UHGV virus genome: UHGV-0105868
DNA length: 23,305 nt
Direction: 5' to 3' (one strand)
Source: a virus
Shown here: piece after piece, positions 1 to 23,305 of the stretch
How positions within the stretch are numbered: position 1 is the stretch's first letter
Layout of the letters: every line of letters begins with the position of its first letter
Made by a program: the position numbers and the translations under genes
Notes under the pieces: model-generated
Seen by the model: only the letters and a program-made list of their open reading frames with translations
What the model was told of the DNA's origin: nothing
Databases searched by the model: none

Positions 1-19
1 TTAGCAAGGTTGTGTACAT

Positions 20-586
20 TTGTACACAATTGCAGAGAGAGGAAATGACATGCGTCGCGCTAACGATCCGCAACGGCGAGAAAAAATTATCCAGGCCACG
101 CTGGAGGCGGTGAAACTTTACGGAATACATGCTGTTACGCACCGCAAAATTGCTACCCTTGCCGGGGTACCGTTGGGATCGATGACCTACTATTTTTCAG
201 GAATTGATGAGTTGTTACTGGAGGCGTTCAGCAGTTTTACTGAGATCATGTCCCGGCAATATCAGGCATTTTTTAGCGATGTTAGTGATGCTCCGGGCGC
301 ATGCCAGGCTATCACCGATATGATCTACAGCTCACAGGTTGCAACGCCGGATAACATGGAGCTGATGTACCAGCTCTACGCGCTGGCTAGCCGAAAACCG
401 CTATTAAAAACGGTAATGCAAAACTGGATGCAGCGCAGTCAGCAAACGCTCGAACAATGGTTTGAACCCGGAACCGCCCGCGCGCTTGATGCGTTTATTG
501 AGGGGATGACGCTGCATTTTGTCACCGACCGTAAGCCGCTATCGCGCGAGGAGATTTTGAGGATGGTTGAGAGGGTTGCAGGGTAG
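20..586 (+). CDS. TetR/AcrR-family transcriptional regulator (host flanking gene)
   Basis: 188-aa ORF with an N-terminal TetR-type helix-turn-helix (…[30 protein letters not shown]…). It lies outside the att repeats, so it is host DNA. An internal Met at codon 11 (MRRAND…) could be the real start. I could not assign a gene name from memory with confidence. Confidence 0.8.
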
Positions 587-609
587 TAGATAAGTTTTAG
601 ATAACAAAA

Positions 610-631
610 AACCCATTTATGTAAATGGGTT
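610..631. other. Perfect 10-bp-arm hairpin (aacccattta-tg-taaatgggtt) downstream of the TetR gene
   Basis: Inverted repeat read directly in the sequence, 24 bp after the stop codon. It is not followed by a clear T-tract, so it is an atypical terminator at best. Confidence 0.4.
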
Positions 632-708
632 AATGAAAACAATAAGTTAGATTAAAAACAATAAGTTAGGTTGGTGGTCAGTGGTGGTTATTACGGGGTA
701 ATGCCAAC

Positions 709-730
709 CGCTGCCGCCACTTTGTCGCCA
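709..730. repeat. attL core (cgctgccgccaCtttgtcgcca)
   Basis: Matches 23256..23277 at 21 of 22 positions. Sits about 335 bp beyond the 3' end of int, as expected for P2-type attachment sites. Confidence 0.6.
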
Positions 731-736
731 CTTGTT

Positions 737-1006
737 TTACCTTAAACGCCAGGGGCCTCTATCTTCAATCTGTTCGACTAACCCCTCCTCTTCTAGTTCA
801 CGCAATAGTGCAACAACCCAATATTGTTGGTTCGAACTTGTTGCTTTCCGTTTTTCTCCCCAATCGAGGCCGCTTAGACGAAATACCTCAGCTTGCTTAA
901 CGCCGTTGCCGTTTTTTTGGGCATCTGGGTGAGTTTTAAGTACGGATAAAGCCAATTCTTTGGCTCTGTTGCGCAATTCCGCTCCCTGATGCTGAAACTT
1001 ATTCAT
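737..1006 (-). CDS. Hypothetical 89-aa protein in the int-proximal att arm
   Basis: ORF with a GGAG about 8 nt upstream of the ATG. The translation has protein-like composition. Not recognised. Confidence 0.4.
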   Translation of the reverse strand: MNKFQHQGAELRNRAKELALSVLKTHPDAQKNGNGVKQAEVFRLSGLDWGEKRKATSSNQQYWVVALLRELEEEGLVEQIEDRGPWRLR

Positions 1007-1064
1007 TGATAGTGCTCCATGTGAAAAAAAAGAATATTAGCTCAACAGGGCAAAATACGCATTT

Positions 1065-2096
1065 TCAAAAACTTGCTATTGATGTTGGTAGTGTTGCCAG
1101 CGGATTAAACCGTAATGCAGTTTCCAGGTGATCCGGTGCCAGATGTGCGTAACGCATAGTCATTTTTATATCGTGATGCCCGAGAATTTTTTGTAAGGCC
1201 AGGATATTTCCACCCGACATCATGAAGTGCGCCGCAAACGTATGGCGCAGAACGTGTGTCAGTTGACCGCGAGGGAGCACGATAGACGTTTTTTCCATCA
1301 CGGATAAAAATTGAAAATAGCAGTCTGTAAAGAAATTGAACCCATCAAGCGCCATGATCTCTTCGTAAAGCTCTTTACTGATAGGGATGCTTCTGTTTTT
1401 CTTCCCCTTCGTTCTTACAAAGGTAATTCGGTATTTGGTCACCTGTGAGCGGGTAAGATTTACGGCTTCACGCCAACGTGCGCCTGTGCTTAAGCATATC
1501 TTAACTACCAGTGCCAGAATTGGGTCCTGACGTTTGCAATCAGCCAGCAATTCAACAATCTGCTCATGGGTAAGCCATGCCATCTCTTTTTCTGCGATGG
1601 TGAATTTTCGCATGTTCTCCAGTGGGTTTGGATACGACCATTCGCCCAGGCGGGATAGTTCGCTAAAAACACTACTTAGATAGCTTTGCTCCAGGTTAAT
1701 GGTGACCGGGCTGGCTCCTTTCTTCCATTTCTCGCTGAAGTAGATCTCACCTGTCAGGCGTTTATCTCGATAGTGGGCAAACATTTTAGAGGTGAGATTG
1801 GTTGCAAGAGGATTGCCTAGAGCGTCAACCATCAGCAGCAATTTGTCATAGACATGCTGCCCAGCAGTCAGAGATTTACCATGTAATTTGAACCATAGCT
1901 CAACCACGTCTTTCAGGGTTCGACGATCCACTGATTCGCCCAGCCAGGGCTTTGATTCGGTTTCTTCCATCGTGTGACGCTCAAAAGCCAGAGCTTCGCC
2001 TTTGGTGGCGAATTGTTTACGCACACGACGCCCACTTCTTCCGGCGGGGTAACATTCGCAAAGCCATTTCCCTGTGGTGAGTTTTCGTACTGCCAT
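1065..2096 (-). CDS. int: Tyrosine integrase (P2/186 Int-like)
   Basis: 343 aa starting MAVRKLTTGKW… (the track ORF extends further upstream, which I rejected). The C-terminus carries the tyrosine-recombinase motifs …HVLRHTFAAHF… and …MTMRYAHL…. Position next to the att core and the repressor fits. Confidence 0.9.
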   Translation of the reverse strand: MAVRKLTTGKWLCECYPAGRSGRRVRKQFATKGEALAFERHTMEETESKPWLGESVDRRTLKDVVELWFKLHGKSLTAGQHVYDKLLLMVDALGNPLATNLTSKMFAHYRDKRLTGEIYFSEKWKKGASPVTINLEQSYLSSVFSELSRLGEWSYPNPLENMRKFTIAEKEMAWLTHEQIVELLADCKRQDPILALVVKICLSTGARWREAVNLTRSQVTKYRITFVRTKGKKNRSIPISKELYEEIMALDGFNFFTDCYFQFLSVMEKTSIVLPRGQLTHVLRHTFAAHFMMSGGNILALQKILGHHDIKMTMRYAHLAPDHLETALRFNPLATLPTSIASF

Positions 2097-2284
2097 AAAA
2101 AATGCCCTCCAGTAGAGAGCATTTTTACTGTATGTATAACCAGTGTCAATGTATGAAATCCTACGACCATACATCTCACTGAAGCCATAATGAAGTTGGC
2201 TATTCTTTTTGCTATGTGAGCATGTAACTTTTGCGGTTAACCTGCGGCTCATTTTTATTTTAGACGCAGATATAAAAGCAAAAG

Positions 2285-2476
2285 TTATCGTGAGTTTTTA
2301 GTACAGATTTTTTTGGATTTACTAATAGTTCCATCATTGCAAACGAATTTGCCATCTGAGGTACAGTGAGAAACACCTCCCTTTTTCCCTGAGCAGGGAT
2401 AATTTCTAGCATAGGTAGTTAGTGGGTTTAATAACAAAGAACATGACAAAACCACAAAAAATACCTTACCAAGCAT
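2285..2476 (-). CDS. Small secreted/lipoprotein-like Cys-rich protein (63 aa), AT-rich moron
   Basis: Strong RBS (GGGAGGAAACT then ATG). N-terminal signal-peptide-like segment [23 protein letters not shown]. The predicted mature part has four Cys and many Lys/Gly. Sits in an AT-rich int-cI intergenic region. Confidence 0.5.
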
Positions 2477-2491
2477 AGTTTCCTCCCGGTA

Positions 2492-3061
2492 CTATTTAAC
2501 ATACTTGACTGTTAAACTTATAATTTTACCAATTATTTCAATGTCTTCTATCTTGCATTCGAAGGCTCTGTTTCCACCCTCGACGAAGATTCTTCCACCG
2601 GGTAAACGAGTAATGTCACGGATCGTTATTTCGCCATCAATACTTATTACCCATTTACCATCACGTATATCATCAAATTCTTTATCACAAATAAATTCAG
2701 AATTGTTATCTGTGATGACAAAAGGTTTTTTAAACGTAGAGGGTAGAAATCCCTTATCAAAAATATAAAAACCGTCTTTCTGCAATGCTCCATCAGACAA
2801 TAAATATTTTTCTACTTCTATAGTATTTGTATTTGCTGATGCTTGCTTTGAACCATGCCCTGTTGTTAGCCAATTAAGCGAGGTGCCCGTTTCAAGGGCG
2901 CACTGGATTACCCAATCTGCTGGAAAAATATCACGCATATAGCGCGTTGCCATGGTGCTCTTAGAAACACCTAAATGATCACAGAGAGCCTGACGGGTAC
3001 CGAACCCATATGCTTCAACTAAACGTTCTATGGCTTTCTTACCGCCGCTATTGAAATCCAC
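2492..3061 (-). CDS. cI: Phage 186 CI-type immunity repressor (HTH N-terminal domain, non-peptidase C-terminal domain)
   Basis: HTH region …ERLVEAYGFGTRQALCDHLGVSKSTMATRYMRD…CALETGTSLNWLTTG… resembles 186 CI as I remember it. No S24 peptidase motif was seen. I prefer a GTG start at 3061, preceded by GGAGGA (189 aa); the open frame extends to a GTG at 3148 (218 aa), so the start is uncertain. Confidence 0.7.
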   Translation of the reverse strand: MDFNSGGKKAIERLVEAYGFGTRQALCDHLGVSKSTMATRYMRDIFPADWVIQCALETGTSLNWLTTGHGSKQASANTNTIEVEKYLLSDGALQKDGFYIFDKGFLPSTFKKPFVITDNNSEFICDKEFDDIRDGKWVISIDGEITIRDITRLPGGRIFVEGGNRAFECKIEDIEIIGKIISLTVKYVK

Positions 3062-3088
3062 AAGTCCTCCAAAGAAATCCAAAATTCG

Positions 3089-3117
3089 TTGACAGATTCC
3101 AAAAGCGATCTTAAAGT
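3089..3117 (+). promoter_or_regulatory. Candidate rightward lytic promoter (pR-like): -35 TTGACA, 17-bp spacer, -10 TAAAGT
   Basis: Perfect -35 hexamer at 3089..3094 and a 4/6 -10 hexamer at 3112..3117, about 90 bp upstream of apl. Found by sequence inspection only. Confidence 0.3.
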
Positions 3118-3206
3118 TGAACCAGAAGTGTTCTTTTGGAGCCTTCACTACTAATCACGACAAACAACGGCTCGCCACAAGCCATATCTAGAAGGAATGT
3201 TGCCTT

Positions 3207-3410
3207 ATGACACCTAACATTTCAATTACTCTGAATACACCACATGTCACAATCGAACGTTATAGCGAACTGACTGGCCTTTCTATTGATACGATTAACG
3301 ACATGTTGGCTGATGGCCGACTACCTCGTCATCGTCTTCGTAAAGACAAAAAACGTGAAAAGGTAATGATTAACCTGGCTGCTCTGACTGTTGATGCTTT
3401 GTCTGCTTAA
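3207..3410 (+). CDS. apl: Apl/Cox-like excisionase / lytic-switch regulator
   Basis: 67-aa ORF divergent from cI. HTH-like …[22 protein letters not shown]… and a basic tail. Position matches apl of 186 / cox of P2. AGGAA RBS. Confidence 0.65.
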
Positions 3411-3474
3411 TAGACGTCTATTTTCACAATAAGACGCTGAGTTCGATTTTGCGATAAGTTCGGAGTTGAAAACC

Positions 3475-3984
3475 ATGTTTGATTACCAAGTTTCCAAACA
3501 TCCACATTTTGATGAAGCCTGTCGTGCATTCGCACTGCGCCACAACCTGGTGCAACTGGCAGAACGTGCAGGCATGAATGTGCAGATTCTGCGGAACAAG
3601 CTGAACCCAGCTCAACCTCATTTATTAACCGCACCAGAAATCTGGCTGCTTACCGATCTGACTGAAGATTCAACGCTGGTAGACGGTTTTCTGGCACAGA
3701 TTCATTGTCTGCCATGTGTACCGATTAATGAGGTGGCAAAAGAGAAACTGCCACATTACGTCATGAGTGCAACCGCAGAGATCGGGCGTGTTGCTGCAGG
3801 TGCGGTATCTGGCGATGTAAAAACCAGTGCAGGTCGTCGTGATGCCATCAGCAGCATTAACTCTGTAACACGACTGATGGCACTGGCTGCTGTTTCATTG
3901 CAGGCCCGTTTACAGGCTAACCCTGCGATGGCGAGTGCAGTTGATACCGTAACTGGCCTCGGTGCTTCATTCGGTTTGCTGTGA
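3475..3984 (+). CDS. cII: CII lysogeny-establishment activator (186 CII-like)
   Basis: 169 aa from [24 protein letters not shown]…, closely resembling 186 CII as I remember it, with the same length. The track ORF starts three codons earlier at 3466. Confidence 0.85.
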
Positions 3985-3991
3985 GGTGCTT

Positions 3992-4288
3992 ATGCTGACG
4001 AAAGAACCATCATTTGCATCGCTGCTGGTAAAACAAAGCCCGGCAATGCACTACGGTCACGGCTGGATCATGGGTGAGGATGGTAAACGCTGGCATCCAT
4101 GTCATTCACAAGATGAATTGCTGTCTGAATTGACCACGAGGAAACGGAGAAAGTCAAAATGTATGCAGCGGAAAGTGAAGTGGTTTATCAGTTTCGTTAC
4201 AGAGGGGAAAGTTATTCAGTACCTGAAGATGATTTGCTCTGTTGTTATCCGTCGTTGTCGGGCGATGGCAGTTACTTTTTCATGCTAA
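3992..4288 (+). CDS. Hypothetical early protein (fil/dhr position); 3' boundary uncertain
   Basis: ATG preceded by GAGG. The first ~55 aa (MLTKEPSFASLLVKQSPAMHYGHGWIMGEDGKRWHPCHSQDELL…) look protein-like. The 3' third overlaps the next ORF in another frame and looks like low-complexity read-through. Confidence 0.4.
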   Translation: MLTKEPSFASLLVKQSPAMHYGHGWIMGEDGKRWHPCHSQDELLSELTTRKRRKSKCMQRKVKWFISFVTEGKVIQYLKMICSVVIRRCRAMAVTFSC

Positions 4289-4383
4289 AGGATGGGGCGT
4301 TTTTACGGGGAGAGCAGGTTAAAGAGACGATACGAAAAAATGTATCTCCTCTTGAACGTTACCGTAAGAACAAAGAACGATAG
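4159..4383 (+). CDS. Hypothetical early protein (74 aa)
   Basis: Good RBS (GAGGAAACGGAGAAAG then ATG). Protein-like translation MYAAESEVVYQFRYRGESYSVPEDDLL…. Confidence 0.5.
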   Translation: MYAAESEVVYQFRYRGESYSVPEDDLLCCYPSLSGDGSYFFMLKDGAFLRGEQVKETIRKNVSPLERYRKNKER

Positions 4384-4405
4384 TTGCGTTTTGGGGATAT
4401 GAATT

Positions 4406-4747
4406 ATGGCAATTAATGGCGCTGCGGCGACTGTTCCATTAAGCCCCGGTGAACGCCTGAATGGACTTAATCACATTGCGGAGTTAAGGGCGAAAGTTTT
4501 TGGCCTTAATATTGAGTCAGAGCTTGAGCGGTTTATTAAAGATATGCGTGAACCGCGGGATATTAATAGCGAACAAAATAAACGGGCACTGGCTGCCATA
4601 TTCTTTATGGCAAAAATTCCAGCTGAACGTCATAGCATCAGCATTAATGAGCTGACCACTGACGAAAAGCGGGAGCTGATTAAAGCAATGAATCATTTTC
4701 GTGCAGTGGTGAGCTTATTTCCCAGACGGCTAACCATGCCGAATTAA
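4406..4747 (+). CDS. Hypothetical phage protein (113 aa)
   Basis: ORF in the early operon with protein-like composition. Not recognised. Confidence 0.55.
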   Translation: MAINGAAATVPLSPGERLNGLNHIAELRAKVFGLNIESELERFIKDMREPRDINSEQNKRALAAIFFMAKIPAERHSISINELTTDEKRELIKAMNHFRAVVSLFPRRLTMPN

Positions 4748-4814
4748 CCAACTAATGAAATTAATGGCGTAAACCCGCCGGGCATCCCTTTATCTAAATT
4801 CAGGAGAATTGATT

Positions 4815-5048
4815 ATGCGTAATATTGAAAACCTCACGACTAAAACCGGACCAGATGACGCAGGGCTTAATATTTTACTGACAGAGGCTCGTCTGGAAGA
4901 ACGCCGGGCAAGGGCTGAAGCAATGGCAGCTCGCCTTGATAGCCTGGCGTGTCATATCTCATCCCGTCAGCTAAACCACGTGGAAGCGGCAGAACTGCTG
5001 CGTGTGACTGCTGAAGCAATCCAGAACGAAGCGCAGGAGATCCACTAA
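4815..5048 (+). CDS. Hypothetical phage protein (77 aa)
   Basis: ATG 8 nt after AGGAG. The track's TTG start at 4809 is less likely. Its stop overlaps the next gene's start (TAATG). Confidence 0.55.
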   Translation: MRNIENLTTKTGPDDAGLNILLTEARLEERRARAEAMAARLDSLACHISSRQLNHVEAAELLRVTAEAIQNEAQEIH

Positions 5049-5275
5049 TGGCTGATGCAATGGATCTCGTACAGCAGCGCGTTGAAGAAGAACGCCAGCG
5101 CCATATCCGTGCTGCCCGTGCCAAAACGCCGGGCGTGTCCCGCGTGCTTTGCGTTGAGTGTGAAGCGCCAATTCCGCCAGCACGCCGTCGTGCCATACCG
5201 GGTGTGCAGCTTTGCATTACCTGTCAGGAAATCGCAGAGCTGAAAGGCAAACATTACAACGGAGGTGCTGTATGA
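5048..5275 (+). CDS. DksA/TraR-family C4 zinc-finger protein
   Basis: 75 aa with CVECEAPIP…-(17 aa)-…CITC, the four-Cys zinc finger typical of phage TraR-like proteins. Confidence 0.8.
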   Translation: MADAMDLVQQRVEEERQRHIRAARAKTPGVSRVLCVECEAPIPPARRRAIPGVQLCITCQEIAELKGKHYNGGAV

Positions 5276-6129
5276 GCACCATCCTGAAATGGGCGGGAAA
5301 TAAAACCGCCATAATGTCCGAACTGAAAAAGCATCTTCCTGCTGGCCCGCGACTGGTTGAACCTTTCGCGGGTTCCTGTGCAGTGATGATGGAGACGGAT
5401 TACCCCAGCTATCTTGTTGCGGATATTAATCCTGATTTAATCAACCTCTATAAAAAGGTTGCTGCTGATTGTGAGGCGTTTATATCTCGTGCCAGAGCTT
5501 TATTTGAGGACGCAAACAGGGAGGTGACTTATTACAACATAAGGTAGGAGTTTAATTACTCAACTGAAATTACTGATTTCATGAAAGCGGTATATTTCCT
5601 GTATCTCAATCGTCACGGTTACCGTGGGTTATGTCGTTATAACAAGAGCGGGCATTTCAACATTCCATACGGTAATTATAAAAATCCGTATTTCCCTGAA
5701 AAAGAAATTCGCGCATTTGCAGAGAAAGCCCAGCGAGCAACGTTTATCTGCGCCAGCTTTGATGAAACGCTGGCGATGCTGCAGGTGGGGGATGTGGTGT
5801 ATTGCGATCCGCCTTATGACGGTACGTTTTCCGGTTATCACACTGACGGCTTCACTGAAGATGACCAGTATCACCTGGCATCCGTTCTTGAACATCGGTC
5901 ATCAGAAGGACATCCGGTCATTGTTTCTAATAGTGACACATCCCTGATCCGTTCGCTGTATCGCAATTTCACTCACCACTACATCAAGGCAAAACGCAGC
6001 ATTGGCGTGTCAGCTGGCGAGAGTAAATCTGCAACAGAAATCATCGCTGTTTCTGGGGCGCGCTGCTGGGTGGGATTTGATCCTTCGCGTGGCGTGGATA
6101 GTTCTGCCGTGTACGGAGTGCGTGCATGA
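5272..6129 (+). pseudogene. dam: Dam-type N6-adenine DNA methyltransferase interrupted by an in-frame amber codon (TAG at 5545..5547)
   Basis: N-terminal part has …ILKWAGNK… and EPFAGS (motif I). C-terminal part has …[15 protein letters not shown]… and DPPY (motif IV). The two track ORFs (ending 5547, starting 5581) are in the same frame. Reading through the TAG gives [27 protein letters not shown], which aligns with E. coli Dam (…YYQFREEFNKSQDPFRRAVLFLYLNR…) with the stop at a Glu position. GGAGG RBS before 5272. Confidence 0.8.
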
Positions 6130-8540
6130 GCCATGCTGATATGAACAACTGCAGCGGCTTTAACGAGGCCGCCGCAGCATTCTCATGGAACAGCCCGAAA
6201 AAGGCTATTAACCCTTATCTGGACCCGGCGGAAGTTGCGCCGGTTTCTGCGCTTTCAAACCTGATCACTCTGTACGCTGTCGATAACGAGCAGGAACAAC
6301 TGCGTCGCGAGGCACTGAGTGATCAGGTCTGGGAGCGTTATTTCTTTAATGAATCCCGTGATCCTGTTCACCGCGAAATGGAGCAGGATAAGCTCATTAG
6401 CCGGGCAAAGCTGGCGCATGAGCAGCAGCGTTTTAATCCAGATATGGTCATTCTGGCGGACGTCAATGCCCAGCCTTCCCATATCAGCAAGCCGCTGATG
6501 CAACGTATTGAATACTTCAGCAGCCTGGGCAGGCCAAAGGCTTATTCCCGCTATTTGCGTGAGACGATTAAGCCATGTCTGGAACGACTGGAGCATGTAC
6601 GCGACTGTCAGCTATCCACTTCTTTTCGCTTTATGGCAAGCCATGAAGGGCTGGACGGCCTGCTGATCCTGCCTGAAATGAGTCAGGATCAGGTGAAGCG
6701 CCTGTCTACCCTTGTCGCCGCGCATATGAGCATGTGCCTTGATGCAGCTTGTGGTGATTTGTATGCCACCGATGACGTTAAGCCAGAAGAAATCCGCAAG
6801 ACATGGGAAAAGGTGGCAGCGGAAACCCTGCGTCTGGATGTTATCCCGCCTGCGTTTGAGCAACTCCGTCGGAAAAGAAACCGCCGTAAACCCGTGCCTT
6901 ATGAACTCATTCCGGGTTCGCTGGCGCGTATGTTATGCGCCGACTGGTGGTATCGGAAATTATGGAAGATGCGTTGCGAATGGCGGGAAGAGCAGTTGCG
7001 TGCTGTTTGCCTGGTCAGCAAAAAAGCATCTCCCTATGTCAGCTATGAAGCCGTGATGCATAAACGTGAGCAGCGCCGTAAGTCGCTGGAGTTTTTCCGT
7101 TCTCATGAACTGGTGAACGAAGACGGCGACACGCTGGATATGGAAGACGTGGTAAACGCCAGCAGCAGCAACCCTGCGCATCGCCGCAATGAGATGATGG
7201 CCTGTGTTAAAGGTCTGGAGCTTATCGCGGAAATGCGCGGTGACTGCGCCGTTTTCTACACCATCACCTGTCCGTCACGTTTCCATTCCACGCTAAATAA
7301 CGGCAGGCCCAACCCGACCTGGACAAATGCGACGGTAAGACAAAGCAGTGATTATCTGGTCGGTATGTTTGCTGCATTTCGTAAGGCGATGCACAAAGCC
7401 GGATTGCGCTGGTATGGCGTGCGGGTGGCTGAGCCGCATCATGACGGTACAGTTCACTGGCACCTGTTGTGTTTTATGCGCAAAAAAGATCGCCGCGCCA
7501 TTACTGCTTTGTTGCGTAAGTTTGCCATTCGTGAAGACCGCGAGGAGCTGGGTAATAACACGGGACCACGCTTTAAGTCTGAGCTGATAAACCCGCGCAA
7601 AGGTACGCCAACAAGCTACATCGCGAAATACATCAGTAAGAACATTGACGGGCGTGGTCTGGCTGGCGAGATCAGCAAGGAAACGGGTAAATCCCTGCGT
7701 GATAACGCTGAATACGTTAATGCCTGGGCGTCTCTGCATCGTGTTCAGCAATTCCGCTTCTTTGGCATTCCGGGGCGTCAGGCTTACCGTGAACTGCGAT
7801 TGCTGGCTGGTCAGGCGGCAAGGCAACAGGGGGACAAAAAAGCAGGTGCGCCGGTACTGGATAACCCGCGTCTTGATGCCATCCTGGCCGCTGCTGATGC
7901 TGGTTGTTTTGCCACCTACATCATGAAGCAGGGCGGCGTACTGGTTCCCCGCAAATATCACCTCATCAGAACCGCTTATGAAATCAACGAAGAGCCGACC
8001 GCCTATGGCGATCACGGCATTCGTATTTATGGCATCTGGTCACCCATTGCAGAGGGCAAGATCTGCACTCATGCGGTGAAGTGGAAAATGGTTCGTAAGG
8101 CCGTTGACATTCAGGAGGCGGCAGCCGACCAGGGCGCTTGCGCCCCTTGGACTCGTGGCAATAACTGTCCCCTTGCTGAAAATTTGTACCAACAAGGGAA
8201 AGACAAATCAGCTGATGGGGATACCAGAACGGATATCACCCGTATGGATGACAAGGAGTTGCACGATTACCTGCACAGTATGAACAAAAAAGAACGCCGG
8301 GAACTGGCTGCAAGGTTACGCCTGGTGAAACCGAAACGGCGTAGAGACTACAAACAGCGAATTACAGACCATCAACGACAGCAGCTCGTCTATGAACTGA
8401 AGTCCAGAGGATTTGATGGCAGCGAGAAAGAGGTCGATTTACTCCTTCGCGGCGGCAGTATTCCGTCAGGAGCAGGCCTGCGTATCTTCTATCGGAACCA
8501 GCGTTTGCAGGAAGATGATAAGTGGCGGGATCTGTATTAA
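6126..8540 (+). CDS. A: Replication initiation protein A (rolling-circle nicking endonuclease, P2 gpA-like)
   Basis: 804 aa containing …[13 protein letters not shown]… (HxH metal motif) and …YIAKYISKN… (catalytic Tyr region). Start overlaps the dam stop (ATGA). Confidence 0.9.
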
Positions 8541-8632
8541 TTACGCGGGTTAACAATTCGTGCTCTTAATAATACCAGGCATATCAGGCTGATGAACGTA
8601 AAAAAACGTTTTACATCAGTAAGATTATTATA

Positions 8633-8652
8633 TACTGTAAATATAAACAGTG
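8633..8652 (+). promoter_or_regulatory. LexA (SOS) box TACTGTAAATATAAACAGTG overlapping a putative promoter
   Basis: CTGT-N8-ACAG with an AT-rich spacer, close to the consensus TACTGTATATATATACAGTA. Lies about 45 bp upstream of the 8694 start. Placement matches the LexA-controlled tum promoter of phage 186. Confidence 0.6.
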
Positions 8653-8693
8653 GTTATGTGTACAGTATTGCTTGTGGTGTCATAGGAGGAAAA

Positions 8694-8882
8694 ATGCAGG
8701 ACTATTTTTTGGAGTCTTTGAAGCTCCAGCGCATTGATTTTTTTCTTAAGCTTGTAGCGGCTAGTGAGTGTAGTGATGAAGAGAAGGGGCTGGCTCTGCA
8801 GTGGGTTTCTGAATTGACTGATGAACTCATGGCAAAAATCAGAAGCCACGAATACAACCGCTCAATGGATGTCATCAGCTGA
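8694..8882 (+). CDS. Small SOS-regulated protein (62 aa) at the tum antirepressor position
   Basis: ATG preceded by AGGAGG. Directly downstream of the LexA box. The protein itself is not recognised; the antirepressor role is inferred from position only. Confidence 0.45.
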   Translation: MQDYFLESLKLQRIDFFLKLVAASECSDEEKGLALQWVSELTDELMAKIRSHEYNRSMDVIS

Positions 8883-8892
8883 GGTGACTTTT

Positions 8893-9126
8893 ATGCGCAT
8901 TGAAATAATGATCGATAAAGAGCAGAAAATTAGCCAGTCTACCCTGGACGCCCTTGAATCCGAGCTTTACCGCAATCTGCGCCCCCTGTATCCCAAAACG
9001 GTAATTCGTATCCGCAAAGGTAGCTCTAACGGTGTGGAACTGACCGGACTGCAACTGGACGAAGAAAGAAAACAAGTGATGAAAATTATGCAGAAGGTGT
9101 GGGAAGACGACAGCTGGCTGCATTAA
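8893..9126 (+). CDS. DinI-like protein
   Basis: 77 aa, MRIEIMIDKEQKISQSTLDALESELYRNL…KVWEDDSWLH, resembling E. coli DinI (MRIEVTIAK…ALAGELSRR…ETWESADDWFVSE) in length and pattern. RBS GAGGTG. Confidence 0.75.
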   Translation: MRIEIMIDKEQKISQSTLDALESELYRNLRPLYPKTVIRIRKGSSNGVELTGLQLDEERKQVMKIMQKVWEDDSWLH

Positions 9127-9631
9127 GAAACGTTGCTGGCGTCTGAACTTGCTTCTGGCGTCAGCAAGGTTGAACAACGAGCTGTGCGAGGCGTTAGCCA
9201 TCTGATCAAAAGACATCAAATATCATATTGTATATCGTGGTTAAACGCTGGAAACAATCATTCCCGGTCAGAGGGGCTTCTTTCAATGTCCAAAAGAGTG
9301 AGATAGAGGATACAGGATGGGAAGAGCTTATGATGATTGTTCTTGGATTGACTTGGAATATTTGATGTCCATTATCTAATGGACTTGGTCTTGATAGTTA
9401 TCACGAAAGAGGAAGCCAACGTCATGTATTTGAAGAGTATCTCTTACCTTTTGATTAATTATTGTCCAAGTTTTTCAAAAGCTTCTTATCTGGCGGTCGA
9501 TACATGATTTACTGTTGGATATGGTATTTAAAATTAATCTTTACACTGTGGTATATGCAGAATAGGATATTATCAATACAATCAAACCGTTTTCATACGG
9601 TTGTTAATATTGCAATGTTATAGGTAATGTC

Positions 9632-10750
9632 ATGTATCTTTTCAAGTATTACCGTCCGGACTTCTTCTTCGAGAAAGCTATTCGTTATAATGAATTATAT
9701 TTTTCCGCTCCTGCGCAATTGAATGATCCTAATGATCTCAATATAGATTATCGTTTTGATAATAAATTGAAATTATGGGATATTTTATTGCGTTCTCCTT
9801 GCGATAAATCCTATGAAAATTTGAGTCACATATTAGATTTGAGTAATTTGAAGATACATAAGGGATTGAATCGTATTTTTAGAGGAAAAAAAATAAAAAG
9901 TAGCATTGAGTCATTAGATAGCCTGTTTGACTCACACGTTGATGAGATACGTAAGATCATAAATGATGGTTTACTACCTATCAATGTGATTAATTCCGCT
10001 ATTTATGGGAATATTCCTGAACCACGCCAATTTTTGGTCTCACTTTGCGAGAACAGTATCAAAGAAAGGTTGTATAGGAAAATAGTTCCTGCAGTATTCA
10101 GTGTGTCATTTTCAGCTAATGCGTTAGATCGTATGATGTGGGCGCATTATGCTGCAGGCTTTAGTGGTTGTGTTGTGATTTATGAAACGCAGGATTTTAA
10201 TATTAATGGCGTGCCACATCCTGGAATGAAGCTAAGAGAAAATTTATTTTCATCAGATAAATTTAATTTTCCAGTTAAGCAAATAAAATATAGTAATCAG
10301 GCTAAAGAGGTTTCACTTCTAGACCCAAGCGCAAATGTTGCAGAGTTATTTTTAACTAAAAATAGATTTTGGAGATATGAAGCTGAATATCGAATGTTTA
10401 TTCCAGAGGCAAATGCAGGAATAGGGAGTGAGCGGCATGTTCAAAGACGCGTAAATCGAAATATTGGACATATTTTTCATCATGATGCTAATGTTGTTAA
10501 AGGGATCATTTTTGGTCCTAGAATGTGTGAAATGAAAAAAGAAAGCATATGGAATTGTATCAAGTCAAATATGGAGAATTCAAATTCAACAATATGTTAT
10601 TTTTTTGACTCTGAGTTATCAGCATCAGGAAAGATTACTATTTCAAAAGGGCAACGAGCGGAAAAAATGAAAAATTTCCCTTTGTTCAGGAACAAGTTAA
10701 GTCAGACGGAAATGGCTAAAGTTTTGAAGGAAATTGGCATTACGAACTAA
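9632..10750 (+). CDS. AT-rich cargo protein (372 aa) with DUF2971-like N-terminal motif; candidate defence / abortive-infection gene
   Basis: Long ORF in a visibly AT-rich region, unlike the GC-richer phage backbone. N-terminus LFKYYRPDFFFEKAIRYNELYFSAPAQLNDPNDL and a later …SFSANALDRMMWAHYAAGFSGCVVIY… resemble the DUF2971 family signature as I remember it. Function unknown. Confidence 0.8.
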   Translation: MYLFKYYRPDFFFEKAIRYNELYFSAPAQLNDPNDLNIDYRFDNKLKLWDILLRSPCDKSYENLSHILDLSNLKIHKGLNRIFRGKKIKSSIESLDSLFDSHVDEIRKIINDGLLPINVINSAIYGNIPEPRQFLVSLCENSIKERLYRKIVPAVFSVSFSANALDRMMWAHYAAGFSGCVVIYETQDFNINGVPHPGMKLRENLFSSDKFNFPVKQIKYSNQAKEVSLLDPSANVAELFLTKNRFWRYEAEYRMFIPEANAGIGSERHVQRRVNRNIGHIFHHDANVVKGIIFGPRMCEMKKESIWNCIKSNMENSNSTICYFFDSELSASGKITISKGQRAEKMKNFPLFRNKLSQTEMAKVLKEIGITN

Positions 10751-10816
10751 CCTAACAACAGTGCATGCCTATGCTGCCTGAATTTGCATGACCGTTTGAG
10801 GATCGTTTTTGCTAAG

Positions 10817-10840
10817 GCCCGCCAGAACTGGCGGGCTTTT
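10817..10840 (+). terminator. Rho-independent terminator (gcccgcc-agaact-ggcgggc-TTTT)
   Basis: 7-bp GC stem, 6-nt loop and a T-run, 66 bp downstream of the 9632..10750 stop. Confidence 0.6.
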
Positions 10841-10885
10841 GCGTGGATCAGGCACCTGCATGAAAACCACTACACAAAGCGGGCA

Positions 10886-10904
10886 GGCGTGGCGGGGATA
10901 CGAG
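10886..10904. other. Candidate cos site (19-nt cohesive-end region GGCGTGGCGGGGATACGAG)
   Basis: The first 13 nt match the P2/186 cohesive-end sequences as I remember them (P2 GGCGAGGCGGGGAAAGCAC; 186 GGCGTGGCGGGGAAAGCAT). Sits in a short GC-rich block between the two AT-rich cargo genes, between gene A and the 3' end of Q, where cos lies in P2-like prophages. Confidence 0.4.
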
Positions 10905-11005
10905 CGCGCGCAACAGTGTAACAATCTGGATCTAATGTGATATAGTTACTGTAAATATTATTAATTATTCTTATATGCATTATTAAATATTTTAATGGAG
11001 CGTTT

Positions 11006-12679
11006 ATGGAAAAATATCAAGATGAGGAATATGTAGACGATTTAACTGAGCGTGTTTTTCTCATTAAGCAACAACTGGAAGCGGGAAAACTAAAAATAGC
11101 TCATCATCTTGTAGAAGGTTTTATTGAAAGTTTTAAAAGAATAAGGCTGCGACAGGATGGTAAAGTTGACCCTTCTACTGTTGATGGCAGAATAAGGGCT
11201 ATGGGAGCAGCGGTTAATCACTTTTTAGAAAGAGAAGATATAAAAAACAAATACTCTATTCAGGACTTGCAAAGTTCTTACTTTAATATTCTTTTTAGTA
11301 ATTTTGGCGAGTTGTTTTATCTGATGAAAAAAACTAATGCAACGCCACATAAAGCATCAAGTTTTTTTTCTCAACAAGAAGAATATGTTAAGCAAATAGA
11401 AGGTGTTTTTCCTGAGTTATATAATCAGGTAATAGAGTTTTGGCAGGTAACATCCGATATTGGTGTAATACATTTGCAGGATGGTTCTCAGTTTAAAGCT
11501 AATTTTTCTGGTGACTTATTTCCTGCATTTGATGAGAATGCTGTCTCTATTGCAGGGTTGTATGTTGATACTATTTCACTTCCATGTCCTATATTAAGAG
11601 TCGGTCGTCTCTATGAAAAGTCAGATAAGGCTGAGTTTACAAGGATACTTCTGAAGCATGTCCTAACATGTATGACATATAAAGAAGTAGCGCTTGAAGA
11701 TATAGAGCCAGCAATAGTATTAATTTTGCCGGATAGAAGAGATTTTGAAACTGAGAGCAAAAAAAATTTGATGAGTTTTTGTGAGCCTTATGCTCTGACT
11801 CATGCGCAATATCTCTATGATCGACGGTTCGAAAGCTACGATGAATTTCAAGATTTTAGTTATTCGATGAATGATATTGATGCTGTTCTTAAAAATATTA
11901 AGAGAGCAGATAGACTTATTTTTGATACAGCATGGGGGCTAAATCCAAAAACTCAATTAGAAAAACTACTATCTGATAAAAAAAGAATATCACGTAATGT
12001 TGTTGGTGATCATGCTGGAATGGAGGTTTTCCTTTCCTGCATTGGAAGAATGCCGCAAGCCTATTCAGCAAAATGTAATGCACAAGAACTTGGTAGTACT
12101 CCATATATAAATGCAGACACATCTTGGCTCTATTATACTTGGCTTATTGAGTACGAATCTCTTAATTTTGATGTCAATGATATTGAACTAAAAAATTTGC
12201 ATATGGTTCATGCGTTATCTGCTGGTATGCAAGATGGTTTTTCATGGTTAGGAAATGTACCGGTCAATAAAATAATTGAGTTGAGACGTAACAAATTGAT
12301 GGAGGATGTAAGATCCATCTTATCAAATGGTGTTGACTCTTTAATCAATTCTTCGGCAGAGAGCTTTTCGAGGACAACGCAAAAAGTAATTGATAATGTA
12401 GACCGGGCTTTTATTGAACATCAAAGGATTCTTGCAAAAGCCCAAAAAGAGAAATTGAGAATTTACGGACTGGATGTCCTACCATGTATCGCAAATGGTG
12501 CTATAGCAATTGCTGGAGCGCTGACTGGCAATACTACTTTAGCGGCGTTAAGTGCAGGCCTTGGAGTAATAGGTATTCCGAGTATTAGTGATATCAAATC
12601 TAAATTTAAGCAGAGGCAAGAGAAGCTTGATGCCTATCAACGTTCTGTTACAGGTATACTCTTTAGCCATAAATCTTAA
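11006..12679 (+). CDS. AT-rich cargo protein (557 aa), unknown function, C-terminal hydrophobic Gly/Ala-rich segment; candidate defence / abortive-infection effector
   Basis: Long AT-rich ORF with a GGAG RBS. No motif recognised in the mostly soluble-looking body. Near the C-terminus is a hydrophobic stretch, …LPCIANGAIAIAGALTGNTTLAALSAGLGVIGIPSI…, long enough for one or two membrane helices. Confidence 0.8.
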   Translation: MEKYQDEEYVDDLTERVFLIKQQLEAGKLKIAHHLVEGFIESFKRIRLRQDGKVDPSTVDGRIRAMGAAVNHFLEREDIKNKYSIQDLQSSYFNILFSNFGELFYLMKKTNATPHKASSFFSQQEEYVKQIEGVFPELYNQVIEFWQVTSDIGVIHLQDGSQFKANFSGDLFPAFDENAVSIAGLYVDTISLPCPILRVGRLYEKSDKAEFTRILLKHVLTCMTYKEVALEDIEPAIVLILPDRRDFETESKKNLMSFCEPYALTHAQYLYDRRFESYDEFQDFSYSMNDIDAVLKNIKRADRLIFDTAWGLNPKTQLEKLLSDKKRISRNVVGDHAGMEVFLSCIGRMPQAYSAKCNAQELGSTPYINADTSWLYYTWLIEYESLNFDVNDIELKNLHMVHALSAGMQDGFSWLGNVPVNKIIELRRNKLMEDVRSILSNGVDSLINSSAESFSRTTQKVIDNVDRAFIEHQRILAKAQKEKLRIYGLDVLPCIANGAIAIAGALTGNTTLAALSAGLGVIGIPSISDIKSKFKQRQEKLDAYQRSVTGILFSHKS

Positions 12680-12685
12680 TGTAGA

Positions 12686-12710
12686 GGGCCGAGGTATTCG
12701 GCCCTTAGTT
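12686..12710 (+). terminator. Rho-independent terminator (gggccga-ggtat-tcggccc then T-rich) between convergent genes
   Basis: 7-bp GC-rich stem and 5-nt loop followed by ttagtttta, immediately after the 557-aa ORF stop and before the Q stop. Confidence 0.55.
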
Positions 12711-13742
12711 TTATATGAAACTGTATGGCATGAATTTTATTATGTCATCTTTGAGCCATTTATTGAGTTCTTCTATTCTGTTTTGTAGCGGTATCAATTC
12801 ATTACGCATAAAAACCTTACTAGCCTTCTCCACATCCCCAAATCCCCCAACATTATTCGGTATTATCCCCATCATTTGCGGCGGCACTCGGTGTGCTGCC
12901 ATCATGTCATCCCGGCTCACGTTCTTGATATTCAAAAATTCATCCTTTGCCGCGACTTCTGACAGAGGAATAATCTGAAGCCCGTCCTTTTTGCCGTTAG
13001 GCGAGTACATAAACAGGTTGCGGAAGTTGCCAGGGCCTTTGGCGCTTTTCATCGCATTGCGGAGGTTGTTCACGTCCTCCTGGTTCTGCGCGGCATCGGT
13101 CATGTACATGATGAAGCCAGCATGACTGCCGTTAATGTAATACTTTCGGCGGAACAGCGTGGCGGACTCGTTGAGCAGGGCTGACGGAATGGCAGAAAGA
13201 TAACCGGGCAGGCCGTAGATCTCCTGGTTGATGTCCGGTTCCATCAGATGAAAGATGCTGCCTTTCGTGAACTGATATGGCTGCGTGGTCATACCGTATT
13301 GCACAAACCAGTAGGTATCCAGGTCTAACCCGCGTCGGGTGTATTTTGCCAGGGCAGGTTCAAGGGCGATAACTTCACCGAAGCGGTTCGTGCGTTTCTC
13401 CAGGTAGGCGTTACCAAATACCAGATAGTCCTGAACAAAACGCGAAAAAGCCTGCTGGCTGAGCAGCGGGTGAGGGATGTAGGTGCTGGTCAGAATGTTG
13501 CACTTTACTGCAATCGGGGAACTATGATGCACGGCAGCGCGGAAGGTGCGCGCCAGTCCGTCAAAGCTGACGGGCGGTTCATACCAGCGGTCCATCTGTA
13601 CGCATTCCACATAATCCAGCAGTTCTCGGCGGTCCAGAACAGGAACGGGATCGCCGAAGCTGAATGCTTCGGCTGTAGTTTGACTTTTAAGCTGGATCTG
13701 TTTCGTCGCCGCAGCGCGGTTCTTCTTACTCTTTCCCATCAA
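12711..13742 (-). CDS. Q: Portal protein (P2 gpQ-like)
   Basis: 343 aa at the P2 gene Q position and orientation (3' end toward cos, divergent from the head genes). Confidence 0.85.
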   Translation of the reverse strand: MMGKSKKNRAAATKQIQLKSQTTAEAFSFGDPVPVLDRRELLDYVECVQMDRWYEPPVSFDGLARTFRAAVHHSSPIAVKCNILTSTYIPHPLLSQQAFSRFVQDYLVFGNAYLEKRTNRFGEVIALEPALAKYTRRGLDLDTYWFVQYGMTTQPYQFTKGSIFHLMEPDINQEIYGLPGYLSAIPSALLNESATLFRRKYYINGSHAGFIMYMTDAAQNQEDVNNLRNAMKSAKGPGNFRNLFMYSPNGKKDGLQIIPLSEVAAKDEFLNIKNVSRDDMMAAHRVPPQMMGIIPNNVGGFGDVEKASKVFMRNELIPLQNRIEELNKWLKDDIIKFMPYSFI

Positions 13743-15343
13743 AAAATCTCCACAATATTGCTGGTATTGGCGGATTCGCCCTGCAGCGGTTCGTTAAACA
13801 GTGCGTGCATCGTTGCCCAGGCCAGATCGGCGTGGCTGGCTTCTTCGCTGCGGCTGGCTTCATAGGTCGGGCGGTTGCCACTGGCGGTGGTGGCGCGACG
13901 GATTGCCATAAAGGACTGCGCTATGTCGGTGTGTCCGGCGTCAAACTCCAGACGGCGGTGGCTGATAATGTCGTAGGCCTTGAGTACCAGGGCGTTTTTA
14001 ACGTTGGGGTTGTAGACAAACTCCCGGACGGCAGGAAAAAACGCTTTCACGTTCTCGTAAACCCCGTGACCAACGCCGGTTGAGTCGATACCGATATAGG
14101 TCACGTTGTACTGTTCGGTCAGTTTTTTGATGGCGTCAGCCTGGGCGCGGAAGTCCATCCCGCGCCACTGGTGACGCTCAAGAATGCGGAACTTACCACC
14201 CGGCACGGCTGGCGGTGCCACCACCACGCATCCGGCGCTGTCGCCGTTTTGCGTGCCTTTTGCCGGGTCATAACCGATCCACACTTCGCGCCAGCCAAAC
14301 GGGCGCAGCGCCAGTGCATGAAAGTCGGTCCAGACTTCCCAACTGTCCACCATGCACGCCTGCAGCTCGCTGAGCGGAAACACGGACGCGAGATCGTCCA
14401 CAAACTCGCACATCAGCAGGTTCTGGTATTCATCCGGGCTGTACTCCATGCGTAGCTGGTCGAGGTCGAACAGGTTACAGCCGCCGCGTACCGCATCTTC
14501 CACGGTGACTATCTGGCGGTATTGCCCGTCTGCGCACAGCAGGCCGGGGGCCAGATTGCTGTGGGACAGGTCGATGTCCACCTTATCGGCTTTGTTGCGC
14601 CCACGGTTGAACAGCGCACCGGACCAGAACGGATAAGCACTGTGTGTCAGACTGGATGGCGTGGAAAAATAGGTTTGTCGCCATTTTTTGTGAATAGCCA
14701 TACCGGAAGCCACTTTGCGCAGCTCCTGAAATTTCGGTATCCAGAAATATTCATCCAGATACAGGTTGCCGTGATAACTCTGGGCCGTGCGGGCATTGGT
14801 GCCGAGGAAATACAGTGTGGCCCCGTTGGGAAGCACCATCGGATCGCCTTTCAGCTCCACCTCTACTTCTTTGGCGAAGTCGATGATGTACTGTTTAAAG
14901 ACGTGGGCCTGTGCCTTACTGGCGGAAAGGAAAATCTGGTTACGTCCGGTAAGCAGGGCGTCAATCAGGGCTTCACGGGCAAAGTAAAAGGTCGCGCCGA
15001 TCTGGCGTGACTTCAGCAGGTTGCGGATGCGGTTGGTTTTTCCGGCTTCCCACCAGTGGCGCTGGTAGTTGAACATGGAGGAATGGAAAATTTCTTCCAG
15101 CTTCTCAATCTGTTCATCGGTGAAAACGTTCTTTTCCGGCTGACGGCGTGGGCCTTTGTTGCGGTTGGCGACGTTAGGGTTTAAGTCGGCTTCGTTGCCG
15201 CCATTGTTAAACTTGCCGATCCGCGCATGGCGCTCCGACTGGCGCGCCAGCAGGTCAATCTCTTTGAAATCTTTCCCTTCTTTGTGCTCCTTCATAATGA
15301 GCTGGCAGTAGCGTGCGGCGGTGGTGAGCTGCATCTGATCCAC
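13739..15343 (-). CDS. P: Terminase large subunit (P2 gpP-like ATPase/nuclease)
   Basis: 534 aa with a Walker-A-like …LLKSRQIGATFYFA… region. Start overlaps the Q stop. Start is GTG or a nearby ATG. Confidence 0.85.
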   Translation of the reverse strand: MDQMQLTTAARYCQLIMKEHKEGKDFKEIDLLARQSERHARIGKFNNGGNEADLNPNVANRNKGPRRQPEKNVFTDEQIEKLEEIFHSSMFNYQRHWWEAGKTNRIRNLLKSRQIGATFYFAREALIDALLTGRNQIFLSASKAQAHVFKQYIIDFAKEVEVELKGDPMVLPNGATLYFLGTNARTAQSYHGNLYLDEYFWIPKFQELRKVASGMAIHKKWRQTYFSTPSSLTHSAYPFWSGALFNRGRNKADKVDIDLSHSNLAPGLLCADGQYRQIVTVEDAVRGGCNLFDLDQLRMEYSPDEYQNLLMCEFVDDLASVFPLSELQACMVDSWEVWTDFHALALRPFGWREVWIGYDPAKGTQNGDSAGCVVVAPPAVPGGKFRILERHQWRGMDFRAQADAIKKLTEQYNVTYIGIDSTGVGHGVYENVKAFFPAVREFVYNPNVKNALVLKAYDIISHRRLEFDAGHTDIAQSFMAIRRATTASGNRPTYEASRSEEASHADLAWATMHALFNEPLQGESANTSNIVEIF

Positions 15344-15354
15344 TGGACCGCATC

Positions 15355-15987
15355 ATGATCGGCTTTAACGGCGTGAAGCGTGCGAAAACCTCCAACCGTA
15401 GCGAAAAACCGCTGCTGCAGGATGTGAACAAAGGCTGGCTGCAGAAAATCCGTGAAGATGCACCGGATCACGTCATGGGCAGCACCACCACGGGCGGTGA
15501 AACCACACCGGGAGCGGTGAAAGTCGGGAAAGGTGGCGAATATGCCAACCTGGACGCCGTGGTGATGGATGCCGTCAATGAGCTTATCGATGTGGTCTAC
15601 CAGGACGATGACGATCTGGTGGTGATTTGCGGTCGTGAACTGCTGTCTGACAAGTATTTCCCGCTGGTCAACAAAGAGCAGGAAAACAGTGAAAAACTGG
15701 CTGCCGATATGATCATCAGTCAGAAACGCATGGGTGGCCTGCAGGCCGTGCGTGCGCCGTTCTTCCCGCCGAATGCACTGCTGATCACCCGTCTGGATAA
15801 CCTGTCCATCTACTGGCAGGAAGACACCCGCCGCCGCTCAGTTATCGACAACCCGAAACGTGACCGGATTGAAAACTTTGAATCCGTTAACGAAGCCTAT
15901 GTGGTTGAGGACTACCGCTGCGCCGCACTGGTGGAAAACATCCAGATTGGCGACTTCAGCGCCGCAGCAGCAGAAACCGGAGCGTAA
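15355..15987 (+). pseudogene. N: Major capsid protein fragment (C-terminal ~210 aa of P2 gpN-like); scaffold gene O and capsid 5' region absent
   Basis: MIGFNGVKRAKTSNRSEKPLLQDVNKGWLQK…LITRLDNLSIYWQED… matches the C-terminal two-thirds of P2 gpN as I remember it (…IMAGFNGVKRAETSDRS…). It begins only 11 bp from the divergent P start, leaving no room for gene O or the N-terminal ~145 codons of N. Confidence 0.7.
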
Positions 15988-15990
15988 TTC

Positions 15991-16641
15991 ATGAGCCTGA
16001 GTCCCGCACGGCAGCATCGCCTGCGCGTTCAGGCTGAACAGGCCGCCCGCGAGGGCGGCAGCGTTCGCCACGCGTCGGGCTATGACCTGATGCTGCTGCA
16101 ACTGGCGGAAGACCGCCGCCGTCTCAAGGGCGTTCAGTCCACGGTCAAAAAAGCGGAAATCAAGGTGGAGCTGCTGCCGAAGTACGCCGCCTGGGCGGAG
16201 GGTGTCCTGGCTGCCGGAGGCGCTCAACAGGATGACGTGCTGATGTACGTGATGCTGTGGCGCATTGATGCCGGAGATTATGCCGGGGCGCTGGAGATCG
16301 GGCGTCACGCCCTGCGTCATGGCTGGGTGATGCCGTTAGGTAACCGCAACGTGCAGACCGTGCTGGCAGAGGAAATGGCAGATGCAGCCCAGAGCTCAAT
16401 GCTTGCCGCCACCGGCTTTGATGCCGATCTGTTGCTGCAGACCCTGGAGCTGACAGACGGTATGGATATGCCGGACCAGTCACGGGCGCGTCTGCATAAA
16501 GCGATTGGCGCTGTCCTGAGTGAAAGAAATCCGGCGTCTGCCCTTAATCATCTCAACCATGCGTTACAGCTCGATCCCCGCTGTGGCGTGAAAAAAGACA
16601 AACAGCAGCTGGAGCGCAGACTGCGCAATGACAGCCGCTGA
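15991..16641 (+). CDS. M: Terminase small (endonuclease) subunit, P2 gpM-like
   Basis: 216 aa; MSLSPARQHRLRVQAEQAAREGG…VLMYVMLWRIDAGDYAGALEIGRHAL… resembles P2 gpM. Confidence 0.8.
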   Translation: MSLSPARQHRLRVQAEQAAREGGSVRHASGYDLMLLQLAEDRRRLKGVQSTVKKAEIKVELLPKYAAWAEGVLAAGGAQQDDVLMYVMLWRIDAGDYAGALEIGRHALRHGWVMPLGNRNVQTVLAEEMADAAQSSMLAATGFDADLLLQTLELTDGMDMPDQSRARLHKAIGAVLSERNPASALNHLNHALQLDPRCGVKKDKQQLERRLRNDSR

Positions 16642-16736
16642 CAGAACGTGCCCCCGCGCACGGGCGGCACGGGGCGGCGAAAGGCACTGCCACATCAAAA
16701 CCCCGTCCACCGCCCTCTATTTCAGGAGAAAGCAGC

Positions 16737-17201
16737 ATGAAGTTTGTTGCGCCAGAACAGGCACCGGAACAGGCGGAAATCATCAGGAATACGCCGTTCT
16801 GGCCTGATGTGGACCTGTCGGAGTTTCGCAGTGTGATGCGCACTGACGGCACGGTGACGCAGCCGCGTTTAAAACAGGTTGCCCTGTCGGCAATTTCGGA
16901 GGTCAACGCAGAGCTGTATGAGTTTCGCAGACGCCAGCAGATGCTGGGGTATGCCTCGCTGGCAGAAGTCCCGGCGGAACAACTGGACGGCAAAAGCGAG
17001 CGCATTCAGCACTATTTCAACGCGGTTTATTGCTGGGCACGCGCCATGCTCAACGAACGTTACCAGGACTATGACGCCACGGCATCCGGTGCGAAGCGAG
17101 GCGAGGAACTGGCGGAAGCAAGCGGTGATTTATGGCGTGACGCCCGCTGGGCCATCAGCCGGGTGCAGGATGCGCCGCACTGCACAGTGGAGCTTATCTG
17201 A
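16737..17201 (+). CDS. L: Head completion/stabilisation protein (P2 gpL-like)
   Basis: 154 aa in the gene L position. AGGAG RBS. Confidence 0.8.
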   Translation: MKFVAPEQAPEQAEIIRNTPFWPDVDLSEFRSVMRTDGTVTQPRLKQVALSAISEVNAELYEFRRRQQMLGYASLAEVPAEQLDGKSERIQHYFNAVYCWARAMLNERYQDYDATASGAKRGEELAEASGDLWRDARWAISRVQDAPHCTVELI

Positions 17202-17404
17202 TGAAAGTGCGTGCGCATCAGTATGACACGGTGGACGCACTTTGCTGGCGTCATTACGGGCGCACGCAGGGTGTCACGGAGCAGGTACTGAAGGCAAATC
17301 CGGGGCTTGCCGAATACGGCCCCTTTTTACCTCACGGGCTGCAGGTGGAGCTGCCGGACATTCCGACAACCACCACCGTGCAGACCGTCCAGCTATGGGA
17401 CTGA
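17201..17404 (+). CDS. X: Tail protein X (P2 gpX-like)
   Basis: 67 aa, the same length as P2 gpX, in the gene X position. Confidence 0.8.
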   Translation: MKVRAHQYDTVDALCWRHYGRTQGVTEQVLKANPGLAEYGPFLPHGLQVELPDIPTTTTVQTVQLWD

Positions 17405-17407
17405 ATT

Positions 17408-17623
17408 ATGACGCTTGAGCGAATCAGCGCCTTTATCACGTATTGCATCGCCGTCGTGCTGGCCTGGCTGGGCGATTTGTCCATCAAGGATGCCTCAACG
17501 CTGGGCGGCCTGATGATCGGTGTGCTGATGCTGGCTATCAACTGGTACTACAAACACAAAGCCTACCAGCTTCTGCGCGACGGGCAGATCTCGCGGGAGG
17601 ACTATGAATCCATCAATCGTTAA
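17408..17623 (+). CDS. Holin
   Basis: 71 aa with two hydrophobic helices (…ISAFITYCIAVVLAWLG… and …LGGLMIGVLMLAINWYY…) and a charged C-terminus. Immediately upstream of the lysozyme gene. Confidence 0.7.
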   Translation: MTLERISAFITYCIAVVLAWLGDLSIKDASTLGGLMIGVLMLAINWYYKHKAYQLLRDGQISREDYESINR

Positions 17624-18116
17624 ACGCTGCCTTGTCGGGGCCGTGCTGGCTATTGCTGCCACGCTGCCGGGGTTTCAGCAGCTTCACACCTCCGAGGAGG
17701 GACTGAAACTGATCGCCGATTATGAAGGCTGTCGTCTGCAGCCGTATCAGTGCAGCGCGGGTGTCTGGACCGACGGCATTGGTAATACGTCGGGCGTCAT
17801 TCCCGGCAAAATTATTACGGAACGACAGGCAGCTGAAGGGCTGATCTCCAACGTGCTACGAGTGGAGCGGGCGCTGGAAAGGTGTGTGAAGCAACAGCCG
17901 CCGCAGAAGGTGTATGACGCTACGGTGTCGTTTGCCTTCAACGTGGGGACGGGCAATGCCTGTAGTTCCACGCTGGTGAAATTGCTCAATCAGCGGCGCT
18001 GGGCGGATGCATGCCGACAGTTGCCGCGCTGGGTTTATGTGAAAGGTGTTTTTAATCAGGGGCTGGATAACCGCCGTGCGCGGGAGATGGCCTGGTGTTT
18101 ACAGGGAGCAAACTGA
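17604..18116 (+). CDS. Endolysin (lysozyme), probably a signal-anchor-release (SAR) type
   Basis: 170 aa. N-terminus has a weakly hydrophobic Gly/Ala-rich segment (CLVGAVLAIAATLPG). Then …DYEGCRLQPYQCSAGVWTDGIGNT…, a Glu-x8-Cys/Asp-x5-Thr lysozyme catalytic pattern. Confidence 0.8.
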   Translation: MNPSIVKRCLVGAVLAIAATLPGFQQLHTSEEGLKLIADYEGCRLQPYQCSAGVWTDGIGNTSGVIPGKIITERQAAEGLISNVLRVERALERCVKQQPPQKVYDATVSFAFNVGTGNACSSTLVKLLNQRRWADACRQLPRWVYVKGVFNQGLDNRRAREMAWCLQGAN

Positions 18117-18117
18117 A

Positions 18118-18495
18118 ATGAAAAAGAAATTAATCAGCGGACTGTTTCTGATGTTATGGATGGCGCTGTTAATCGCAGCAATGGTGTATCCGCAGGGGAT
18201 TTTTCCGGTACTGGCAGCGTCCGGCGTTTGGGTAGCCTGTTTGCTGACATGGGCGGTAATTCCGGTAGCACTGGCTGCGTTAATTAAGAATGGCCCGCTC
18301 TGGCAGGAGTTAAGGGCATCTTTGCTGAAGACAATTACCCGAAAAGAAAACGTATTTACCAGTTGGGTGATGCGATTGCTGATTGTTGTAAGTCTCGCCT
18401 GGACGGGGTGGGCTATTACCCTGGTCTTTTATCTACTGACCGTTATTGCCTTCTGGATCACCCGTAATCAGATGGCGCAACAGGTAGCAGCATGA
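18118..18495 (+). CDS. LysA-like lysis-timing membrane protein
   Basis: 125 aa from MKKKLISGLFLMLWMALLIAAMVY…, with about four hydrophobic helices. In the P2 lysA position. Confidence 0.65.
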   Translation: MKKKLISGLFLMLWMALLIAAMVYPQGIFPVLAASGVWVACLLTWAVIPVALAALIKNGPLWQELRASLLKTITRKENVFTSWVMRLLIVVSLAWTGWAITLVFYLLTVIAFWITRNQMAQQVAA

Positions 18496-18926
18496 ACCGG
18501 TTGCTGCTGGTTGTGCTGACGTTATTACTGGCGGCGCTGGGCTGGCAGACGTGGCGGCTGGCTGATGCCAGCCAGACCATCAGCATGCAGGCAGACGAGC
18601 TGCAGAGCAAAAGCCAGGCACTGGCAAAGAGCAATAGCCAGCTTATCAGCCTGTCCATTCTGACTGAAACCAATAACCGGGAGCAGGCGCGGCTCTATGC
18701 CGAAGCAGAACAGACCAGCACGCTGCTGAGACAACGACAACACCGGATCGAGGAACTGAAACGTGAGAACGAGGATTCGCAGCGCAGAAATCATCCCGTA
18801 TCGCGTGGAAGCCACCATTTTTCTCTATCCTGGACCGGAAGCAGAGCCGGTAATGGCAGCGGCAAAAGCCAGCCTGCAGAAGTACATCGCCAGTCAGACG
18901 CGTCTTGGTCGGGATATTCGCCGTAG
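18492..18926 (+). CDS. LysB-like i-spanin, apparently 3'-truncated and running out-of-frame into a gene J remnant
   Basis: N-terminal membrane anchor MNRLLLVVLTLLLAALGW followed by a coiled-coil-like Q/E/R-rich region. The last ~40 codons overlap the J-fragment frame and look non-native. No Rz1/LysC-like ORF seen. Confidence 0.5.
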   Translation: MNRLLLVVLTLLLAALGWQTWRLADASQTISMQADELQSKSQALAKSNSQLISLSILTETNNREQARLYAEAEQTSTLLRQRQHRIEELKRENEDSQRRNHPVSRGSHHFSLSWTGSRAGNGSGKSQPAEVHRQSDASWSGYSP

Positions 18927-19065
18927 CGCCATCTTTGCCGCCCTGCATGTTGAGGGGGTGCAGCGTGTGGAGCTGGCTTCTCCTCAGGCGGATGTGGTCC
19001 TGAACAAAACACAGGCGGCATCATGTACGCAGTGGAGCGTAACCAACGGAGGAACGGATGAATAG
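18799..19065 (+). pseudogene. J: Baseplate protein J, C-terminal fragment only
   Basis: About 90 aa in-frame with and immediately upstream of gene I, overlapping its start. Far shorter than an intact baseplate J (about 300 aa). R, S, V, W and the 5' part of J are absent between the lysis genes and this point. Identification is from gene order and size. Confidence 0.45.
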
Positions 19066-19663
19066 TCTGCTGCCACCGGGTTCAACACCACTGGAGCGCC
19101 GACTGGCGCAAACCTGCAGCGGGATTTCTGATCTGCAGGTGCCGCTTCGTGACTTGTGGAATCCGGCAACCTGTCCGGTCAGTTTCCTGCCTTATCTCGC
19201 CTGGGCGTTCTCTGTGGATCGCTGGGACGAGGGCTGGACAGAAAGCGTCAAGCGCCAGGTGGTGAAGGATGCTTTTTATATTCATCAGCATAAAGGGACC
19301 ACCAGTGCCGTGCGGCGGGTGGTGGAGCCGTTCGGATTCCTGATCCGCATTATTGAGTGGTGGCAGACCGGAGAAACACCGGGCACGTTTCGCCTGGATA
19401 TCGGCGTGCAGGACCAGGGCATCACTGAAGATACCTATCTGGAACTTGAGCGACTGATAAGCGATGCCAAACCATGTAGCCGCCACATGATCGGCATGTC
19501 CATCAATCTGCAGACCAGCGGCCCGCATTGGGTGGGAGCCGCCAGCTATCTTGGCGAAGAAATCACGATCTATCCGTATATCAACGAAACGATTATTTCC
19601 GGTGGCACCGCGCATGAAGGCGGGGCGGTCCATGTTATTGACACAATGAGAGTGAATCCATGA
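19058..19663 (+). CDS. I: Baseplate/tail protein I (P2 gpI-like)
   Basis: 201 aa; …LLPPGSTPLERRLAQTCSGI…LWNPATCPVSFLPYLAWAFSVDRWDEGW… closely resembles P2 gpI as I remember it. Confidence 0.85.
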   Translation: MNSLLPPGSTPLERRLAQTCSGISDLQVPLRDLWNPATCPVSFLPYLAWAFSVDRWDEGWTESVKRQVVKDAFYIHQHKGTTSAVRRVVEPFGFLIRIIEWWQTGETPGTFRLDIGVQDQGITEDTYLELERLISDAKPCSRHMIGMSINLQTSGPHWVGAASYLGEEITIYPYINETIISGGTAHEGGAVHVIDTMRVNP

Positions 19664-21144
19664 GCACAAAATTTTATACCCTGCTGACGGATATTGGCGC
19701 GGCGAAACTTGCCAGCGCCGCCGCGCTCGGTGTGCCGCTAAAAATTACCCATATGGCGGTGGGCGATGGCGGTGGAGTATTGCCAACGCCGGACGCAAAG
19801 CAGACGGCACTGGTAAATGAGAAACGCCGGGCTGCACTGAATATGCTTTATATCGACCCGCAGAACAGCAGCCAGATTATTGCCGAACAGGTGATCCCTG
19901 AAAACGAGGGCGGTTGGTGGATACGTGAAGTGGGCTTGTTTGATGAGTCCGGGGCATTGATTGCCGTGGGCAACTGCCCGGAAAGCTATAAGCCGCAACT
20001 GGCTGAAGGTAGCGGGCGCACTCAGACCGTGCGCATGGTGCTGATTACCAGCAGCACGGACAATATCACCCTGAAAATCGACCCTGCTGTAGTGCTGGCA
20101 ACCCGCAAGTATGTGGATGACAAGGCACTGGAGCTGAAGGTGTACGCGGATGATCAGATGGCAAAACATCTTGCCGCACCGGACCCGCATTCACAGTACG
20201 CGCCAAAAGCCAGCCCGACATTTACCGGAATCCCCAAAGCGCCAACGCCAGCGGCGGGGAATAATACCACGCAGGTTGCGACCACTGCGTTTGTACAGGC
20301 GGCACTGACGGCCCTTATTAATGGTGCGCCAGCCACGCTGGACACGCTGAAAGAAATAGCCGCAGCCATTAACAATGATCCGAATTTCAGTACCACCATT
20401 AACAATGCGCTGGCACTAAAAGCACCGTTGTCGAGTCCGGCACTCACCGGAACGCCAACAGCCCCCACGGCGGCGCAGTCGGTCAACAATACACAGATTG
20501 CCACTACGGCTTTTGTGAAATCGGCGATTGCAGGAATGGTGGGTTCTGCACCTGCTGCACTGGATACACTGAACGAACTGGCGGCGGCACTGGGGAATGA
20601 TCCGAACTTTGCCACGACAATGCTTAATGCGTTGGCAGGTAAACAACCGCTGGACAATACGCTTACCAATTTGAGTGGAAAGGATGTAGCTGGTCTTCTC
20701 ACATACCTTCAATTGGGAGAAGCGGCAAAACGGGATGTCGGAACCGGTAATAATCAACTCCCGGACATGTCCGCATTTGGTATGTCGCGAAACGGACAAA
20801 CTGCCTGGGATATTCTCCCAAATGGTATGATTCGACAGGCTGGCACTGTGACACTGACACCAGTTGGTAACTTCAACTCGCAGGTGCTTGGTGGGGTGAC
20901 GTACTACACCCATTACTACAGGGTTAATTTCCCCAGACAATTCCCAAATGCACAAATAGCAACGCTGGCAACACTAGCGAGTTACAGCTATTCGACCCAG
21001 GCAACAATGGCCGGAAAATCACTGGCAACGCATCGCGATACTGATTCTGGCACTGACGTATCAAGAACGCGATTCACTGTGGCGTATACGACACCCAATC
21101 TCGGCGAAACACCGACACTGCATTTTGAAGCAATAGGATACTAA
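19660..21144 (+). CDS. H: Tail fibre protein (P2 gpH-like) with a divergent C-terminal receptor-binding region
   Basis: 494 aa. The N-terminal two-thirds carry conserved fibre motifs (MAVGDGGG, ESYKPQLAEGSGRTQT, repeated …PTFTG.P.APT…NNTQ(V/I)ATTAFV…, LNELAAALGNDPNFATTM). The C-terminal ~150 aa are different and end …EAIGY. Confidence 0.85.
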   Translation: MSTKFYTLLTDIGAAKLASAAALGVPLKITHMAVGDGGGVLPTPDAKQTALVNEKRRAALNMLYIDPQNSSQIIAEQVIPENEGGWWIREVGLFDESGALIAVGNCPESYKPQLAEGSGRTQTVRMVLITSSTDNITLKIDPAVVLATRKYVDDKALELKVYADDQMAKHLAAPDPHSQYAPKASPTFTGIPKAPTPAAGNNTTQVATTAFVQAALTALINGAPATLDTLKEIAAAINNDPNFSTTINNALALKAPLSSPALTGTPTAPTAAQSVNNTQIATTAFVKSAIAGMVGSAPAALDTLNELAAALGNDPNFATTMLNALAGKQPLDNTLTNLSGKDVAGLLTYLQLGEAAKRDVGTGNNQLPDMSAFGMSRNGQTAWDILPNGMIRQAGTVTLTPVGNFNSQVLGGVTYYTHYYRVNFPRQFPNAQIATLATLASYSYSTQATMAGKSLATHRDTDSGTDVSRTRFTVAYTTPNLGETPTLHFEAIGY

Positions 21145-21146
21145 AT

Positions 21147-21380
21147 ATGGAGAATATCTATTTCAGCCCAACGACCGTTGGTTTTTATGTTTCTGAACAA
21201 GAGCGACCTGATGATGCGGTTGAAGTCTCGCCAGAGGTGGAGGCATTTTTGAGGGAGTGTGTTATCTGGGGAGCGGATACATTTAACGTAGAGCGAGATG
21301 CAGCAACGGTGACATATCCAACAGAACTGCTTGAATATGTCACCACCTACAACGCCCCCGTTAAATATCCTGCGGATTGA
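21147..21380 (+). CDS. Small ORF (77 aa) in the tail-fibre-assembly position; possibly a truncated Tfa N-terminal domain
   Basis: Immediately follows H. Lacks the conserved Tfa C-terminal motif. Ends where the convergent minus-strand Tfa gene ends. Confidence 0.35.
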   Translation: MENIYFSPTTVGFYVSEQERPDDAVEVSPEVEAFLRECVIWGADTFNVERDAATVTYPTELLEYVTTYNAPVKYPAD

Positions 21381-21771
21381 CAGGCCATACGGGTTTTGCT
21401 GTATCAACGCGCATCAGCAGGACCCGGTATTTTTTCCATTCAGATAACGCGGCGGTTTCTTCTGCCGTCGCGATTTCCGCATCAAAAGCATCCTGTCTCC
21501 AGACTATTTCCTTATCAGCCATAGAACGCAATACCGTTCTTTTCTGTTCAGCCTGAATAATCTGTTGTTCAGCGGAGAGTGGCGGGATATCAATCCACGC
21601 AGGATTACCATTTTTATCAGCCCCCAGCGTTTTGCCTTGTGGCGCTACGCCTGTGTAAATTGCCATTGTTTCATCATCAACATCAACGCCATTTTCAGGC
21701 CATGAACCGGCGCTGATATATACCTCTTTTAGTGCTTTCGGATAGAAAGAGCCTTTATAAAATTTATTCAT
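21361..21771 (-). CDS. Tail fibre assembly chaperone (Tfa), inverted relative to H
   Basis: 137 aa from MNKFYKGSFYPK…, with the C-terminal Tfa signature …EIATAEETAALSEWKKYRVLLMRVDTAKPVWPVNPQDI, which compares with lambda Tfa and P2 gpG C-termini. Encoded on the strand opposite to H. Confidence 0.7.
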   Translation of the reverse strand: MNKFYKGSFYPKALKEVYISAGSWPENGVDVDDETMAIYTGVAPQGKTLGADKNGNPAWIDIPPLSAEQQIIQAEQKRTVLRSMADKEIVWRQDAFDAEIATAEETAALSEWKKYRVLLMRVDTAKPVWPVNPQDI

Positions 21772-21773
21772 TC

Positions 21774-22200
21774 TTAATACCCCAGCGCGATAAAACAACA
21801 ATCTTCGGTGCCCTCTCCGGATGGCGACCAGTTCTGAATACTGATATGCGTTCTGCTGGCAATACGCACATTCATCGCGGCATTGTAGCCAGATGTTCCA
21901 CGGTTTCCGGTCGCAAATAAGCCTGCATAGGGAAAAGCAAATGGTAAGGCATATCCAGCATCAGCTCCCTTTTGTGTTGCCACCGTTCCCCACTGCAACA
22001 TAAGTTTCACCGGGTTTCCTGTCGTCGCAATGCATGGAATGTAGATGTAGCCATTCCCTGACATCATTGACCTGAAGCTGTCTAAATCCAGTAACTTCGA
22101 GGCATTATCTGCTCCAACATCTCGTGTTGCGGCGGTCCCTAACTGGAGCGCATTTCGGAAGGCTGATACATCAGAAATATCAGCTCCATTACCCGCCGTG
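21774..22200 (-). pseudogene. Alternative tail-fibre C-terminal (receptor-binding) domain fragment on the opposite strand
   Basis: The minus-strand ORF encodes …FFTAGNGADISDVSAFRNALQLGTAATRDVGADNASKLLDLDSF…FIALGY, which parallels the H C-terminal region (…YLQLGEAAKRDVGTGNNQLPDMSAF…EAIGY). There is no constant N-terminal part. The track ORF's first ~35 codons are antisense to the D fragment. Confidence 0.6.
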
Positions 22201-22232
22201 AAAAATCGTGGCACAAGACCACCGTCGGGGAA

Positions 22233-22946
22233 GTGGTGAAGGAAATAGCCGCGCGGCACAAGCTGAAGATGGCACTGGGTAAAGACCTGTCGGATAAGCC
22301 CGTTGAGCATATAGACCAGACTAATGAGAGTGACGGCAGTTTTCTGATGCGGCTGGCGCGACAGTACGGTGCCATCGCGTCGGTGAAAAATGGCAATCTG
22401 TTATTCATCCGGCAGGGGCAGGGCAAAAGCGCCACTGGTAAACCTCTGCCAGTGATCACTATCACACGCAAGGACGGCGACAGTCACCGATTTACCCTGG
22501 CAGATCGCGGAGCCTACACGGGCGTAATTGCCAGCTGGTTGCATACCCGCGAACCTGCGAAGAAAGAAAGCACCACGGTGAAGCGTAAGCGCAGAACTAA
22601 GAAGCAGAAGAAAGAGCCGGAAGCGAAGCAGGGCGATTACCTGGTGGGTACGGATGAAAACGTGCTGGTACTTAATCGCACTTATGCCAACCGGAGCAAC
22701 GCTGAACGGGCAGCGAAAATGCAGTGGGAACGCCTGCAACGCGGCGTTGCGTCATTCTCGCTACAACTGGCGGAAGGGCGGGCAGATCTTTACACGGAAA
22801 TGCCAGTGAAAGTTAGTGGCTTTAAACAACCGATAGATGATGCGGAATGGACCATTACGACTCTGACTCATACCGTCAGCCCGGATAATGGTTTTACGAC
22901 CAGTCTGGAGCTTGAAGTGAGGATTGATGATTTCGAAATGGAATGA
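22233..22946 (+). pseudogene. D: Tail protein D fragment (C-terminal ~235 aa of P2 gpD-like); 5' half and upstream sheath/tube/tape-measure genes absent
   Basis: …AARHKLKMALGKDLS…HIDQTNESDGSFLMRLARQYGAIASVKNGNLLFIRQGQGKS…VKVSGFKQPIDDAEWTITTLTHTVSPDNGFTTSLELEV… resembles the C-terminal half of P2 gpD as I remember it. It begins about 30 bp from the inverted fibre fragment. FI, FII, E, T and U are not in the window. Confidence 0.65.
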
Positions 22947-23036
22947 TTCTTCGCAATGGAGAACTTTTAAGTTTGCAAAATGGAATAATGCGGTATCATT
23001 ATTGTGAATTTAGCAAAAATGGGGAGAACTCGAAAA

Positions 23037-23255
23037 ATGATGATTTGCCCACTGTGTGGAAGTGCCGCCCATACTCGCAGCAGTTTTCAGGTATCTTCAT
23101 TGACCAAAGAACGTTACAACCAGTGCCAGAACATTAACTGCAGCCATACTTTTGTTACCCATGAAACTTTTGTTCGTTCGATTGCAACGCCAAAAGAGTC
23201 AAATCCGGTTCAGCCGCATCCAATGAAATCAGGACAGGTGGAGCTCTCTCTTTGA
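23037..23255 (+). CDS. ogr: Ogr/Delta-type zinc-finger late-gene transcription activator
   Basis: 72 aa (the same length as P2 Ogr) from MMICPLCGSAAHTRSSF…KERYNQCQNINCSHTFVTHE…PHP…, matching the Ogr pattern CPLC…ERYHQCQNVNCS…. Immediately followed by attR. Confidence 0.85.
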   Translation: MMICPLCGSAAHTRSSFQVSSLTKERYNQCQNINCSHTFVTHETFVRSIATPKESNPVQPHPMKSGQVELSL

Positions 23256-23277
23256 CGCTGCCGCCATTTTGTCGCCA
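23256..23277. repeat. attR core (cgctgccgccaTtttgtcgcca)
   Basis: Imperfect direct repeat of 709..730, placed right after ogr as in P2-type prophages. Confidence 0.6.
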
Positions 23278-23305
23278 TCGTTAAAAAACAGTGCTTCTAA
23301 CATCA

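Follow-up and report, generated by a model that had tools for sequence, protein, structure and literature searches.

Several small phage-encoded systems offer a background against which the locus described here can be read. In phage lambda, the rexAB accessory genes are co-transcribed with the repressor gene in lysogens, and Sim of phage P1 as well as Sp (spackle) of phage T4, both small and exported, act at the envelope to stop a superinfecting phage. The gene analyzed in this work may be likened to these systems in its setting only; no sequence or fold relationship to them was detected, and no such match was obtained in PADLOC or the PDB. For P2, minor defence hotspots between integrase and primase have been described (PMC13586616). 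The family to which the gene belongs, YdcA, is represented by b1419 in E. coli K-12. Deletion of the chromosomal ydcA gene renders E. coli W sensitive to 300 mM 3-hydroxypropionate, and the gene has been reported to be acid-induced under YdcI (PMC7642389). A further protein of relevance is Legionella Dis2 (Lpg0823; PDB 7MUC/7MUD, chain AN), an accessory subunit of the Dot/Icm outer-membrane cap that is located near the outer membrane and pinned by disulfides (PMC8486379). In the publications on it, this subunit is described as specific to Legionella, as having no structural relatives, and as being almost dispensable (PMC8486379, PMC12716638).

The window, i.e., the whole stretch of 23,305 nucleotides that was analyzed, begins in the chromosomal rcdA gene (ybjK) and continues with a 186/P2-like E. 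coli prophage; a stretch identical to it is present in E. coli strain p10B. The apl/cox-like, cII, fil, dam, gpA, and morphogenesis genes are read rightward on the plus strand. On the minus strand, the gene of a 186-type CI repressor (2492..3061; Phage_CI_repr, E 3e-31; Phage_CI_C, E 5e-29; GTG start according to PGAP) is followed by the YdcA-family gene (2285..2476), which the list of open reading frames (ORFs) gives as 63 intact codons plus stop, then by an AT-rich spacer of 188 nt (2097..2284), and downstream by the gene of a tyrosine integrase (1065..2096; Int_N, E 2e-32; Phage_integrase, E 6e-22). The cI stop codon (2494..2492) and the ATG of the ORF are 15 nt apart, and a Shine-Dalgarno sequence, GGGAGG, can be read off the sequence on the minus strand at 2482..2487, with the ATG 5 nt further on. 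The earlier note had described a 63-aa ORF with a strong ribosome binding site between int and cI, as is indeed found. It had also placed this ORF in an AT-rich insert, and here a distinction is needed. The ORF is low in GC (35%, versus 49% for the whole window), but the low-GC block extends from approximately 2100 to 2900 and includes the spacer next to int (37%) as well as that half of cI which codes for the C-terminus (33%); the foreign-looking unit is therefore the distal part of the immunity module and not the ORF alone. No deposited phage genome was matched when the cI-ORF region was searched by megablast, and the immunity module of the window is known from prophages only.

In a consensus scan of the minus strand, no terminator-like hairpin separated the ORF from cI on one side or from int on the other; such a hairpin is first encountered at 631..610. 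The spacer contains a promoter-like site at 2149..2121 on this strand. The spacing and the terminator scan make it likely that a single transcript started at the lysogenic promoter covers both cI and the ORF and that the ORF product is hence made in the lysogen. The suggestion that a lysogenic-conversion gene would be expected at this position is borne out to the extent that accessory genes expressed in lysogens typically lie at such a place, directly behind cI on the same strand. On the plus strand, antisense to cI, a sigma-70 promoter-like site close to consensus (TTAACA, 17 nt, TATAAT; 11/12) is found at the cI stop codon (2496-2524); as the DNA is AT-rich, this site may have arisen by chance. 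A scan of window positions 1-4000 with Rfam gave no match at E <= 1, and there is thus no competing reading as an RNA gene.

Several other features of this prophage were observed. Relative to L005, a related prophage that also occupies this rcdA site, the window has about 353 bp inserted where int ends (735-1087), which supplant the last 13 int codons and carry an 89-codon ORF (737..1006, minus strand; hypothetical protein WP_001032044.1), for which no family match was obtained. The insertion is consistent with a minor hotspot that has been reported to lie between the integrase gene and att. At the rcdA-proximal prophage end, two tandem 18-nt direct repeats, AAAACAATAAGTTAGATT and AAAACAATAAGTTAGGTT, are located at 636-672, beside a bidirectional-looking terminator hairpin (610-631), and may relate to the attachment site or to an Int/IHF binding site. 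In the gpA-to-portal hotspot (9632-10750 and 11006-12679, plus strand), a DUF2971 protein matches the PADLOC candidate PDC-S31 (E 3e-23), and a 557-aa protein weakly resembles DitB (E 2.7e-10); the two probably represent anti-phage cargo.

The homology search that the earlier note had proposed was carried out and places the ORF protein clearly in the YdcA family. It scores 115.8 bits against NF007463, the NCBIfam equivalog model of the prophage-type YdcA subfamily (PRK10040.1-2; cutoff 93), with residues 5-63 aligned to positions 1-58 of the 58 profile positions, and matches phrog_6000 with an E value of 1.9e-34. The Pfam family YdcA (PF27300) is the precomputed annotation of its 90%-identity cluster (355 members) and of 58 out of 64 homologues. 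The RefSeq coding sequence identical to the ORF, WP_000900883.1 of strain p10B, is annotated by PGAP as a 'YdcA family protein', and since an identical sequence is deposited under this family name, the protein as an object is already known, catalogued but uncharacterised. In an alignment of 64 diverse domains, the residues P, C, S, GG, C, C, G, S, S, and C are invariant, all of which are present in the window protein, as is the YdcA pattern of four Cys, GG, F-x-C-x-D-G, and S-x-S. A scan with a Pfam model set that does not include PF27300 gave a single match, at chance level (E 0.075), and matches to lpg1681_fam (E 0.11), plant proteinase inhibitors, and LDL-receptor repeats were set aside as noise due to the cysteine pattern. 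No support was found for the UniRef name 'Conjugal transfer protein'. The 'ydcA' of F-type plasmids is a DNA methylase that shares the name only and is no relative, and the name 'ydcA' in the gonococcal genetic island, for which the publication on that island lists no product, was assumed to coincide by chance.

YdcA of K-12 shares with the window protein the signal peptide, the ensuing PCSGxKGGxxHC... domain with its four invariant Cys, and a length in the range of 57-63 aa. It differs in its location: in E. coli K-12-type chromosomes the homologue lies between hokB and cybB, whereas the window copy forms part of the cI-int operon. The two proteins share 54% identity, and the window protein reaches only 68.5 bits against NF007462, the equivalog model of K-12 YdcA (PRK10040.1-1), as compared to a cutoff of 118. 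Since this cutoff is missed, the prophage protein is, as judged from its sequence, a paralogue of K-12 YdcA and not its orthologue.

The gene is common and conserved. It is present in 648 of 5426 complete E. coli genomes, i.e., approximately one in eight. The family profile retrieved 457 clusters at 50% identity from 1.8 billion representative proteins, and at least 229 GTDB species contain relatives, most of these species being Gamma-, Beta-, or Alphaproteobacteria. IMG/VR contributed 505 contigs, all with near-identical E. coli-type copies, so that counts were gained but no diversity. The window copy was compared with three natural alleles, from which it differs by 11 synonymous and 1 non-synonymous (dN/dS 0.02), 11 synonymous and 3 non-synonymous (dN/dS 0.07), and 14.5 synonymous and 4.5 non-synonymous changes (dN/dS 0.07), respectively. 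The ORF is under strong purifying selection, and the adjacent cI gene is under looser constraint (dN/dS 0.15 for the same pairs). The matches to curated family models and the ratio of 11 synonymous to 1 non-synonymous difference exclude a chance ORF. None of the three findings that the earlier note had named as refuting was obtained: translation signals are present, and both the predicted signal peptide and the ORF are conserved in related prophages. This is a real gene, coding for a small, basic four-Cys protein for which export is predicted.

The N-terminal 23 residues (codons at 2408..2476) have the features of a Sec-type signal peptide, in agreement with the earlier note, with a maximum Kyte-Doolittle hydropathy of 2.73 over 10 residues, a Pro at position -6, and T-Y-A at -3 to -1, after which a signal peptidase I cut is predicted. 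The signal peptide call was made by heuristics and conservation. In the homologues, this segment varies freely, except that it always has a positive start, the hydrophobic core, and a small residue at both -3 and -1. The residue at -1, Ala23, does not vary in alignments of 26 and 28 sequences, and a hydrophobic core with small residues at -1 and -3, situated 2-3 residues before P-C-S, is present in 185 of 192 family members, which favors the predicted cleavage after TYA that the note had offered as one of two options. The mature part (2288..2407) comprises 40 aa with Cys at C28, C38, C46, and C58 and 8 Lys and is basic (computed net charge +7, pI 9.7), in agreement with the Lys-rich mature part with four Cys that the earlier note had described. 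An AlphaFold model built from a 26-sequence alignment (mean pLDDT 75.8) contains a helix at residues 3-15 and, in the mature domain, a beta-hairpin with a pLDDT of 86-88 over residues 31-50. It is very likely, in view of these conserved features, that Sec exports the precursor and that signal peptidase I cleaves it behind Ala23, giving a soluble periplasmic peptide of about 4.3 kDa and a pI of about 9.7. The four invariant Cys probably form two disulfides around the beta-hairpin.

The order of cI and the YdcA gene is conserved well beyond the window. In other E. coli prophages and in those of Klebsiella and Yersinia, the YdcA gene follows cI on the same strand at a distance of 15-49 nt, and in the Haemophilus phages HP2 and S2 a 60-codon homologue, unannotated in GenBank, starts on the cI stop codon with an ATGA overlap. 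This order is kept even where the repressors share only 35-37% identity. Between the Yersinia prophage and the window, identity amounts to 37% for cI and 49% for int, versus approximately 90%, counted by eye, for the mature YdcA domain. Other phages have the homologue at different places, namely, after the tail chaperone gene T in Moraxella catarrhalis phages and after an antirepressor gene in an Acinetobacter phage. The literature searched contains no report of the placement behind cI from E. coli to Haemophilus P2-like phages, of the nuclease fusions described below, or of the probable link to Dis2.

The slot adjoining the gene is occupied differently in different relatives. In Salmonella phage RE-2010 there is nothing between cI/YdcA and int, phage vB_EcoM-813R9 carries a PD-Lambda-1 defence gene between cI and int (E 3e-120), and several E. 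coli and Klebsiella prophages have a KAP-NTPase gene of the candidate defence family PDC-S20 (E 1e-171) between YdcA and int. The window protein itself matched no defence family of PADLOC-DB 2.0 at E <= 1e-3, in a search that strongly matched PDC-S20 and PD-Lambda-1 of the neighboring slot. In a census of 80 species (L106-L185, one locus per GTDB species), no dominant neighbor of YdcA emerged. Upstream genes coded for CI repressors (5/73), other HTH_3 regulators (4/73), and cytochrome b561 (4/73), and downstream genes for integrases (6/68), DUF2946 proteins (6/68), and scattered phage functions. DUF2946, directly downstream in these 6 species, is the only recurrent non-phage neighbor besides cytochrome b561. 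HP2 orf1(S) and the downstream gene of Moraxella bovoculi were considered as a shared partner and turned out to be unrelated. Given that there is no dominant neighbor, the YdcA protein most likely acts on its own.

A search of the literature by name, accession, and family retrieved no functional study and no paper in which the window protein is mentioned. Of two computational leads to its function, one comes from longer family members, in which the YdcA domain directly follows the signal peptide and precedes a secreted nuclease. The fusion partners belong to three clearly unrelated folds, namely, Endonuclease_NS (P0165, P0186, and P0196, plus fragments), staphylococcal nuclease (SNase; P0120), and PLD-type PLDc_2 (P0176), and possibly to a fourth, with a weak HNH-like motif (P0207; E 0.009). 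Such fusions account for approximately 8 of about 215 sequences inspected. The SNase fusion is encoded on a 37.6-kb P2-like phage contig (L024, 4001-4669), beside gpD, gpU, and the tape-measure gene. Other members contain the domain in tandem repeat, or a C-terminal tail that resembles the PBCV-specific basic adaptor domain (PF08789). In betaproteobacterial proteins, this tail reads CxC...CTGPRGGxYCxxxxGxKSY; its match to PF08789 is below the Pfam threshold (18 versus 20.4 bits; E 0.003), and it also resembles the first half of the YdcA domain, whereas the window protein is without such a tail. The repeated fusion to nucleases, together with the basic character of the conserved motifs GKKGG and SKSKK, suggests that the YdcA domain may serve as a module for binding nucleic acid or for tethering enzymes to the envelope.

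On this basis, an explanation can be proposed for the prophage protein. A cI-YdcA transcript from the lysogenic promoter would lead to production of the peptide in the lysogen; Sec export and the signal peptidase I cut would then release a soluble, disulfide-bonded peptide into the periplasm. As a lone peptide, it would be a compact basic module that binds a polyanion at the envelope, most plausibly DNA, and its presence in the lysogen would hinder the entry of DNA or phage through the periplasm, an accessory function of the exclusion type. As a whole, this best explanation of a lysogen-made, exported, exclusion-type binding module is given about an even chance of being right. The more specific proposal that the peptide is a stand-alone basic binding module which, with DNA as the most plausible polyanionic ligand, interferes with incoming DNA or phage is a tentative guess that may well be wrong. 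It is based on the nuclease fusions, which involve at least three folds and one P2-like phage contig, on the basic GKKGG and SKSKK motifs, on the anti-phage genes in the adjoining slot of relatives, and, as concerns stand-alone action, on the lack of a conserved partner gene. Superinfection exclusion and toxin activity, both suggested in the earlier note, are speculative, given that neither a PADLOC match nor a conserved partner gene was found.

Against this proposal, the nuclease fusions form only a small minority of the family, and a module that does no more than anchor proteins at the envelope would account for them just as well. In a different reading, the peptide would be an adaptor or receptor mask that binds an outer-membrane protein complex or lipid on the periplasmic face and alters a phage receptor or a machine for secretion or uptake. 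The comparison with Dis2 (chain AN of 7MUC and proteins P0229 and P0230) bears on this reading. Dis2 is the top profile match of the family (E 1.7e-4, signal peptide included; the HMMER match drops to E 0.049 when the signal peptide is left out), and although a Foldseek search of the AlphaFold model against the PDB produced nothing significant, its weak lead, ranked 1-2 (E 0.5, 38-44% identity), was again Dis2, which thus heads the results of two independent methods. A fold search of the same model in BFVD likewise gave nothing significant. The mature-domain profile was aligned by hhalign to a Dis2 homologue with a probability of 79.5% and an E value of 1.5e-5, and this homologue carries a precomputed PF27300 match. 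Each Dis2 lobe contains the pattern C-x-K-x-GG-[VI]-x-x-C...[FL]-V-C-N-[DN]-G, and Dis2 is exported, disulfide-stabilised, and situated on the periplasmic side of the outer membrane, export and disulfides being predicted for the YdcA protein as well. Remote homology between the YdcA domain and the Dis2 lobes is rated as probable, with statistical support that is marginal when the signal peptide is left out. Dis2 differs in that it consists of two fused lobes with five disulfides and forms part of a type IV secretion machine, where it binds DotC, DotD, and DotK. This sole probable structural relative is a protein-bound accessory subunit and not a DNA binder, which argues against DNA binding by the window protein. 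The matches to Dis2, its location near the outer membrane, and the tails of several family members that resemble the PBCV 'basic adaptor' motif are in line with an envelope adaptor. On the whole, an adaptor or receptor mask appears unlikely.

The exclusion proposal is confronted with a further objection, namely, that tolerance to acid and to 3-hydroxypropionate is the only trait with which the chromosomal paralogue has been connected. The prophage protein could be a factor of lysogenic conversion that contributes to host fitness by conferring tolerance to acid or organic-acid stress at the envelope, with no direct effect on other phages. The sensitivity of the deletion strain and the acid induction of the chromosomal gene (PMC7642389), the 54% identity between the prophage and K-12-type proteins, and the frequent occurrence of the family at non-phage chromosomal loci, such as that between hokB and cybB, are in line with this possibility. 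However, this is a single, indirect phenotype with no mechanism, it belongs to a protein whose equivalog cutoff is missed by the prophage copy (68.5 versus 118 bits), and tolerance to stress leaves the nuclease fusions and the repeated capture by unrelated phage types unexplained; this reading is considered to have a rather low probability.

The exclusion proposal can also be extended into a broader claim, according to which YdcA would be a new extracytoplasmic, disulfide-stapled DNA-binding mini-domain that occurs in secreted nucleases of several folds and is distantly related to the Dis2 lobes. Stand-alone copies, positioned after the repressor gene by temperate phages of hosts ranging from Haemophilus to E. 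coli, would let the lysogen intercept foreign DNA in the periplasm. In this far-reaching form it is distinctly doubtful. A secreted cationic antimicrobial or toxin-like peptide aimed at competitors is very improbable: the peptide is small, cationic, and, by prediction, disulfide-stabilised, and in Pseudomonas protegens a YdcA-family gene is among the loci specific to antimicrobial-active strains, a correlative finding (PMC13541209), but it has a Sec signal instead of a bacteriocin leader and no route across the outer membrane, no gene for immunity, export, or processing is conserved nearby, and its gene is a constitutive part of a repressor operon and of many chromosomes. The weakest reading, an outer-membrane lipoprotein processed at the VLSC lipobox proposed in the earlier note, is exceedingly improbable, since V-L-S-C at residues 9-12 is only loosely lipobox-like, having a Leu at -2 that departs from the bacterial lipoprotein pattern [LVI][ASTVI][GAS]C, and since Cys12, which is shared by the closest variants from E. 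coli and Klebsiella (of which the related LLIC and LFVC are no lipobox), is missing from most homologues, including those of Yersinia, Haemophilus, Moraxella, and K-12, with a lipobox-like match in only 4 of 192 members as compared to the universal A-x-A-type site.

Approximately one in eight complete E. coli genomes thus carries this gene in what is likely to be the transcription unit that maintains lysogeny, and several unrelated phage types have acquired the same 40-residue module. If the peptide conferred stress tolerance only, it would be an ordinary accessory gene. If, however, it binds DNA or blocks entry at the envelope, it would be among the simplest prophage-encoded protection factors known, and interception of DNA in the periplasm would represent a new, single-peptide form of superinfection exclusion or of interference with DNA uptake. 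The peptide is small enough to be easily synthesized. DNA binding or an entry block would, furthermore, provide a function for a widespread protein family and for a puzzling subunit of the Legionella secretion machine.

Follow-up and report, generated by a model that had tools for sequence, protein, structure and literature searches.

Retron-Ec67 belongs to a 186-related prophage; according to the citations in PMC7826664 and PMC8989520, a Dam methylase function was attributed to this element in 1990 (Hsu, Inouye & Inouye 1990 PNAS 87:9454; Dodd & Egan 1996). The Dam protein of this retronphage has 285 amino acids, the same length as the ancestral form of the gene analysed here, which is 95% identical to a protein listed in NCBI records under the name 'retron EC67 DNA adenine methylase'. 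The two prophages are also of the same type, with cI, cII, fil, a DUF2732 gene, a TraR-like gene, dam and A in common. In complete phage genomes, the relatives are those of Salmonella phage RE-2010 (Felsduovirus, YP_007003503) and of the Klebsiella P2-like phages KP12 and 4LV2017, which show 95.5-96.3% DNA identity over positions 5048-6300 of the window (the whole stretch of 23,305 nucleotides that was analysed). Their dam has the same gene neighbours, but it is intact and encodes 285 amino acids; the intact orthologues are annotated as 'DNA adenine methylase'. The Dam protein of the E. coli host (EcoDam; PDB 2G1P and 4GOL) is a colinear homologue that shares K9/W10, the AdoMet motif, Y119, L122, R124, P134, Y138 and DPPY. 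The gene in the window is, however, a separate phage-borne paralogue in which EcoDam N120 is replaced by Arg and Glu96 by Gln92, and the window copy is truncated.

It is well established that grounded or defective prophages erode stepwise (reviewed in PMC6379469). The same pattern of nested deletions and point inactivations is found in the window and in three related contigs (L011, L013 and L014), with integrase, repressor, early genes and cargo being kept. As opposed to the retron-Ec67 element, the window copy has an amber codon at position 92 of dam, contains no retron and belongs to a prophage that has been deleted three times.

We propose, with a probability of roughly 85%, that the window holds a defective P2/186-like E. 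coli prophage in which dam was lost by a recent CAG-to-TAG change, probably a neutral step of erosion. The gene would have encoded a GATC-type N6-adenine methyltransferase of the retron-Ec67/RE-2010 kind, within a CI-repressed early operon (in the stretch from the TraR/DksA-like gene to A) of a Peduoviridae prophage located between rcdA and ybjL. Three deletions would first have destroyed the head, lysis and tail functions, and a spontaneous C-to-T change at 5545 would then have turned Gln92 into an amber codon. Translation would end after 91 residues, with no methyltransferase activity expected, and this amber, probably neutral, would be a further stage in the decay of a prophage that was already grounded.

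We see here the ordinary decay of a prophage, in a gene from a well-known family of phage and prophage Dam proteins, and no new mechanism. The window is a textbook case of erosion at very shallow divergence, and nothing notable sets it apart. Its value is modest, as a well-resolved snapshot of prophage erosion with the order of events given by sister assemblies, and it has little importance beyond annotation. There, the locus should be described as one dam pseudogene in a defective prophage, and not as the two methyltransferase genes (91 aa and 182 aa) that gene callers report.

The prophage and its early operon

The window is an E. coli prophage inserted between rcdA and ybjL. The gene order, as in its counterpart from strain p10A, is int, cI, then a divergent early operon, a DinI/Tum-like gene, two cargo genes, and P2-type late genes ending in D and ogr. 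The early operon consists of cII, fil, a DUF5347 gene, a DUF2732 gene, a TraR/DksA-like gene, dam and the replication endonuclease gene A. According to the annotation of p10A, the identity to RE-2010 and the Pfam families of the neighbouring genes, this set and order are those of a P2/186-like prophage (Peduoviridae), present in the window as an incomplete copy. The features that concern dam and its expression are the following:

2492-3061, minus strand: cI, divergent (from the gene order)
3089..3117, plus strand: candidate pR-like early promoter adjoining cI, TTGACA, 17-nt spacer, TAAAGT (10/12 consensus)
5048..5275, plus strand: TraR/DksA-like zinc-finger gene, the stop of which overlaps the dam start, ATGA 5272-5275 (ORF list, annotation)
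5272..6129, plus strand: dam pseudogene, D12-class N6-adenine DNA methyltransferase, 285 codons, amber at codon 92 (translation, PF02086, EcoDam structures)
6126..8540, plus strand: replication endonuclease, gpA-like, 804 aa, the start of which overlaps the dam stop, ATGA 6126-6129 (ORF list, annotation)

The sequence at 3089..3117 may work as the promoter of the rightward operon that holds dam, and this operon is presumably repressed by CI in a lysogen. The ATGA overlaps at both ends of dam suggest translational coupling from the TraR/DksA-like gene through dam to A. A GGAG of its own lies 7 nt ahead of the start of gene A; despite this, the amber in dam may reduce the translation or transcription of A, through uncoupling or Rho polarity. 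As a separate observation, a GATC site lies at 3107-3110, inside the spacer of this strong candidate for a pR-like promoter; with a GATC in this position, early transcription might respond to Dam methylation.

An interrupted dam gene

The dam gene extends from the ATG at 5272 to the TGA at 6127-6129 in a single frame of 286 codons including the final stop, and the translation of 5272-6129 has one internal stop only, the TAG at 5545-5547 (codon 92). This codon divides the gene into two open reading frames:

5272..5547, plus strand: N-terminal ORF, expected product of 91 aa, with K6/W7 and FAGSC (residues 32-36) (ORF list, translation)
5545..5547, plus strand: premature amber TAG derived from CAG (Gln92) by C-to-T at 5545 (comparison with relatives)
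5581..6129, plus strand: residual ORF of 182 aa from Met104, with the GATC-recognition hairpin and DPPY (residues 179-182, nt 5806-5817) (ORF list, EcoDam alignment)

When translated through the stop, the gene matches Pfam family PF02086 with E=7.6e-77 and 258.9 bits (cut-off 22), residues 7-244 covering positions 1-253 of the 253 of the profile. The alignment to the solved E. coli Dam structures was made with the ancestral form of the protein from strain p10A, which has Gln92, and not with the TAG allele; the two proteins are colinear (E=5e-74), and codon 92 faces EcoDam Glu96, with R-Q-E-F aligned to EcoDam R95-E96-E97-F98. An earlier reading of this DNA, made from the sequence only, had proposed that the two halves of dam lie in one frame parted only by the TAG at 5545..5547, that the read-through peptide is colinear with E. 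coli Dam and that the stop occupies a Glu position of that protein; all three points agree with the translation and the alignment.

The FAGSC sequence, an FxGxG-like motif for AdoMet binding, precedes the catalytic DPPY, and both are aligned to the same motifs of EcoDam. Five of the six EcoDam residues for GATC recognition are kept (Y117, L120, R122, P132 and Y136), whereas EcoDam N120 corresponds to Arg118. The observation of an interrupted dam is far beyond chance. The profile match, the order of the motifs and the recognition residues are those of PF02086, and the uninterrupted frame is missing. Because the TAG at codon 92 breaks the frame, we class the locus as a pseudogene of the D12-class family (Dam-type, alpha group), split by the stop into two ORFs, and not as an active member.

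According to the alignment, the 91-aa fragment keeps K6/W7 (EcoDam K9/W10) and FAGSC at 32-36, and its last residue is the equivalent of EcoDam R95. It is devoid of DPPY (179-182) and of the hairpin residues Y117, L120, R122, P132 and Y136, which correspond to EcoDam Y119, L122, R124, P134 and Y138, the residues that read GATC in that enzyme (PMC4417163). Since both the GATC-reading hairpin and DPPY are lost, homology argues strongly that the 91-aa product should be inactive. As for the second ORF, it is probably not translated independently, because a Shine-Dalgarno sequence is missing upstream: GGAG, GAGG, AGGA and AAGG are all absent from the 25 nt before its start (5556-5580). Reinitiation 34 nt past the stop is conceivable, and the product would miss the cofactor-binding part. 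A start newly made by the mutation was also considered and rejected, as AGGAG is present in both alleles and there is no in-frame start codon at a usable distance.

Origin of the stop codon

A megablast search with positions 5048-6300 against 5,426 complete E. coli genomes found the region in 1,242 of them. Fourteen are 99.9% identical over the whole region, the lone difference being the T of the window against C at 5545, which gives CAG. Codon 92 is also CAG in Salmonella phage RE-2010, in the sister contig L013 (ERZ27266564) and in all of the 80 closest loci of IMG/VR, a set collected with the window's own 182-aa ORF as query and in which the 285-aa frame is intact in 78 cases. Codon 92 was therefore changed from CAG (Gln92) to TAG by a C-to-T transition at 5545. 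The sequence-only reading had suggested an origin from GAG and had proposed a comparison of orthologous dam genes as a check; in this comparison the relatives carry CAG (Gln), never GAG, at codon 92, so that this part of the reading has to be abandoned. Deamination at a Dcm hotspot was ruled out for 5545, since the context is GGCAGG and not CCWGG.

Deletions and order of events

Compared with the intact p10A prophage, the window aligns in four blocks and has 23.3 kb instead of 34.5 kb; 11.2 kb were removed by three deletions:

15341..15342: deletion junction 1, 1,569 bp, 5' end of the terminase ATPase gene, scaffold gpO and 5' part of the capsid gene (versus p10A; 2-bp microhomology)
18776..18777: deletion junction 2, 2,719 bp, end of lysB, lysC, tail completion, baseplate V and W, and 5' part of J (versus p10A; 2-bp microhomology)
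22190..22191: deletion junction 3, 6,911 bp, invertase, tail sheath, tube, tape measure, gpU and 5' part of gpD (versus p10A; 2-bp microhomology)

The head, lysis and tail genes having been deleted, the prophage is judged to be defective and unable to make virions. Outside the deletions there are three substitutions relative to p10A in 23.3 kb, at 646 (intergenic), 5545 (nonsense) and 18422 (missense). The last of these changes CGG to CTG, Arg to Leu, in a LysA-like gene.

The truncated capsid ORF created at junction 1 is present on 17 public contigs, and there is no recorded gene with the exact product of the fusion ORF of junction 2 (18492-18926). As one colinear piece, the thrice-deleted remnant is found in none of the 5,426 complete E. 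coli genomes, and all its known copies come from metagenome, run-level or draft assemblies. Among these, two are informative about the order of the events. Contig L013 has deletions 1 and 2, and over 16,031 bases it matches the window everywhere but at 5545, where it has C, with dam intact. Genome assembly GCA_053944015.1 (NCBI) has the exact junction of deletion 3 together with a different large deletion (window 13382-20598 absent), and in it CAG is kept and dam is intact. Since deletions 1 and 2 occur with CAG in the former and junction 3 occurs with an intact dam in the latter, the amber arose last, after the three deletions had crippled the prophage. Moreover, contig L014 has all three deletions and a fourth one (window 16514-17994 missing), and L011 is missing window 13382-20598; these nested and extra deletions in sister contigs point to an ongoing stepwise erosion.

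Thus, the earlier view of a phage dam broken by a single in-frame amber stands, and recent inactivation, one of the options that it offered, is favoured by the identity to L013 over 16 kb except at 5545. Apart from the GAG origin, its shortcoming is that it missed the key context of the gene, the prior loss of 11.2 kb of morphogenesis genes.

Neutral decay or adaptive silencing

Among the alternatives, the one that survives best, although we consider it improbable, is that the amber was not neutral and that the loss of Dam, or a polar effect on the coupled gene A, was selected in the grounded prophage; for example, a second Dam or the gpA nickase, if triggered by the SOS response, might harm the host. 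Independent dam lesions found in relatives would agree with such a selection. In one contig (L006; Logan SRR30399122; 9927-9990) a 5-bp ACTCA tandem duplication causes a frameshift 14 bp after codon 92, in another (L007; ERZ930059; 1-80) GAG has become TAG at codon 79, and in two IMG/VR loci (L059 and L060) a deletion fuses the DUF2732 ORF to dam residue 43. However, the first two of these were found through the search with the 182-aa ORF, which detects lesions upstream of Met104 only and is blind to those past it. Contig L007 has 21 synonymous versus 4 non-synonymous codon changes, the amber being one of the latter, and its 182-aa part is unchanged because all the non-synonymous changes are upstream of Met104. 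An apparent rearrangement in a further contig (L009), at window 5851-5883, was discarded, as the scaffold simply has 14 consecutive N there.

The overlap of the dam stop with the start of A (ATGA) would also be in line with a selected polar effect, but all the eroded variants keep an intact gene A, and A has its own GGAG and is part of an operon presumably repressed by an intact CI. A third point in favour of selection is that the lone difference to L013 is a nonsense transition, a type that makes up a priori about 1% of transitions. In dam, stops are created by approximately 4.2% of all substitutions and by 1.2% of transitions (10/855), and to find one nonsense change among the three substitutions relative to p10A is unremarkable (P ~0.12). 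The nonsense change as the sole difference to L013 therefore hints weakly at non-neutrality, in an estimate that is biased because the finding was picked for being a stop.

The general state of the gene argues against a selected loss. The dN/dS of dam is 0.11 in relation to phage RE-2010 (24 synonymous and 9 non-synonymous codons), which, like the excess of synonymous changes in L007, indicates that the dam family is under purifying selection, and 78 of the 80 IMG/VR relatives are intact. The exact intact allele is present on 454 contigs versus 6 for the 91-aa fragment, and remnants of the prophage with an intact dam do exist (L013 and GCA_053944015.1). If selection were nevertheless at work, grounded P2/186-like prophages would repeatedly lose dam by nonsense, frameshift or deletion, in a host-driven taming of the early operon; the cause could be an SOS-induced second Dam that upsets hemimethylation-dependent host processes, or a polar stop that lowers the gpA nickase. 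Taking both sides together, we favour neutral erosion as the probable course.

Suppression and read-through of the stop

Natural amber suppressors are rare, and in a host with release factor 1 the read-through of UAG is presumably at trace level. It has a smaller chance still of being correct that dam depends on suppression, by a host amber suppressor such as a supE-like tRNA-Gln that would yield the exact wild-type protein, or that a useful read-through of UAG takes place. In E. coli K-12, glnV, a candidate place for such a suppressor, lies about 190 kb from the prophage site; the analysis covered roughly 40 kb of the 96.6-kb scaffold around the prophage. ARAGORN detected no tRNA in the window, so that the element itself has none with a CUA anticodon. 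In favour of read-through, codon 92 originally encoded Gln, the TAG is followed by a G, and Gln and Tyr are the documented insertions when UAG is read by near-cognate tRNAs in E. coli (PMC6207430). Insertion of Gln would regenerate wild-type Dam, at most in traces. A programmed read-through would have the stop kept among orthologues, but it is not conserved, with CAG in 80/80 IMG/VR loci, in the 14 complete genomes and in L013. Because L013 differs from the window by this base alone, there is no sign of adaptation to the stop. A dependence on an amber suppressor had been offered in the sequence-only reading as another option, and it receives no support from the tRNA search or from the relatives.

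The TAG allele in public assemblies

An exact-sequence look-up in ENA and Logan found the 91-aa product on 6-7 public contigs and the 182-aa product on 4-6. Scaffold_246 of ERZ28579185 (96.6 kb, from a metagenome) matches the window from end to end at 100% identity, so that the TAG and the three junctions are all present in it, and the TAG is likewise carried by ERZ28580896 and ERZ1303713. The contigs that bear it were produced by different assemblers and have lengths of up to 156 kb. They are possibly not independent, as SAMEA3708829 (the sample of ERZ28579185) and SAMEA3708830 are sibling samples, one small contig with TAG starts and stops where a portion of another does, and Logan contigs may share source runs. 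Several assemblers agree on the TAG, and the hosts of the TAG contigs may not be independent. A search of the literature found no paper describing samples SAMEA3708829 and SAMEA3708830.

These data bear on whether the stop could be an error of sequencing or assembly, the true base at 5545 being C, which had also been listed as an option. The source of the window is a metagenome assembly, the allele is absent from all the 5,426 complete E. coli genomes (megablast), and an exact-match scan for it gave 0 matches in a collection that, with one representative genome per species, is uninformative on this point. On the other hand, the same TAG is present in ERZ28579185, ERZ28580896, ERZ1303713 and Logan assemblies obtained with differing assemblers, and a substitution is atypical as an assembly artefact. 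Since the same allele occurs in several assemblies, we regard a one-off error as very unlikely.

Least credible of all is a split enzyme, in which the AdoMet-binding fragment of 91 aa would reassemble into an active Dam with a fragment of 182 aa for catalysis and DNA recognition, made by a restart of translation: both ORFs are intact, Met104 lies 34 nt beyond the stop, within termination-reinitiation range, and split methyltransferases, natural or artificial, exist, but there is no Shine-Dalgarno sequence ahead of 5581, residues 92-103 would be lost, none of the 80 IMG/VR loci is split at codon 92 and the TAG allele is one mutation old.

Other features of the window

The window has 78 GATC sites versus 83 expected, which means that there is no bias, and an Rfam scan of the window detected no RNA family. 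An antisense promoter-like site at 5702-5675 was set aside, as promoter-like sites number 5, fewer than the 9.1 in shuffled sequence. Two cargo genes separate the DinI/Tum-like gene from the portal gene:

9632-10750: cargo gene, 372-aa DUF2971 protein that matches the PADLOC candidate defence family PDC-S31 (3e-23)
11006-12679: cargo gene, 557-aa protein that matches DitB weakly (2.7e-10)

Besides these two candidates for a defence cargo, the remnant keeps the integrase, the repressor and the early operon. Both cargo genes are intact in every eroded variant seen, and an intact candidate defence cargo could explain why the remnant is retained.

Follow-up and report, generated by a model that had tools for sequence, protein, structure and literature searches.

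Two small genes lying between positions 8610 and 9126 of the window, by which we mean the whole 23.3-kb stretch of DNA analysed here, quite likely constitute the SOS operon of a P2-like prophage of the Fels-2/186 type, with tum split into tumA and tumB and with induction proceeding through the CI repressor. Fels-2-type prophages are already known to carry such a module, an SOS operon split into tumA and tumB, and the present example is real but ordinary. The analysis adds to the known module a profile match to Tum, the conservation of the LexA box, the selection acting on the small upstream gene and the type of the CI repressor.

The window contains the left half of a P2-like Escherichia coli prophage with a 186-type switch, integrated beside rcdA in E. 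coli. Its features are listed below.

20-586: TetR-family host gene; rcdA in the homologous flank of E. coli ARL09/232
1065-2252, minus strand: integrase
2492-3148, minus strand: CI repressor of the 186 type (PF07022, 3.3e-31; PF16452, 4.7e-29; 33% identity to 186 CI)
3207-3410: Apl-sized (Apl-like) ORF adjoining CI
3466-3984: CII (PF06892, 3.4e-42)
5048-5275: DksA/TraR zinc-finger protein
5272-6129: Dam methylase
6126-8540: replication protein gpA (Pfam Phage_GPA, 1e-127)
8610-8615, plus strand: candidate -35 hexamer TTTACA, 17 nt upstream of TACTGT
8633-8652, plus strand: LexA operator TACTGTAAATATAAACAGTG, the first six bases of which are the candidate -10
8694-8882, plus strand: tumA-like gene, 62 aa (PHROG 698; 97% identity to Fels-2 STM2728)
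8893-9126, plus strand: tumB-like gene, 77 aa, DinI family (Pfam DinI; PHROG 189)
9129-9171, plus strand: hairpin without a T-run, at the 3' end of the two-gene unit
9632-12679: low-GC cargo
12711-13742, minus strand: portal gene Q (portal-like ORF)

The module at 8610-9126 thus sits between gpA and the cargo and portal gene Q, as in tum operons of the 186 type. The coordinates given in the first-pass annotation were all correct. That annotation had described a near-consensus LexA operator just upstream of the 62-aa ORF, and the description holds, with 17 of 20 positions matching the E. coli LexA consensus TACTGTATATATATACAGTA. The CTGT-N8-ACAG core occurs a single time in the window; the core alone is not rare (0.26 occurrences expected, and at least one in 21 of 100 shuffles), and sites with three or fewer mismatches to the consensus 20-mer appeared in none of 100 shuffles. 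The site is also kept in relatives. Among 187 distinct regions upstream of Tum/TumA genes, taken from genomes and viral contigs, 182 carry CTG-N10-CAG at the same place, with invariant arms and a variable spacer, and the distinct boxes yield exactly TACTGTATATATATACAGTA as their consensus. The shuffles and this conservation together rule out a chance origin of the box. At one locus (L036), the only one of its kind, the LexA box has decayed and the tumA-like ORF is truncated to 14 aa. A possible second LexA half-site in the window, TACAGT at about 8662-8667, was rejected, its spacing to any CTG being a misfit to CTG-N10-CAG.

The promoter, TTTACA-17-TACTGT, is interlocked with the operator, the -10 hexamer TACTGT lying inside the LexA box. 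A promoter scan omitted it because TACTGT matches TATAAT at only three of six positions. Its geometry is nonetheless recurrent: 91 of 97 distinct upstream regions of the window type and 64 of 70 of the 186 type have a -35-like hexamer at a distance of 16-18 nt. By analogy with 186, PSP3 and Fels-2, LexA would be expected to bind this operator and transcription of the module would depend on the SOS response.

The 62-aa ORF that follows is preceded by an AGGAGG Shine-Dalgarno sequence at 8684-8689, 4 nt before the ATG. A longer, 96-aa ORF beginning at an ATG at 8592 would cross both the promoter and the LexA box; it was rejected because the N-termini of the family begin with MQD, and it is this start that has the strong Shine-Dalgarno. 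The first-pass annotation had made its reading depend on retention of the ORF in related prophages, and the ORF is retained: a large protein collection contains 483 homologues, and 67 clusters at 50% identity, distributed across the Enterobacterales, match the protein. Measured against 31 relatives from different genera, the gene has a median dN/dS of 0.07, with a mean pS of 0.61, which is near saturation, and a pN of 0.09, and is under strong purifying selection. The protein matches PHROG 698, a family of unknown function, at 5.9e-38. Searches of Pfam, PADLOC, PDB sequences and Rfam returned nothing for the protein or for the intergenic regions.

The relation to phage 186 becomes visible by profile only. 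BLASTP gave no match between the 62-aa protein and 186 Tum, to which the protein is only about 21% identical over Tum residues 1-70. A family profile built from 30 diverse members did match 186 Tum, scoring 38 bits with an E-value of 3e-10 over residues 5-48, compared with a best score of 8.2 bits among 6000 shuffles used as a control. The family and Tum have in common the pattern (I/L)xR(I/V)(D/E)xxxxL, an invariant Cys and (D/E)(K/R)xxALxW/L(I/V)(A/S)E(L/I). An AlphaFold2 model (pLDDT 87) places helices at residues 2-23 and 28-61, so that the protein is predicted to be a two-helix hairpin, with the nearly invariant Cys26 in the turn. The first-pass annotation had put the protein forward as a candidate short antirepressor; the profile match to the N-terminal part of Tum upholds that reading, and by analogy the 62-aa protein is probably the antirepressor of CI.

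Its presumed target is a repressor that would need such a partner. The first-pass annotation had noted that the repressor has no autocleavage domain, and indeed its Peptidase_S24 match of 16 bits falls below the 23.3-bit threshold. Judged by its sequence, CI is of the 186 type and is predicted to be non-self-cleaving; being of this type, and with the S24 match below threshold, it should be unable to respond to RecA by itself. The true start of CI is probably internal to ORF 2492-3148.

The pairing of the small protein, hereafter TumA, with CI was followed at 70 viral-contig loci whose TumA is at least 98% identical to that of the window. At these loci gpA is 90-99% and CII 89-100% identical to the window proteins, and CI falls into 16 clusters below 80% identity, with pairwise identities of 33-75% between clusters. 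Across these clusters the divergence is unequal along the protein, reaching down to 22% identity in the C-terminal domain and down to 58% in the N-terminal domain. Over the first ~60 aligned residues, which form the HTH domain, the window residue is kept in 75-81% of the clusters, compared with only 33-50% in the linker and C-terminal domain. We then considered 129 distinct TumA-CI pairs, including loci where TumA is of a diverged type or where Tum is fused as in 186. TumA identity correlates with that of the CI N-terminal domain with a Spearman coefficient of 0.79 and with that of the C-terminal domain with a coefficient of 0.57; the partial coefficient is 0.68 for the N-terminal domain given the C-terminal one, and 0.14 for the C-terminal domain given the N-terminal one. 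This covariation is a lead and not proof, because shared descent and unequal rates of the two domains are confounding.

The same data feed the alternative that fares best, namely that the module is SOS-controlled and the 62-aa protein acts on a conserved host or phage component (RecA, LexA, CII, or the cell-division or replication machinery) instead of CI, with induction achieved via something else. The occurrence of virtually the same TumA (at least 98% identity) alongside 16 CI clusters lying below 80% identity fits such a target, since a near-invariant antirepressor facing diverged repressors is unusual for a specific pair, and CII and gpA are as conserved as TumA at those loci. Against it, TumA tracks the N-terminal domain of CI far more closely than the C-terminal one (partial coefficients of 0.68 versus 0.14), and a non-cleavable CI needs an SOS-controlled inactivator, while the sole LexA box of the window lies here. 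Above all, what sets the active, full-length antirepressor apart from the truncated, DinI-like modulators is the very part of Tum to which the 62-aa protein is homologous, and for this reason we rate a target other than CI as unlikely.

If CI is the target, as we prefer, the near-invariance of TumA calls for another account. The distribution of conserved residues and the covariation suggest that TumA recognises the conserved DNA-binding domain of CI and is generic across many CI variants. We tentatively propose, as a possibility somewhat short of probable, that TumA is generic and not immunity-specific, one near-invariant sequence serving at least 16 CIs by docking on their N-terminal domain. 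Were this true, the linker and oligomerisation domain of CI would be free to diversify, the diversification of CI in this lineage would be driven by something besides escape from the antirepressor, and a Fels-2-type prophage undergoing SOS induction would also set off its heteroimmune relatives in the same cell.

With CI as the target, the preferred model would operate as follows. In an undamaged lysogen, host LexA bound at 8633-8652 would occlude the -10 of the sigma-70 promoter and keep both genes silent. DNA damage would activate RecA and provoke LexA self-cleavage, whereupon the promoter would fire and the 62-aa helical-hairpin protein would be made. This protein would bind the non-cleavable CI and keep it off its operators, like the N-terminal half of 186 Tum, releasing the early lytic promoter pR and inducing the prophage. 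The co-transcribed DinI-like protein would probably bind RecA filaments and tune the SOS signal, and would be dispensable for induction. Both the binding of CI by the 62-aa protein and the role given to the DinI-like protein are drawn by analogy with 186, PSP3 and Fels-2.

Beyond the two genes, a hairpin at 9129-9171 follows directly after the stop codon of the dinI-like gene. A terminator scan did not list it because it has no T-run, and no Rfam family matches it; among 20 distinct relatives, 8 of its 12 pairs show compensatory changes. A conserved stretch, GGTTGAACAACGAG...GCGAGGCGTTAG, follows the hairpin up to about 9198, the point at which homology among relatives with different cargo ends, and the hairpin stands at the left edge of the variable cargo. 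It is possible that the hairpin is a weak terminator or a 3' stabiliser. The cargo genes at 9632-10750 (DUF2971; PADLOC candidate PDC-S31, 3e-23) and 11006-12679 (a weak DitB match) have 29-38% GC, compared with about 52% in the backbone, and occupy the interval between gpA and gpQ, which is a defence hotspot of P2-like phages (PMC9122126). In the hotspot papers searched, the keywords SOS, LexA and DinI gave no match. Homology of the first cargo protein to 186 Orf97 or to Fels-2 STM2726 was considered and is not supported, the cargo being different.

In a second alternative, the promoter mainly serves to switch on the defence cargo at 9632-12679 by SOS read-through and prophage induction is secondary. 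It can draw on the lack of a T-run in the hairpin after the dinI-like gene, on the p95 transcript of 186, part of which passes the partial terminator t95a into orf97, and on the first cargo ORF, which in 113 of 143 distinct architectures points the same way as the module (raw ORFs, not genes). The other 30 architectures start with an opposite-strand ORF, however, and about 500 nt of AT-rich spacer separate module and cargo, with promoter-like sites of its own (for instance TTTACA-17-TAGGAT at 9540-9568) and two terminator-like hairpins; moreover, the cargo is freely exchanged while the module stays constant. A main role in cargo expression seems quite improbable, and induction via CI remains our reading of the module. 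For the read-through as such, which the first-pass annotation had suggested, the sequence offers arguments on both sides, and the covarying hairpin might control whether SOS transcripts enter the gpA-gpQ defence hotspot.

The second gene of the unit begins 10 nt past the TGA stop of the 62-aa ORF, and each ORF has its own Shine-Dalgarno sequence. The first-pass annotation had called its product a DinI homologue, an assignment borne out by a match to Pfam DinI (PF06183) at 6.6e-23 and 81.3 bits, compared with a gathering cut-off of 24.2 bits, that spans positions 1-63 of the 63 of the profile. The protein also matches E. coli DinI (PDB 1ghh) at 2.7e-6, is 100% identical to Fels-2 STM2726.1 and 78% identical to PSP3 TumB, and has in common with 186 Tum both 41% identity over Tum residues 71-146 and an acidic C-terminal stretch, here WEDDSW. 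Because the 62-aa profile and the DinI-like homologies fall on the two parts of Tum, the window carries both tum halves as two genes.

The unit is widespread: a 660-bp stretch of the module is 90-98% identical in 49 of 67 matching phage records from Klebsiella, Salmonella and Escherichia, and of 5426 complete E. coli genomes, 1125 carry the module. The second gene is not a constant part of it, since about 15 of 37 loci, including those of phages ESSI-2 and ev129, have the LexA box and the small gene without a dinI-like gene within 2.5 kb. The DinI-like protein is probably accessory, and by analogy it probably binds RecA filaments. That it should instead be the functional inducer or main product, with the 62-aa ORF as a leader or accessory peptide, is highly improbable: it shows higher conservation than its partner (100% identity to Fels-2) and alone belongs to a recognised family, but the loci just mentioned dispense with it, the 186 annotation gives the truncated, DinI-like Tum forms the role of modulators and not of inducers, dinI deletions left Gifsy induction unchanged (PMC3121763), and the small ORF has a dN/dS of 0.07 and a strong Shine-Dalgarno of its own.

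With the 62-aa protein as the presumed inducer, a widespread protein can be given a name. RefSeq labels the small gene 'hypothetical protein' or, in some cases, 'levan regulatory protein', and a literature search by the names tumA, tumB and STM2728 returned unrelated papers only; it can now be called a candidate SOS-controlled antirepressor of the tumA type. The module would also explain how a common prophage with a non-self-cleaving CI senses DNA damage. If one TumA inactivates many CIs, the induction of co-resident heteroimmune prophages would be coupled, as has been shown for the Gifsy phages. What remains of value beyond a familiar operon is therefore a name for the small protein, the lead towards a generic antirepressor, and an unexplained conserved hairpin at the boundary of the hotspot.

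Several known systems resemble the module to different degrees. The first-pass annotation had likened it to the tum module of 186, and the p95-like promoter, the homology of both proteins to Tum and the 186-type CI bear this out. In 186, CI is inhibited by Tum, which is itself under LexA control (PMC7708051). The p95 promoter has the -35 TTCACA, a 17-nt spacer and the -10 TACTGT, and its LexA site starts at the -10, which is the geometry of the window; the switch is likewise made up of a 186-type CI, Apl and CII, and accessory genes follow on the same strand. Unlike the window, with its two separate genes, 186 encodes a single 146-aa Tum with internal starts, and it has a T-run terminator, t95a, where the window has a hairpin without a T-run. 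The 186 record gives the function of full-length Tum as 'inhibits CI DNA binding' and that of its shorter, DinI-like forms as 'modulates SOS induction'.

A stop codon divides tum in PSP3, as it does in Fels-2 (Lemire et al. 2011, PMC3121763). Like the window, PSP3 has two separate genes preceded by a LexA box and a p95-like promoter, and its record gives tumA as 'similar to 5' end 186 tum; UV induction of prophage', together with tumB. Antirepressor activity of the upstream gene of PSP3 is reported as a personal communication of E. Christie in Bunny et al. 2002, as relayed in PMC3121763, and PSP3 TumA is the only split upstream gene with reported activity. Comparison of PSP3 TumA with the window TumA gave 4.5 bits with the family HMM, within the range of shuffles, and nothing with BLASTP, and the two proteins have only their position and a C..(D/E)..LAL motif in common.

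[quoted passage not shown] They differ in that dinI comes first and in that the Gifsy phages are lambdoid, with unrelated repressors. Non-polar deletions of dinI did not affect Gifsy induction, and the Gifsy antirepressors can act in trans on the repressors of other prophages (PMC3121763).

Fels-2 of Salmonella Typhimurium LT2 offers a close counterpart, its STM2728 and STM2726.1 being 97% and 100% identical to the 62-aa and DinI-like proteins of the window, respectively. The two prophages agree in the position of the module after gpA, the LexA box, the distance from the box to the ATG and the 10-nt intergenic gap. They differ in host, that of the window being E. coli, in the cargo downstream and in CI, which is only 38% identical between the two.

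Homology among relatives ends in the region 9129-9198, 3' of the dinI-like gene, and from there on the cargo differs. The features discussed here are as follows:

737-1006, minus strand, 89-aa ORF flanked by int and the TetR-family gene of the host
2285-2476, minus strand, 63-aa cysteine-rich ORF between int and cI
5272-6129, prophage Dam methylase gene, with a stop codon at 5545-5547
9129-9198, hairpin without a T-run, followed by a conserved 3' stretch
9632-12679, cargo of low GC content occupying the gpA-gpQ defence hotspot

The hairpin, which comes directly after the stop codon of the dinI-like gene, is maintained by compensatory changes, which were found in eight of its 12 pairs when 20 relatives were compared, and the conserved stretch GGTTGAACAACGAG...GCGAGGCGTTAG lies 3' of it. 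No Rfam family was found for the region.

The first cargo gene encodes a DUF2971 protein matching the PADLOC candidate system PDC-S31 (3e-23), and the second encodes a 557-aa product with a weak match to DitB (2.7e-10) and no stronger one; E. coli ARL09/232 carries an AIPR-family gene in place of the latter. Across 143 distinct architectures of the tum/dinI-gpQ interval (loci L002-L221), the first cargo ORF lies on the strand of the SOS module in 113, and about 79% of cargo ORF length is on that strand, both figures being crude ORF counts rather than gene calls. The LexA box and TumA-like gene stand alone in ESSI-2 (L004) and ev129 (L005), where neither a dinI-like gene nor cargo is present and the next genes after the TumA-like gene are a short one on the opposite strand, labelled 'transcriptional regulator', and the portal gene.

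Many diverged homologues of the 62-aa TumA-like protein (P0147, P0149, P0153, P0156, P0169, P0173, P0178 and P0181 in alignment A2) carry a C-terminal tail, KNPQxGGxxxGGxxLQ or FQ, which the protein of the window lacks.

The CI repressor (2492-3148, minus strand; compared over loci L039-L118) is hypervariable within an otherwise near-identical backbone: among 70 loci whose TumA is at least 98% identical, it forms 16 clusters sharing less than 80% identity. Most of this variation falls in the linker and the C-terminal oligomerisation domain, and the HTH domain is about 75-81% conserved across clusters.

The int-cI interval looks like a second variable slot, since ARL09/232 has a DUF4041 gene where the window has the 63-aa ORF, whose hydrophobic N-terminus resembles a signal peptide. 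On the other side of the integrase gene, the 89-aa ORF, for which no Pfam family was found, lies between the integrase and host genes. The corresponding gap in ARL09/232, from rcdA to the integrase gene, is only about 100 nt long.

The Dam methylase gene of the window is interrupted in frame at codon 92 by an amber codon (TAG), which splits it into two ORFs of 91 and 182 aa, and the gene is therefore probably inactive. At the same codon, the Dam methylase genes of both ARL09/232 and the Salmonella prophage Fels-2 have CAG.

Follow-up and report, generated by a model that had tools for sequence, protein, structure and literature searches.

The interval that separates replication gene A from the portal gene in a P2/186-type prophage of E. 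coli, carried in a window of 23,305 nucleotides (UHGV virus genome UHGV-0105868), is a known accessory hotspot holding two unrelated single-gene modules, one on either side of the cos site, that were acquired, and are exchanged, independently. Each module most likely encodes an anti-phage gene of the abortive-infection type, a reading held with moderate confidence. From gene A, the map runs through the SOS/DinI module, cargo, cos and further cargo to the portal gene. The DNA here is 100% identical to that of the annotated E. coli p10A, where the flanks of the interval are annotated as a replication endonuclease, a 62-aa ORF, a DinI-like gene, a portal and a terminase. The SOS module (8694–9126, plus strand) is composed of the 62-aa ORF (8694–8882) and the DinI-like gene (8893–9126; Pfam DinI, E = 6.6e-23) and is preceded by a LexA (SOS) box at 8633–8651, which is a perfect match to TACTGT-N8-ACAGT (0.2 chance matches expected). 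The box belongs to the backbone and is the counterpart of the p95 SOS operator of phage 186, in which a LexA site and promoter p95 are annotated at the equivalent position. At the other end, the portal gene (gpQ/186 W homologue; 12711–13742, minus strand), annotated in the identical p10A and sharing ∼68% nucleotide identity with 186 W, forms the backbone boundary. The p10A annotation, the perfect LexA box and the Pfam DinI match uphold the assignment of gene A, the small ORF/dinI module and the portal/terminase genes to the phage backbone in a preliminary description of this DNA, and its identification of the interval as the P2/186 accessory hotspot is borne out by the same annotation and by alignment of the cos site to that of 186.

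The DNA from 9198 to 12759 is AT-rich, with a GC content of 0.34–0.35 compared with 0.50–0.58 in the backbone (gene A, 0.528; portal gene, 0.505; terminase gene, 0.564). The two large ORFs previously noted in this stretch were confirmed at the same positions and are intact and on the plus strand: ORF1 (9632–10750) encodes 372 aa and ORF2 (11006–12679) encodes 557 aa. Neither is a chance ORF, given their length in stop-rich, AT-rich DNA and the hundreds of full-length homologues of each. The extent of the cargo, first placed at 9127–12710, was corrected from the break points of homology to two related prophages. Homology to prophage L002, where other genes lie at this place, ends at 9197 and restarts at 10761, delimiting module 1 on the gene A side of cos (slot 1; 9198–10760, plus strand, GC 0.339), and homology to prophage L003, which carries an AIPR/AbiU-like gene here, ends at 10911 and restarts at 12760, delimiting module 2 between cos and the portal gene (slot 2; 10912–12759, plus strand, GC 0.350).

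The modules are separated by a conserved, GC-rich cos block of 151 bp (10761–10911; GC 0.583), the sole part of the locus that recurs in 1,249 E. coli genomes. The 19-nt cohesive-end core, GGCGTGGCGGGGATACGAG (10886–10904), is identical at 15 of 19 positions to the annotated cos of 186, GGCGTGGCGGGGAAAGCAT (NC_001317, positions 1–19), and is also similar to the cos sites of P2 and P4. The sequence flanking the core is conserved too, and the block aligns to the end junctions of 186 and P2, so that the candidate cos site proposed between the two ORFs is real by homology. An inverted repeat at 10811–10842, followed by TTTTG, forms a hairpin inside the block.

Each ORF had been credited with a long AT-rich leader and a terminator of its own, and these features divide between the two genes. 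The leader of ORF1 is indeed long, comprising 434 nt of cargo, whereas the AT-rich leader of ORF2 is only ∼94 nt. Within the former lies the remnant of a decayed small ORF (9206–9373, plus strand; tblastn, 68% identity to residues 3–58), which has lost its start codon and gained a premature stop and whose intact counterpart is an 86-aa ORF in an ETEC prophage (L020:2063–2323). ORF2 is followed by a clear hairpin and T-run at 12684–12706 (terminator scan; 10-bp stem, six GC pairs), a likely bidirectional terminator common to ORF2 and the portal gene, which converge tail-to-tail; the 10811–10842 hairpin, by contrast, is not a terminator of ORF1 itself, since it sits in the conserved backbone block. 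A promoter-like site found by consensus scan at the start of module 2 (GTAACA-17-TATAGT with TG; 10918–10946, plus strand) is weak evidence of a promoter, as such sites are no more frequent in the region than in shuffled sequences.

The cos-adjacent gpA–gpQ locus was described by Rousset et al. (2022; PMC9122126) as a defence hotspot of P2-like phages with 1,650 arrangements, among which old/tin, a DUF4238 gene, a three-gene system, a DprA-PRTase system and a system from phage AC1 were active. Table S5B of that work lists near-identical forms of both proteins, ORF1 as system #65 ("DUF2971"; single-gene, 65 occurrences) and ORF2 as the unnamed system #79 ("2 TM"; single-gene, 49 occurrences), so that the suggestion that the two genes might be undescribed was too strong. 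Neither was found by domain name, accession or peptide search among the tested systems in the accessible part of Table S2. The locus resembles those of old/tin in P2 and orf97 in 186 (PMC9122126; Odegrip 2006, as cited there) in that AT-rich, highly variable cargo lies between the replication and portal genes, next to cos, although neither ORF1 nor ORF2 had a PADLOC match to Old (ATPase-TOPRIM) or Tin. Unlike in P2 and 186, where cargo lies solely on the gene A side and the gap from cos to the portal gene is ∼170–190 bp, the portal-side slot holds 1.8 kb. The portal side of cos is possibly a distinct second cargo slot that is empty in these reference phages.

ORF1 marginally exceeds the threshold for Pfam DUF2971 (PF11185; 22.4 bits, cutoff 22), a family matched by all 31 of its 31 relatives (best E = 2.6e-8), and also matches the PADLOC candidate PDC-S31 over residues 3–312 (E = 3.1e-23) and phrog_1762 (E = 5e-29). 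Its AlphaFold2 model (pLDDT 91.7) predicts an ADP-ribosyltransferase (ART) fold similar to those of DarT and Tpt1, with a long helical insertion (residues ∼40–150) and a C-terminal β-rich subdomain. Arg8, Ser157/Ser159/Ser161 and the Glu250-x-Glu252 (ExE) motif are invariant in the family; ORF1 accordingly has the conserved ExE of ART motif III as well as residues of motifs I and II. DUF2971 has been predicted to belong to the ARTs, with DarT and AbiGi as relatives (PMC12522546), and Aristaios, a single-gene DUF2971 system from a Lactococcus plasmid, has been validated with an abortive-infection phenotype (PMC11381338); with a named Pfam family, a PADLOC candidate and a validated member, ORF1 in particular is hardly undescribed. 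Like Aristaios, ORF1 is a single gene with a DUF2971 domain, a predicted ART fold and no partner gene. Aristaios is nevertheless a distant DUF2971 protein, being 316 aa in length and from a different phylum, and ORF1 has the helical insertion and β-rich subdomain in addition. Assignment of ORF1 to DarTG was rejected: identity to DarT is 8–12%, no PADLOC match to DarT or DarG was obtained, and there is no adjacent DarG macrodomain antitoxin gene, the neighbors being the decayed small ORF upstream and cos downstream.

ORF2 consists of an N-terminal helical domain, a DitB-like center (residues ∼195–452) and a C-terminal hydrophobic hairpin, with hydropathy peaks at 489–507 and 511–527 (KD ∼1.7–1.8), that is conserved across the family. 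As the two segments are short and moderately hydrophobic, the hairpin could be buried or re-entrant instead of pore-forming. The AlphaFold2 model (pLDDT 82.8) matches no solved fold, and none of 46 family members matched Pfam. Residues 195–452 give a partial match to positions 95–344 of the 361-position PADLOC DitB model (∼250 positions; E = 2.7e-10), which is also matched by 14 of the 46 diverse relatives. DitB reportedly forms, with DitA, the two-gene Aditi system described by Millman et al. in 2022. The mechanism of Aditi is listed as unknown (PMC12926258; bioRxiv 10.1101/2024.10.26.620412). ORF2 differs from DitB in being ∼200 aa longer, with the N-terminal helical domain and the membrane hairpin added, and differs from Aditi in standing alone in every context examined: neither ORF1 nor ORF2 matched DitA at E ≤ 1 in PADLOC, the neighbors of its homologues differ from context to context, and no conserved partner gene was found across them. 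The N-terminal ∼70 residues of 16 of the 46 relatives match the 86-position PADLOC model of Avs1c, a small accessory protein of AVAST type 1 (best E = 5e-7), although ORF2 itself gave no Avs1c match at E ≤ 1 and, unlike in AVAST type 1, neither an Avs NTPase nor a sensor protein lies near it. Both likenesses point to proteins of validated systems that are themselves mechanistically opaque. A marginal match to LeoBC (E = 0.003; C-terminal helical/hydrophobic region 430–540) was seen for ORF2 and in one of the 46 relatives, and identification as Eleos (LeoA/LeoBC, dynamin-like) was rejected, there being no Pfam GTPase domain.

The ORF2 family comprises at least 761 clusters at 50% identity and extends over Gammaproteobacteria, Betaproteobacteria and Desulfobulbia-type lineages. 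One setting of its homologues is a Tn7-like element, on which Gabija (GajA, E = 1e-229; GajB, E = 6e-234) is their immediate neighbor. Others are an integrase island flanked by mutS and recA, a position adjoining a retron-like HTH+RT, and the same cos–portal slot of a 186-like prophage of Pantoea. ORF2 may, more tentatively, represent a widespread and uncharacterized single-protein immune family in which a DitB-like core is joined to a membrane hairpin as a built-in effector, although we hold this to be somewhat less probable than not.

No resemblance to structural, replication or lysis proteins was found for either protein, in agreement with the preliminary description, and the affinities to PDC-S31 (ORF1) and DitB (ORF2) sustain both as defence candidates. 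Whereas the position and limits of the modules, their independent assortment, their family and fold affinities and the defence-island settings were shown directly, a defence function is judged likely for both genes, and we infer their activities, triggers, targets and abortive outcome as follows. The DUF2971 enzyme encoded by ORF1 would be soluble, bind NAD+ through an ART fold of the DarT/Tpt1 type bearing the invariant R…SxS…ExE residues, and be kept inactive until infection; once triggered, it would ADP-ribosylate a nucleic acid or protein target and so stop replication of the invading phage. In ORF2, a large cytoplasmic sensing part would be formed by the N-terminal helical domain (Avs1c-like in relatives) and the DitB-like central domain, with the Gly/Ala-rich, two-segment C-terminal hairpin tethering the protein to, or inserting it in, the inner membrane. 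On sensing infection, ORF2 would oligomerize and compromise the membrane, this division into sensor and effector being purely conjectural.

The hotspot location alone is not proof of defence, since the cargo of about one-quarter of P2-like hotspots is unrelated to defence (partition systems, for example) and ∼2% carry the cdt toxin (PMC9122126). One or both genes could instead serve the life cycle of the prophage or the fitness of the host, which we consider unlikely. ORF1 would then be an SOS-induced host-takeover protein or an effector-type ADP-ribosyltransferase, comparable with T4 Alt/Mod or toxin effectors. It lies on the same strand as, and downstream of, the LexA-controlled small ORF/DinI module; transcription from the SOS promoter p95 of 186 passes a partial terminator into orf97, the gene at the same position; and some DUF2971 proteins are predicted effectors (PMC12522546). 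ORF1 itself, however, has no signal peptide or hydrophobic segment in a sequence scan, and its relatives are found also in non-pathogens and among the morons of prophages, as with a 40%-identical homologue in a moron cluster of a lambdoid prophage. ORF2 would correspondingly be a membrane protein of lysogenic conversion or superinfection exclusion that blocks DNA entry without killing the cell, consistent with its hairpin, a feature shared with exclusion proteins, and with the exclusion-type function of orf97, which when expressed "blocks 186 infection". Because ORF2 homologues are also found in defence islands that are not part of prophages, for instance next to Gabija, a general immune role is a better fit than exclusion aimed at a single phage. 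Exclusion also counts as anti-phage defence, so in the case of ORF2 this alternative overlaps with an abortive-infection role.

The two modules assort independently. A set of 5,426 complete E. coli genomes yielded 27 with ORF1, 17 with ORF2 and five with both; given the 1,249 genomes with the cos block, the content of the interval clearly varies among related prophages, as had been anticipated. Twenty-two of the 27 ORF1 carriers thus lack ORF2, and 12 of the 17 ORF2 carriers lack ORF1. Beside ORF1, slot 2 holds at least five different genes, namely ORF2, an AIPR/AbiU-like gene (PADLOC AbiU, E = 6e-25), a DUF4145 gene, a PIN-domain gene and another hypothetical gene; beside ORF2, slot 1 holds other genes or is empty. 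Alternative occupants of the interval were seen in prophages L002, L003, L020, L021 and L022. These counts and swapped partners overturn the earlier view of a single two-gene island. They also make it very improbable that ORF1 and ORF2 form one system straddling cos, for example with ORF2 as membrane sensor or effector and ORF1 as its enzymatic partner. The genes are adjacent, on the same strand and similar in GC content, and a distant genome carries an ORF2 homologue with two DUF2971/PDC-S31 genes in a small integrase/Ogr-Delta island, but the five E. coli genomes with both genes are 100% identical in DNA and may represent one ancestry, no DUF2971 gene neighbors the ORF2 homologues of Aeromonas, Aquitalea, Pantoea and the metagenome loci, and each gene was curated as a single-gene system by Rousset et al. 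(PMC9122126). Least probable of all is that the genes no longer have a function and are inert hitch-hikers or remnants in decay, as might be suggested by three internal deletions in the prophage relative to p10A and by the decayed small ORF upstream of ORF1, because five complete genomes carry both genes in intact, 100% identical form and both families retain full-length architecture and invariant motifs down to 22–30% identity in many genera, which points to purifying selection.

As the hotspot itself is textbook by now, the value of the locus lies in its two occupants, although the two-slot layout around cos refines how the hotspot is parsed when prophages are mined. Through ORF1, the very large DUF2971 family of predicted ADP-ribosyltransferases, for which one experimentally validated anti-phage member, from Lactococcus, was found in the literature, would gain a representative in E. 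coli, and an E. coli model would make target and trigger tractable. ORF2 is the more interesting gene and the better lead. If it is an immune protein of the kind proposed, it would open the DitB-type domain to mechanistic study for the first time, both in what is sensed and in the coupling of that signal to damage of the membrane, and defence by ORF2, if demonstrated together with its mechanism, would shed light on Aditi and AVAST type 1 too.

The gene A-portal interval of the window carries two independent single-gene modules, situated in a known defence hotspot of a 186-type (P2-family) E. coli prophage that is integrated beside rcdA/ybjJ. The mechanical ORF list places ORF1 (372 aa) at 9632-10750 and ORF2 (557 aa) at 11006-12679, both on the plus strand and exactly as claimed in the preliminary description. 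The DNA spanning them recurs with 100% identity in five complete E. coli chromosomes, e.g. that of strain p10A (NZ_CP049081), whose annotation gives the order replication endonuclease (gene A), 62-aa ORF, DinI-like gene, DUF2971 protein, hypothetical protein, and convergent portal and terminase genes. The assignment of the DinI-like gene is solid (Pfam DinI, E 7e-23) and a perfect LexA box is found at 8633-8651. ORF1 sits downstream of an SOS-controlled module, like orf97 in phage 186, which makes it possible that one or both genes have a role in induction of the prophage itself, in lysogenic conversion or in exclusion. A second LexA-box-like sequence, TACTGTATGTATAACCAGT, with one mismatch, is located at 2126-2144, near the 5' end of the integrase ORF region.

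The AT-richness described previously was borne out, with a GC content of 0.339 in the first cargo slot (9198-10760) and 0.350 in the second (10912-12759), as compared with 0.528 in gene A, 0.505 in the portal gene, 0.564 in the terminase gene and 0.583 in the block between the slots (10761-10911). Another AT-rich patch (2250-3000, GC 0.34-0.38), between the integrase and the lysis-lysogeny switch, contains a 63-aa ORF (2285-2476, minus strand) and the cI repressor gene region. No direct or inverted repeats of the kind expected for a transposon or IS were found flanking the cargo. An Rfam scan (E up to 1) and a tandem-repeat scan of 8400-12900 were both empty, indicating that the leaders of ORF1 and ORF2 hold no ToxI-like RNA antitoxin or riboswitch. 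A consensus scan of the region returned 17 promoter-like sites against 15.2 ± 3.5 in shuffled sequence, and since this is no higher than the shuffles no promoters are claimed.

The 151-bp GC-rich inter-ORF block is the sole part of the ORF1-ORF2 region common to most P2-like prophages, being present in 1,249 of 5,426 complete E. coli genomes. Alignment to the circularised ends of phages 186 and P2 revealed GGCGTGGCGGGGATACGAG at 10886-10904 within this block, which was compared with the P2/P4 cos (GGCGAGGCGGGGAAAGCAC) and is identical at 15 of 19 positions to the annotated 186 cos (GGCGTGGCGGGGAAAGCAT). The sequences flanking the core are also conserved, and the candidate cos is therefore real by homology. 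Pairwise blastn against a prophage with different slot-1 genes showed homology ending at 9197 and restarting at 10761. With a prophage that differs in its slot-2 gene, the last homologous position before the gap is 10911 and the first after it 12760. The cargo formerly assigned to 9127-12710 is therefore present, with its limits corrected to 9198-10760 and 10912-12759. In 186 (orf97) and P2 (tin, old) all cargo lies on the gene A side of cos and the cos-to-portal gap is only ~170-190 bp, whereas here cargo is found on both sides, with a 1.8-kb second module in that gap. Just upstream of the slot-1 boundary, a 32-nt stretch (9168-9199) is 91% identical to positions 30383-30414 of the 186 record, between orf97 and terminator t95b, and may be where the cargo slot has a conserved border or an anchor for recombination.

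The two ORFs do not travel together. Among the 5,426 E. coli genomes, ORF1 DNA was found in 27, ORF2 DNA in 17 and both in five. Beside ORF1, slot 2 holds at least five different occupants, namely ORF2, an AIPR/AbiU-like gene (PADLOC AbiU, E 6e-25), a DUF4145 gene, a PIN-domain gene or another hypothetical gene, confirming that the content of the interval varies among related prophages; beside ORF2, slot 1 contains two other small genes or is empty. A tblastn search of 50,697 phage records found ORF1 nowhere and ORF2 in a single record, CP019275, which is a 37-kb P2-like replicon of E. coli. Separate occurrence and changing slot partners show that ORF1 and ORF2 are not a unit, so that the single two-gene island initially proposed is replaced by two modules and a two-gene operon spanning cos is rejected. 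That the two proteins form a functional pair is disfavoured by the same data.

ORF1 narrowly exceeds the Pfam threshold for DUF2971 (22.4 against 22), a family matched by all 31 of its aligned relatives, and it also matches the PADLOC candidate PDC-S31 (E 3e-23, residues 3-312) and phrog_1762 (E 5e-29). No match was found in NCBIfam or, by sequence-profile search with the family, in the PDB. AlphaFold2 modelled ORF1 with confidence (pLDDT 91.7, pTM 0.84). Across the 31 relatives, which go down to 30% identity, the invariant residues include Arg8, Ser157/Ser159/Ser161 and the Glu250-x-Glu252 motif, placed by the model on or beside strands 2-7, 155-161 and 252-258. We infer that these form an R/SxS/ExE ART signature. 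DUF2971 was predicted to be an ART family near DarT and AbiGi in a 2025 survey (PMC12522546), and Aristaios, a 316-aa single-gene DUF2971 system of Lactococcus, provides abortive-infection-type phage resistance (PMC11381338). Membership of DarTG was rejected, as there is no adjacent DarG and no PADLOC DarT or DarG match. ORF1 is without a hydrophobic segment and no antitoxin-like partner is found in its neighbourhood; stand-alone relatives were seen in the moron cluster of a lambdoid prophage and on a Pseudomonas chromosome. The 434-nt leader includes the decayed remnant (9206-9373) of an 86-aa ORF, in which the start codon is lost and a premature stop is present. In a prophage of ETEC strain L3_E36 (L020:2063-2323) this ORF is intact and precedes a DUF2971 gene (85% identical), of which it might be a regulator or former partner.

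ORF2 has no Pfam or NCBIfam match and nothing significant in PHROGs, no Pfam family is matched consistently by 46 diverse relatives, and a sequence-profile search of the PDB with the family gave no match. The family is large: a word-indexed search gave 212 matches and, at 50% identity, 761 clusters have E ≤1e-3 (266 with E ≤1e-30). Most members are 545-560 aa long, with a minority of 700-840 aa bearing an N-terminal extension, in which Pfam and PADLOC scans detected no domain. The model of ORF2 is good (pLDDT 82.8, pTM 0.74); it is helical at the N terminus and mixed α/β in the centre, with a long helical hairpin at the C terminus. Two hydrophobic, Gly/Ala-rich segments (residues 489-507 and 511-527) are kept across the family, and Tyr92, Trp146, His156, Lys164, Gly169, Tyr186, Asp188, Thr189, Pro195, Arg348, Ser373, Trp374, Arg427 and Arg436 are invariant or nearly so at 22-43% identity. 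Strong conservation of both ORFs disfavours the notion that they are inert cargo.

Residues 195-452 of ORF2 match part of the PADLOC DitB model of the Aditi system (E 2.7e-10), 14 of the 46 relatives also match DitB, and the N-terminal ~70 residues of 16 of the 46 match the small Avs1c model. The mechanism of Aditi is listed as unknown in reviews (PMC12926258; bioRxiv 10.1101/2024.10.26.620412), and a literature search for DitA/DitB found no on-topic paper. Membership of Aditi was rejected because a DitA partner is missing, and membership of Eleos because the LeoBC match is only marginal and there is no Pfam GTPase domain; neither ORF matches PADLOC Old or Tin, and these assignments were likewise rejected.

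Homologues of ORF2 occur in varied neighbourhoods. At L017:2440-15683, a complete Gabija pair (GajA, E 1e-229; GajB, E 6e-234) directly follows a 44%-identical homologue, on whose other side are genes for a 1,017-aa UvrD-type helicase and an HNH protein; the adjoining TniQ/TniB/transposase genes of a Tn7-like element mark this cluster as a mobile defence island. Another belongs to an integrase/AlpA island with mutS on one side and recA on the other, one is close to both an HP1-type prophage and a retron-like HTH+RT, and a Pantoea 186-like prophage carries one in the same slot between cos and the portal gene. The two families are co-located a second time, independently, in a distant genome (GCA_033363915.1, L016:2413-8674), where a small integrase/Ogr-Delta island contains a homologue together with a tandem pair of DUF2971/PDC-S31 genes (331 and 268 aa). 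No conserved partner gene was found across these contexts.

The window is 99.97-100% identical to the p10A prophage apart from three internal deletions, at 15342, 18777 and 22190-22195. The first, of ~1.57 kb, affects the terminase ATPase gene (5' end), the gpO scaffold gene and the capsid gene (5' part); the second, of ~2.7 kb, removes genes for lysis and the tail; and the third, of ~6.9 kb, takes out the invertase, sheath, tube, tape-measure and U genes with the N terminus of D. The third junction was found in no complete E. coli genome. Either the prophage is defective but keeps an intact hotspot, or the window has been stitched together or misassembled. An invertible-type tail-fibre region (19660-22310) comprises a tail-fibre gene (19660-21144, plus strand), a tail-fibre assembly gene (21361-21801, minus strand) and an alternative Gp53-like_C tail-fibre C terminus (21774-22310, minus strand); in p10A a recombinase gene directly follows.

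The initial reading of the interval as an accessory hotspot is upheld, but the locus and both genes were already catalogued, contrary to the suggestion that the genes were possibly undescribed. Exactly this cos-proximal gpA-gpQ hotspot was the subject of a study in E. coli by Rousset et al. 2022 (PMC9122126), who counted 1,650 arrangements among 18,150 loci and validated several occupants. Proteins near-identical to ORF1 and ORF2 appear in their Table S5B as curated single-gene systems #65 ('DUF2971', 65 occurrences) and #79 (unnamed, 49 occurrences), the latter with the comment '2 TM', in agreement with the two hydrophobic segments of ORF2. In the supplementary files searched by domain name, accession and peptide, matches were confined to Table S5, with none among the tested systems of Table S2. 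Literature searches found no paper mentioning either protein accession, or PDC-S31.

Taken together, ORF1 and ORF2 are most likely each an abortive-infection-type anti-phage gene, and the PDC-S31 and DitB matches uphold their earlier designation as defence candidates. ORF1 would act by NAD+-dependent ADP-ribosylation as an auto-inhibited DarT-like enzyme, and ORF2 might couple a cytoplasmic sensing region to its membrane hairpin. ORF2 is a credible, structurally unassigned defence candidate and worth cloning.

Follow-up and report, generated by a model that had tools for sequence, protein, structure and literature searches.

A mobile cassette in a 186/P2-type chromosomal prophage of E. coli encodes a 372-aa protein that is solidly assigned to the DUF2971 family by its sequence and is predicted, at the level of the fold, to share its core with the ADP-ribosyltransferases (ARTs). 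The prophage was analyzed as a stretch of 23,305 nucleotides (virus genome UHGV-0105868, hereafter the window), in which the gene occupies the interval between replication gene A (gpA) and the portal gene. We lean, with somewhat better than even confidence, toward reading this protein as an ART that acts alone against other phages by abortive infection, its gene being a moron in this gpA-portal hotspot. Both the family and the exact protein have already been catalogued; what is new is a further family member, and the gene reveals no new type of system.

Family membership and predicted fold of the 372-aa protein

The first-pass annotation had suggested a DUF2971 protein on the strength of two motifs, an N-terminal segment (LFKYYRPDFFFEKAIRYNELYFSAPAQLNDPNDL, which maps to aa 3-36) and a later one (MWAHYAAGFSGCVVIY, aa 169-184). 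A search with hmmscan returned DUF2971 (PF11185) as the sole Pfam family, with an E-value of 3.1e-4; the score, 22.4 bits, barely exceeds the gathering cutoff (22.0 bits). The match spans aa 169-255, in the central and C-terminal core of the protein, and covers the full 89-position model, but taken by itself it is marginal. Membership is secure because it does not depend on this score alone: the PADLOC model PDLC04990 of the class PDC-S31 aligns with aa 3-312 (E 3.1e-23), three other PDC-S31 models match with E-values from 1.4e-16 to 2.9e-5, PHROG 1762 aligns with aa 1-345 (E 4.7e-29), and PF11185 is matched by all 43 proteins (best E 7e-13) of a distant-relative alignment composed of the 372-aa protein and 42 relatives at 17-30% identity. 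No NCBIfam model matches the protein. The later of the two segments falls within the PF11185 model and was correctly recognized. The N-terminal one lies outside the model, and to that extent the Pfam match does not speak for it, but in the distant-relative alignment its residues N31 and D32 are invariant and E21 and F24 nearly so, and on this pattern of conservation the N-terminal motif is a true feature of the DUF2971 family, though one beyond the Pfam model.

The ORF at 9632-10750 is a real gene, given that it has 58 full-length homologues (~370 aa, with identity down to ~30% and PF11185 precomputed in most) and yields a confident AF2 model. A RefSeq entry of identical sequence, WP_021542067.1, bears the name 'DUF2971 domain-containing protein', and the exact sequence is carried by 425 contigs in public data. 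The profile of the close clade matches 6847 DUF2971 clusters (clustered at 50% identity), only 23 of which reach E<=1e-30 and belong to the protein's own ~370-aa clade. A tblastn search of PLSDB found DUF2971 members on hundreds of enterobacterial plasmids.

Structure prediction and a fold search, which had been proposed with the first-pass annotation, gave a confident AF2 model with DarT and Tpt1 as its nearest folds. The model, built from a 50-sequence alignment, has a mean pLDDT of 91.7 and a pTM of 0.85, with no segment below 50. In it, N-terminal strands (aa 2-7, 21-25, and 39-41) are followed by a ~105-residue insert of helices (aa 46-150), then by the beta-rich core (aa 154-294), and finally by a C-terminal alpha/beta subdomain (aa ~316-372); the last is not common to distant relatives, since profile matches to these stop at ~position 312. 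Structural comparison ranked M. tuberculosis DarT first (7yk3_C, 131 residues aligned, score 7.6), followed by Thermus DarT (7omv, 7.1), Tpt1 (7yw4, 6.8), Thermosipho DarTG (7omu, 6.6), and KptA (9ld3, 6.4). Lower in the ranking came the Rhs toxin TreX (rank 7, 6.3), E. coli DarT1 (8baq, rank 8, 6.2), SopF (rank 9, 5.5), TreTu (rank 12, 5.3), PARP15 (rank 15, 5.1), and Scabin (rank 19, 5.0). The ART superfamily accounts for ~27 of the top 60 structural matches, with many classical ART toxins standing below the top ranks, and sequence identity to the structural matches is 8-13%. These comparisons of a predicted model point, at the fold level only, to an ART core fold. Foldseek returned no match at E<=0.001 against the PDB and BFVD; phmmer with the protein and hmmsearch with the 50-sequence profile gave only noise against PDB sequences (best were albonoursin synthase, E 1.6, and peptide deformylase, E 2), and a Pfam scan of the 43 family members gave no link to DarT, AbiGi, or Tox-ART at E<=10.

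DUF2971 has been assigned bioinformatically to the ART superfamily, close to DarT and AbiGi, with a signature that consists of a strict Tyr in motif II and an ExE in motif III, motif I being poorly conserved (PMC12522546). A lactococcal DUF2971 protein, Aristaios, is a validated single-gene, Abi-like anti-phage system (PMC11381338, PMC13064643). The ART prediction and the defence phenotype of Aristaios have overtaken the earlier statement that no function is established for the family. The published signature is present in the 372-aa protein as Y173, within M-W-A-H-Y, and as E250-A-E252-Y-R254; the residues invariant in the distant-relative alignment are N31, D32, S159, W170, Y173, G179, Y220, K243, W247, E250, E252, and R254. 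Both alignments show E250-A-E252 without variation, and in the AF2 model it falls at a helix/strand junction (aa 245-259); E250 and E252 are candidates for the catalytic Glu of motif III. Candidate motif II consists of Y173 together with S157-V-S159 on strand 154-161, Y173 and S159 being the invariant residues; S157-V-S159 resembles the S-x-S element of R-S-E ARTs. The candidate for motif I, Lys5, is invariant only in the close clade, as is R8, and neither is conserved family-wide. Many DUF2971 members have a His at position 5 (an 'LYHYT' N-terminus).

The cassette and its prophage setting

The left part of the window carries, in order, an integrase gene, a 186-type CI gene (Phage_CI_repr plus Phage_CI_C), CII, Fil, a TraR/DksA-like gene, Dam, and gene A. 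These are followed by a 62-aa ORF, a DinI-like gene, two low-GC cargo genes, the portal gene, and the terminase gene (Table 1). A scan against Rfam found no RNA family anywhere in the window.

Table 1. Coordinates of the hotspot, the DUF2971 cassette, and the candidate motifs in the window
Feature	Position	Strand	Remarks
Replication gene A (Phage_GPA)	6126..8540	+	Left border of hotspot
LexA box CTGTAAATATAAACAG	8635..8650	+	Exact CTGT-N8-ACAG, upstream of 62-aa ORF and DinI-like gene
62-aa ORF, SOS module	8694..8882	+	phrog_698
DinI-like/Tum-like gene, SOS module	8893..9126	+	Pfam DinI, E 1.2e-22
DUF2971 cassette	9199..10759	+	1561 bp, 33.9% GC; missing from the otherwise collinear prophage of strain SCU-204
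Remnant of 86-aa small ORF	9206..9373	+	Two in-frame stop codons in the window
Sigma-70-like promoter TTTACA-N17-TAGGAT	9540..9568	+	~65 nt 5' of the DUF2971 ATG
DUF2971 gene	9632..10750	+	ATG start, 372 aa, 33.5% GC
K5, candidate motif	9644-9646	+	
S157-x-S159, candidate motif	10100-10108	+	
W170/H172/Y173, candidate motif	10139-10150	+	
E250-x-E252-x-R254, candidate motif	10379-10393	+	
Intrinsic-terminator hairpin GGCCCGCCAG-AACU-CUGGCGGGCU, then UUUU	10814..10843	+	Hairpin 10814-10839, z = -2.6
557-aa second cargo gene	11006..12679	+	35.5% GC; DitB-like
Portal gene (gpQ-like)	12711..13742	-	Right border of hotspot

The LexA box coincides in part with the -10 region of a promoter (-35 hexamer TTTACA at 8610-8615) and marks the SOS-controlled promoter of a Tum-like module. 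We take the LexA box and the DinI-like gene to be the counterpart of the Tum module of phage 186, which LexA represses and which encodes a DinI-like antirepressor. The DUF2971 gene had been described as lying next to an SOS-controlled module and in the position that old and tin occupy in P2, and both descriptions hold: the exact LexA box and the DinI-like gene stand directly upstream, and the stretch from gpA to gpQ is the hotspot of P2 near cos, where P2 has old and tin and other P2-like prophages have a variety of validated defence systems (PMC9122126). WP_021542067 is itself catalogued among the contents of the P2 hotspot, as 'hypothetical + DinI + DUF2971 + hypothetical' (PMC9122126, supplementary file 6; Rousset 2022), and was not found among the tested systems in the supplementary files of that study that were examined. 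An experimental test of the 372-aa protein was likewise not found in Vassallo 2022, in the main text of the DefensePredictor preprint, or in the 2026 P2/P4 study, nor was any test of the ~370-aa clade found in the literature searched.

The window and the prophage of E. coli p10A share 99.99% identity, but the window departs from that prophage in four places. It is without 1567 bp at position 15342, 2717 bp at position 18777, and 6905 bp at ~position 22192, all three blocks belonging to the late (morphogenesis and lysis) region, and a C to T change at 5545 turns Q92 of the phage Dam gene into a stop codon. If the sequence is natural, the prophage would be defective, with both cargo genes intact.

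Compared with the prophage of strain SCU-204, the cassette is a clean insertion, and its GC content contrasts with the ~52% of gpA and the portal gene. Among 5426 complete E. coli genomes, 27 carry it, each in a single chromosomal copy and always at the gpA-portal site. Homologues of the gene outside this site are singletons: those in lambdoid prophages stand in the interval from the replication genes to Q, in one case next to GIY-YIG and HNH genes, and others were found in an ICE that encodes a type IV secretion system, in an AlpA/DUF932 island, and in a Pseudomonas chromosome. The cassette is an independent, mobile, single-gene unit.

The -35 and an A/T-rich -10 of the promoter are kept 5' of homologues with 40-63% protein identity in unrelated elements (loci L002, L006, and L009), and the DUF2971 gene therefore travels with its own promoter. 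Conservation of the 430-bp leader across loci is limited to this promoter and the RBS. The 86-aa small ORF at the start of the cassette is intact in the ETEC cassette variant; it is not a required antitoxin, because it is a pseudogene in the window and part of it is deleted in ST95-32. An antitoxin, small protein, or RNA encoded in the leader was accordingly rejected as a candidate, only the promoter and RBS being conserved and the lone small ORF decayed. An antisense promoter-like site lies inside the DUF2971 gene at 9984-9956; such matches occur in the AT-rich region at the rate expected by chance (17 found against 15.9 expected).

Just 3' of the DUF2971 stop codon, the intrinsic terminator closes the transcription unit. 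This hairpin is an element of the phage backbone, found in SCU-204 shortly 3' of the DinI-like gene. As the cassette precedes the terminator of the LexA-controlled unit, and only weak terminator-like hairpins lie between the DinI/Tum-like gene and the DUF2971 gene, SOS read-through from the one into the other is possible.

Proposed mode of action and rival readings

A defence role for the 372-aa protein is plausible. In the scheme we favor, that of a stand-alone, abortive-infection-type ART, the lysogen would make the protein from its own conserved promoter and keep it inactive without an antitoxin, probably by auto-inhibition, for which the candidates are the helical insert (aa 46-150), the C-terminal subdomain particular to the clade, or both. 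The trigger, we infer, would be infection by a heterologous phage. Once activated, the enzyme would draw on NAD+ for the ADP-ribosylation of its target, for which nucleic acid is the likeliest candidate (either DNA or RNA, compare DarT and the Tpt1-type ARTs), with the outcome that phage transcription or replication is blocked and the infection aborted. A nucleic-acid target appears the most probable because the nearest folds are those of DarT and Tpt1 and because Aristaios interferes with phage transcription (PMC13064643).

A more elaborate version, which we regard as unlikely, would place an antitoxin-free, DarT/Tpt1-like nucleic-acid ART inside the LexA-controlled Tum unit, where basal expression from its own promoter would be boosted by SOS read-through and ADP-ribosylation would be coupled to DNA damage or prophage induction. 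Were this true, the protein could exclude superinfecting or co-resident phages just as the carrier prophage commits to lysis, and auto-inhibition by the helical insert or the C-terminal subdomain would represent a new form of control for a DarT-like toxin.

The same fold and the same defence role could also belong to an NAD+ glycohydrolase, which would deplete NAD+ in the manner of SIR2, TIR, and RES effectors. We rate this as unlikely to the same degree, since the best structural matches, DarT and Tpt1, are transferases that act on nucleic acids, and the effect reported for Aristaios, the one characterised member of the family, is specific to phage transcription, which suggests a defined target instead of metabolic collapse.

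The protein might, alternatively, serve the phage itself as a counter-defence or host-takeover ART, with a defence or transcription protein of the host as its substrate and SOS induction as one possible time of action. It could then resemble AcrIF11, an anti-CRISPR ART, or the Alt and Mod enzymes of T4. Phages are known to encode ARTs with anti-defence roles (PMC12421852), and the cassette, lying as it does behind the LexA-controlled DinI/Tum-like gene and ahead of the backbone terminator, could receive read-through. However, the gene's own promoter is conserved outside phages as well (in the ICE, the genomic island, and the Pseudomonas chromosome), near-identical copies are missing from 50,697 isolated phage genomes, PADLOC counts the clade among its phage-defence candidates, and Aristaios, the validated relative, is a defence protein; we consider a benefit to the phage slightly less probable than an NADase. 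Of similarly low probability is the notion that the fold has been kept without catalysis, in a non-enzymatic sensor or binding protein or one with another activity, so that the likeness to ARTs would be structural only. Against it stands the invariance of Y173, E250, E252, R254, S159, and W170 at 17-30% identity, which is typical of an active site, and the agreement of this pattern with the published assignment of ART motifs (PMC12522546).

The genes that follow the cassette bear on whether the protein acts alone. In all four E. coli loci inspected, the cassette comes directly after the DinI-like gene and is followed by one further, differing cargo gene, which encodes a 557-aa protein in the window and in p10A, an AIPR-family protein in ARL09/232, a DUF262 protein in ST95-32, and a DUF4145 protein in an ETEC isolate. 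The 557-aa protein has no match in Pfam, NCBIfam, or PHROG and a weak match to PADLOC DitB of the Aditi system (E 2.7e-10). Its gene is adjacent to the DUF2971 gene, on the same strand, and similarly low in GC, and one could picture the two as partners in an Aditi-like system, or the DUF2971 protein as a constant effector to which different sensors are joined, given that one further gene is present in each of the four loci. We find such a two-gene arrangement highly improbable. SCU-204 has the 557-aa gene at the same site without the cassette, and among the 17 genomes that carry this gene the cassette is present in five and missing from 12; unrelated genes take its place in other strains, and homologues elsewhere have no such neighbor. 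A 256-bp gap with the terminator hairpin separates the two genes, and PADLOC gives no DitA match for the 372-aa protein, so that of an Aditi pair only the neighbor finds a match, and a weak one. A two-gene system was thus rejected on the ground that the genes are distributed independently, and the gene for the 557-aa neighbor counts as a separate, uncharacterised gene of the hotspot. Because the 3' genes vary, the homologues are singletons, and the small ORF is pseudogenised, we regard the DUF2971 gene as a stand-alone gene with no obligatory partner.

Least credible is a lysogenic-conversion or virulence ART effector aimed at competing bacteria or at eukaryotic cells. In its favor, effectors are predicted to make up ~18% of the DUF2971 family, Legionella lpg1268 among them (PMC12522546), and some cassette carriers are clinical isolates, but there is no signal peptide, secretion-associated domain, or neighboring secretion or immunity gene, environmental, animal, and plant-associated strains carry the cassette too, and its location is a phage defence hotspot.

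The gene gains interest from the size of the family: DUF2971 is very large, and one member, from Lactococcus, is a proven defence protein. The E. coli prophage copy is tractable in a model host, with candidate catalytic residues (Y173, E250, and E252), a native promoter, and natural strain variants at hand. Through it one could settle whether the family consists of genuine ARTs, which targets its members modify, and how a toxin resembling DarT is silenced when no antitoxin is present.

Comparison with known systems

DarT is the nearest fold, and the differences from it are several. The 372-aa protein shares 8-13% identity with the DarT structures 7yk3, 7omv, and 8baq, contains a large insert of helices and an additional subdomain at the C-terminus, and carries Lys in place of His in motif I. 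No DarT model matches it: DUF4433, the Pfam family of DarT, gave no match at E<=10 for the protein and its 42 relatives, and the PADLOC DarT model none at E<=0.1. DarTG systems include the antitoxin DarG, whereas no DarG macrodomain or other antitoxin gene lies near the DUF2971 gene, the neighbors being the DinI-like gene and the 557-aa protein here and AIPR, DUF262, or DUF4145 genes in the other cassette contexts. Membership in DarTG was rejected, there being neither a DarG nor a match to a DarT model; on the evidence of the predicted structure, the protein plausibly works like DarT yet stands outside the DarT family. Tpt1/KptA differs in having an N-terminal RNA-binding lobe, which the 372-aa protein is without. 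The catalytic tetrad of Tpt1 is of the Arg/His type, from which the DUF2971-invariant Y173, E250-x-E252, S159, and W170 differ.

Within PADLOC, where four HMMs match it, the protein is a member of the candidate single-gene class PDC-S31, of which no mention was found in the literature searched. PDC systems in PADLOC-DB v2 are computational candidates, and membership therefore adds no functional proof. With Aristaios the kinship is that of a shared family, by description: Aristaios is a protein of 316 aa from the Lactococcus plasmid pUCCL641_199, whereas the 372-aa protein is ~56 aa longer and resides on an enterobacterial prophage and not on a Firmicutes plasmid. Searches of PLSDB by tblastn with the 372-aa protein and with a separate 316-aa relative returned no Lactococcus record.

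The carrier phage is 186-like (186-type CI, CII, Fil, and the LexA-controlled DinI/Tum-like gene) and in this is unlike P2 proper. P2 old and tin have no homology to the DUF2971 gene, sharing neither an ATPase or TOPRIM domain nor any other domain with the 372-aa protein. They do occupy the same slot, between gpA and gpQ next to cos, and the logic by which they act, exclusion of other phages by a prophage-encoded function, is the one that we propose for the DUF2971 gene.

Cargo beside the DUF2971 cassette

The second cargo gene encodes a 557-aa protein for which no match was found in Pfam, NCBIfam or PHROG. PADLOC returned a weak match to DitB of the Aditi system (E 2.7e-10, aa 195-452) and a still weaker one to LeoBC. 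The gene is carried by 17 of the 5426 complete E. coli genomes, and in other strains it stands alone in the same hotspot. This uncharacterised gene is itself a candidate for a role in defence. In E. coli ARL09/232 (L014), ST95-32 (L015) and an ETEC isolate (L016), the same DUF2971 cassette has an AIPR-family, a DUF262 or a DUF4145 gene, respectively, downstream of it in place of the 557-aa gene; these loci illustrate how the cos-proximal half of the hotspot is swapped in a modular fashion.

A search with the 316-aa DUF2971 relative P0176 identified DUF2971 genes in 571 PLSDB plasmid records, carried mostly by Klebsiella, Escherichia, Enterobacter and Salmonella. Members of the wider family are thus very frequent on plasmids of enterobacteria.

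Features of the window and of related cassette loci
Feature	Position	Strand	Details
Phage Dam gene	5272-6129	+	D12-class N6-adenine methyltransferase; Q92-stop at 5545
LexA box CTGTAAATATAAACAG and TTTACA promoter	8610-8650	+	LexA box overlaps promoter -10
62-aa ORF (phrog_698) and DinI-like gene	8694-9126	+	downstream of LexA box/promoter
Pseudogene remnant of 86-aa small ORF	9206-9373	+	68% identity over 56 aa; two in-frame stops
Terminator of SOS module	10814-10839
Second cargo gene	11006-12679	+	557 aa; low GC
Missing block 1	junction 15342		1567 bp; terminase 5' end, gpO scaffold, 5' part of capsid gene
Missing block 2	junction 18777		2717 bp; part of lysB, all of lysC, two tail/virion-morphogenesis genes, baseplate V and W, most of baseplate assembly protein gene
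Missing block 3	junction ~22190-22195		6905 bp; part of gp53-like gene, recombinase family gene, sheath, tube, tape measure, part of gene D
AIPR-family gene	L014 5809-7575		3' of DUF2971 cassette
DUF262 gene	L015 5662-7401		3' of DUF2971 cassette
DUF4145 gene	L016 5819-6517		3' of DUF2971 cassette

Integrity of the prophage

The prophage of E. coli p10A is 99.99% identical to the window, from which three internal blocks, all of them late-region sequence, are absent, with overlaps of 2-6 bp at the junctions. Should the sequence be natural, this is a defective prophage. The nonsense codon in the phage Dam gene arises from a C-to-T difference from p10A, and because of it only the C-terminal 182-aa ORF (5581-6129) appears in the ORF list.

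DUF2971 leader and SOS module

The leader of the DUF2971 gene holds the small-ORF remnant, an intact version of which (WP_126896364.1) precedes the DUF2971 gene of an ETEC strain; a 113-bp deletion falls within this leader in strain ST95-32. The cassette is inserted between the LexA-controlled genes and their terminator, so that SOS read-through into the DUF2971 gene from upstream is conceivable. The LexA box and promoter, together with the phrog_698 ORF and DinI-like gene, constitute an SOS induction module of the 186 Tum type.

Follow-up and report, generated by a model that had tools for sequence, protein, structure and literature searches.

The 19-nt sequence GGCGTGGCGGGGATACGAG, at positions 10886-10904 of the window, is in our reading the cohesive-end site (cos) of a P2-family phage of the Fels-2 type (Felsduovirus-like) that has integrated between rcdA and ybjL of E. 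coli, a conclusion to which we give a probability of roughly 0.88. By the window we mean the whole 23,305-nt stretch that was analysed (UHGV virus genome UHGV-0105868), which is a P2-like prophage lying beside rcdA in E. coli. The site is of the ordinary P2-family (Fels-2-type) kind, has been described before, and lies within the known gpA-gpQ accessory hotspot. Neither the cos site nor the accessory genes at both genome ends are new, since the SEN8 genome paper and the hotspot literature describe both, and the layout is common in the lineage. What we add is modest: a cos island of 151 bp divides the hotspot, and in the Fels-2 lineage it is mainly the slot between cos and Q that is used. The elements on which the argument draws are as follows.

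8893-9126, plus strand: dinI-like gene, where the conserved genes of the replication side end (Pfam DinI 1e-22; RefSeq annotation of p10A)
9199-10760, plus strand: left cargo module (right genome end), 34% G+C; E. coli PE15 lacks it as a block
9632-10750, plus strand: coding sequence of a 372-aa DUF2971 / PDC-S31 protein (Pfam, PADLOC, PHROG 1762)
10761-10911, plus strand: conserved cos block, 151 bp, 58% G+C, an island between two AT-rich variable modules
10762-10790, plus strand: three same-strand TGCATG-type repeats (10762-10767; degenerate TGCCTG, 10775-10780; 10785-10790)
10817-10840, plus strand: hairpin GCCCGCCAG-AA-CTGGCGGGC (10817-10836) followed by TTTT (10837-10840), from fold and position
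10850-10885, plus strand: proximal core AGGCA-CC-TGCATG, AAAACC and AAAGCGGGCA, abutting the predicted cut (cos-region alignment)
10886-10904, plus strand: predicted cohesive end of 19 nt (cosN equivalent), GGCGTGGCGGGGATACGAG; aligns in register with the cos annotated in P2, 186 and PsP3
10905-10911, plus strand: CGCGCGC, with which conservation ends on the Q side; immediately followed by the right cargo module
10912-12710, plus strand: right (left-genome-end) cargo module, 35% G+C, with a promoter-like site, a coding sequence and a terminator-like hairpin
10918-10946, plus strand: promoter-like site (consensus match only)
11006-12679, plus strand: coding sequence of a 557-aa protein family with no assigned function (open reading frame; RefSeq hypothetical protein in p10A)
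12684-12706: terminator-like hairpin that separates the right coding sequence from the end of Q and is shared with the latter (consensus match only)
12711-13742, minus strand: portal gene Q, where the conserved genes of the packaging side begin (PHROG 68 7e-175, Pfam Phage_portal)
13739-15343, minus strand: terminase ATPase gene P, lacking its first ~54 codons (PHROG match from profile position 56)
15991-16641, plus strand: terminase small/endonuclease subunit gene M, intact (PHROG 74 5e-88, Pfam Phage_term_smal)

From position 10805 the window reads GTTTTTGCTAAGGCCCGCCAGAACTGGCGGGCTTTTGCGTGGATCAGGCACCTGCATGAAAACCACTACACAAAGCGGGCA, then GGCGTGGCGGGGATACGAG, then CGCGCGCAACAG, and for comparison with it the ends of P2 and 186 were taken from sequence records. 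The annotated cosL of P2 (AF063097, positions 1-19) is GGCGAGGCGGGGAAAGCAC, just as the original prediction gave it, and P4 carries the same cohesive 19-mer; the annotated cos of 186 (U32222, positions 1-19) is GGCGTGGCGGGGAAAGCAT, which is also the cos of PsP3. The GC-rich sequence in the window starts GGCG(A/T)GGCGGGGA, the opening of P2-family (Peduoviridae) cos sites. Its first 13 nt had been said to match P2 and 186 alike, which is exact for 186 (13/13) but one base short for P2 (12/13). Over the full length, ungapped and anchored at the cut, 15 of 19 positions agree with 186, 14 of 19 with P2 and all 19 with SEN8 and Fels-2. Positions 14-19 read TACGAG in the window, as opposed to AAGCA(C/T) in P2/186, and because 4-5 of these bases differ, a cut spacing identical to that of P2/186 is an assumption. 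By homology with 186 and P2, the top strand is predicted to be nicked 5' of 10886 and the bottom strand after 10904.

The site is unique within the window. The family pattern GGCGWGGCGGGGA has a single zero-mismatch match there, and a second cos candidate, which would have told against the claim, was not found by this motif scan; no better candidate exists in the window because the remaining matches, two in all, carry 2 mismatches and fall in unrelated coding sequence. Alignment of the flanks with the cos regions of P2/186 had been proposed as a further check. About 125 bp to the left and 7 bp, CGCGCGC, to the right align with known cos regions, and the site therefore stands where a lack of flanking similarity would have counted against it.

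Further support comes from SEN8, a viable Fels-2-like Salmonella phage that was sequenced from virion DNA and whose genome announcement names the cos site ggcgtggcggggatacgag (PMC5427200). The SEN8 record (KT630647.2) begins with the window's own 19-mer, under the feature label 'putative cos site', and the left flank of the window aligns to the very last base of that record, equivalent to window position 10885. Within the phage collection, SEN8 is the only genome linearised exactly at the predicted cut. The cut positions for this 19-mer are thus putative in SEN8 as well, and rest on homology.

The surrounding genes place the site where a P2-family cos should be. Their order is A, a small open reading frame (orf), dinI, cargo, cos, cargo, Q, P, (O, N) and M. 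Positions 9100-13000 match five complete genomes, four of them, including p10A, at 100% and the fifth, EC13, at a slightly lower score; of these five, the prophage of p10A, assembly GCF_011331065.1, was inspected. There the RefSeq annotation runs from integrase, CI, CII, Fil, Dam, the replication endonuclease (gpA), a small ORF and a DinI-like protein on to a DUF2971 protein, a hypothetical protein, portal, terminase ATPase, scaffold, capsid and terminase endonuclease subunit. PHROG and Pfam scans of the window agree with this annotation, and together they put the site between the A/dinI end and the Q-P genes. The cos of P2 and of 186 sits between the same gene ends; in P2, cosL occupies positions 1-19 and Q begins at 187, with old and tin before cosR. 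The intact p10A prophage measures ~34 kb between rcdA and ybjL, and P2 measures 33.6 kb. A 37.4-kb circular replicon, CP019275.1, carries the same cos and the same right cargo.

Whether the site can still be used in this particular copy is a separate matter. Compared with p10A, the window is collinear but for three mismatches and two clean deletions. The first, of 1,567 bp (positions 18244-19810 of the p10A locus, L007; junction at window 15341/15342), has taken out O (scaffold) entirely, the P/O control region, and the opening ~54 codons of P and ~137 codons of N (capsid). The second, of 2,717 bp (positions 23248-25964 of the same locus; junction at window 18776/18777), has taken out lysC, two tail completion genes, V and W, together with the 3' part of lysB and the 5' part of J. 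The truncations are visible in the profile matches, with the capsid match beginning at Pfam position 136 of 327 and the terminase match at PHROG position 56. If the deletions are real, the prophage cannot package itself, and cos would be idle unless a helper acted in trans.

The site may be genuine by descent and yet a relic here, belonging to a defective prophage, never cut by its own terminase and at most letting the element be packaged in trans by a co-resident Fels-2-type phage. We judge this to fall only slightly short of an even chance. The 1,567 bp and 2,717 bp missing relative to p10A speak for it. However, the junction of the first deletion occurs in none of the 5,426 complete E. coli genomes nor in the GTDB species representatives, and for this reason the deletions may be private to one strain, or an artefact of assembly or of the construction of the window. 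Moreover, the five complete genomes carry 9100-13000 essentially identically, P and the head genes are intact in p10A, and the cos block has undergone no decay relative to p10A or to L112, an IMG/VR locus.

The 19-mer is the right-hand part of a conserved block of 151 bp. The original prediction spoke of a short GC-rich block, and this is borne out, for 10817-10904 is 62.5% G+C between modules of 34% (left) and 35% (right), with the phage core genes at 53-54%. The limits of the block, 10761-10911, are set by three comparisons: homology with E. coli PE15 resumes at 10761, homology with Fels-2 spans window 10763-10913, and conservation stops at +26 from the cut among the IMG/VR matches listed, where loci with the window's 19-mer diverge from one another right after CGCGCG(C). 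Of 9199-12710, only this block is kept in Fels-2, SEN8, SopEPhi, RE-2010 and many P2-like phages of Klebsiella, Yersinia and Escherichia, and blastn with it retrieves 87-89 phage records, mostly P2-like phages of Klebsiella, Yersinia, Salmonella and Escherichia. It is strongly asymmetric about the cut, extending ~125 bp on the A side and only 7 bp past the 19-mer on the Q side. Neither an Rfam family at gathering thresholds nor a tRNA was found anywhere in the window, so the block corresponds to no known RNA element and to no att site associated with a tRNA.

Leftward from the cut, the window has in common with known cos regions AAAGCGGGC(A/G), AAAACC and a TGCA-N3-TGCAT pair, then an inverted repeat near -65 and three TGCAT(G) repeats between about -125 and -95. 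To the right, the sole common feature is (T/C)GCGCGC, which directly follows the 19-mer in P2, 186, P4, SEN8 and Fels-2. Ungapped identity from -36 to +26 is 58/62 with SEN8 and with Fels-2, 48/62 with 186, 48/62 with P4 and 43/62 with P2. The proximal core corresponds to the 55-bp core common to P2 and P4, the cos core of P2-like phages and P4 attributed to Ziermann and Calendar (1990), as cited in PMC3931495 and PMC9594776. The triple repeat has its equivalent in P2, 186, P4, SEN8 and Fels-2 at the same distance from the cut. TGCATG is rarer in the window than expected (10 found, 25.5 expected), and 3 same-strand copies are nonetheless packed within 10762-10862. These TGCATG-type repeats are candidate terminase-recognition sites, a role suggested by their position and conservation; compared with Fels-2 and SEN8, the window's allele has mutations in two of the five TGCA(T) copies.

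A scan of IMG/VR with the 18-nt pattern GGGCRGGCGWGGCGGGGA returned at least 120 loci, and among the 120 matches listed the window's 19-mer is the commonest variant (42/120). None of these 120 loci is on a contig that starts or ends at the 19-mer. Among the matches listed, loci that carry the window's 19-mer have a P with a median identity of 99.6% to the window's and an M with a median of 97.7%, against ~64% and ~49% for loci of other cos types. This variant of the 19-mer thus belongs to a distinct terminase lineage, and M is presumed to be the partner that recognises cos.

The hairpin within the block had been described as a terminator, and the structure is as predicted. Its stem of 11 bp, with TTTT after it, folds at -24.5 kcal/mol over 46 nt (z = -4.3), a stability reached by 0 of 200 shuffles. 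It begins 67 nt after the stop (10750) of the co-oriented left cargo gene, and its position is fixed at -69 to -50 from the cut. We surveyed it in 42 sequences with the window's 19-mer, comprising 41 IMG/VR loci among the matches listed and the window itself. A perfect stem of at least 6 bp with at least 4 T in the next 8 bases is present in 28 of the 42, as against 0 of 30 P2-type sites among the IMG/VR matches listed. We regard the hairpin as the probable intrinsic terminator of the rightward A/dinI/left-cargo transcripts. Our hold on this is moderate because the T-run is short (the tail, TTTTGCGT, has four consecutive T), because a simple consensus terminator scan did not list the hairpin, and because no compensatory substitutions were found in it. 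An apparent case in locus L108 is offset by one position, and the variation otherwise consists of mismatches and a flip of the loop between AA and TT, so covariation cannot tell an RNA terminator from a DNA palindrome.

The same structure could instead be mainly a packaging signal, a palindromic site for terminase or a host factor, whose likeness to a terminator is incidental. We consider this unlikely, even though several observations suit it. The hairpin belongs to the conserved block and has a set of TGCA repeats on either side, and at equal distance from the cut 186, P4 and many 186-type loci have an inverted repeat, CCAG(N2-3)CTGG or CGCC..GGCG (a shorter CGCCAG..CTGGCG palindrome), with no T-run; a palindrome bound by protein would, besides, show the same pattern of conservation. 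But P2-type cos regions mostly do without it (present in 1 of 30 among the IMG/VR matches listed), so a palindrome is not a general packaging requirement. In the Fels-2-type group, moreover, the stem is lengthened to 9-11 bp with the T-run after it in those 28 of 42 sequences, and the terminator scan of the window sequence found no other terminator between the rightward genes and the cut. We hold with moderate confidence that the terminator arose in the Fels-2 lineage, by extension of an older CCAG..CTGG palindrome in the cos region.

A chance GC-rich motif, or the cos of a P4-like satellite in place of the phage's own, is rejected as having a negligible probability: chance matches to the pattern do occur (L022, L096 and L111, 3 of the 120 IMG/VR matches listed, are without the TGCAT, AAAACC and AAAGCGGGCA context), but 23 kb is too short for an exact 13-mer to be expected by chance, the match is the only one in the window, ~125 bp of its flank aligns with known cos regions, and the neighbours A, dinI, Q, P and M are P2-like phage genes, not P4 genes.

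On both sides the cos site was claimed to be flanked by cargo genes, and this is upheld, with the DUF2971 gene on the left, the 557-aa gene on the right and both open reading frames annotated in the p10A RefSeq record. The left protein scores 22.4 bits against Pfam DUF2971, just above the cut-off of 22, matches the PADLOC candidate PDC-S31 at 3e-23, and is a RefSeq 'DUF2971 domain-containing protein' in E. coli p10A. DUF2971 has been argued to be a DarT/AbiGi-like ADP-ribosyltransferase, a predicted activity (PMC12522546), and Aristaios, a DUF2971 protein of Lactococcus, is a validated antiphage (Abi) gene (PMC11381338). The right protein, whose ATG is preceded by a Shine-Dalgarno-like GGAG (consensus match), has a weak PADLOC match to DitB and no match to Pfam, NCBIfam or PHROG in profile searches; no fold relative was found. 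Its family is well conserved and of constant length, reaches across Enterobacterales, Aeromonas and beyond, and is annotated as hypothetical only. Should the phage be cut at the predicted site, the DUF2971 gene would lie at the right end of the genome and the 557-aa gene at the left, in line with the claim of one cargo gene at each end.

The two sides appear to be filled separately. In PE15, hardly anything separates dinI from the sequence homologous to window 10761 and beyond, which makes the left module, 9199-10760, a discrete unit that was either inserted or deleted. The same right-hand gene, with the left slot empty, is found in PE15, in nine further E. coli genomes and in CP019275.1. The IMG/VR locus L112 has the same left module (97.9%) and a cos block that is 100% identical, and the window's right module is unmatched there. 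From these loci, and from Fels-2 and SEN8, whose genes are unrelated to the window's on both sides, we conclude that the two slots are filled independently, as seen in a few cases. Among the IMG/VR matches listed, Q lies ~185 bp off in 22 of 26 loci with a P2-type cos and all cargo is on the A side, whereas more than 400 bp separate cos and Q in 27 of 31 Fels-2-type loci. Where both anchors are visible among these matches, the gap exceeds 400 bp on each side of cos in 15 of 24 Fels-2-type loci, a count that takes in the window; with the stricter requirement of at least ~0.9 kb beyond dinI on the left, the figure is 8/24, again with the window included.

The locus itself has a history. The region gpA-gpQ of P2-like phages was described as an antiphage hotspot 'adjacent to the cos site', from 18,150 E. 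coli loci, in Rousset 2022 (PMC9122126), and a 2026 survey (PMC13586616) repeats the gpA-gpQ hotspot. A hotspot from cosL to Q had been suggested by Dodd and Egan 1996 and by Nakayama 1999, as cited in PMC5694545. The Rousset 2022 locus table (PMC9122126) lists the window's DUF2971 protein (WP_021542067) as well as WP_024235280, the PE15 close homologue of the 557-aa protein.

Based on homology with P2, 186 and SEN8, the site would work as follows. During lytic growth, the block would be recognised by the P/M terminase, for which the same-strand TGCATG repeats and the AAAACC...AAAGCGGGCA core are the probable recognition elements, all of them on the A/dinI side of the cut. Nicks 5' of 10886 (top strand) and after 10904 (bottom strand) would leave 19-nt 5' overhangs. 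The linear virion genome would then start 7 bp before the module of the 557-aa gene and end ~135 bp after the DUF2971 gene, a placement at the cargo genes that follows from the predicted nicks. Rightward A/dinI/cargo transcripts would most likely terminate at the hairpin (10817-10840), 45 nt ahead of the cut. The 151-bp block would itself remain a fixed island that splits the gpA-gpQ hotspot into two independently filled slots. In the window copy, the site is probably idle, because the deletions have cost that copy O and several tail genes and have truncated P and N at their 5' ends.

It is tempting to speculate further. The block could be a fixed island of homology, not just a cut site, parting gpA-gpQ into two independently recombining slots; the right slot would begin 7 bp past the cohesive end and place cargo within ~100 bp of each end of the virion DNA; the Fels-2 lineage would usually fill this right slot, the reverse of P2; and the 557-aa protein, for which no fold relative is recognisable and which has a hydrophobic, Gly/Ala-rich helix close to the C terminus, would represent a new single-gene antiphage family. 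Taken jointly we hold this as doubtful, somewhat less probable than the relic considered above.

Beyond the site itself, the analysis fixes the predicted genome ends for P2-like prophages that are very common in E. coli, Salmonella and Klebsiella, which is of value for annotation, and the gpA-gpQ 'hotspot' is better regarded as really two slots parted by cos. It offers two candidates for defence assays, the DUF2971 ADP-ribosyltransferase-like gene and the uncharacterised 557-aa family. Those planning an induction should note that the window copy appears to be without essential head and tail genes. The understanding of packaging in the P2 family is unchanged.

Among known systems, SEN8 and Fels-2 (Felsduovirus) resemble the window most, sharing an identical 19-mer, the hairpin with its T-run, the TGCATG repeats, and a cos between dinI and Q with accessory genes on both sides. 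The layout is SEN8_49, cos, SEN8_1 and SEN8_2 in SEN8, and STM2726, cos and STM2723.1 in Fels-2. The cargo genes, however, are different from and unrelated to those of the window on both sides, and the window in turn has two mutated TGCA copies and the internal deletions of head and tail genes.

The relationship to 186, PsP3, P2 and P4 is more distant. These, which have 19-nt 5' cohesive ends, share the 13-nt start (12/13 for P2 and P4), the AAAGCGGGC(A/G) left box, the (T/C)GCGCGC right box, AAAACC, the TGCA-N3-TGCAT pair and the three distal TGCAT repeats at equal spacing. Unlike the window, P2 and 186 have Q ~185 bp after cos, with no gene between, and their terminases are only ~64% (P) and ~49% (M) identical to the window's. 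The 186 terminator t95b lies upstream of the TGCAT repeats, whereas the hairpin of the window is inside the block. The Rousset hotspot is the same locus as the one described here, with variable content between the conserved anchors gpA(/dinI) and gpQ. The published surveys, in the portions that concern it, take gpA-gpQ as one locus, whereas here the left and right of cos are resolved separately.

The side of cos on which cargo is carried varies with lineage among the IMG/VR matches listed, loci L014-L133 with the cos motif, within which the comparison was made. Among the matches listed, those with a P2-type cos almost always have Q, the portal gene, about 185 bp away, with their cargo wholly on the A side. 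For Fels-2-type cos among the matches listed, the gap from cos to Q is usually 0.5-3.4 kb and the other side is often empty beyond dinI; in this group, terminase P is better conserved, at a median of 99.6%, than Q or A, at about 89%.

The conserved 151-bp cos block of the window (10761-10911) has five copies of the TGCA(T) repeat, and two of these carry mutations when set against Fels-2 and SEN8:

10775-10780, mutated repeat copy, TGCCTG where Fels-2 and SEN8 have TGCATG
10850-10854, mutated repeat copy, AGGCA where Fels-2 and SEN8 have ATGCA

The same cos-block allele, with both mutated repeats identical to those of the window, is carried by E. coli p10A, a relative with an intact prophage, and by IMG/VR locus L112. 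The hairpin inside the block also exists as two alleles, CCAGAACTGG and CCAGTTCTGG, each the exact reverse complement of the other, and the difference falls at 10826-10827 and at the equivalent positions in L029, L031, L046, L066 and others. This pair is consistent with either a plain 2-nt loop change or inversion of the palindrome.

By alignment, the p10A prophage is ~99.98% identical to that of the window outside two clean internal deletions:

15341/15342, junction of deletion 1, 1,567 bp missing relative to the p10A prophage
18776/18777, junction of deletion 2, 2,717 bp missing relative to the p10A prophage

Deletion 1 takes out scaffold gene O entirely and truncates terminase gene P and capsid gene N, both on their 5' side; deletion 2 takes out V and W along with lysC and the tail completion genes, and truncates lysB on its 3' side and J on its 5' side. 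Junction 15341/15342 was not found in 5,426 complete E. coli genomes or in GTDB representatives. The two deletions are either a private defect of this prophage or an artefact.

A circular sequence of 37,446 bp, CP019275.1 (L134), is deposited as 'plasmid' p13P477T-2 of E. coli 13P477T. Its cos block and 557-aa gene, the right cargo gene, are both the same as those of the window, and it is a complete P2-like phage genome. There is also a match in that strain's chromosome (H54), and this suggests that the sequenced culture contained an excised, circular copy of the phage.

The left cargo gene was assigned by profile matches:

9632-10750, gene for a DUF2971 / PADLOC PDC-S31 protein

Directly 5' of it is a non-coding, AT-rich stretch of about 500 bp (9127-9631). 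DUF2971 is a predicted DarT/AbiGi-like ADP-ribosyltransferase (PMC12522546), and one member, Aristaios of Lactococcus, is a validated abortive-infection gene (PMC11381338).

Follow-up and report, generated by a model that had tools for sequence, protein, structure and literature searches.

The 23,305-nt stretch of DNA analyzed here (the window) represents a P2/186-like prophage (Peduoviridae, Elveevirus-like) at the rcdA–ybjL site of E. coli, in which a deletion, D1, joins the large terminase gene (P, or terL) head-to-head to the major capsid gene N. This junction is very probably a recent scar of spontaneous illegitimate joining in a defective prophage. Two further deletions, D2 and D3, interrupt the same element, and its gene content suggests that it is unable to form particles and probably unable to lyse the cell. 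The main features are as follows.

590–616, attL core region, direct repeat with attR (...AACAAAAAACCCAT), adjoining the host gene rcdA
12711–13742, minus strand, portal gene Q, intact, its promoter pP lost with the deleted interval
13739–15342, minus strand, P/terL′, 5′-truncated large terminase gene, codons 1–54 plus 1 nt missing
15341–15343, D1 junction, 1567 bp missing (16843–18409 of the intact relative L005), 2-bp microhomology CA at 15341–15342
15343–15987, plus strand, N′, 3′ remainder of the major capsid gene from N nt 413, with an ORF from the internal ATG at 15355
15991–18777, plus strand, remaining O operon: M (terS), L, X, holin, lysozyme, lysA and truncated lysB, intact to 18777, pO gone
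18776–18777, D2 junction, 2717 bp missing (L005 21847–24563), microhomology TT
22190–22191, D3 junction, ~6.9 kb missing (L005 ~27980–34888, ~6905 bp), microhomology TA, right end at a recurrent site in gene D (the D-site)
23037–23255, plus strand, late-gene activator ogr, intact, with no predicted target promoter element left in the window

Identity of the Prophage and Its Relatives

The element follows the P2 gene order (int-C...A, then Q-P divergent from O-N-M-L-X-lysis-R-S-V-W-J-I-H-G-FI-FII-E-T-U-D-ogr) and encodes family-specific proteins; Pfam matches in the window include Phage_GPA, Phage_portal, Terminase_6N/6C, Phage_cap_P2, Phage_term_smal, Phage_GPL and Ogr_Delta, among others. It is colinear with Elveevirus phages at 95–97% DNA identity. 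The closest intact relative (L005) is a 34-kb prophage of E. coli p10A (NZ_CP049081.1, 1727.8–1761.7 kb), also present in p10B, P50 and 23CRST051, that is, in four complete E. coli genomes in total. Outside the deletions, only three SNPs in 23.3 kb separate it from the window. The p10A prophage and the Elveevirus phages (Klebsiella phage 4LV2017, Escherichia phage Cartapus) share with the window the rcdA–ybjL site, the gene order and the cargo; unlike them, the window lacks 1567, 2717 and ~6905 bp.

The intact relative and sister contigs have the attR repeat matching attL, followed by ybjL; the window stops ~15 nt short of attR. The distance between the att sites is 22.7 kb, compared with the 11–12-kb genome of a P4-like satellite. 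Such a satellite was also rejected on gene content, which is of P2 type (gpA and the full P2 early region), and none of the P4 core families (alpha primase, sid/psu/delta) occurs among the Pfam families of the called window genes. An R-type tailocin was rejected as well: the element has lost its sheath, tube and tape-measure genes and most of those for the baseplate, and it keeps part of the head genes.

Structure of the terL–N Junction

A first-pass annotation of the window, made from the sequence alone, had placed a deletion junction within 15320–15360. Alignment to intact P2-like genomes, the check it had proposed, reveals a 1567-bp gap in the p10A comparison and locates the joint at 15341–15343. 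The segment 12801–15342 is colinear with intact relatives up to terL nt 164, and from 15341/15343 the sequence resumes at N nt 413; the CA at 15341–15342 can be assigned to either parental side. The flanks match the intact prophage at 100% identity for 15.3 kb on one side and 3.4 kb on the other, so the junction is not a chance resemblance. The lost interval comprises terL codons 1–54, the divergent P/O late-promoter region with its activator site, the scaffold/protease gene O and N codons 1–137. The annotation had likewise reported the loss of gene O, of the N-terminal portion of N and of the divergent late promoters, and both this alignment and domain coverage support it.

Beyond that annotation, the alignment indicates that D1 also truncates terL. 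The intact gene encodes 588 aa, of which the first 54 codons (163 nt) are deleted, and residue 1 of the minus-strand ORF aligns with residue 56 of P2 gpP. The ORF does begin at 15343, about where the annotation had put the start of terL, but the GTG used there is created by the junction and the true start is deleted. The remnant has neither a promoter nor its native start; it lacks the N-terminal Terminase_5 domain (PF06056) and keeps the ATPase and nuclease domains. Packaging is thus predicted to be affected too.

On the other side of the joint, the capsid-homologous ORF starts at ATG 15355, exactly as annotated, and covers 210 aa, equal to residues 143–352 of the intact 352-aa protein (the C-terminal 60%). 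Its first residue aligns with residue 144 of P2 gpN; the annotation had named residue 147 or so. That this might be a naturally short capsid protein, with a scaffold encoded elsewhere and no deletion involved, is suggested by the ORF having its own ATG and being called as a gene by automatic annotation. However, it matches PF05125 only at model positions 136–327 of 327, whereas the intact orthologue spans 1–327, so that the full coverage of a complete P2-family major capsid protein is absent. Its DNA is identical to the 3′ part of the p10A gene, the ATG is an internal Met codon with no RBS or promoter context at 15355, and terL is truncated at the same joint. We give this reading practically no credence: a complete, shorter family member, which the annotation had named as its own refutation, is excluded by the intact 352-aa protein of p10A. 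Public assemblies list a 210-aa "capsid protein" and a 531-aa "terminase"; both calls are truncation artefacts.

Gene Content after Three Deletions

D2 took out the genes lysC, R, S, V and W along with the pV promoter region, and cut off the 3′ end of lysB and most of J (its first 619 nt). D3 eliminated the invertase, FI, FII (sheath, tube), E, E′, T and U with the pF region, as well as the 5′ end of a gp53-like fibre segment and nt 1–344 of D. As a result, the head module (Q, P, O, N, M, L) is incomplete, with O absent, N lacking codons 1–137 and P lacking codons 1–54. The tail/baseplate module is incomplete too: it has lost R, S, V, W, FI, FII, E, T and U altogether and retains only parts of J and D, and the pP/pO, pV and pF regions are missing. 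D1 being one of three deletions in the window, tails and baseplates are predicted to be lost as well, a point that goes beyond the first-pass annotation. Still intact are the integrase, a 186-type CI, the replication genes, ogr and the hotspot cargo, which matches PDC-S31 and DitB-like models and is regarded as candidate defence cargo. Essential genes are thus truncated at three nucleotide-mapped joints of sequences that are contiguous in intact relatives, as is characteristic of a defective (cryptic) prophage. The element should be annotated as such, with terL′, N′, lysB′, J′, the gp53-like fragment and D′ as pseudogene fragments.

In the intact prophage, perfect TGT-N12-ACA elements lie 96, 64 and 94 nt upstream of O, V and FI, respectively, at positions equivalent to the annotated activator sites of P2, and all of them fall inside D1, D2 or D3. 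Two copies of the motif are left in the window, both outside any late-promoter region. The three deletions jointly remove every predicted Ogr-dependent late promoter. The P2 O operon also carries the lysis genes (feature notes, NC_001895), so that without pO the genes M, L, X, holin and endolysin are probably silent as well. With no scaffold and no capsid protein, proheads would not form, in line with the first-pass statement that the prophage cannot build capsids. We infer these losses of particle formation and lysis from gene content and P2 operon structure; a second P2-like prophage in the same cell could supply what is missing in trans.

Occurrence of the Junction

The identical D1 junction is found in at least five independent public assemblies (L006–L010) from different projects and assemblers, with the same neighbour genes; altogether, 17 contigs carrying it are on record (ENA and Logan assemblies), 100% identical. 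Carrier samples include SRR15102853, ERR1430566 and DRR828582. By contrast, D1, D2 and D3 junctions occur in 0 of 5,426 complete E. coli genomes, and D1, the one junction scanned there, is not found in GTDB representative genomes. The D1-carrying lineage is thereby known from draft and metagenome assemblies only. This distribution might point to an assembly or scaffolding artefact, with the deletion absent from the organism. Yet the identical joint in independently assembled contigs argues that it is not an artefact, the endpoints hold no repeat able to cause a collapse, and further changes nested in sister contigs are what a real lineage would show. Among these derived alleles are a nonsense mutation in dam, a fourth deletion and a larger one running from the portal gene to H. 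An artefact is accordingly highly improbable. The genomes searched yielded no intermediates lacking one or two of the three deletions.

Origin of the Deletion

At D1, two parental sequences are joined directly, with no IS element, IS end or extra bases at the joint, and an IS-mediated deletion was rejected. Another strain carries a genuine IS1-associated deletion at the same locus. No repeats, att-like core or inverted repeats were found at the D1 endpoints, hairpins at the parental endpoints gave non-significant z-scores, and the new joint contains no sigma-70-like promoter. Other E. coli strains carry different deletions at the rcdA–ybjL locus with microhomologies of 0–7 bp, 2 bp being the commonest value among the measurable ones.

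Very probably, spontaneous, microhomology-mediated illegitimate joining, neither IS-mediated nor site-specific, fused terL nt 164 to N nt 413. The event took the start of terL, pP and pO with the activator site, gene O and the first 137 codons of N. It is predicted to have left a terminase without its N-terminal domain, and the portal gene and the former O operon (holin, endolysin) without a late promoter. D2 and D3 account for the loss of the pV and pF regions and of most baseplate and tail genes. The prophage, which keeps integrase, CI immunity, replication genes, ogr and candidate cargo, is probably inherited vertically with continuing decay. As D1 is one of three deletions, it fits ordinary prophage decay.

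Alternatively, D1 may have arisen in one episode with D2 and D3 by a site-specific or element-mediated process, driven by an IS, the integrase, the tail-fibre invertase or the gpA nickase. Several observations are suggestive of this: the right end of D3 is nucleotide-precise and reused by at least seven different deletions, the microhomology is exactly 2 bp at all three window junctions, and intermediates were not found. However, among 18 mapped deletions neither endpoint of D1 recurs; other ends lie at terL +1434 and +1702, not at +1604, and none at N +413. The endpoints share CA only and bear no resemblance to the att core, which does not agree with an Int or invertase product. The absence of IS elements, att-like cores and inverted repeats there, together with 2 bp being the commonest microhomology at the locus, makes such an origin improbable. 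A different proposal concerns selection rather than mechanism: an SOS-inducible prophage may have been adaptively disarmed by deletions that, in stripping its Ogr-dependent late promoters and several essential morphogenesis genes, made it non-lethal and spared immunity and defence cargo. The deletions cover all three of the intact prophage's intergenic late-promoter elements, the candidate defence cargo genes are intact, and so are the early genes, save for the later dam nonsense mutation. The 186-type CI and a single LexA-box-like site (CTGTAAATATAAACAG, 8635–8650) preceding a DinI/Tum-like gene suggest that the intact phage is probably SOS-inducible and costly to carry. Nevertheless, when three random non-overlapping deletions of the observed sizes were placed by Monte Carlo simulation, all promoter elements were stripped in 11% of trials within the late region and in 2% anywhere in the whole prophage. 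The pattern was noticed post hoc, so that at p = 0.11 to 0.02 the removal of all late promoters is not compelling evidence of selection, and the holin and endolysin genes themselves were not removed. We therefore consider selection for disarmament doubtful, though less improbable than a site-specific origin, and retain spontaneous illegitimate joining as the explanation of D1.

A Recurrent Endpoint in Gene D

The right end of D3 (gene D nt 344/345, window position 22190; GCTGAA^TA^CCCGCCGTG) is reused to the nucleotide by the at least seven deletions mentioned above, within a set of D breakpoints ascertained via gene calls. The right-hand sequence at this D-site is TACCCGCCGTG. Such precision is unlike random illegitimate recombination, and part of the decay may therefore involve a specific mechanism. 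Tentatively, the D-site may be a break or arrest site that launches leftward one-sided deletions of 0.3–20 kb into TA(nCCG)-like microhomology, D3 being one of them and D1 possibly collateral. The late region of P2-like prophages at rcdA–ybjL would then have been gutted repeatedly and independently, and D1 could be collateral of the same kind of episode, e.g., abortive in situ induction. If the D endpoint holds up, a specific DNA-breakage mechanism would be shaping the inactivation of P2-like prophages.

Candidate causes were compared with this site. A pseudo-origin for gpA, an HUH nickase, is not supported: the D-site resembles neither the P2 nick site (NC_001895 nt 29892, GCGCCTC^GGAGTCC) nor its homologue in the intact phage (L005 ~9648). 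Gene A does contain a 12-nt match, AACGCTGAATAC; relatives differ within it at synonymous sites, and ~0.09 such matches are expected by chance. A cos-like site was rejected, as the 19-mers most like cos occur at L005 12386 and 17031, outside D; the att core bears no resemblance to the D-site, no cix-like inverted repeats for the invertase were found there, and hairpin z-scores at the site are not significant. The D-site 24-mer has no match in GTDB representatives, and 59 of 60 loci in metagenome contigs are intact across it.

Illegitimate recombination reportedly takes place at the nick site of rolling-circle initiators (M13 gpII, pC194 Rep), as Michel and Ehrlich are said to have described in 1986. 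The D-site shares with that process one precise fixed endpoint and many variable partners having 2–3 nt in common; however, it is unlike the P2 ori nick, and its membership in this class is not supported.

Comparison with Other Defective Prophages

The cryptic P2 remnant PR-X of E. coli K-12 (ogrK plus the gpD fragment yegZ) is likewise reduced by deletion and keeps ogr and a C-terminal D fragment by attR. However, PR-X retains 219 nt of D and nothing else, whereas the window retains 757 nt of D within a prophage of ~22 kb. A common D breakpoint was rejected on this account, and the decay of the window is very recent.

Defective P2-like prophages with intact defence genes have been described in general terms (NAR 2026, PMC13586616). 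That study is statistical, whereas here each lesion and its junction are resolved exactly, along with a series of derived alleles; the retention of immunity, replication and candidate defence cargo here fits the domestication pattern that it reports for P2-like elements. Three large deletions against three point differences from an intact sibling make the window a clean, datable case of very fast prophage decay.

Deleted Segments Relative to Intact Prophages

The left 600 bases of the window carry E. coli rcdA, with the element situated between this gene and ybjL. Four complete E. coli genomes (p10A, p10B, P50 and 23CRST051) match the whole window at 100.0% identity, in four pieces spanning 34.5 kb against 23.3 kb in the window. 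Given this four-piece match to the p10A prophage (L005) and only three true base differences from it (at 646, 5545 and 18422), the window represents an intact P2/186-like prophage minus three segments, whose junctions are designated D1, D2 and D3. The Elveevirus phages 4LV2017 and Cartapus are 95–97% identical to the window, which belongs to Peduoviridae. An 89-aa ORF without a family match (737–1006, minus strand), located between attL and the 3′ end of the integrase gene, is absent from phage 4LV2017 and found in 208 complete E. coli genomes.

Table. Alignment of the window with the intact prophage L005.
Window 1–15342: L005 1501–16842
Window 15341–18777: L005 18410–21846
Window 18776–22195: L005 24564–27983
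Window 22190–23305: L005 34889–36004

Anatomy of the D1 Junction

Window positions 14900–15900 contain two head-to-head ORFs with starts 12 nt apart: a large terminase-like ORF (13739–15343, minus strand) and a capsid-like ORF (15355–15987, plus strand). In megablast searches, 14300–16700 (2401 bases) covers 3970 bases in 54 phage-database records, so that about 1.57 kb is absent from the window. Alignment with intact P2-like genomes, proposed as a check in the first-pass annotation, thus reveals a gap, and pairwise BLAST places the joint at 15341–15343. The missing stretch corresponds to L005 16843–18409 (1567 bp); its content was read in Escherichia phage Cartapus and the circular E. coli record CP019275:

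First 163 nt of the 1767-nt terminase large-subunit gene
142-nt intergenic region
834-nt scaffold/protease gene, 16-nt spacer and first 412 nt of the 1059-nt major capsid gene

The left parent sequence reads ...CATCTGATCCA/GCGGCC, the right parent ...CGTCAGGCA/CTGGACC and the product ...CATCTGATCCACTGGACC, making CA common to the two sides. No IS element, filler DNA, flanking repeat or significant hairpin was found at the joint, nor does it create a new sigma-70-like promoter. Within the deleted P/O intergenic region, L005 17031–17049 (minus strand) matches the P2 cos 19-mer at 13 of 19 positions.

The terminase gene lost 54 codons plus 1 nt. Its shortened ORF lacks the Terminase_5 domain (residues 11–68 of the intact 588-aa protein) and retains Terminase_6N and 6C; its first residue aligns to position 56 of P2 gpP. 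A start near 15343 on the minus strand, as first annotated, therefore holds for the ORF but not for the gene, since the GTG at 15343 is created by the joint itself; gene callers start at the ATG at 15334 (531 aa). The capsid frame does begin at 15355, as previously noted, although at internal Met143, aligned with P2 gpN residue 144 rather than about 147; this 210-aa ORF covers only positions 136–327 of PF05125. The reported absence of gene O and of the N-terminal part of N is borne out, as O (PF05929) is entirely missing from the window and N nt 1–412 are deleted.

Distribution of the D1 Allele

The D1 junction occurs in 0 of 5,426 complete E. coli genomes and in no GTDB representative. Searching for exact copies of the 210-aa protein gave 17 contigs, in each of which the neighbouring terminase is truncated in the same way; they derive from metagenome assemblies at ENA (ERZ28579185, ERZ27266564) and from independent runs assembled by Logan (SRR15102853, ERR1430566, DRR828582). 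The five loci that were retrieved show no difference from the window across the junction. D1 is a natural, circulating allele.

Loss of Predicted Late Promoters

The two other deletions are as follows:

18776/7 (D2): TT microhomology; 2717 bp lost, comprising 3′ lysB, lysC, R, S, V, W and J nt 1–619
22190/1 (D3): TA microhomology plus imperfect CCG; ~6.9 kb lost, comprising the 5′ part of the gp53-like invertible fibre segment, serine invertase, FI, FII, E, E′, T, U and D nt 1–344

The pV region also lies within the D2 interval, and ORF 18492–18926 is a lysB′–J′ fusion frame.

The intact prophage possesses perfect TGT-N12-ACA dyads 96, 64 and 94 nt upstream of O, V and FI, at positions equivalent to the annotated activator-binding sites of pO/pP, pV and pF in P2. 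All of them fall within D1, D2 and D3; the window keeps the late-gene activator gene ogr and none of the three sites. The divergent late promoter region is thus missing, as the first-pass annotation stated, with the pO/pP-equivalent dyad upstream of O inside D1. Because the P2 O operon is annotated as encoding O, N, M, L, X, Y, K, lysA, lysB, R and S, D1 would presumably also orphan terS and the head-completion, holin and endolysin genes.

Retained Genes and Cargo

The integrase, 186-type CI (PF07022 and PF16452), CII, Fil and gpA are intact, as is a 77-aa DinI/Tum-like gene (8893–9126). The sole LexA-box match in the window, CTGTAAATATAAACAG (8635–8650), lies just downstream of gene A and is followed by a small ORF and then the DinI-like gene. 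This arrangement and the presence of a 186-type CI suggest a Tum-like SOS induction circuit. The hotspot between gpA and gpQ (portal) contains two intact cargo genes matching candidate defence models:

9632–10750: 372-aa DUF2971 protein, match to candidate defence family PDC-S31
11006–12679: 557-aa protein without a Pfam family, weak DitB/LeoBC-like match

A 149-bp island between them (~10763–10911) is conserved with phage 4LV2017. It contains a cos-like 19-mer, GGCGTGGCGGGGATACGAG (10886–10904), matching the P2 cohesive end at 14 of 19 positions and probably representing cos; if so, the 557-aa gene falls between cos and the portal gene.

Decay Series and Origin of D1

That prophages and P2 remnants decay by deletion is well established: PR-X of K-12 retains ogrK and 219 nt of D, and a statistical description exists of defective P2-like prophages whose defence genes are conserved (PMC13586616). 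D1 is a new, precisely resolved case of this process. Contig L007 carries D1 and D2 with an intact dam, the D3 position lying beyond the contig end. The window and contig L006 have, in addition, a C>T change at 5545 that turns codon 92 of dam (5272–6129) into a stop and splits the phage Dam methylase; dam is intact in p10A, L007 and the sister contig L019, so this mutation is later than the deletions. In the sister contigs L008 and L023 a fourth deletion has been added: it takes out 1.48 kb between M nt 523 and lysozyme nt 392 (equivalent to window 16514–17994), with a 7-bp microhomology GGCGCTG and loss of L, X and holin. L019 combines D3 with a deletion of 11.5 kb that starts at portal nt 671 and reaches H nt 940. 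No alleles with only one or two of D1–D3 were found. At the same locus, E. coli WCHEC050613 has an IS1-associated deletion from a DUF5347 gene to the tail tube gene, indicating that the locus gathers independently degraded P2-like prophages.

The D1 join is direct, with 2-bp microhomology and non-recurrent endpoints. We infer that it arose by spontaneous illegitimate recombination (slippage or end-joining) and may then have been fixed by drift, or through being harmless or of benefit to the host. The three deletions may also have been selected as a set, as a "disarmament"; the joint promoter loss was noticed post hoc, and when three such deletions are placed at random, every promoter element is lost in 11% of trials within the late region and in 2% within the whole prophage.

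A Recurrent Endpoint in Gene D

Searching with the 236-aa ORF of D′, the 3′ remainder of gene D, returned many E. coli assemblies in which D′ is joined to different partners. The right end of D3 (window 22190–22191; L005 34888/34889; D nt 344/345, hereafter the D-site) is nucleotide-precise and common to at least seven different deletions at rcdA–ybjL:

gp53-like +422: window, L013 and L019
T +2148: L012 and L017
T +127: L016
Portal +496: L014
terL +1702: L015
S +366: L020
Cargo flank: L011

The only differing right breakpoint, D +302 in L018, shows that gene-call ascertainment spans at least ~90 nt. Under uniformity, the probability that seven of eight distinct junctions share one nucleotide is ~1e-11. 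D′ alleles differ by 10–27 SNPs per 1146 nt, and their hosts fall into three flank clades. Recurrence of this kind is absent from the D1 endpoints.

A TA microhomology is present at every D-site junction, and the intact left parent continues with TA in each case. Right of TA, similarity to D reaches 13 of 28 positions against 25% expected (p = 0.011, post hoc); no such similarity is seen on the left (7 of 28). L011 is L016 with another 331 bp removed, the loss ending exactly at the old joint; descent from an L016-like ancestor would imply a determinant on the retained (right) side. The T+2148/D+345 junction is common to L012 and L017, two prophages that differ in cargo (PDC-S31 type against a retron reverse transcriptase), in their additional deletions and host-flank clades, and by 15 SNPs in D′–ogr; this points either to recurrence at both ends or to recombination around an old joint.

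The D-site is intact in 59 of 60 copies among metagenome contigs. It did not fit an att-like, cos-like or ori-like site, and neither a hairpin nor a nearby IS element was found there. We hypothesize that a fixed bottom-strand 3′ end at D+345, left by a nick or replication arrest, could re-prime at TA microhomologies.

Follow-up and report, generated by a model that had tools for sequence, protein, structure and literature searches.

Scar of a 2,719-bp deletion joining lysB to baseplate gene J in a defective P2-like prophage of Escherichia coli

Within the window (the whole 23,305-nt stretch of DNA analyzed here), a truncated lysB gene meets a remnant of baseplate gene J at positions 18776 to 18778. 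We conclude, with a probability of about 95%, that this site marks where one illegitimate deletion removed 2,719 bp from a P2/186-like prophage, a case of ordinary prophage decay with no sign of homologous recombination. One deletion (D2, flanked in the prophage by two others, D1 and D3) would have joined lysB codon 95 to J codon 208, taking with it the 3′ third of lysB, lysC bar five codons, the tail-completion genes R and S, the P_V region, the spike and baseplate genes V and W, and the first two-thirds of J. With the o-spanin lost and the i-spanin deprived of its C-terminal periplasmic part, outer-membrane disruption would fail. Baseplate and tail completion would be impossible after D2, and the additional losses in D1 and D3 would leave the prophage defective, lasting as a cryptic element inherited vertically in one E. 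coli lineage.

Extent and breakpoints of the lysB-J deletion

The window is filled by a P2/186-like (Peduoviridae) prophage of E. coli situated between rcdA and ybjL (open reading frame [ORF] listing; Pfam, NCBIfam, and PHROG scans). E. coli chromosome forms the left flank, where the integrase adjoins host rcdA. Gene order in the left part is rcdA, integrase, CI repressor, CII, Fil, dam methylase, and replication gene A, followed in the middle by a DinI-like gene, two cargo genes, and then portal Q and terminase P (minus strand). The late part holds a capsid fragment, M, L, X, holin, endolysin, LysA, the LysB-like ORF, the short J-like ORF, I, and H, and the right end consists of a tail fiber shufflon remnant, a D fragment, and ogr. 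Coordinates are given in Table 1.

Intact versions of the same prophage occupy the same site in E. coli p10A (NZ_CP049081.1; locus L008, hereafter the twin) and EC13 (NZ_CP060928.1). By BLAST, the window aligned to the twin in four colinear blocks (1-15342, 15341-18777, 18776-22195, and 22190-23305), each 99.97 to 100% identical, with only three single nucleotide polymorphisms (SNPs) within them; alignment to EC13 gave the same block picture. The three interruptions relative to p10A correspond to deletions of 1,569 bp (D1; 15342/15343), 2,719 bp (D2; 18777/18778), and 6,911 bp (D3; near 22195/22196). The p10A and EC13 prophages and Escherichia phage 500465-1 (Peduoviridae, Wadgaonvirus) share their integration site and gene order with the window, and phage 500465-1 is 93.5 to 99.5% identical to it in the late region. 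The sister prophages keep full lysB, lysC, R, S, V, W, and J, whereas the window lacks 1,569, 2,719, and 6,911 bp in three blocks. Alignment to phage 500465-1 (NC_049342.1) placed its positions 11612..15046 on window 15343..18777 and 17764..19710 on window 18776..20722. When positions 17400-20400 were compared with phage genomes by megablast, all matches began at query position 1377, which is window position 18776.

At D2, window sequence up to 18777 corresponds to the twin up to L008 20346, in lysB, and sequence from 18778 onward corresponds to L008 23066 onward, in J; the absent interval is L008 20347..23065. The left parent reads ...GAACGAGGATT up to the breakpoint and TACGCC beyond it, the right parent reads ...CTTACGGTT and then CGCAGCGC, and the window reads ...GAACGAGGATTCGCAGCGC, with an overlap of two bases, TT. 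Within ±100 nt of the D2 ends, the longest direct repeat was a 9-mer, GTGAGAACG, which is out of register and of which about 0.15 would be expected by chance, and no in-register repeat that could account for the breakpoints was found. A 2-nt overlap accompanied only by an out-of-register, chance-level 9-mer, with no long in-register direct repeat, is characteristic of RecA-independent illegitimate recombination, for example by slippage or microhomology end-joining, and D2 would have arisen in this way. The junctions of D1 (2-nt overlap) and D3 (a few nucleotides) resemble that of D2.

D2 took the last 47 codons of lysB, everything after codon 5 of lysC, the whole of R, S, V, and W, codons 1 to 207 of J, and the S-V intergenic region with the P_V late-promoter dyad. 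Searches of the whole window by tblastn with the twin's proteins gave no match for O, LysC, R, S, V, W, invertase, FI, FII, E, T, or U and partial matches for LysB (residues 1-98, the last three by chance), J (204-302), N (139-352), and D (116-366). The initial annotation, made from the letters of this stretch, had proposed a second deletion junction at 18780-18810 with R, S, V, and W missing between the lysis cassette and gene I. Colinearity with 500465-1, EC13, and p10A does break here, at the second of three deletions, and the four genes are indeed gone, but the breakpoint lies 2 to 3 nt to the left of that interval, which is wholly J derived. Alignment of the lysB-J interval with intact relatives, which the annotation had proposed as a check, left J codons 208 to 302 and found the 2,719 bp absent.

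TABLE 1 Features of the window and of the corresponding region in the intact p10A prophage (locus L008)
Feature	Sequence	Position	Strand	State or evidence
rcdA (host)	Window	20..586		
dam methylase gene	Window	5272..6129		
Cargo gene, DUF2971 protein	Window	9632..10750		
Cargo gene, 557 aa	Window	11006..12679		
Capsid fragment ORF, 210 aa	Window	15355..15987		
Holin (P2 gene Y equivalent)	Window	17408..17623	+	Intact; Pfam Phage_holin_2_3, E 4.3e-09; block with single SNP vs p10A (18422, in lysA)
Endolysin (P2 gene K equivalent)	Window	17604..18116	+	Intact; Pfam Phage_lysozyme, E 1.4e-39
LysA-like lysis-timing membrane protein	Window	18118..18495	+	Full length; NCBIfam NF038378, 122 bits, 1-124/124; PHROG 162; SNP at 18422 vs p10A
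lysB′, truncated i-spanin gene	Window	18492..18926	+	Codons 1-95 native (18492..18776), then 49 codons of J DNA out of frame to chance stop
Antisense 97-aa ORF	Window	18525..18818	-	Spurious
Chimeric ORF LysC(1-5)::J(208-302)	Window	18763..19065	+	lysC GTG start; signal peptide and lipobox lost
Deletion junction D2	Window	18776..18777		TT common to lysB side and J side; three-way alignments of window and both flanks, BLAST blocks
Gene I (baseplate/tail protein)	Window	19058..19663	+	Intact; Pfam Tail_P2_I, E 7e-55; 100% identical to twin I (tblastn)
Gene H (tail fiber)	Window	19660..21144	+	Intact; Pfam Phage_tail_fib N-terminal domain, E 4e-65
Tail fiber shufflon	Window	21147..22310		
D fragment	Window	22233..22946		Truncated
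ogr	Window	23004..23255		Intact
lysB	p10A (L008)	20061..20489		
lysC (PGAP/RefSeq)	p10A (L008)	20374..20622		
R	p10A (L008)	20585..21016		
S	p10A (L008)	21009..21455		
V	p10A (L008)	21524..22102		
W	p10A (L008)	22099..22458		
J	p10A (L008)	22445..23353		

Remains of the spanin genes and of gene J

A two-component spanin bridges the periplasm by means of one subunit in the inner membrane and a lipoprotein in the outer membrane, P2 LysB/LysC being the paradigm pair (PMC6139136); in lambda, both subunits are essential for disruption of the outer membrane (PMC5295617). The lysB′ product begins MNRLLLVVLTLLLAALGWQTW, keeps an N-terminal hydrophobic membrane anchor as read from its sequence, and differs from the twin in its N terminus only at residue 10. 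Against TIGR03495 it scored 84.2 bits over profile positions 1-94 of 135, below the curated equivalog cutoff of 92.75 bits, compared with 171.5 bits over positions 1-134 for the intact LysB of the twin. Comparison of the two translations corrected the initial estimate of about 100 native codons to 95, while the proposal that truncated lysB is joined out of frame to a J remnant held, the 49 J codons being read in the wrong frame as far as 18926.

An ORF in the +1 frame of the twin's lysB starts at GTG 20332 (window position 18763) and encodes MRTRIYAAGLILLCLLTLSGC..., a lipoprotein signal peptide with a lipobox; the resulting 96-aa LysC matches NF038368 (P2_Rz1; E 7e-36). The PGAP/RefSeq start of the twin's lysC lies 14 codons downstream of this GTG, so that the signal peptide loses its n-region and most of its hydrophobic core; only the GTG start, which yields 96 aa with the lipobox LSGC, gives a canonical signal peptide. 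Of the signal peptide, lipobox cysteine, and periplasmic domain that define an o-spanin LysC, none is left in the window, where the start codon and four further codons remain; tblastn was negative. An embedded o-spanin had been suggested as something to look for. None was found either by tblastn with the twin's LysC or by a scan of both strands of 17300-19700 for a replacement lipobox ORF (basic N terminus, hydrophobic stretch, and lipobox), a scan that recovered LysC in the twin as a positive control. Neither an intact LysB/LysC pair nor a full-length J, which would have spoken against the original annotation, turned up.

The first 95 residues of lysB′ make it a clear relative of LysB from the overlapped LysB/LysC spanin of P2 (Kongari et al. 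2018, PMC6139136), and the lysC start is placed within lysB in the +1 frame, the arrangement known from P2-type phages. Unlike the P2 pair, however, the window has neither the C-terminal third of LysB nor LysC past residue 5, and the predicted products could not span the periplasm. With LysC gone and the distal third of LysB missing, disruption of the outer membrane, which is the spanin step in lysis, would almost certainly be unable to occur; the earlier expectation of a probably nonfunctional spanin module is thereby strengthened, as judged from the reading frames.

Although out of frame with lysB, the J remnant shares the reading frame of lysC. A chimeric ORF therefore begins with the first five lysC codons (MRTRI) and continues with the 95 terminal codons of J; this is the short ORF in another frame directly upstream of gene I that had been pointed out at the start. 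The lysC Shine-Dalgarno sequence GAGGA (18750-18754) survives ahead of the GTG at 18763, and the ORF runs to the native J stop, so that it shares 8 nt with gene I, the same overlap that J has in intact phages. Its only domain matches were to Baseplate_J (Pfam; positions 200-254 of 255) and the baseplate family PHROG 4226 (132-228 of 228). Full-length J (302 aa in the twin; PF04865 Baseplate_J and PF26079 Baseplate_J_C) is represented by residues 208-302 only. Because the chance prior for an in-frame outcome is one in three, the in-frame fusion carries no significance. A 100-aa fusion product would be possible if the region is transcribed at all.

Late promoters and the other deletions

The four late promoters of P2 (P_P, P_O, P_V, and P_F) share the consensus TGT-N12-ACA (PMC3931495). 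Dyads of this form are present in the twin at L008 15494, 15552, 21460, and 27214, in the P-O, S-V, and invertase-FI intergenic regions. All four of these fall inside D1 to D3, while ogr itself is intact. The window keeps only two TGT-N12-ACA matches, both due to chance, one in host DNA and one inside a gene. Because all four Ogr-type dyads lie in the three deletions, the surviving M-L-X-holin-endolysin-lysA-lysB′-′J-I-H block is probably not expressed. A consensus scan for plus-strand sigma-70-like sites in 15000-22972 found none, although read-through or weak promoters would escape such a scan.

We simulated three random, nonoverlapping deletions of the observed sizes. All four dyads were removed in ∼2% of trials when the deletions were placed across the whole prophage and in ∼12% when they were placed in the late region only. 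With a simulated P of ∼0.02 to 0.12, we make no claim of selection, and the loss of all four late-promoter dyads is at most suggestive of something beyond chance.

With D1, terminase gene P has lost its 5′ end and capsid gene N its first 138 codons, and the divergent P_P/P_O late-promoter region and scaffold gene O are gone. D3 (∼22191-22196) leaves D without its first 115 codons and eliminates the DNA invertase, P_F, sheath FI, tube FII, E/E′, tape-measure T, and U; with the invertase lost, the tail fiber shufflon is locked in one orientation. No virion would be able to form without R, S, V, W, and most of J and without the capsid, scaffold, sheath, tube, and tape-measure, which D1 and D3 took away. 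Virion-essential genes are thus missing relative to the intact same-site alleles in p10A and EC13, which places the element among defective (cryptic) P2-like prophages, and the carrier would be expected to have lost inducibility and virion production.

Compared with p10A, the prophage gene for DNA adenine methylase carries a C-to-T change at window position 5545 that turns codon 92 into a premature stop (Q92*). The same split dam gene is present in L003, a 96.6-kb ENA scaffold that is 100% identical to window 5355-23305; a second contig, L004, has an intact 285-aa product. The DinI-like gene and the portal gene flank the two cargo genes. One encodes a DUF2971 protein that matches the PADLOC candidate defense family PDC-S31 (E 3e-23); the other encodes a protein that has no Pfam family and resembles DitB only weakly (E 3e-10). 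The two genes may represent anti-phage cargo favoring retention of the remnant.

Occurrence of the junction and alternative explanations

The identical 35-nt D2 junction was present in four independently fetched contigs (L003 to L006). By exact-protein look-up, the capsid remnant was found on 17 contigs, and the antisense 97-aa ORF, which is specific to D2 because it spans the junction, on 18 ENA and Logan contigs from at least seven samples. Carrier samples include ERZ28579185, ERZ27266564, ERZ27255664, ERZ1303713, SRR15102853, DRR828582, and ERR1430566 among others. Exact-protein look-ups of the lysB′ and LysC::J ORFs returned no record because gene callers had not called them. On the ENA and Logan contigs, the callers instead placed the spurious antisense ORF across D2 and a 70-aa Baseplate_J_C ORF starting from ATG 18853, leaving lysB′ and the GTG-initiated fusion uncalled; the antisense ORF is a handy exact-match marker of D2. 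Among 5,426 complete E. coli genomes, none spanned the D1, D2, or D3 junction. The D2 junction 35-mer and 22-mer were absent from GTDB representative genomes, and the 22-mer was absent from JGI metagenome contigs. The absence from complete genomes indicates that the carrier lineage is uncommon or poorly represented among finished genomes. That the contigs are nearly identical points to one event inherited by descent.

That no complete RefSeq E. coli genome, GTDB representative, or JGI metagenome contig carries the junction might suggest an assembly or chimeric-contig artifact concealing an intact lysB-J interval. However, the same junction was recovered from SPAdes-style NODE contigs, MEGAHIT-style k141 contigs, a named scaffold, and Logan contigs under ERZ, SRR, ERR, and DRR accessions, and there is no end repeat on which an assembler could have collapsed, making an artifact extremely unlikely. 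Because the junction-bearing contigs come from different assemblers and submitters, we conclude that the junction is natural and inherited. The reverse polarity, in which the window would represent the ancestral state and intact phages would have gained R-S-V-W-J by insertion, has a probability close to nil: formally, insertions and deletions are symmetrical, but the window holds cut pieces of lysB and J whose missing parts in the twins match full-length family profiles, and R, S, V, W, and J belong to the core gene set of the annotated P2-like phages that were retrieved. We rejected that polarity on the truncated reading frames. It is also very unlikely that the LysC(1-5)::J(208-302) fusion is a functional new gene, yielding for example a cytoplasmic J C-terminal domain made with I, H, and the fiber chaperone. 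The retained Shine-Dalgarno sequence and GTG, the maintained frame, the native J stop overlapping I, and the intact I and H would suit such a gene. Against this, an in-frame join has a prior of one in three, no late promoter is left upstream, the ORF is not called by gene callers, and with V, W, the N-terminal two-thirds of J, the sheath, tube, and tape-measure absent, there is nothing onto which the product could assemble.

The remaining alternatives accept the deletions but question their neutrality. The three deletions could have been kept by selection since they jointly remove every Ogr-dependent late promoter, disarming a lethal lysis and morphogenesis program while immunity, replication, and candidate defense cargo are retained; the lysB-J junction, as part of that whole scenario, would then be one step of domestication. 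In keeping with this, four of the four intergenic TGT-N12-ACA dyads of the twin lie inside the deletions, the early region, repressor, integrase, Ogr, and cargo (DUF2971/PDC-S31 and DitB-like) have intact reading frames, no intermediate with one or two junctions occurs among the 5,426 complete genomes, and one member of the lineage has further lost its holin and endolysin. Yet the simulated frequencies (∼2% and ∼12%) do not make the pattern compelling, neutral decay predicts the same outcome, and the dam nonsense mutation fits general decay, so we regard selection as unlikely. A similarly small chance attaches to the broader proposition that D1 to D3 were not independent neutral events and instead arose either in a single burst (e.g., during repair of several breaks after abortive induction) or as a selected series removing all Ogr-dependent late promoters. 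If the deletions were not independent, lysis and morphogenesis would have been silenced with immunity, replication, and defense cargo kept, and the lysC-start::J fusion would be an incidental by-product.

The P2 remnant of E. coli K-12, which retains ogrK and a fragment of gpD, is similar to the right end of the window, where truncated D is followed by ogr. Cryptic or “grounded” prophages of E. coli have been reviewed (PMC6379469), and reduction by internal deletions is common to those elements and the one described here. Unlike those remnants, decay in the window is very recent, with 3 SNPs relative to an intact twin in colinear blocks and most of the genome present. A defective P2-like prophage with a deletion scar is a well-known kind of object and not a new system; given the near-identical intact twin, the locus is a clean, datable example of very recent multistep prophage decay. 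For annotation, the region is best labeled as lysB and J pseudogene fragments in a defective prophage, and the antisense 97-aa ORF over the junction should be dropped. Counts of inducible phages or of working spanins should leave the element out, and the junction 35-mer can serve as a specific marker for the carrier E. coli lineage.

Decay in this lineage is continuing. Two Logan contigs from SRR15102853 (L005 and L010) have a fourth deletion of ∼1.48 kb with 7-nt microhomology, equivalent to window 16514..17994, which takes the 3′ end of M together with L, X, the holin gene, and most of the endolysin gene.

Follow-up and report, generated by a model that had tools for sequence, protein, structure and literature searches.

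The right end of the window, by which we mean the whole 23,305-nucleotide stretch analyzed here (UHGV virus genome UHGV-0105868), is very probably what a deletion has left of an invertible host-range segment of the Pin/Gin type (Din family), carried by a P2-like prophage. An earlier note on this DNA, made from the letters alone, had read the layout as a possible remnant of a Gin/Cin/Hin-type invertible segment, and near-identical relatives bear this out, as they possess the invertase, both crossover sites and both orientations of the segment. The complete element has a serine invertase gene immediately right of the segment, and the enzyme would recombine two inverted 26-bp sites, one located inside the tail-fibre gene H and the other between the alternative fibre tip Sv' and the invertase gene. 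A flip of about 1.5 kb would thereby join the constant part of H, Sc, either to the tip Sv (then orf77) or to the tip Sv' (then tfa). An illegitimate deletion of 6,911 bp has taken the right site and the invertase, disabling the switch and leaving Sv and orf77 frozen in the expressed position, with Sv' and tfa as silent, pseudogene-like passengers. The architecture, the sites, the two orientations in relatives and the deletion end-points were demonstrated by the sequence comparisons described below. A suspicious convergent fibre cassette can thus be understood as a Pin-type host-range switch disabled by deletion, that is, as a system of a known kind.

Prophage context

The window represents a P2-like prophage of E. 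coli with P2 gene order and P2 hallmark proteins: int, C, A, Q, P, N, M, L, X, the lysis genes, I, H, D and ogr follow in P2 order, and the assignment is backed by Pfam matches to Phage_tail_fib, Phage_GPD and Ogr_Delta. It is defective, with O, R, S, V, W, FI, FII, E, T and U absent and P, N, J, D and lysB truncated. Its closest intact relative is a prophage of E. coli p10A, sited between rcdA and ybjL; this locus is called L001, and L001 coordinates refer to the p10A sequence. Compared over the whole window, the two prophages share four colinear blocks with three SNPs in total, and three deletions (delA, delB and delC) lie between the blocks. Window positions 18778-23305 showed no mismatch to p10A, and a megablast search of 5,426 complete E. 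coli genomes gave matches to positions 20600-22195 of up to 99.9% identity.

The gene order in p10A is H (Sc + Sv), orf77 (+), tfa (-), Sv' (-), a recombinase (+) annotated as 'recombinase family protein', FI, FII, E, E', T, U, D and ogr. The comparison with intact relatives carrying a serine invertase that the earlier note had recommended therefore delivered what it had anticipated, a Pin/Gin-type gene and, beyond it, FI, FII, E, T, U and D. The features of the corresponding part of the window are collected in Table 1.

Table 1. Features at the right end of the window (positions in the window; strand and evidence as given)
Feature	Position	Strand	Evidence
H, tail-fibre gene, 494 aa	19660-21144	+	ORF; Pfam; 'phage tail protein' in p10A annotation
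Left crossover site, 26-bp Din-type, sole survivor	20696-20721		consensus match; flipped relatives
Sv, variable C-terminal tip, expressed orientation, in frame with Sc	20709-21144	+	Gp53-like_C; flipped relatives
orf77, 77 aa	21147-21380	+	ORF; WP_001340317.1 'hypothetical protein' in relatives; no Pfam match
tfa, tail-fibre assembly protein, 136 aa	21361-21771	-	Caudo_TAP; phrog_188; annotation in relatives
Sv' remnant, alternative tip without its first 17 codons	21774-22191	-	Gp53-like_C; identity to L001 10175-10592
delC junction, 6,911-bp deletion	22190-22191		block boundaries and junction sequences
D remnant, codons about 116-366 of late control/tail gene D	22192-22946	+	Phage_GPD; L001 17504-18258
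ogr, late-gene activator, intact	23037-23255	+	Ogr_Delta E = 7e-22; L001 18349-18567 in p10A

The fibre cassette

H consists of the constant part Sc, which extends up to the crossover site, and the variable tip Sv. Its protein matches Phage_tail_fib at 1-150 (E = 4e-65) and Gp53-like_C at 386-494 (E = 1e-5). The earlier note had described a minus-strand tfa gene convergent with H and, behind it, a second fibre C-terminal domain, and both are present. The tfa product belongs to the Pfam family Caudo_TAP (PF02413; E = 1e-30, 107 bits against a gathering cut-off of 22.1) and matches phrog_188 with E = 1e-41, in line with its annotation as 'tail fiber assembly protein' in relatives; the second domain, Sv', matches Gp53-like_C with E = 8e-9. 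The motif LQLG.AA.RDVG and the GY ends that had been noticed in both tips were recovered as well: H terminates in ...EAIGY and Sv' in ...IALGY, and BLASTP returned a single local match between Sv and Sv' of 41 residues (49% identity, E = 3e-6) that spans DV..LQLG.AA.RDVG. Judging from this alignment the two tips are homologous, and a lack of homology between the C-terminal regions, which the note had named as an argument against its own reading, was not what we found.

In the window, Sv' has neither a start codon of its own nor an Sc part to fuse to. The same Sv' sequence is joined to Sc in E. coli strain 1283, where the product is a 505-aa H protein. tfa is the partner of Sv' and is silent in the orientation of the window. 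H, orf77 and tfa are intact reading frames with no mismatches to functional relatives.

In two other genomes, H19 (NZ_AP027829.1) and H29 (NZ_CP195973.1), the cassette is interrupted by IS2, and the same fibre cassette is interrupted by InsA/transposase B in phage phi458 (OP434518.1). The switch can thus also decay through IS insertion.

Crossover sites

The earlier note had seen no clear crossover repeats and had proposed a search for sites in 20650-20750 and 22150-22250. The former stretch does hold a site, which reads TTCTCACATACC TT CAATTGGGAGAA, with the central TT at 20708-20709, and overlies the H codons LLTYLQLGE; the right site was lost to delC. It is thus correct that the window has no pair of crossover repeats, although one site survives. 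A scan with the consensus TTCNNNNAAACCRASGTWTNNGA, allowing up to 3 mismatches, returned this site as the one match in the whole window, and the same scan of the p10A locus returned exactly two sites in inverted orientation, at L001 9097-9122 (core TT) and 10631-10656 (core AA). The right site of p10A, which lies between Sv' and the invertase gene, reads TTCGCCCAAACC AA CGTTTAAGAAAA (= TTCGCCCAAACCAACGTTTAAGAAAA). Compared with the pix site sequences (PMC3241671, Table 3), it is identical to pixR at 24 of 26 positions, and the left site, read on the opposite strand, is identical to pixL and to pixR at 19 of 26 positions each.

Taken alone, the left site is not statistically compelling: it deviates from the family consensus at 3 positions, and at least one match of this quality was obtained in 25 of 100 shuffled versions of the window. 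Because it matches the consensus poorly, its identification rests on the flipped relatives described below and not on the motif, and the exchange point in these relatives coincides exactly with it. A generic inverted-repeat search of window positions 19600-22400 and of the intact relative gave no convincing long repeats, since the two sites are too short and, with 17 of 26 positions identical, too divergent for such a tool. They were first spotted by eye and then confirmed via the flipped genomes.

The LQLG motif had also been proposed as the junction of the invertible part. This holds for H, where the crossover site overlies it, but not for Sv', where the true right site was situated about 30 codons upstream and has been deleted. 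The DNA that encodes the motif in Sv' (22135-22160) agrees with the right site, in direct reading, at only 10 of 26 positions and has AG instead of AA at its core. By this comparison it is not a crossover site and would lie about 30 codons inside the segment.

Inversion in intact relatives

The p10A recombinase, encoded directly beyond Sv' (L001 10712-11278), is a protein of 188 aa with 86% identity to PinE of e14 and 76% identity to Mu Gin. In further comparisons it matched the Gin structure 3uj3 with E = 3e-93 and phrog_125 'DNA invertase' with E = 2e-100. The window has no such gene, as the earlier note had stated; its sole recombinase is a tyrosine integrase, according to the colinearity with the annotated p10A prophage.

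A predicted inverted sequence was built by exchange between the two central dinucleotides, and this inversion yields an in-frame H-Sv' fusion (...LLTYLGLGETINKAS...IALGY). Nineteen complete E. coli genomes contain the 800-nt predicted inverted junction at full length within one alignment (best identity 99.5%), and 37 contain the junction of the window type. In strain 1283 the whole segment is flipped, with the gene for the 505-aa H protein and tfa on the plus strand, orf77 and Sv on the minus strand, and then the recombinase gene; both of its hybrid sites are those predicted for exchange at the central TT/AA. The occurrence of both orientations with reciprocal hybrid sites establishes the segment as a working Pin/Gin-type switch in the intact relatives. 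Host-range switching is presumably the function of the intact segment. A strict regular expression for the Fis consensus gave no match in L001 10640-11000, the 5' region of the invertase gene, but the test is a crude and uninformative one, and the switch of the relatives would be expected to depend on Fis and an enhancer. In the window this whole region has been lost with the invertase gene.

These observations also bear on the possibility that the two tips are a fixed, non-invertible pair of fibre genes whose convergent layout is coincidental. The window taken by itself, devoid of an invertase and of a pair of inverted repeats, would fit such an arrangement, and the earlier note had regarded its presence in intact relatives as contrary to an invertible segment. 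However, near-identical relatives have the invertase and both sites, their genomes divide by orientation (37 versus 19) with exact reciprocal hybrid sites, and Sv' has neither a start codon nor an N-terminal fibre part, so that we assign to a fixed pair practically no probability. Considering the features that define the Din family, an invertase gene beside the segment is found in the relatives and not in the window; two inverted 26-bp sites with the same central dinucleotide are found in p10A, compared with one site in the window; and both orientations occur among intact relatives, compared with a single one in the lineage of the window (the window and the assembly GCA_053944015.1). The layout of a constant part and two convergent tips with their partners is present in the window, but its Sv' lacks the codons needed for the alternative in-frame fusion, which is seen in the relatives. 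The window is accordingly the remnant of a Din-family member, lacking the defining invertase, second site and second orientation.

The deletion at the right end

delC has an exact microhomology of 2 nt (TA) at its junction, inside an imperfect TAGCCG/TACCCG match. Lost with it are codons 1-17 of Sv', the intergenic region with the right site, the gene for the invertase, the block FI-FII-E-E'-T-U and roughly the first 115 codons of D. The earlier note had surmised that a deletion took the invertase together with FI/FII/E/T/U, and exactly that stretch is missing in the comparison with p10A. The cassette also adjoins a 5'-truncated D gene, as had been described: the Phage_GPD match covers profile positions 93-302 of 305 only, and the remnant, which is 100% identical to its p10A counterpart, has lost its start codon and promoter. 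The boundary between the cassette and D had been misplaced at 22232/22233, since 22233 is where the D remnant has its first start codon, a GTG, and the true junction lies at 22190/22191. Two open reading frames at this place, one of 178 aa on the minus strand (21774-22310) that runs from antisense D into Sv' and one of 237 aa (22233-22946), are artefacts of the deletion junction, and they call for caution in annotation.

An origin of delC by action of the invertase was considered and rejected, because there are 38 nt between the right site and the left break-point, which is outside the site, and because the junction has only the TA microhomology; from its junction sequence it looks like ordinary illegitimate recombination. 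The reverse event, in which the p10A type arose by insertion into an ancestor of the window type, is implausible, because the window is devoid of essential tail genes and of the 5' end of D.

The delC junction is rare in databases. In the 5,426 complete E. coli genomes searched by megablast no record crosses position 22195, an exact search among GTDB representative genomes gave no match, and a look-up of the truncated-D ORF returned no record. The junction-spanning minus-strand ORF is known, however, being recorded in GCA_053944015.1 (392-kb contig DBLDAX010000001.1), which is 100% identical to window positions 20598-23305, delC junction included. The locus of that assembly (11480-12420) has an extra deletion that fuses the antisense portal gene to H at about window position 20598 and leaves of H the last 100 nt or so of Sc, the orphan crossover site and Sv.

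This rarity, together with the unusual presence of three clean deletions in an otherwise near-identical prophage, could suggest that the Sv'-D junction and the other two are assembly artefacts or that the contig is chimeric. We consider this very unlikely, as the same junction is present in a separate assembly that differs elsewhere, by the portal-to-H deletion and by an intact dam gene, and as the break-points have no repeats that could collapse, with a microhomology of only 2 nt. Because a separate assembly from a sister lineage shares it, delC is real. Since the two lineages diverged afterwards, it may be the oldest of the events, and the portal-to-H deletion of the sister may either be separate from delA and delB or have removed them.

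State of the remnant

As only the left site remains, the segment is fixed in the orientation that places Sv and orf77 in the expressed position, and as Sv' has lost its first 17 codons, the alternative H-Sv' fusion is impossible in the window. From these missing parts, and from two assemblies in the same orientation, inversion is not expected to take place in the lineage of the window. One could envisage that the remnant is still switched by a Pin-type invertase acting in trans, provided by another prophage such as e14, Rac or Qin, on the orphan left site and a cryptic second site in the window or elsewhere in the chromosome. The similarity of the lost invertase to PinE (86%) and of the sites to pix sites speaks for this, and PinQ has been reported to act in trans on the e14 P segment (PMC12529663). 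Nonetheless, no second site with up to 3 mismatches was found in the window, the LQLG-encoding DNA of Sv' is a poor substitute (10/26, core AG), the loss of 17 codons precludes a precise in-frame fusion, and an exchange with a remote site would cause large chromosomal inversions or deletions. The chance of such switching in trans is therefore very small.

The decay of the prophage is not confined to its right end. delA (1,569 bp, junction 15341/15342, CA microhomology) removed the 5' end of the terminase gene P, the P-O intergenic region, the scaffold gene O and the 5' end of the capsid gene N. delB (2,719 bp, junction 18776/18777, TT microhomology) took lysC, R, S, V and W along with the 3' end of lysB and most of J, and gave rise to a lysB'-'J junction ORF at 18492-18926. 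Furthermore, a C-to-T change at 5545 introduces a premature stop (Q92*) into the gene for the prophage DNA adenine methylase Dam (5272-6129), which is intact in p10A and in GCA_053944015.1. By its gene content the prophage is decaying, and no tail, capsid scaffold or baseplate could be made from it. P2 has four Ogr-dependent late promoters. According to the gene map, delA, delB and delC would cover their usual places (P_P/P_O, P_V and P_F), with ogr intact, which could be due to chance or to selection against late-gene expression. In the remnant, H probably lacks a promoter and would not be expressed.

Two cargo genes lie at 9632-10750 and 11006-12679, between a dinI-like gene and the portal gene Q, a P2 accessory hotspot. 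One of the proteins is a 372-aa DUF2971 protein that matches the PADLOC candidate defence family PDC-S31 (E = 3e-23), and the other, of 557 aa, has a weak DitB match (E = 3e-10).

The presumed loss of the late-promoter places is also relevant to the idea that the frozen H-Sv/orf77 module is kept for a use by the host, for instance the blocking of a surface receptor against other phages. A precedent exists in StfE2 of e14, reported as a surface-receptor-blocking protein against other phages (PMC12529663), and the intact frames of H, orf77 and tfa, with no mismatches to functional relatives, would agree with it. On the other hand, the very high identity to intact prophages indicates that the deletions are recent, and the intact frames are therefore uninformative on selection; besides, the sister assembly GCA_053944015.1 is already devoid of most of H, and from the gene map the usual places of all four late promoters fall within the three deletions. 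We hold retention for the host to be very improbable, and the remnant is best regarded as a disabled switch.

The orf77 family

The gene directly 3' of Sv, orf77, was missing from the earlier description of the region. It inverts together with Sv and travels with it in both p10A and strain 1283. Its family, with members of 77-80 aa in E. coli, Citrobacter, Enterobacter and Phytobacter, extends down to 59% identity and has 21 invariant positions. Searches of Pfam gave no match; the N-terminal 31 aa weakly resemble the Tfa family phrog_188 (E = 9e-5). An AlphaFold (AF2) model with a pLDDT of 91 was used for fold searches, which gave nothing with E < 1 in the PDB and, in BFVD, a weak best match (E = 0.057), which is a 'tail fiber assembly protein' of 60 aa from Pantoea phage LIMEzero. 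The C-terminus of one homologue, P0028, reads ...PDIDWPEKPTK, which we take to resemble the extreme C-terminus typical of Tfa proteins.

A freshly truncated Tfa was considered as an explanation for orf77 and rejected, because the length of 77-80 aa is kept down to 59% identity across genera, which marks it as a real gene, and there is no similarity to the neighbouring Tfa. The family may go back to a Tfa that lost its conserved middle part, and orf77 may plausibly serve the Sv tip as an accessory protein or chaperone. Bolder readings, in which orf77 stands for a hitherto undescribed, minimal type of tail-fibre partner or chaperone that takes the place of a Caudo_TAP protein beside a gp53-like tip, or in which the host uses the frozen H-Sv/orf77 as a receptor-masking anti-phage factor, find no support in the data and appear very improbable to us. 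As a conserved and uncharacterized partner of one fibre tip, orf77 is the part of the cassette with some wider interest.

Comparison with known invertible segments

The window provides an example, resolved to the base pair, of an invertible fibre switch becoming locked, and its relation to complete systems can be followed in several elements. The P segment of e14 in E. coli K-12 has the same plan, with a constant part, a tip and tfa, a convergent tfa and tip, and an invertase, and it still inverts (PMC4272514). The invertase of the relatives and both of their sites resemble those of e14 (86% identity to PinE; right site 24/26 to pixR, left site 19/26 to pixL and pixR). However, e14 is a lambdoid remnant that has retained the invertase and both sites, whereas the window is P2-like and is missing the invertase and one of the sites; neither the tips nor the chaperones of the two are related (Tfa versus TfaP, E = 15).

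The G segment of Mu is likewise identical in plan, as S (Sc + Sv) and U are followed by U' and S'v on the opposite strand and by gin, and the invertase of the relatives resembles Gin in sequence (76% identity) and in its match to structure 3uj3 (E = 3e-93). In contrast, the gix core is GA, compared with AA/TT in the window and its relatives; Mu possesses two Caudo_TAP chaperones of full length, but in the present cassette the partner of one tip is a 77-aa protein without a Pfam domain; and the G segment is complete, unlike the system of the window.

Within the P2-like phages, Escherichia phage Cartapus carries I, H, tfa, a convergent tfa and tip, a DNA invertase and FI at the same position of the genome. 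Its constant H part and invertase are about 95% identical in DNA, whereas the variable cassettes differ (39% of the query covered). Unlike Cartapus, the window has neither invertase nor right site, and the tail genes that should come next are missing. The P2-like prophages (Peduoviridae) of enteropathogenic E. coli (EPEC) E2348/69 have invertible fibre cassettes too, whose inversion was shown by sequencing (PMC4272514).
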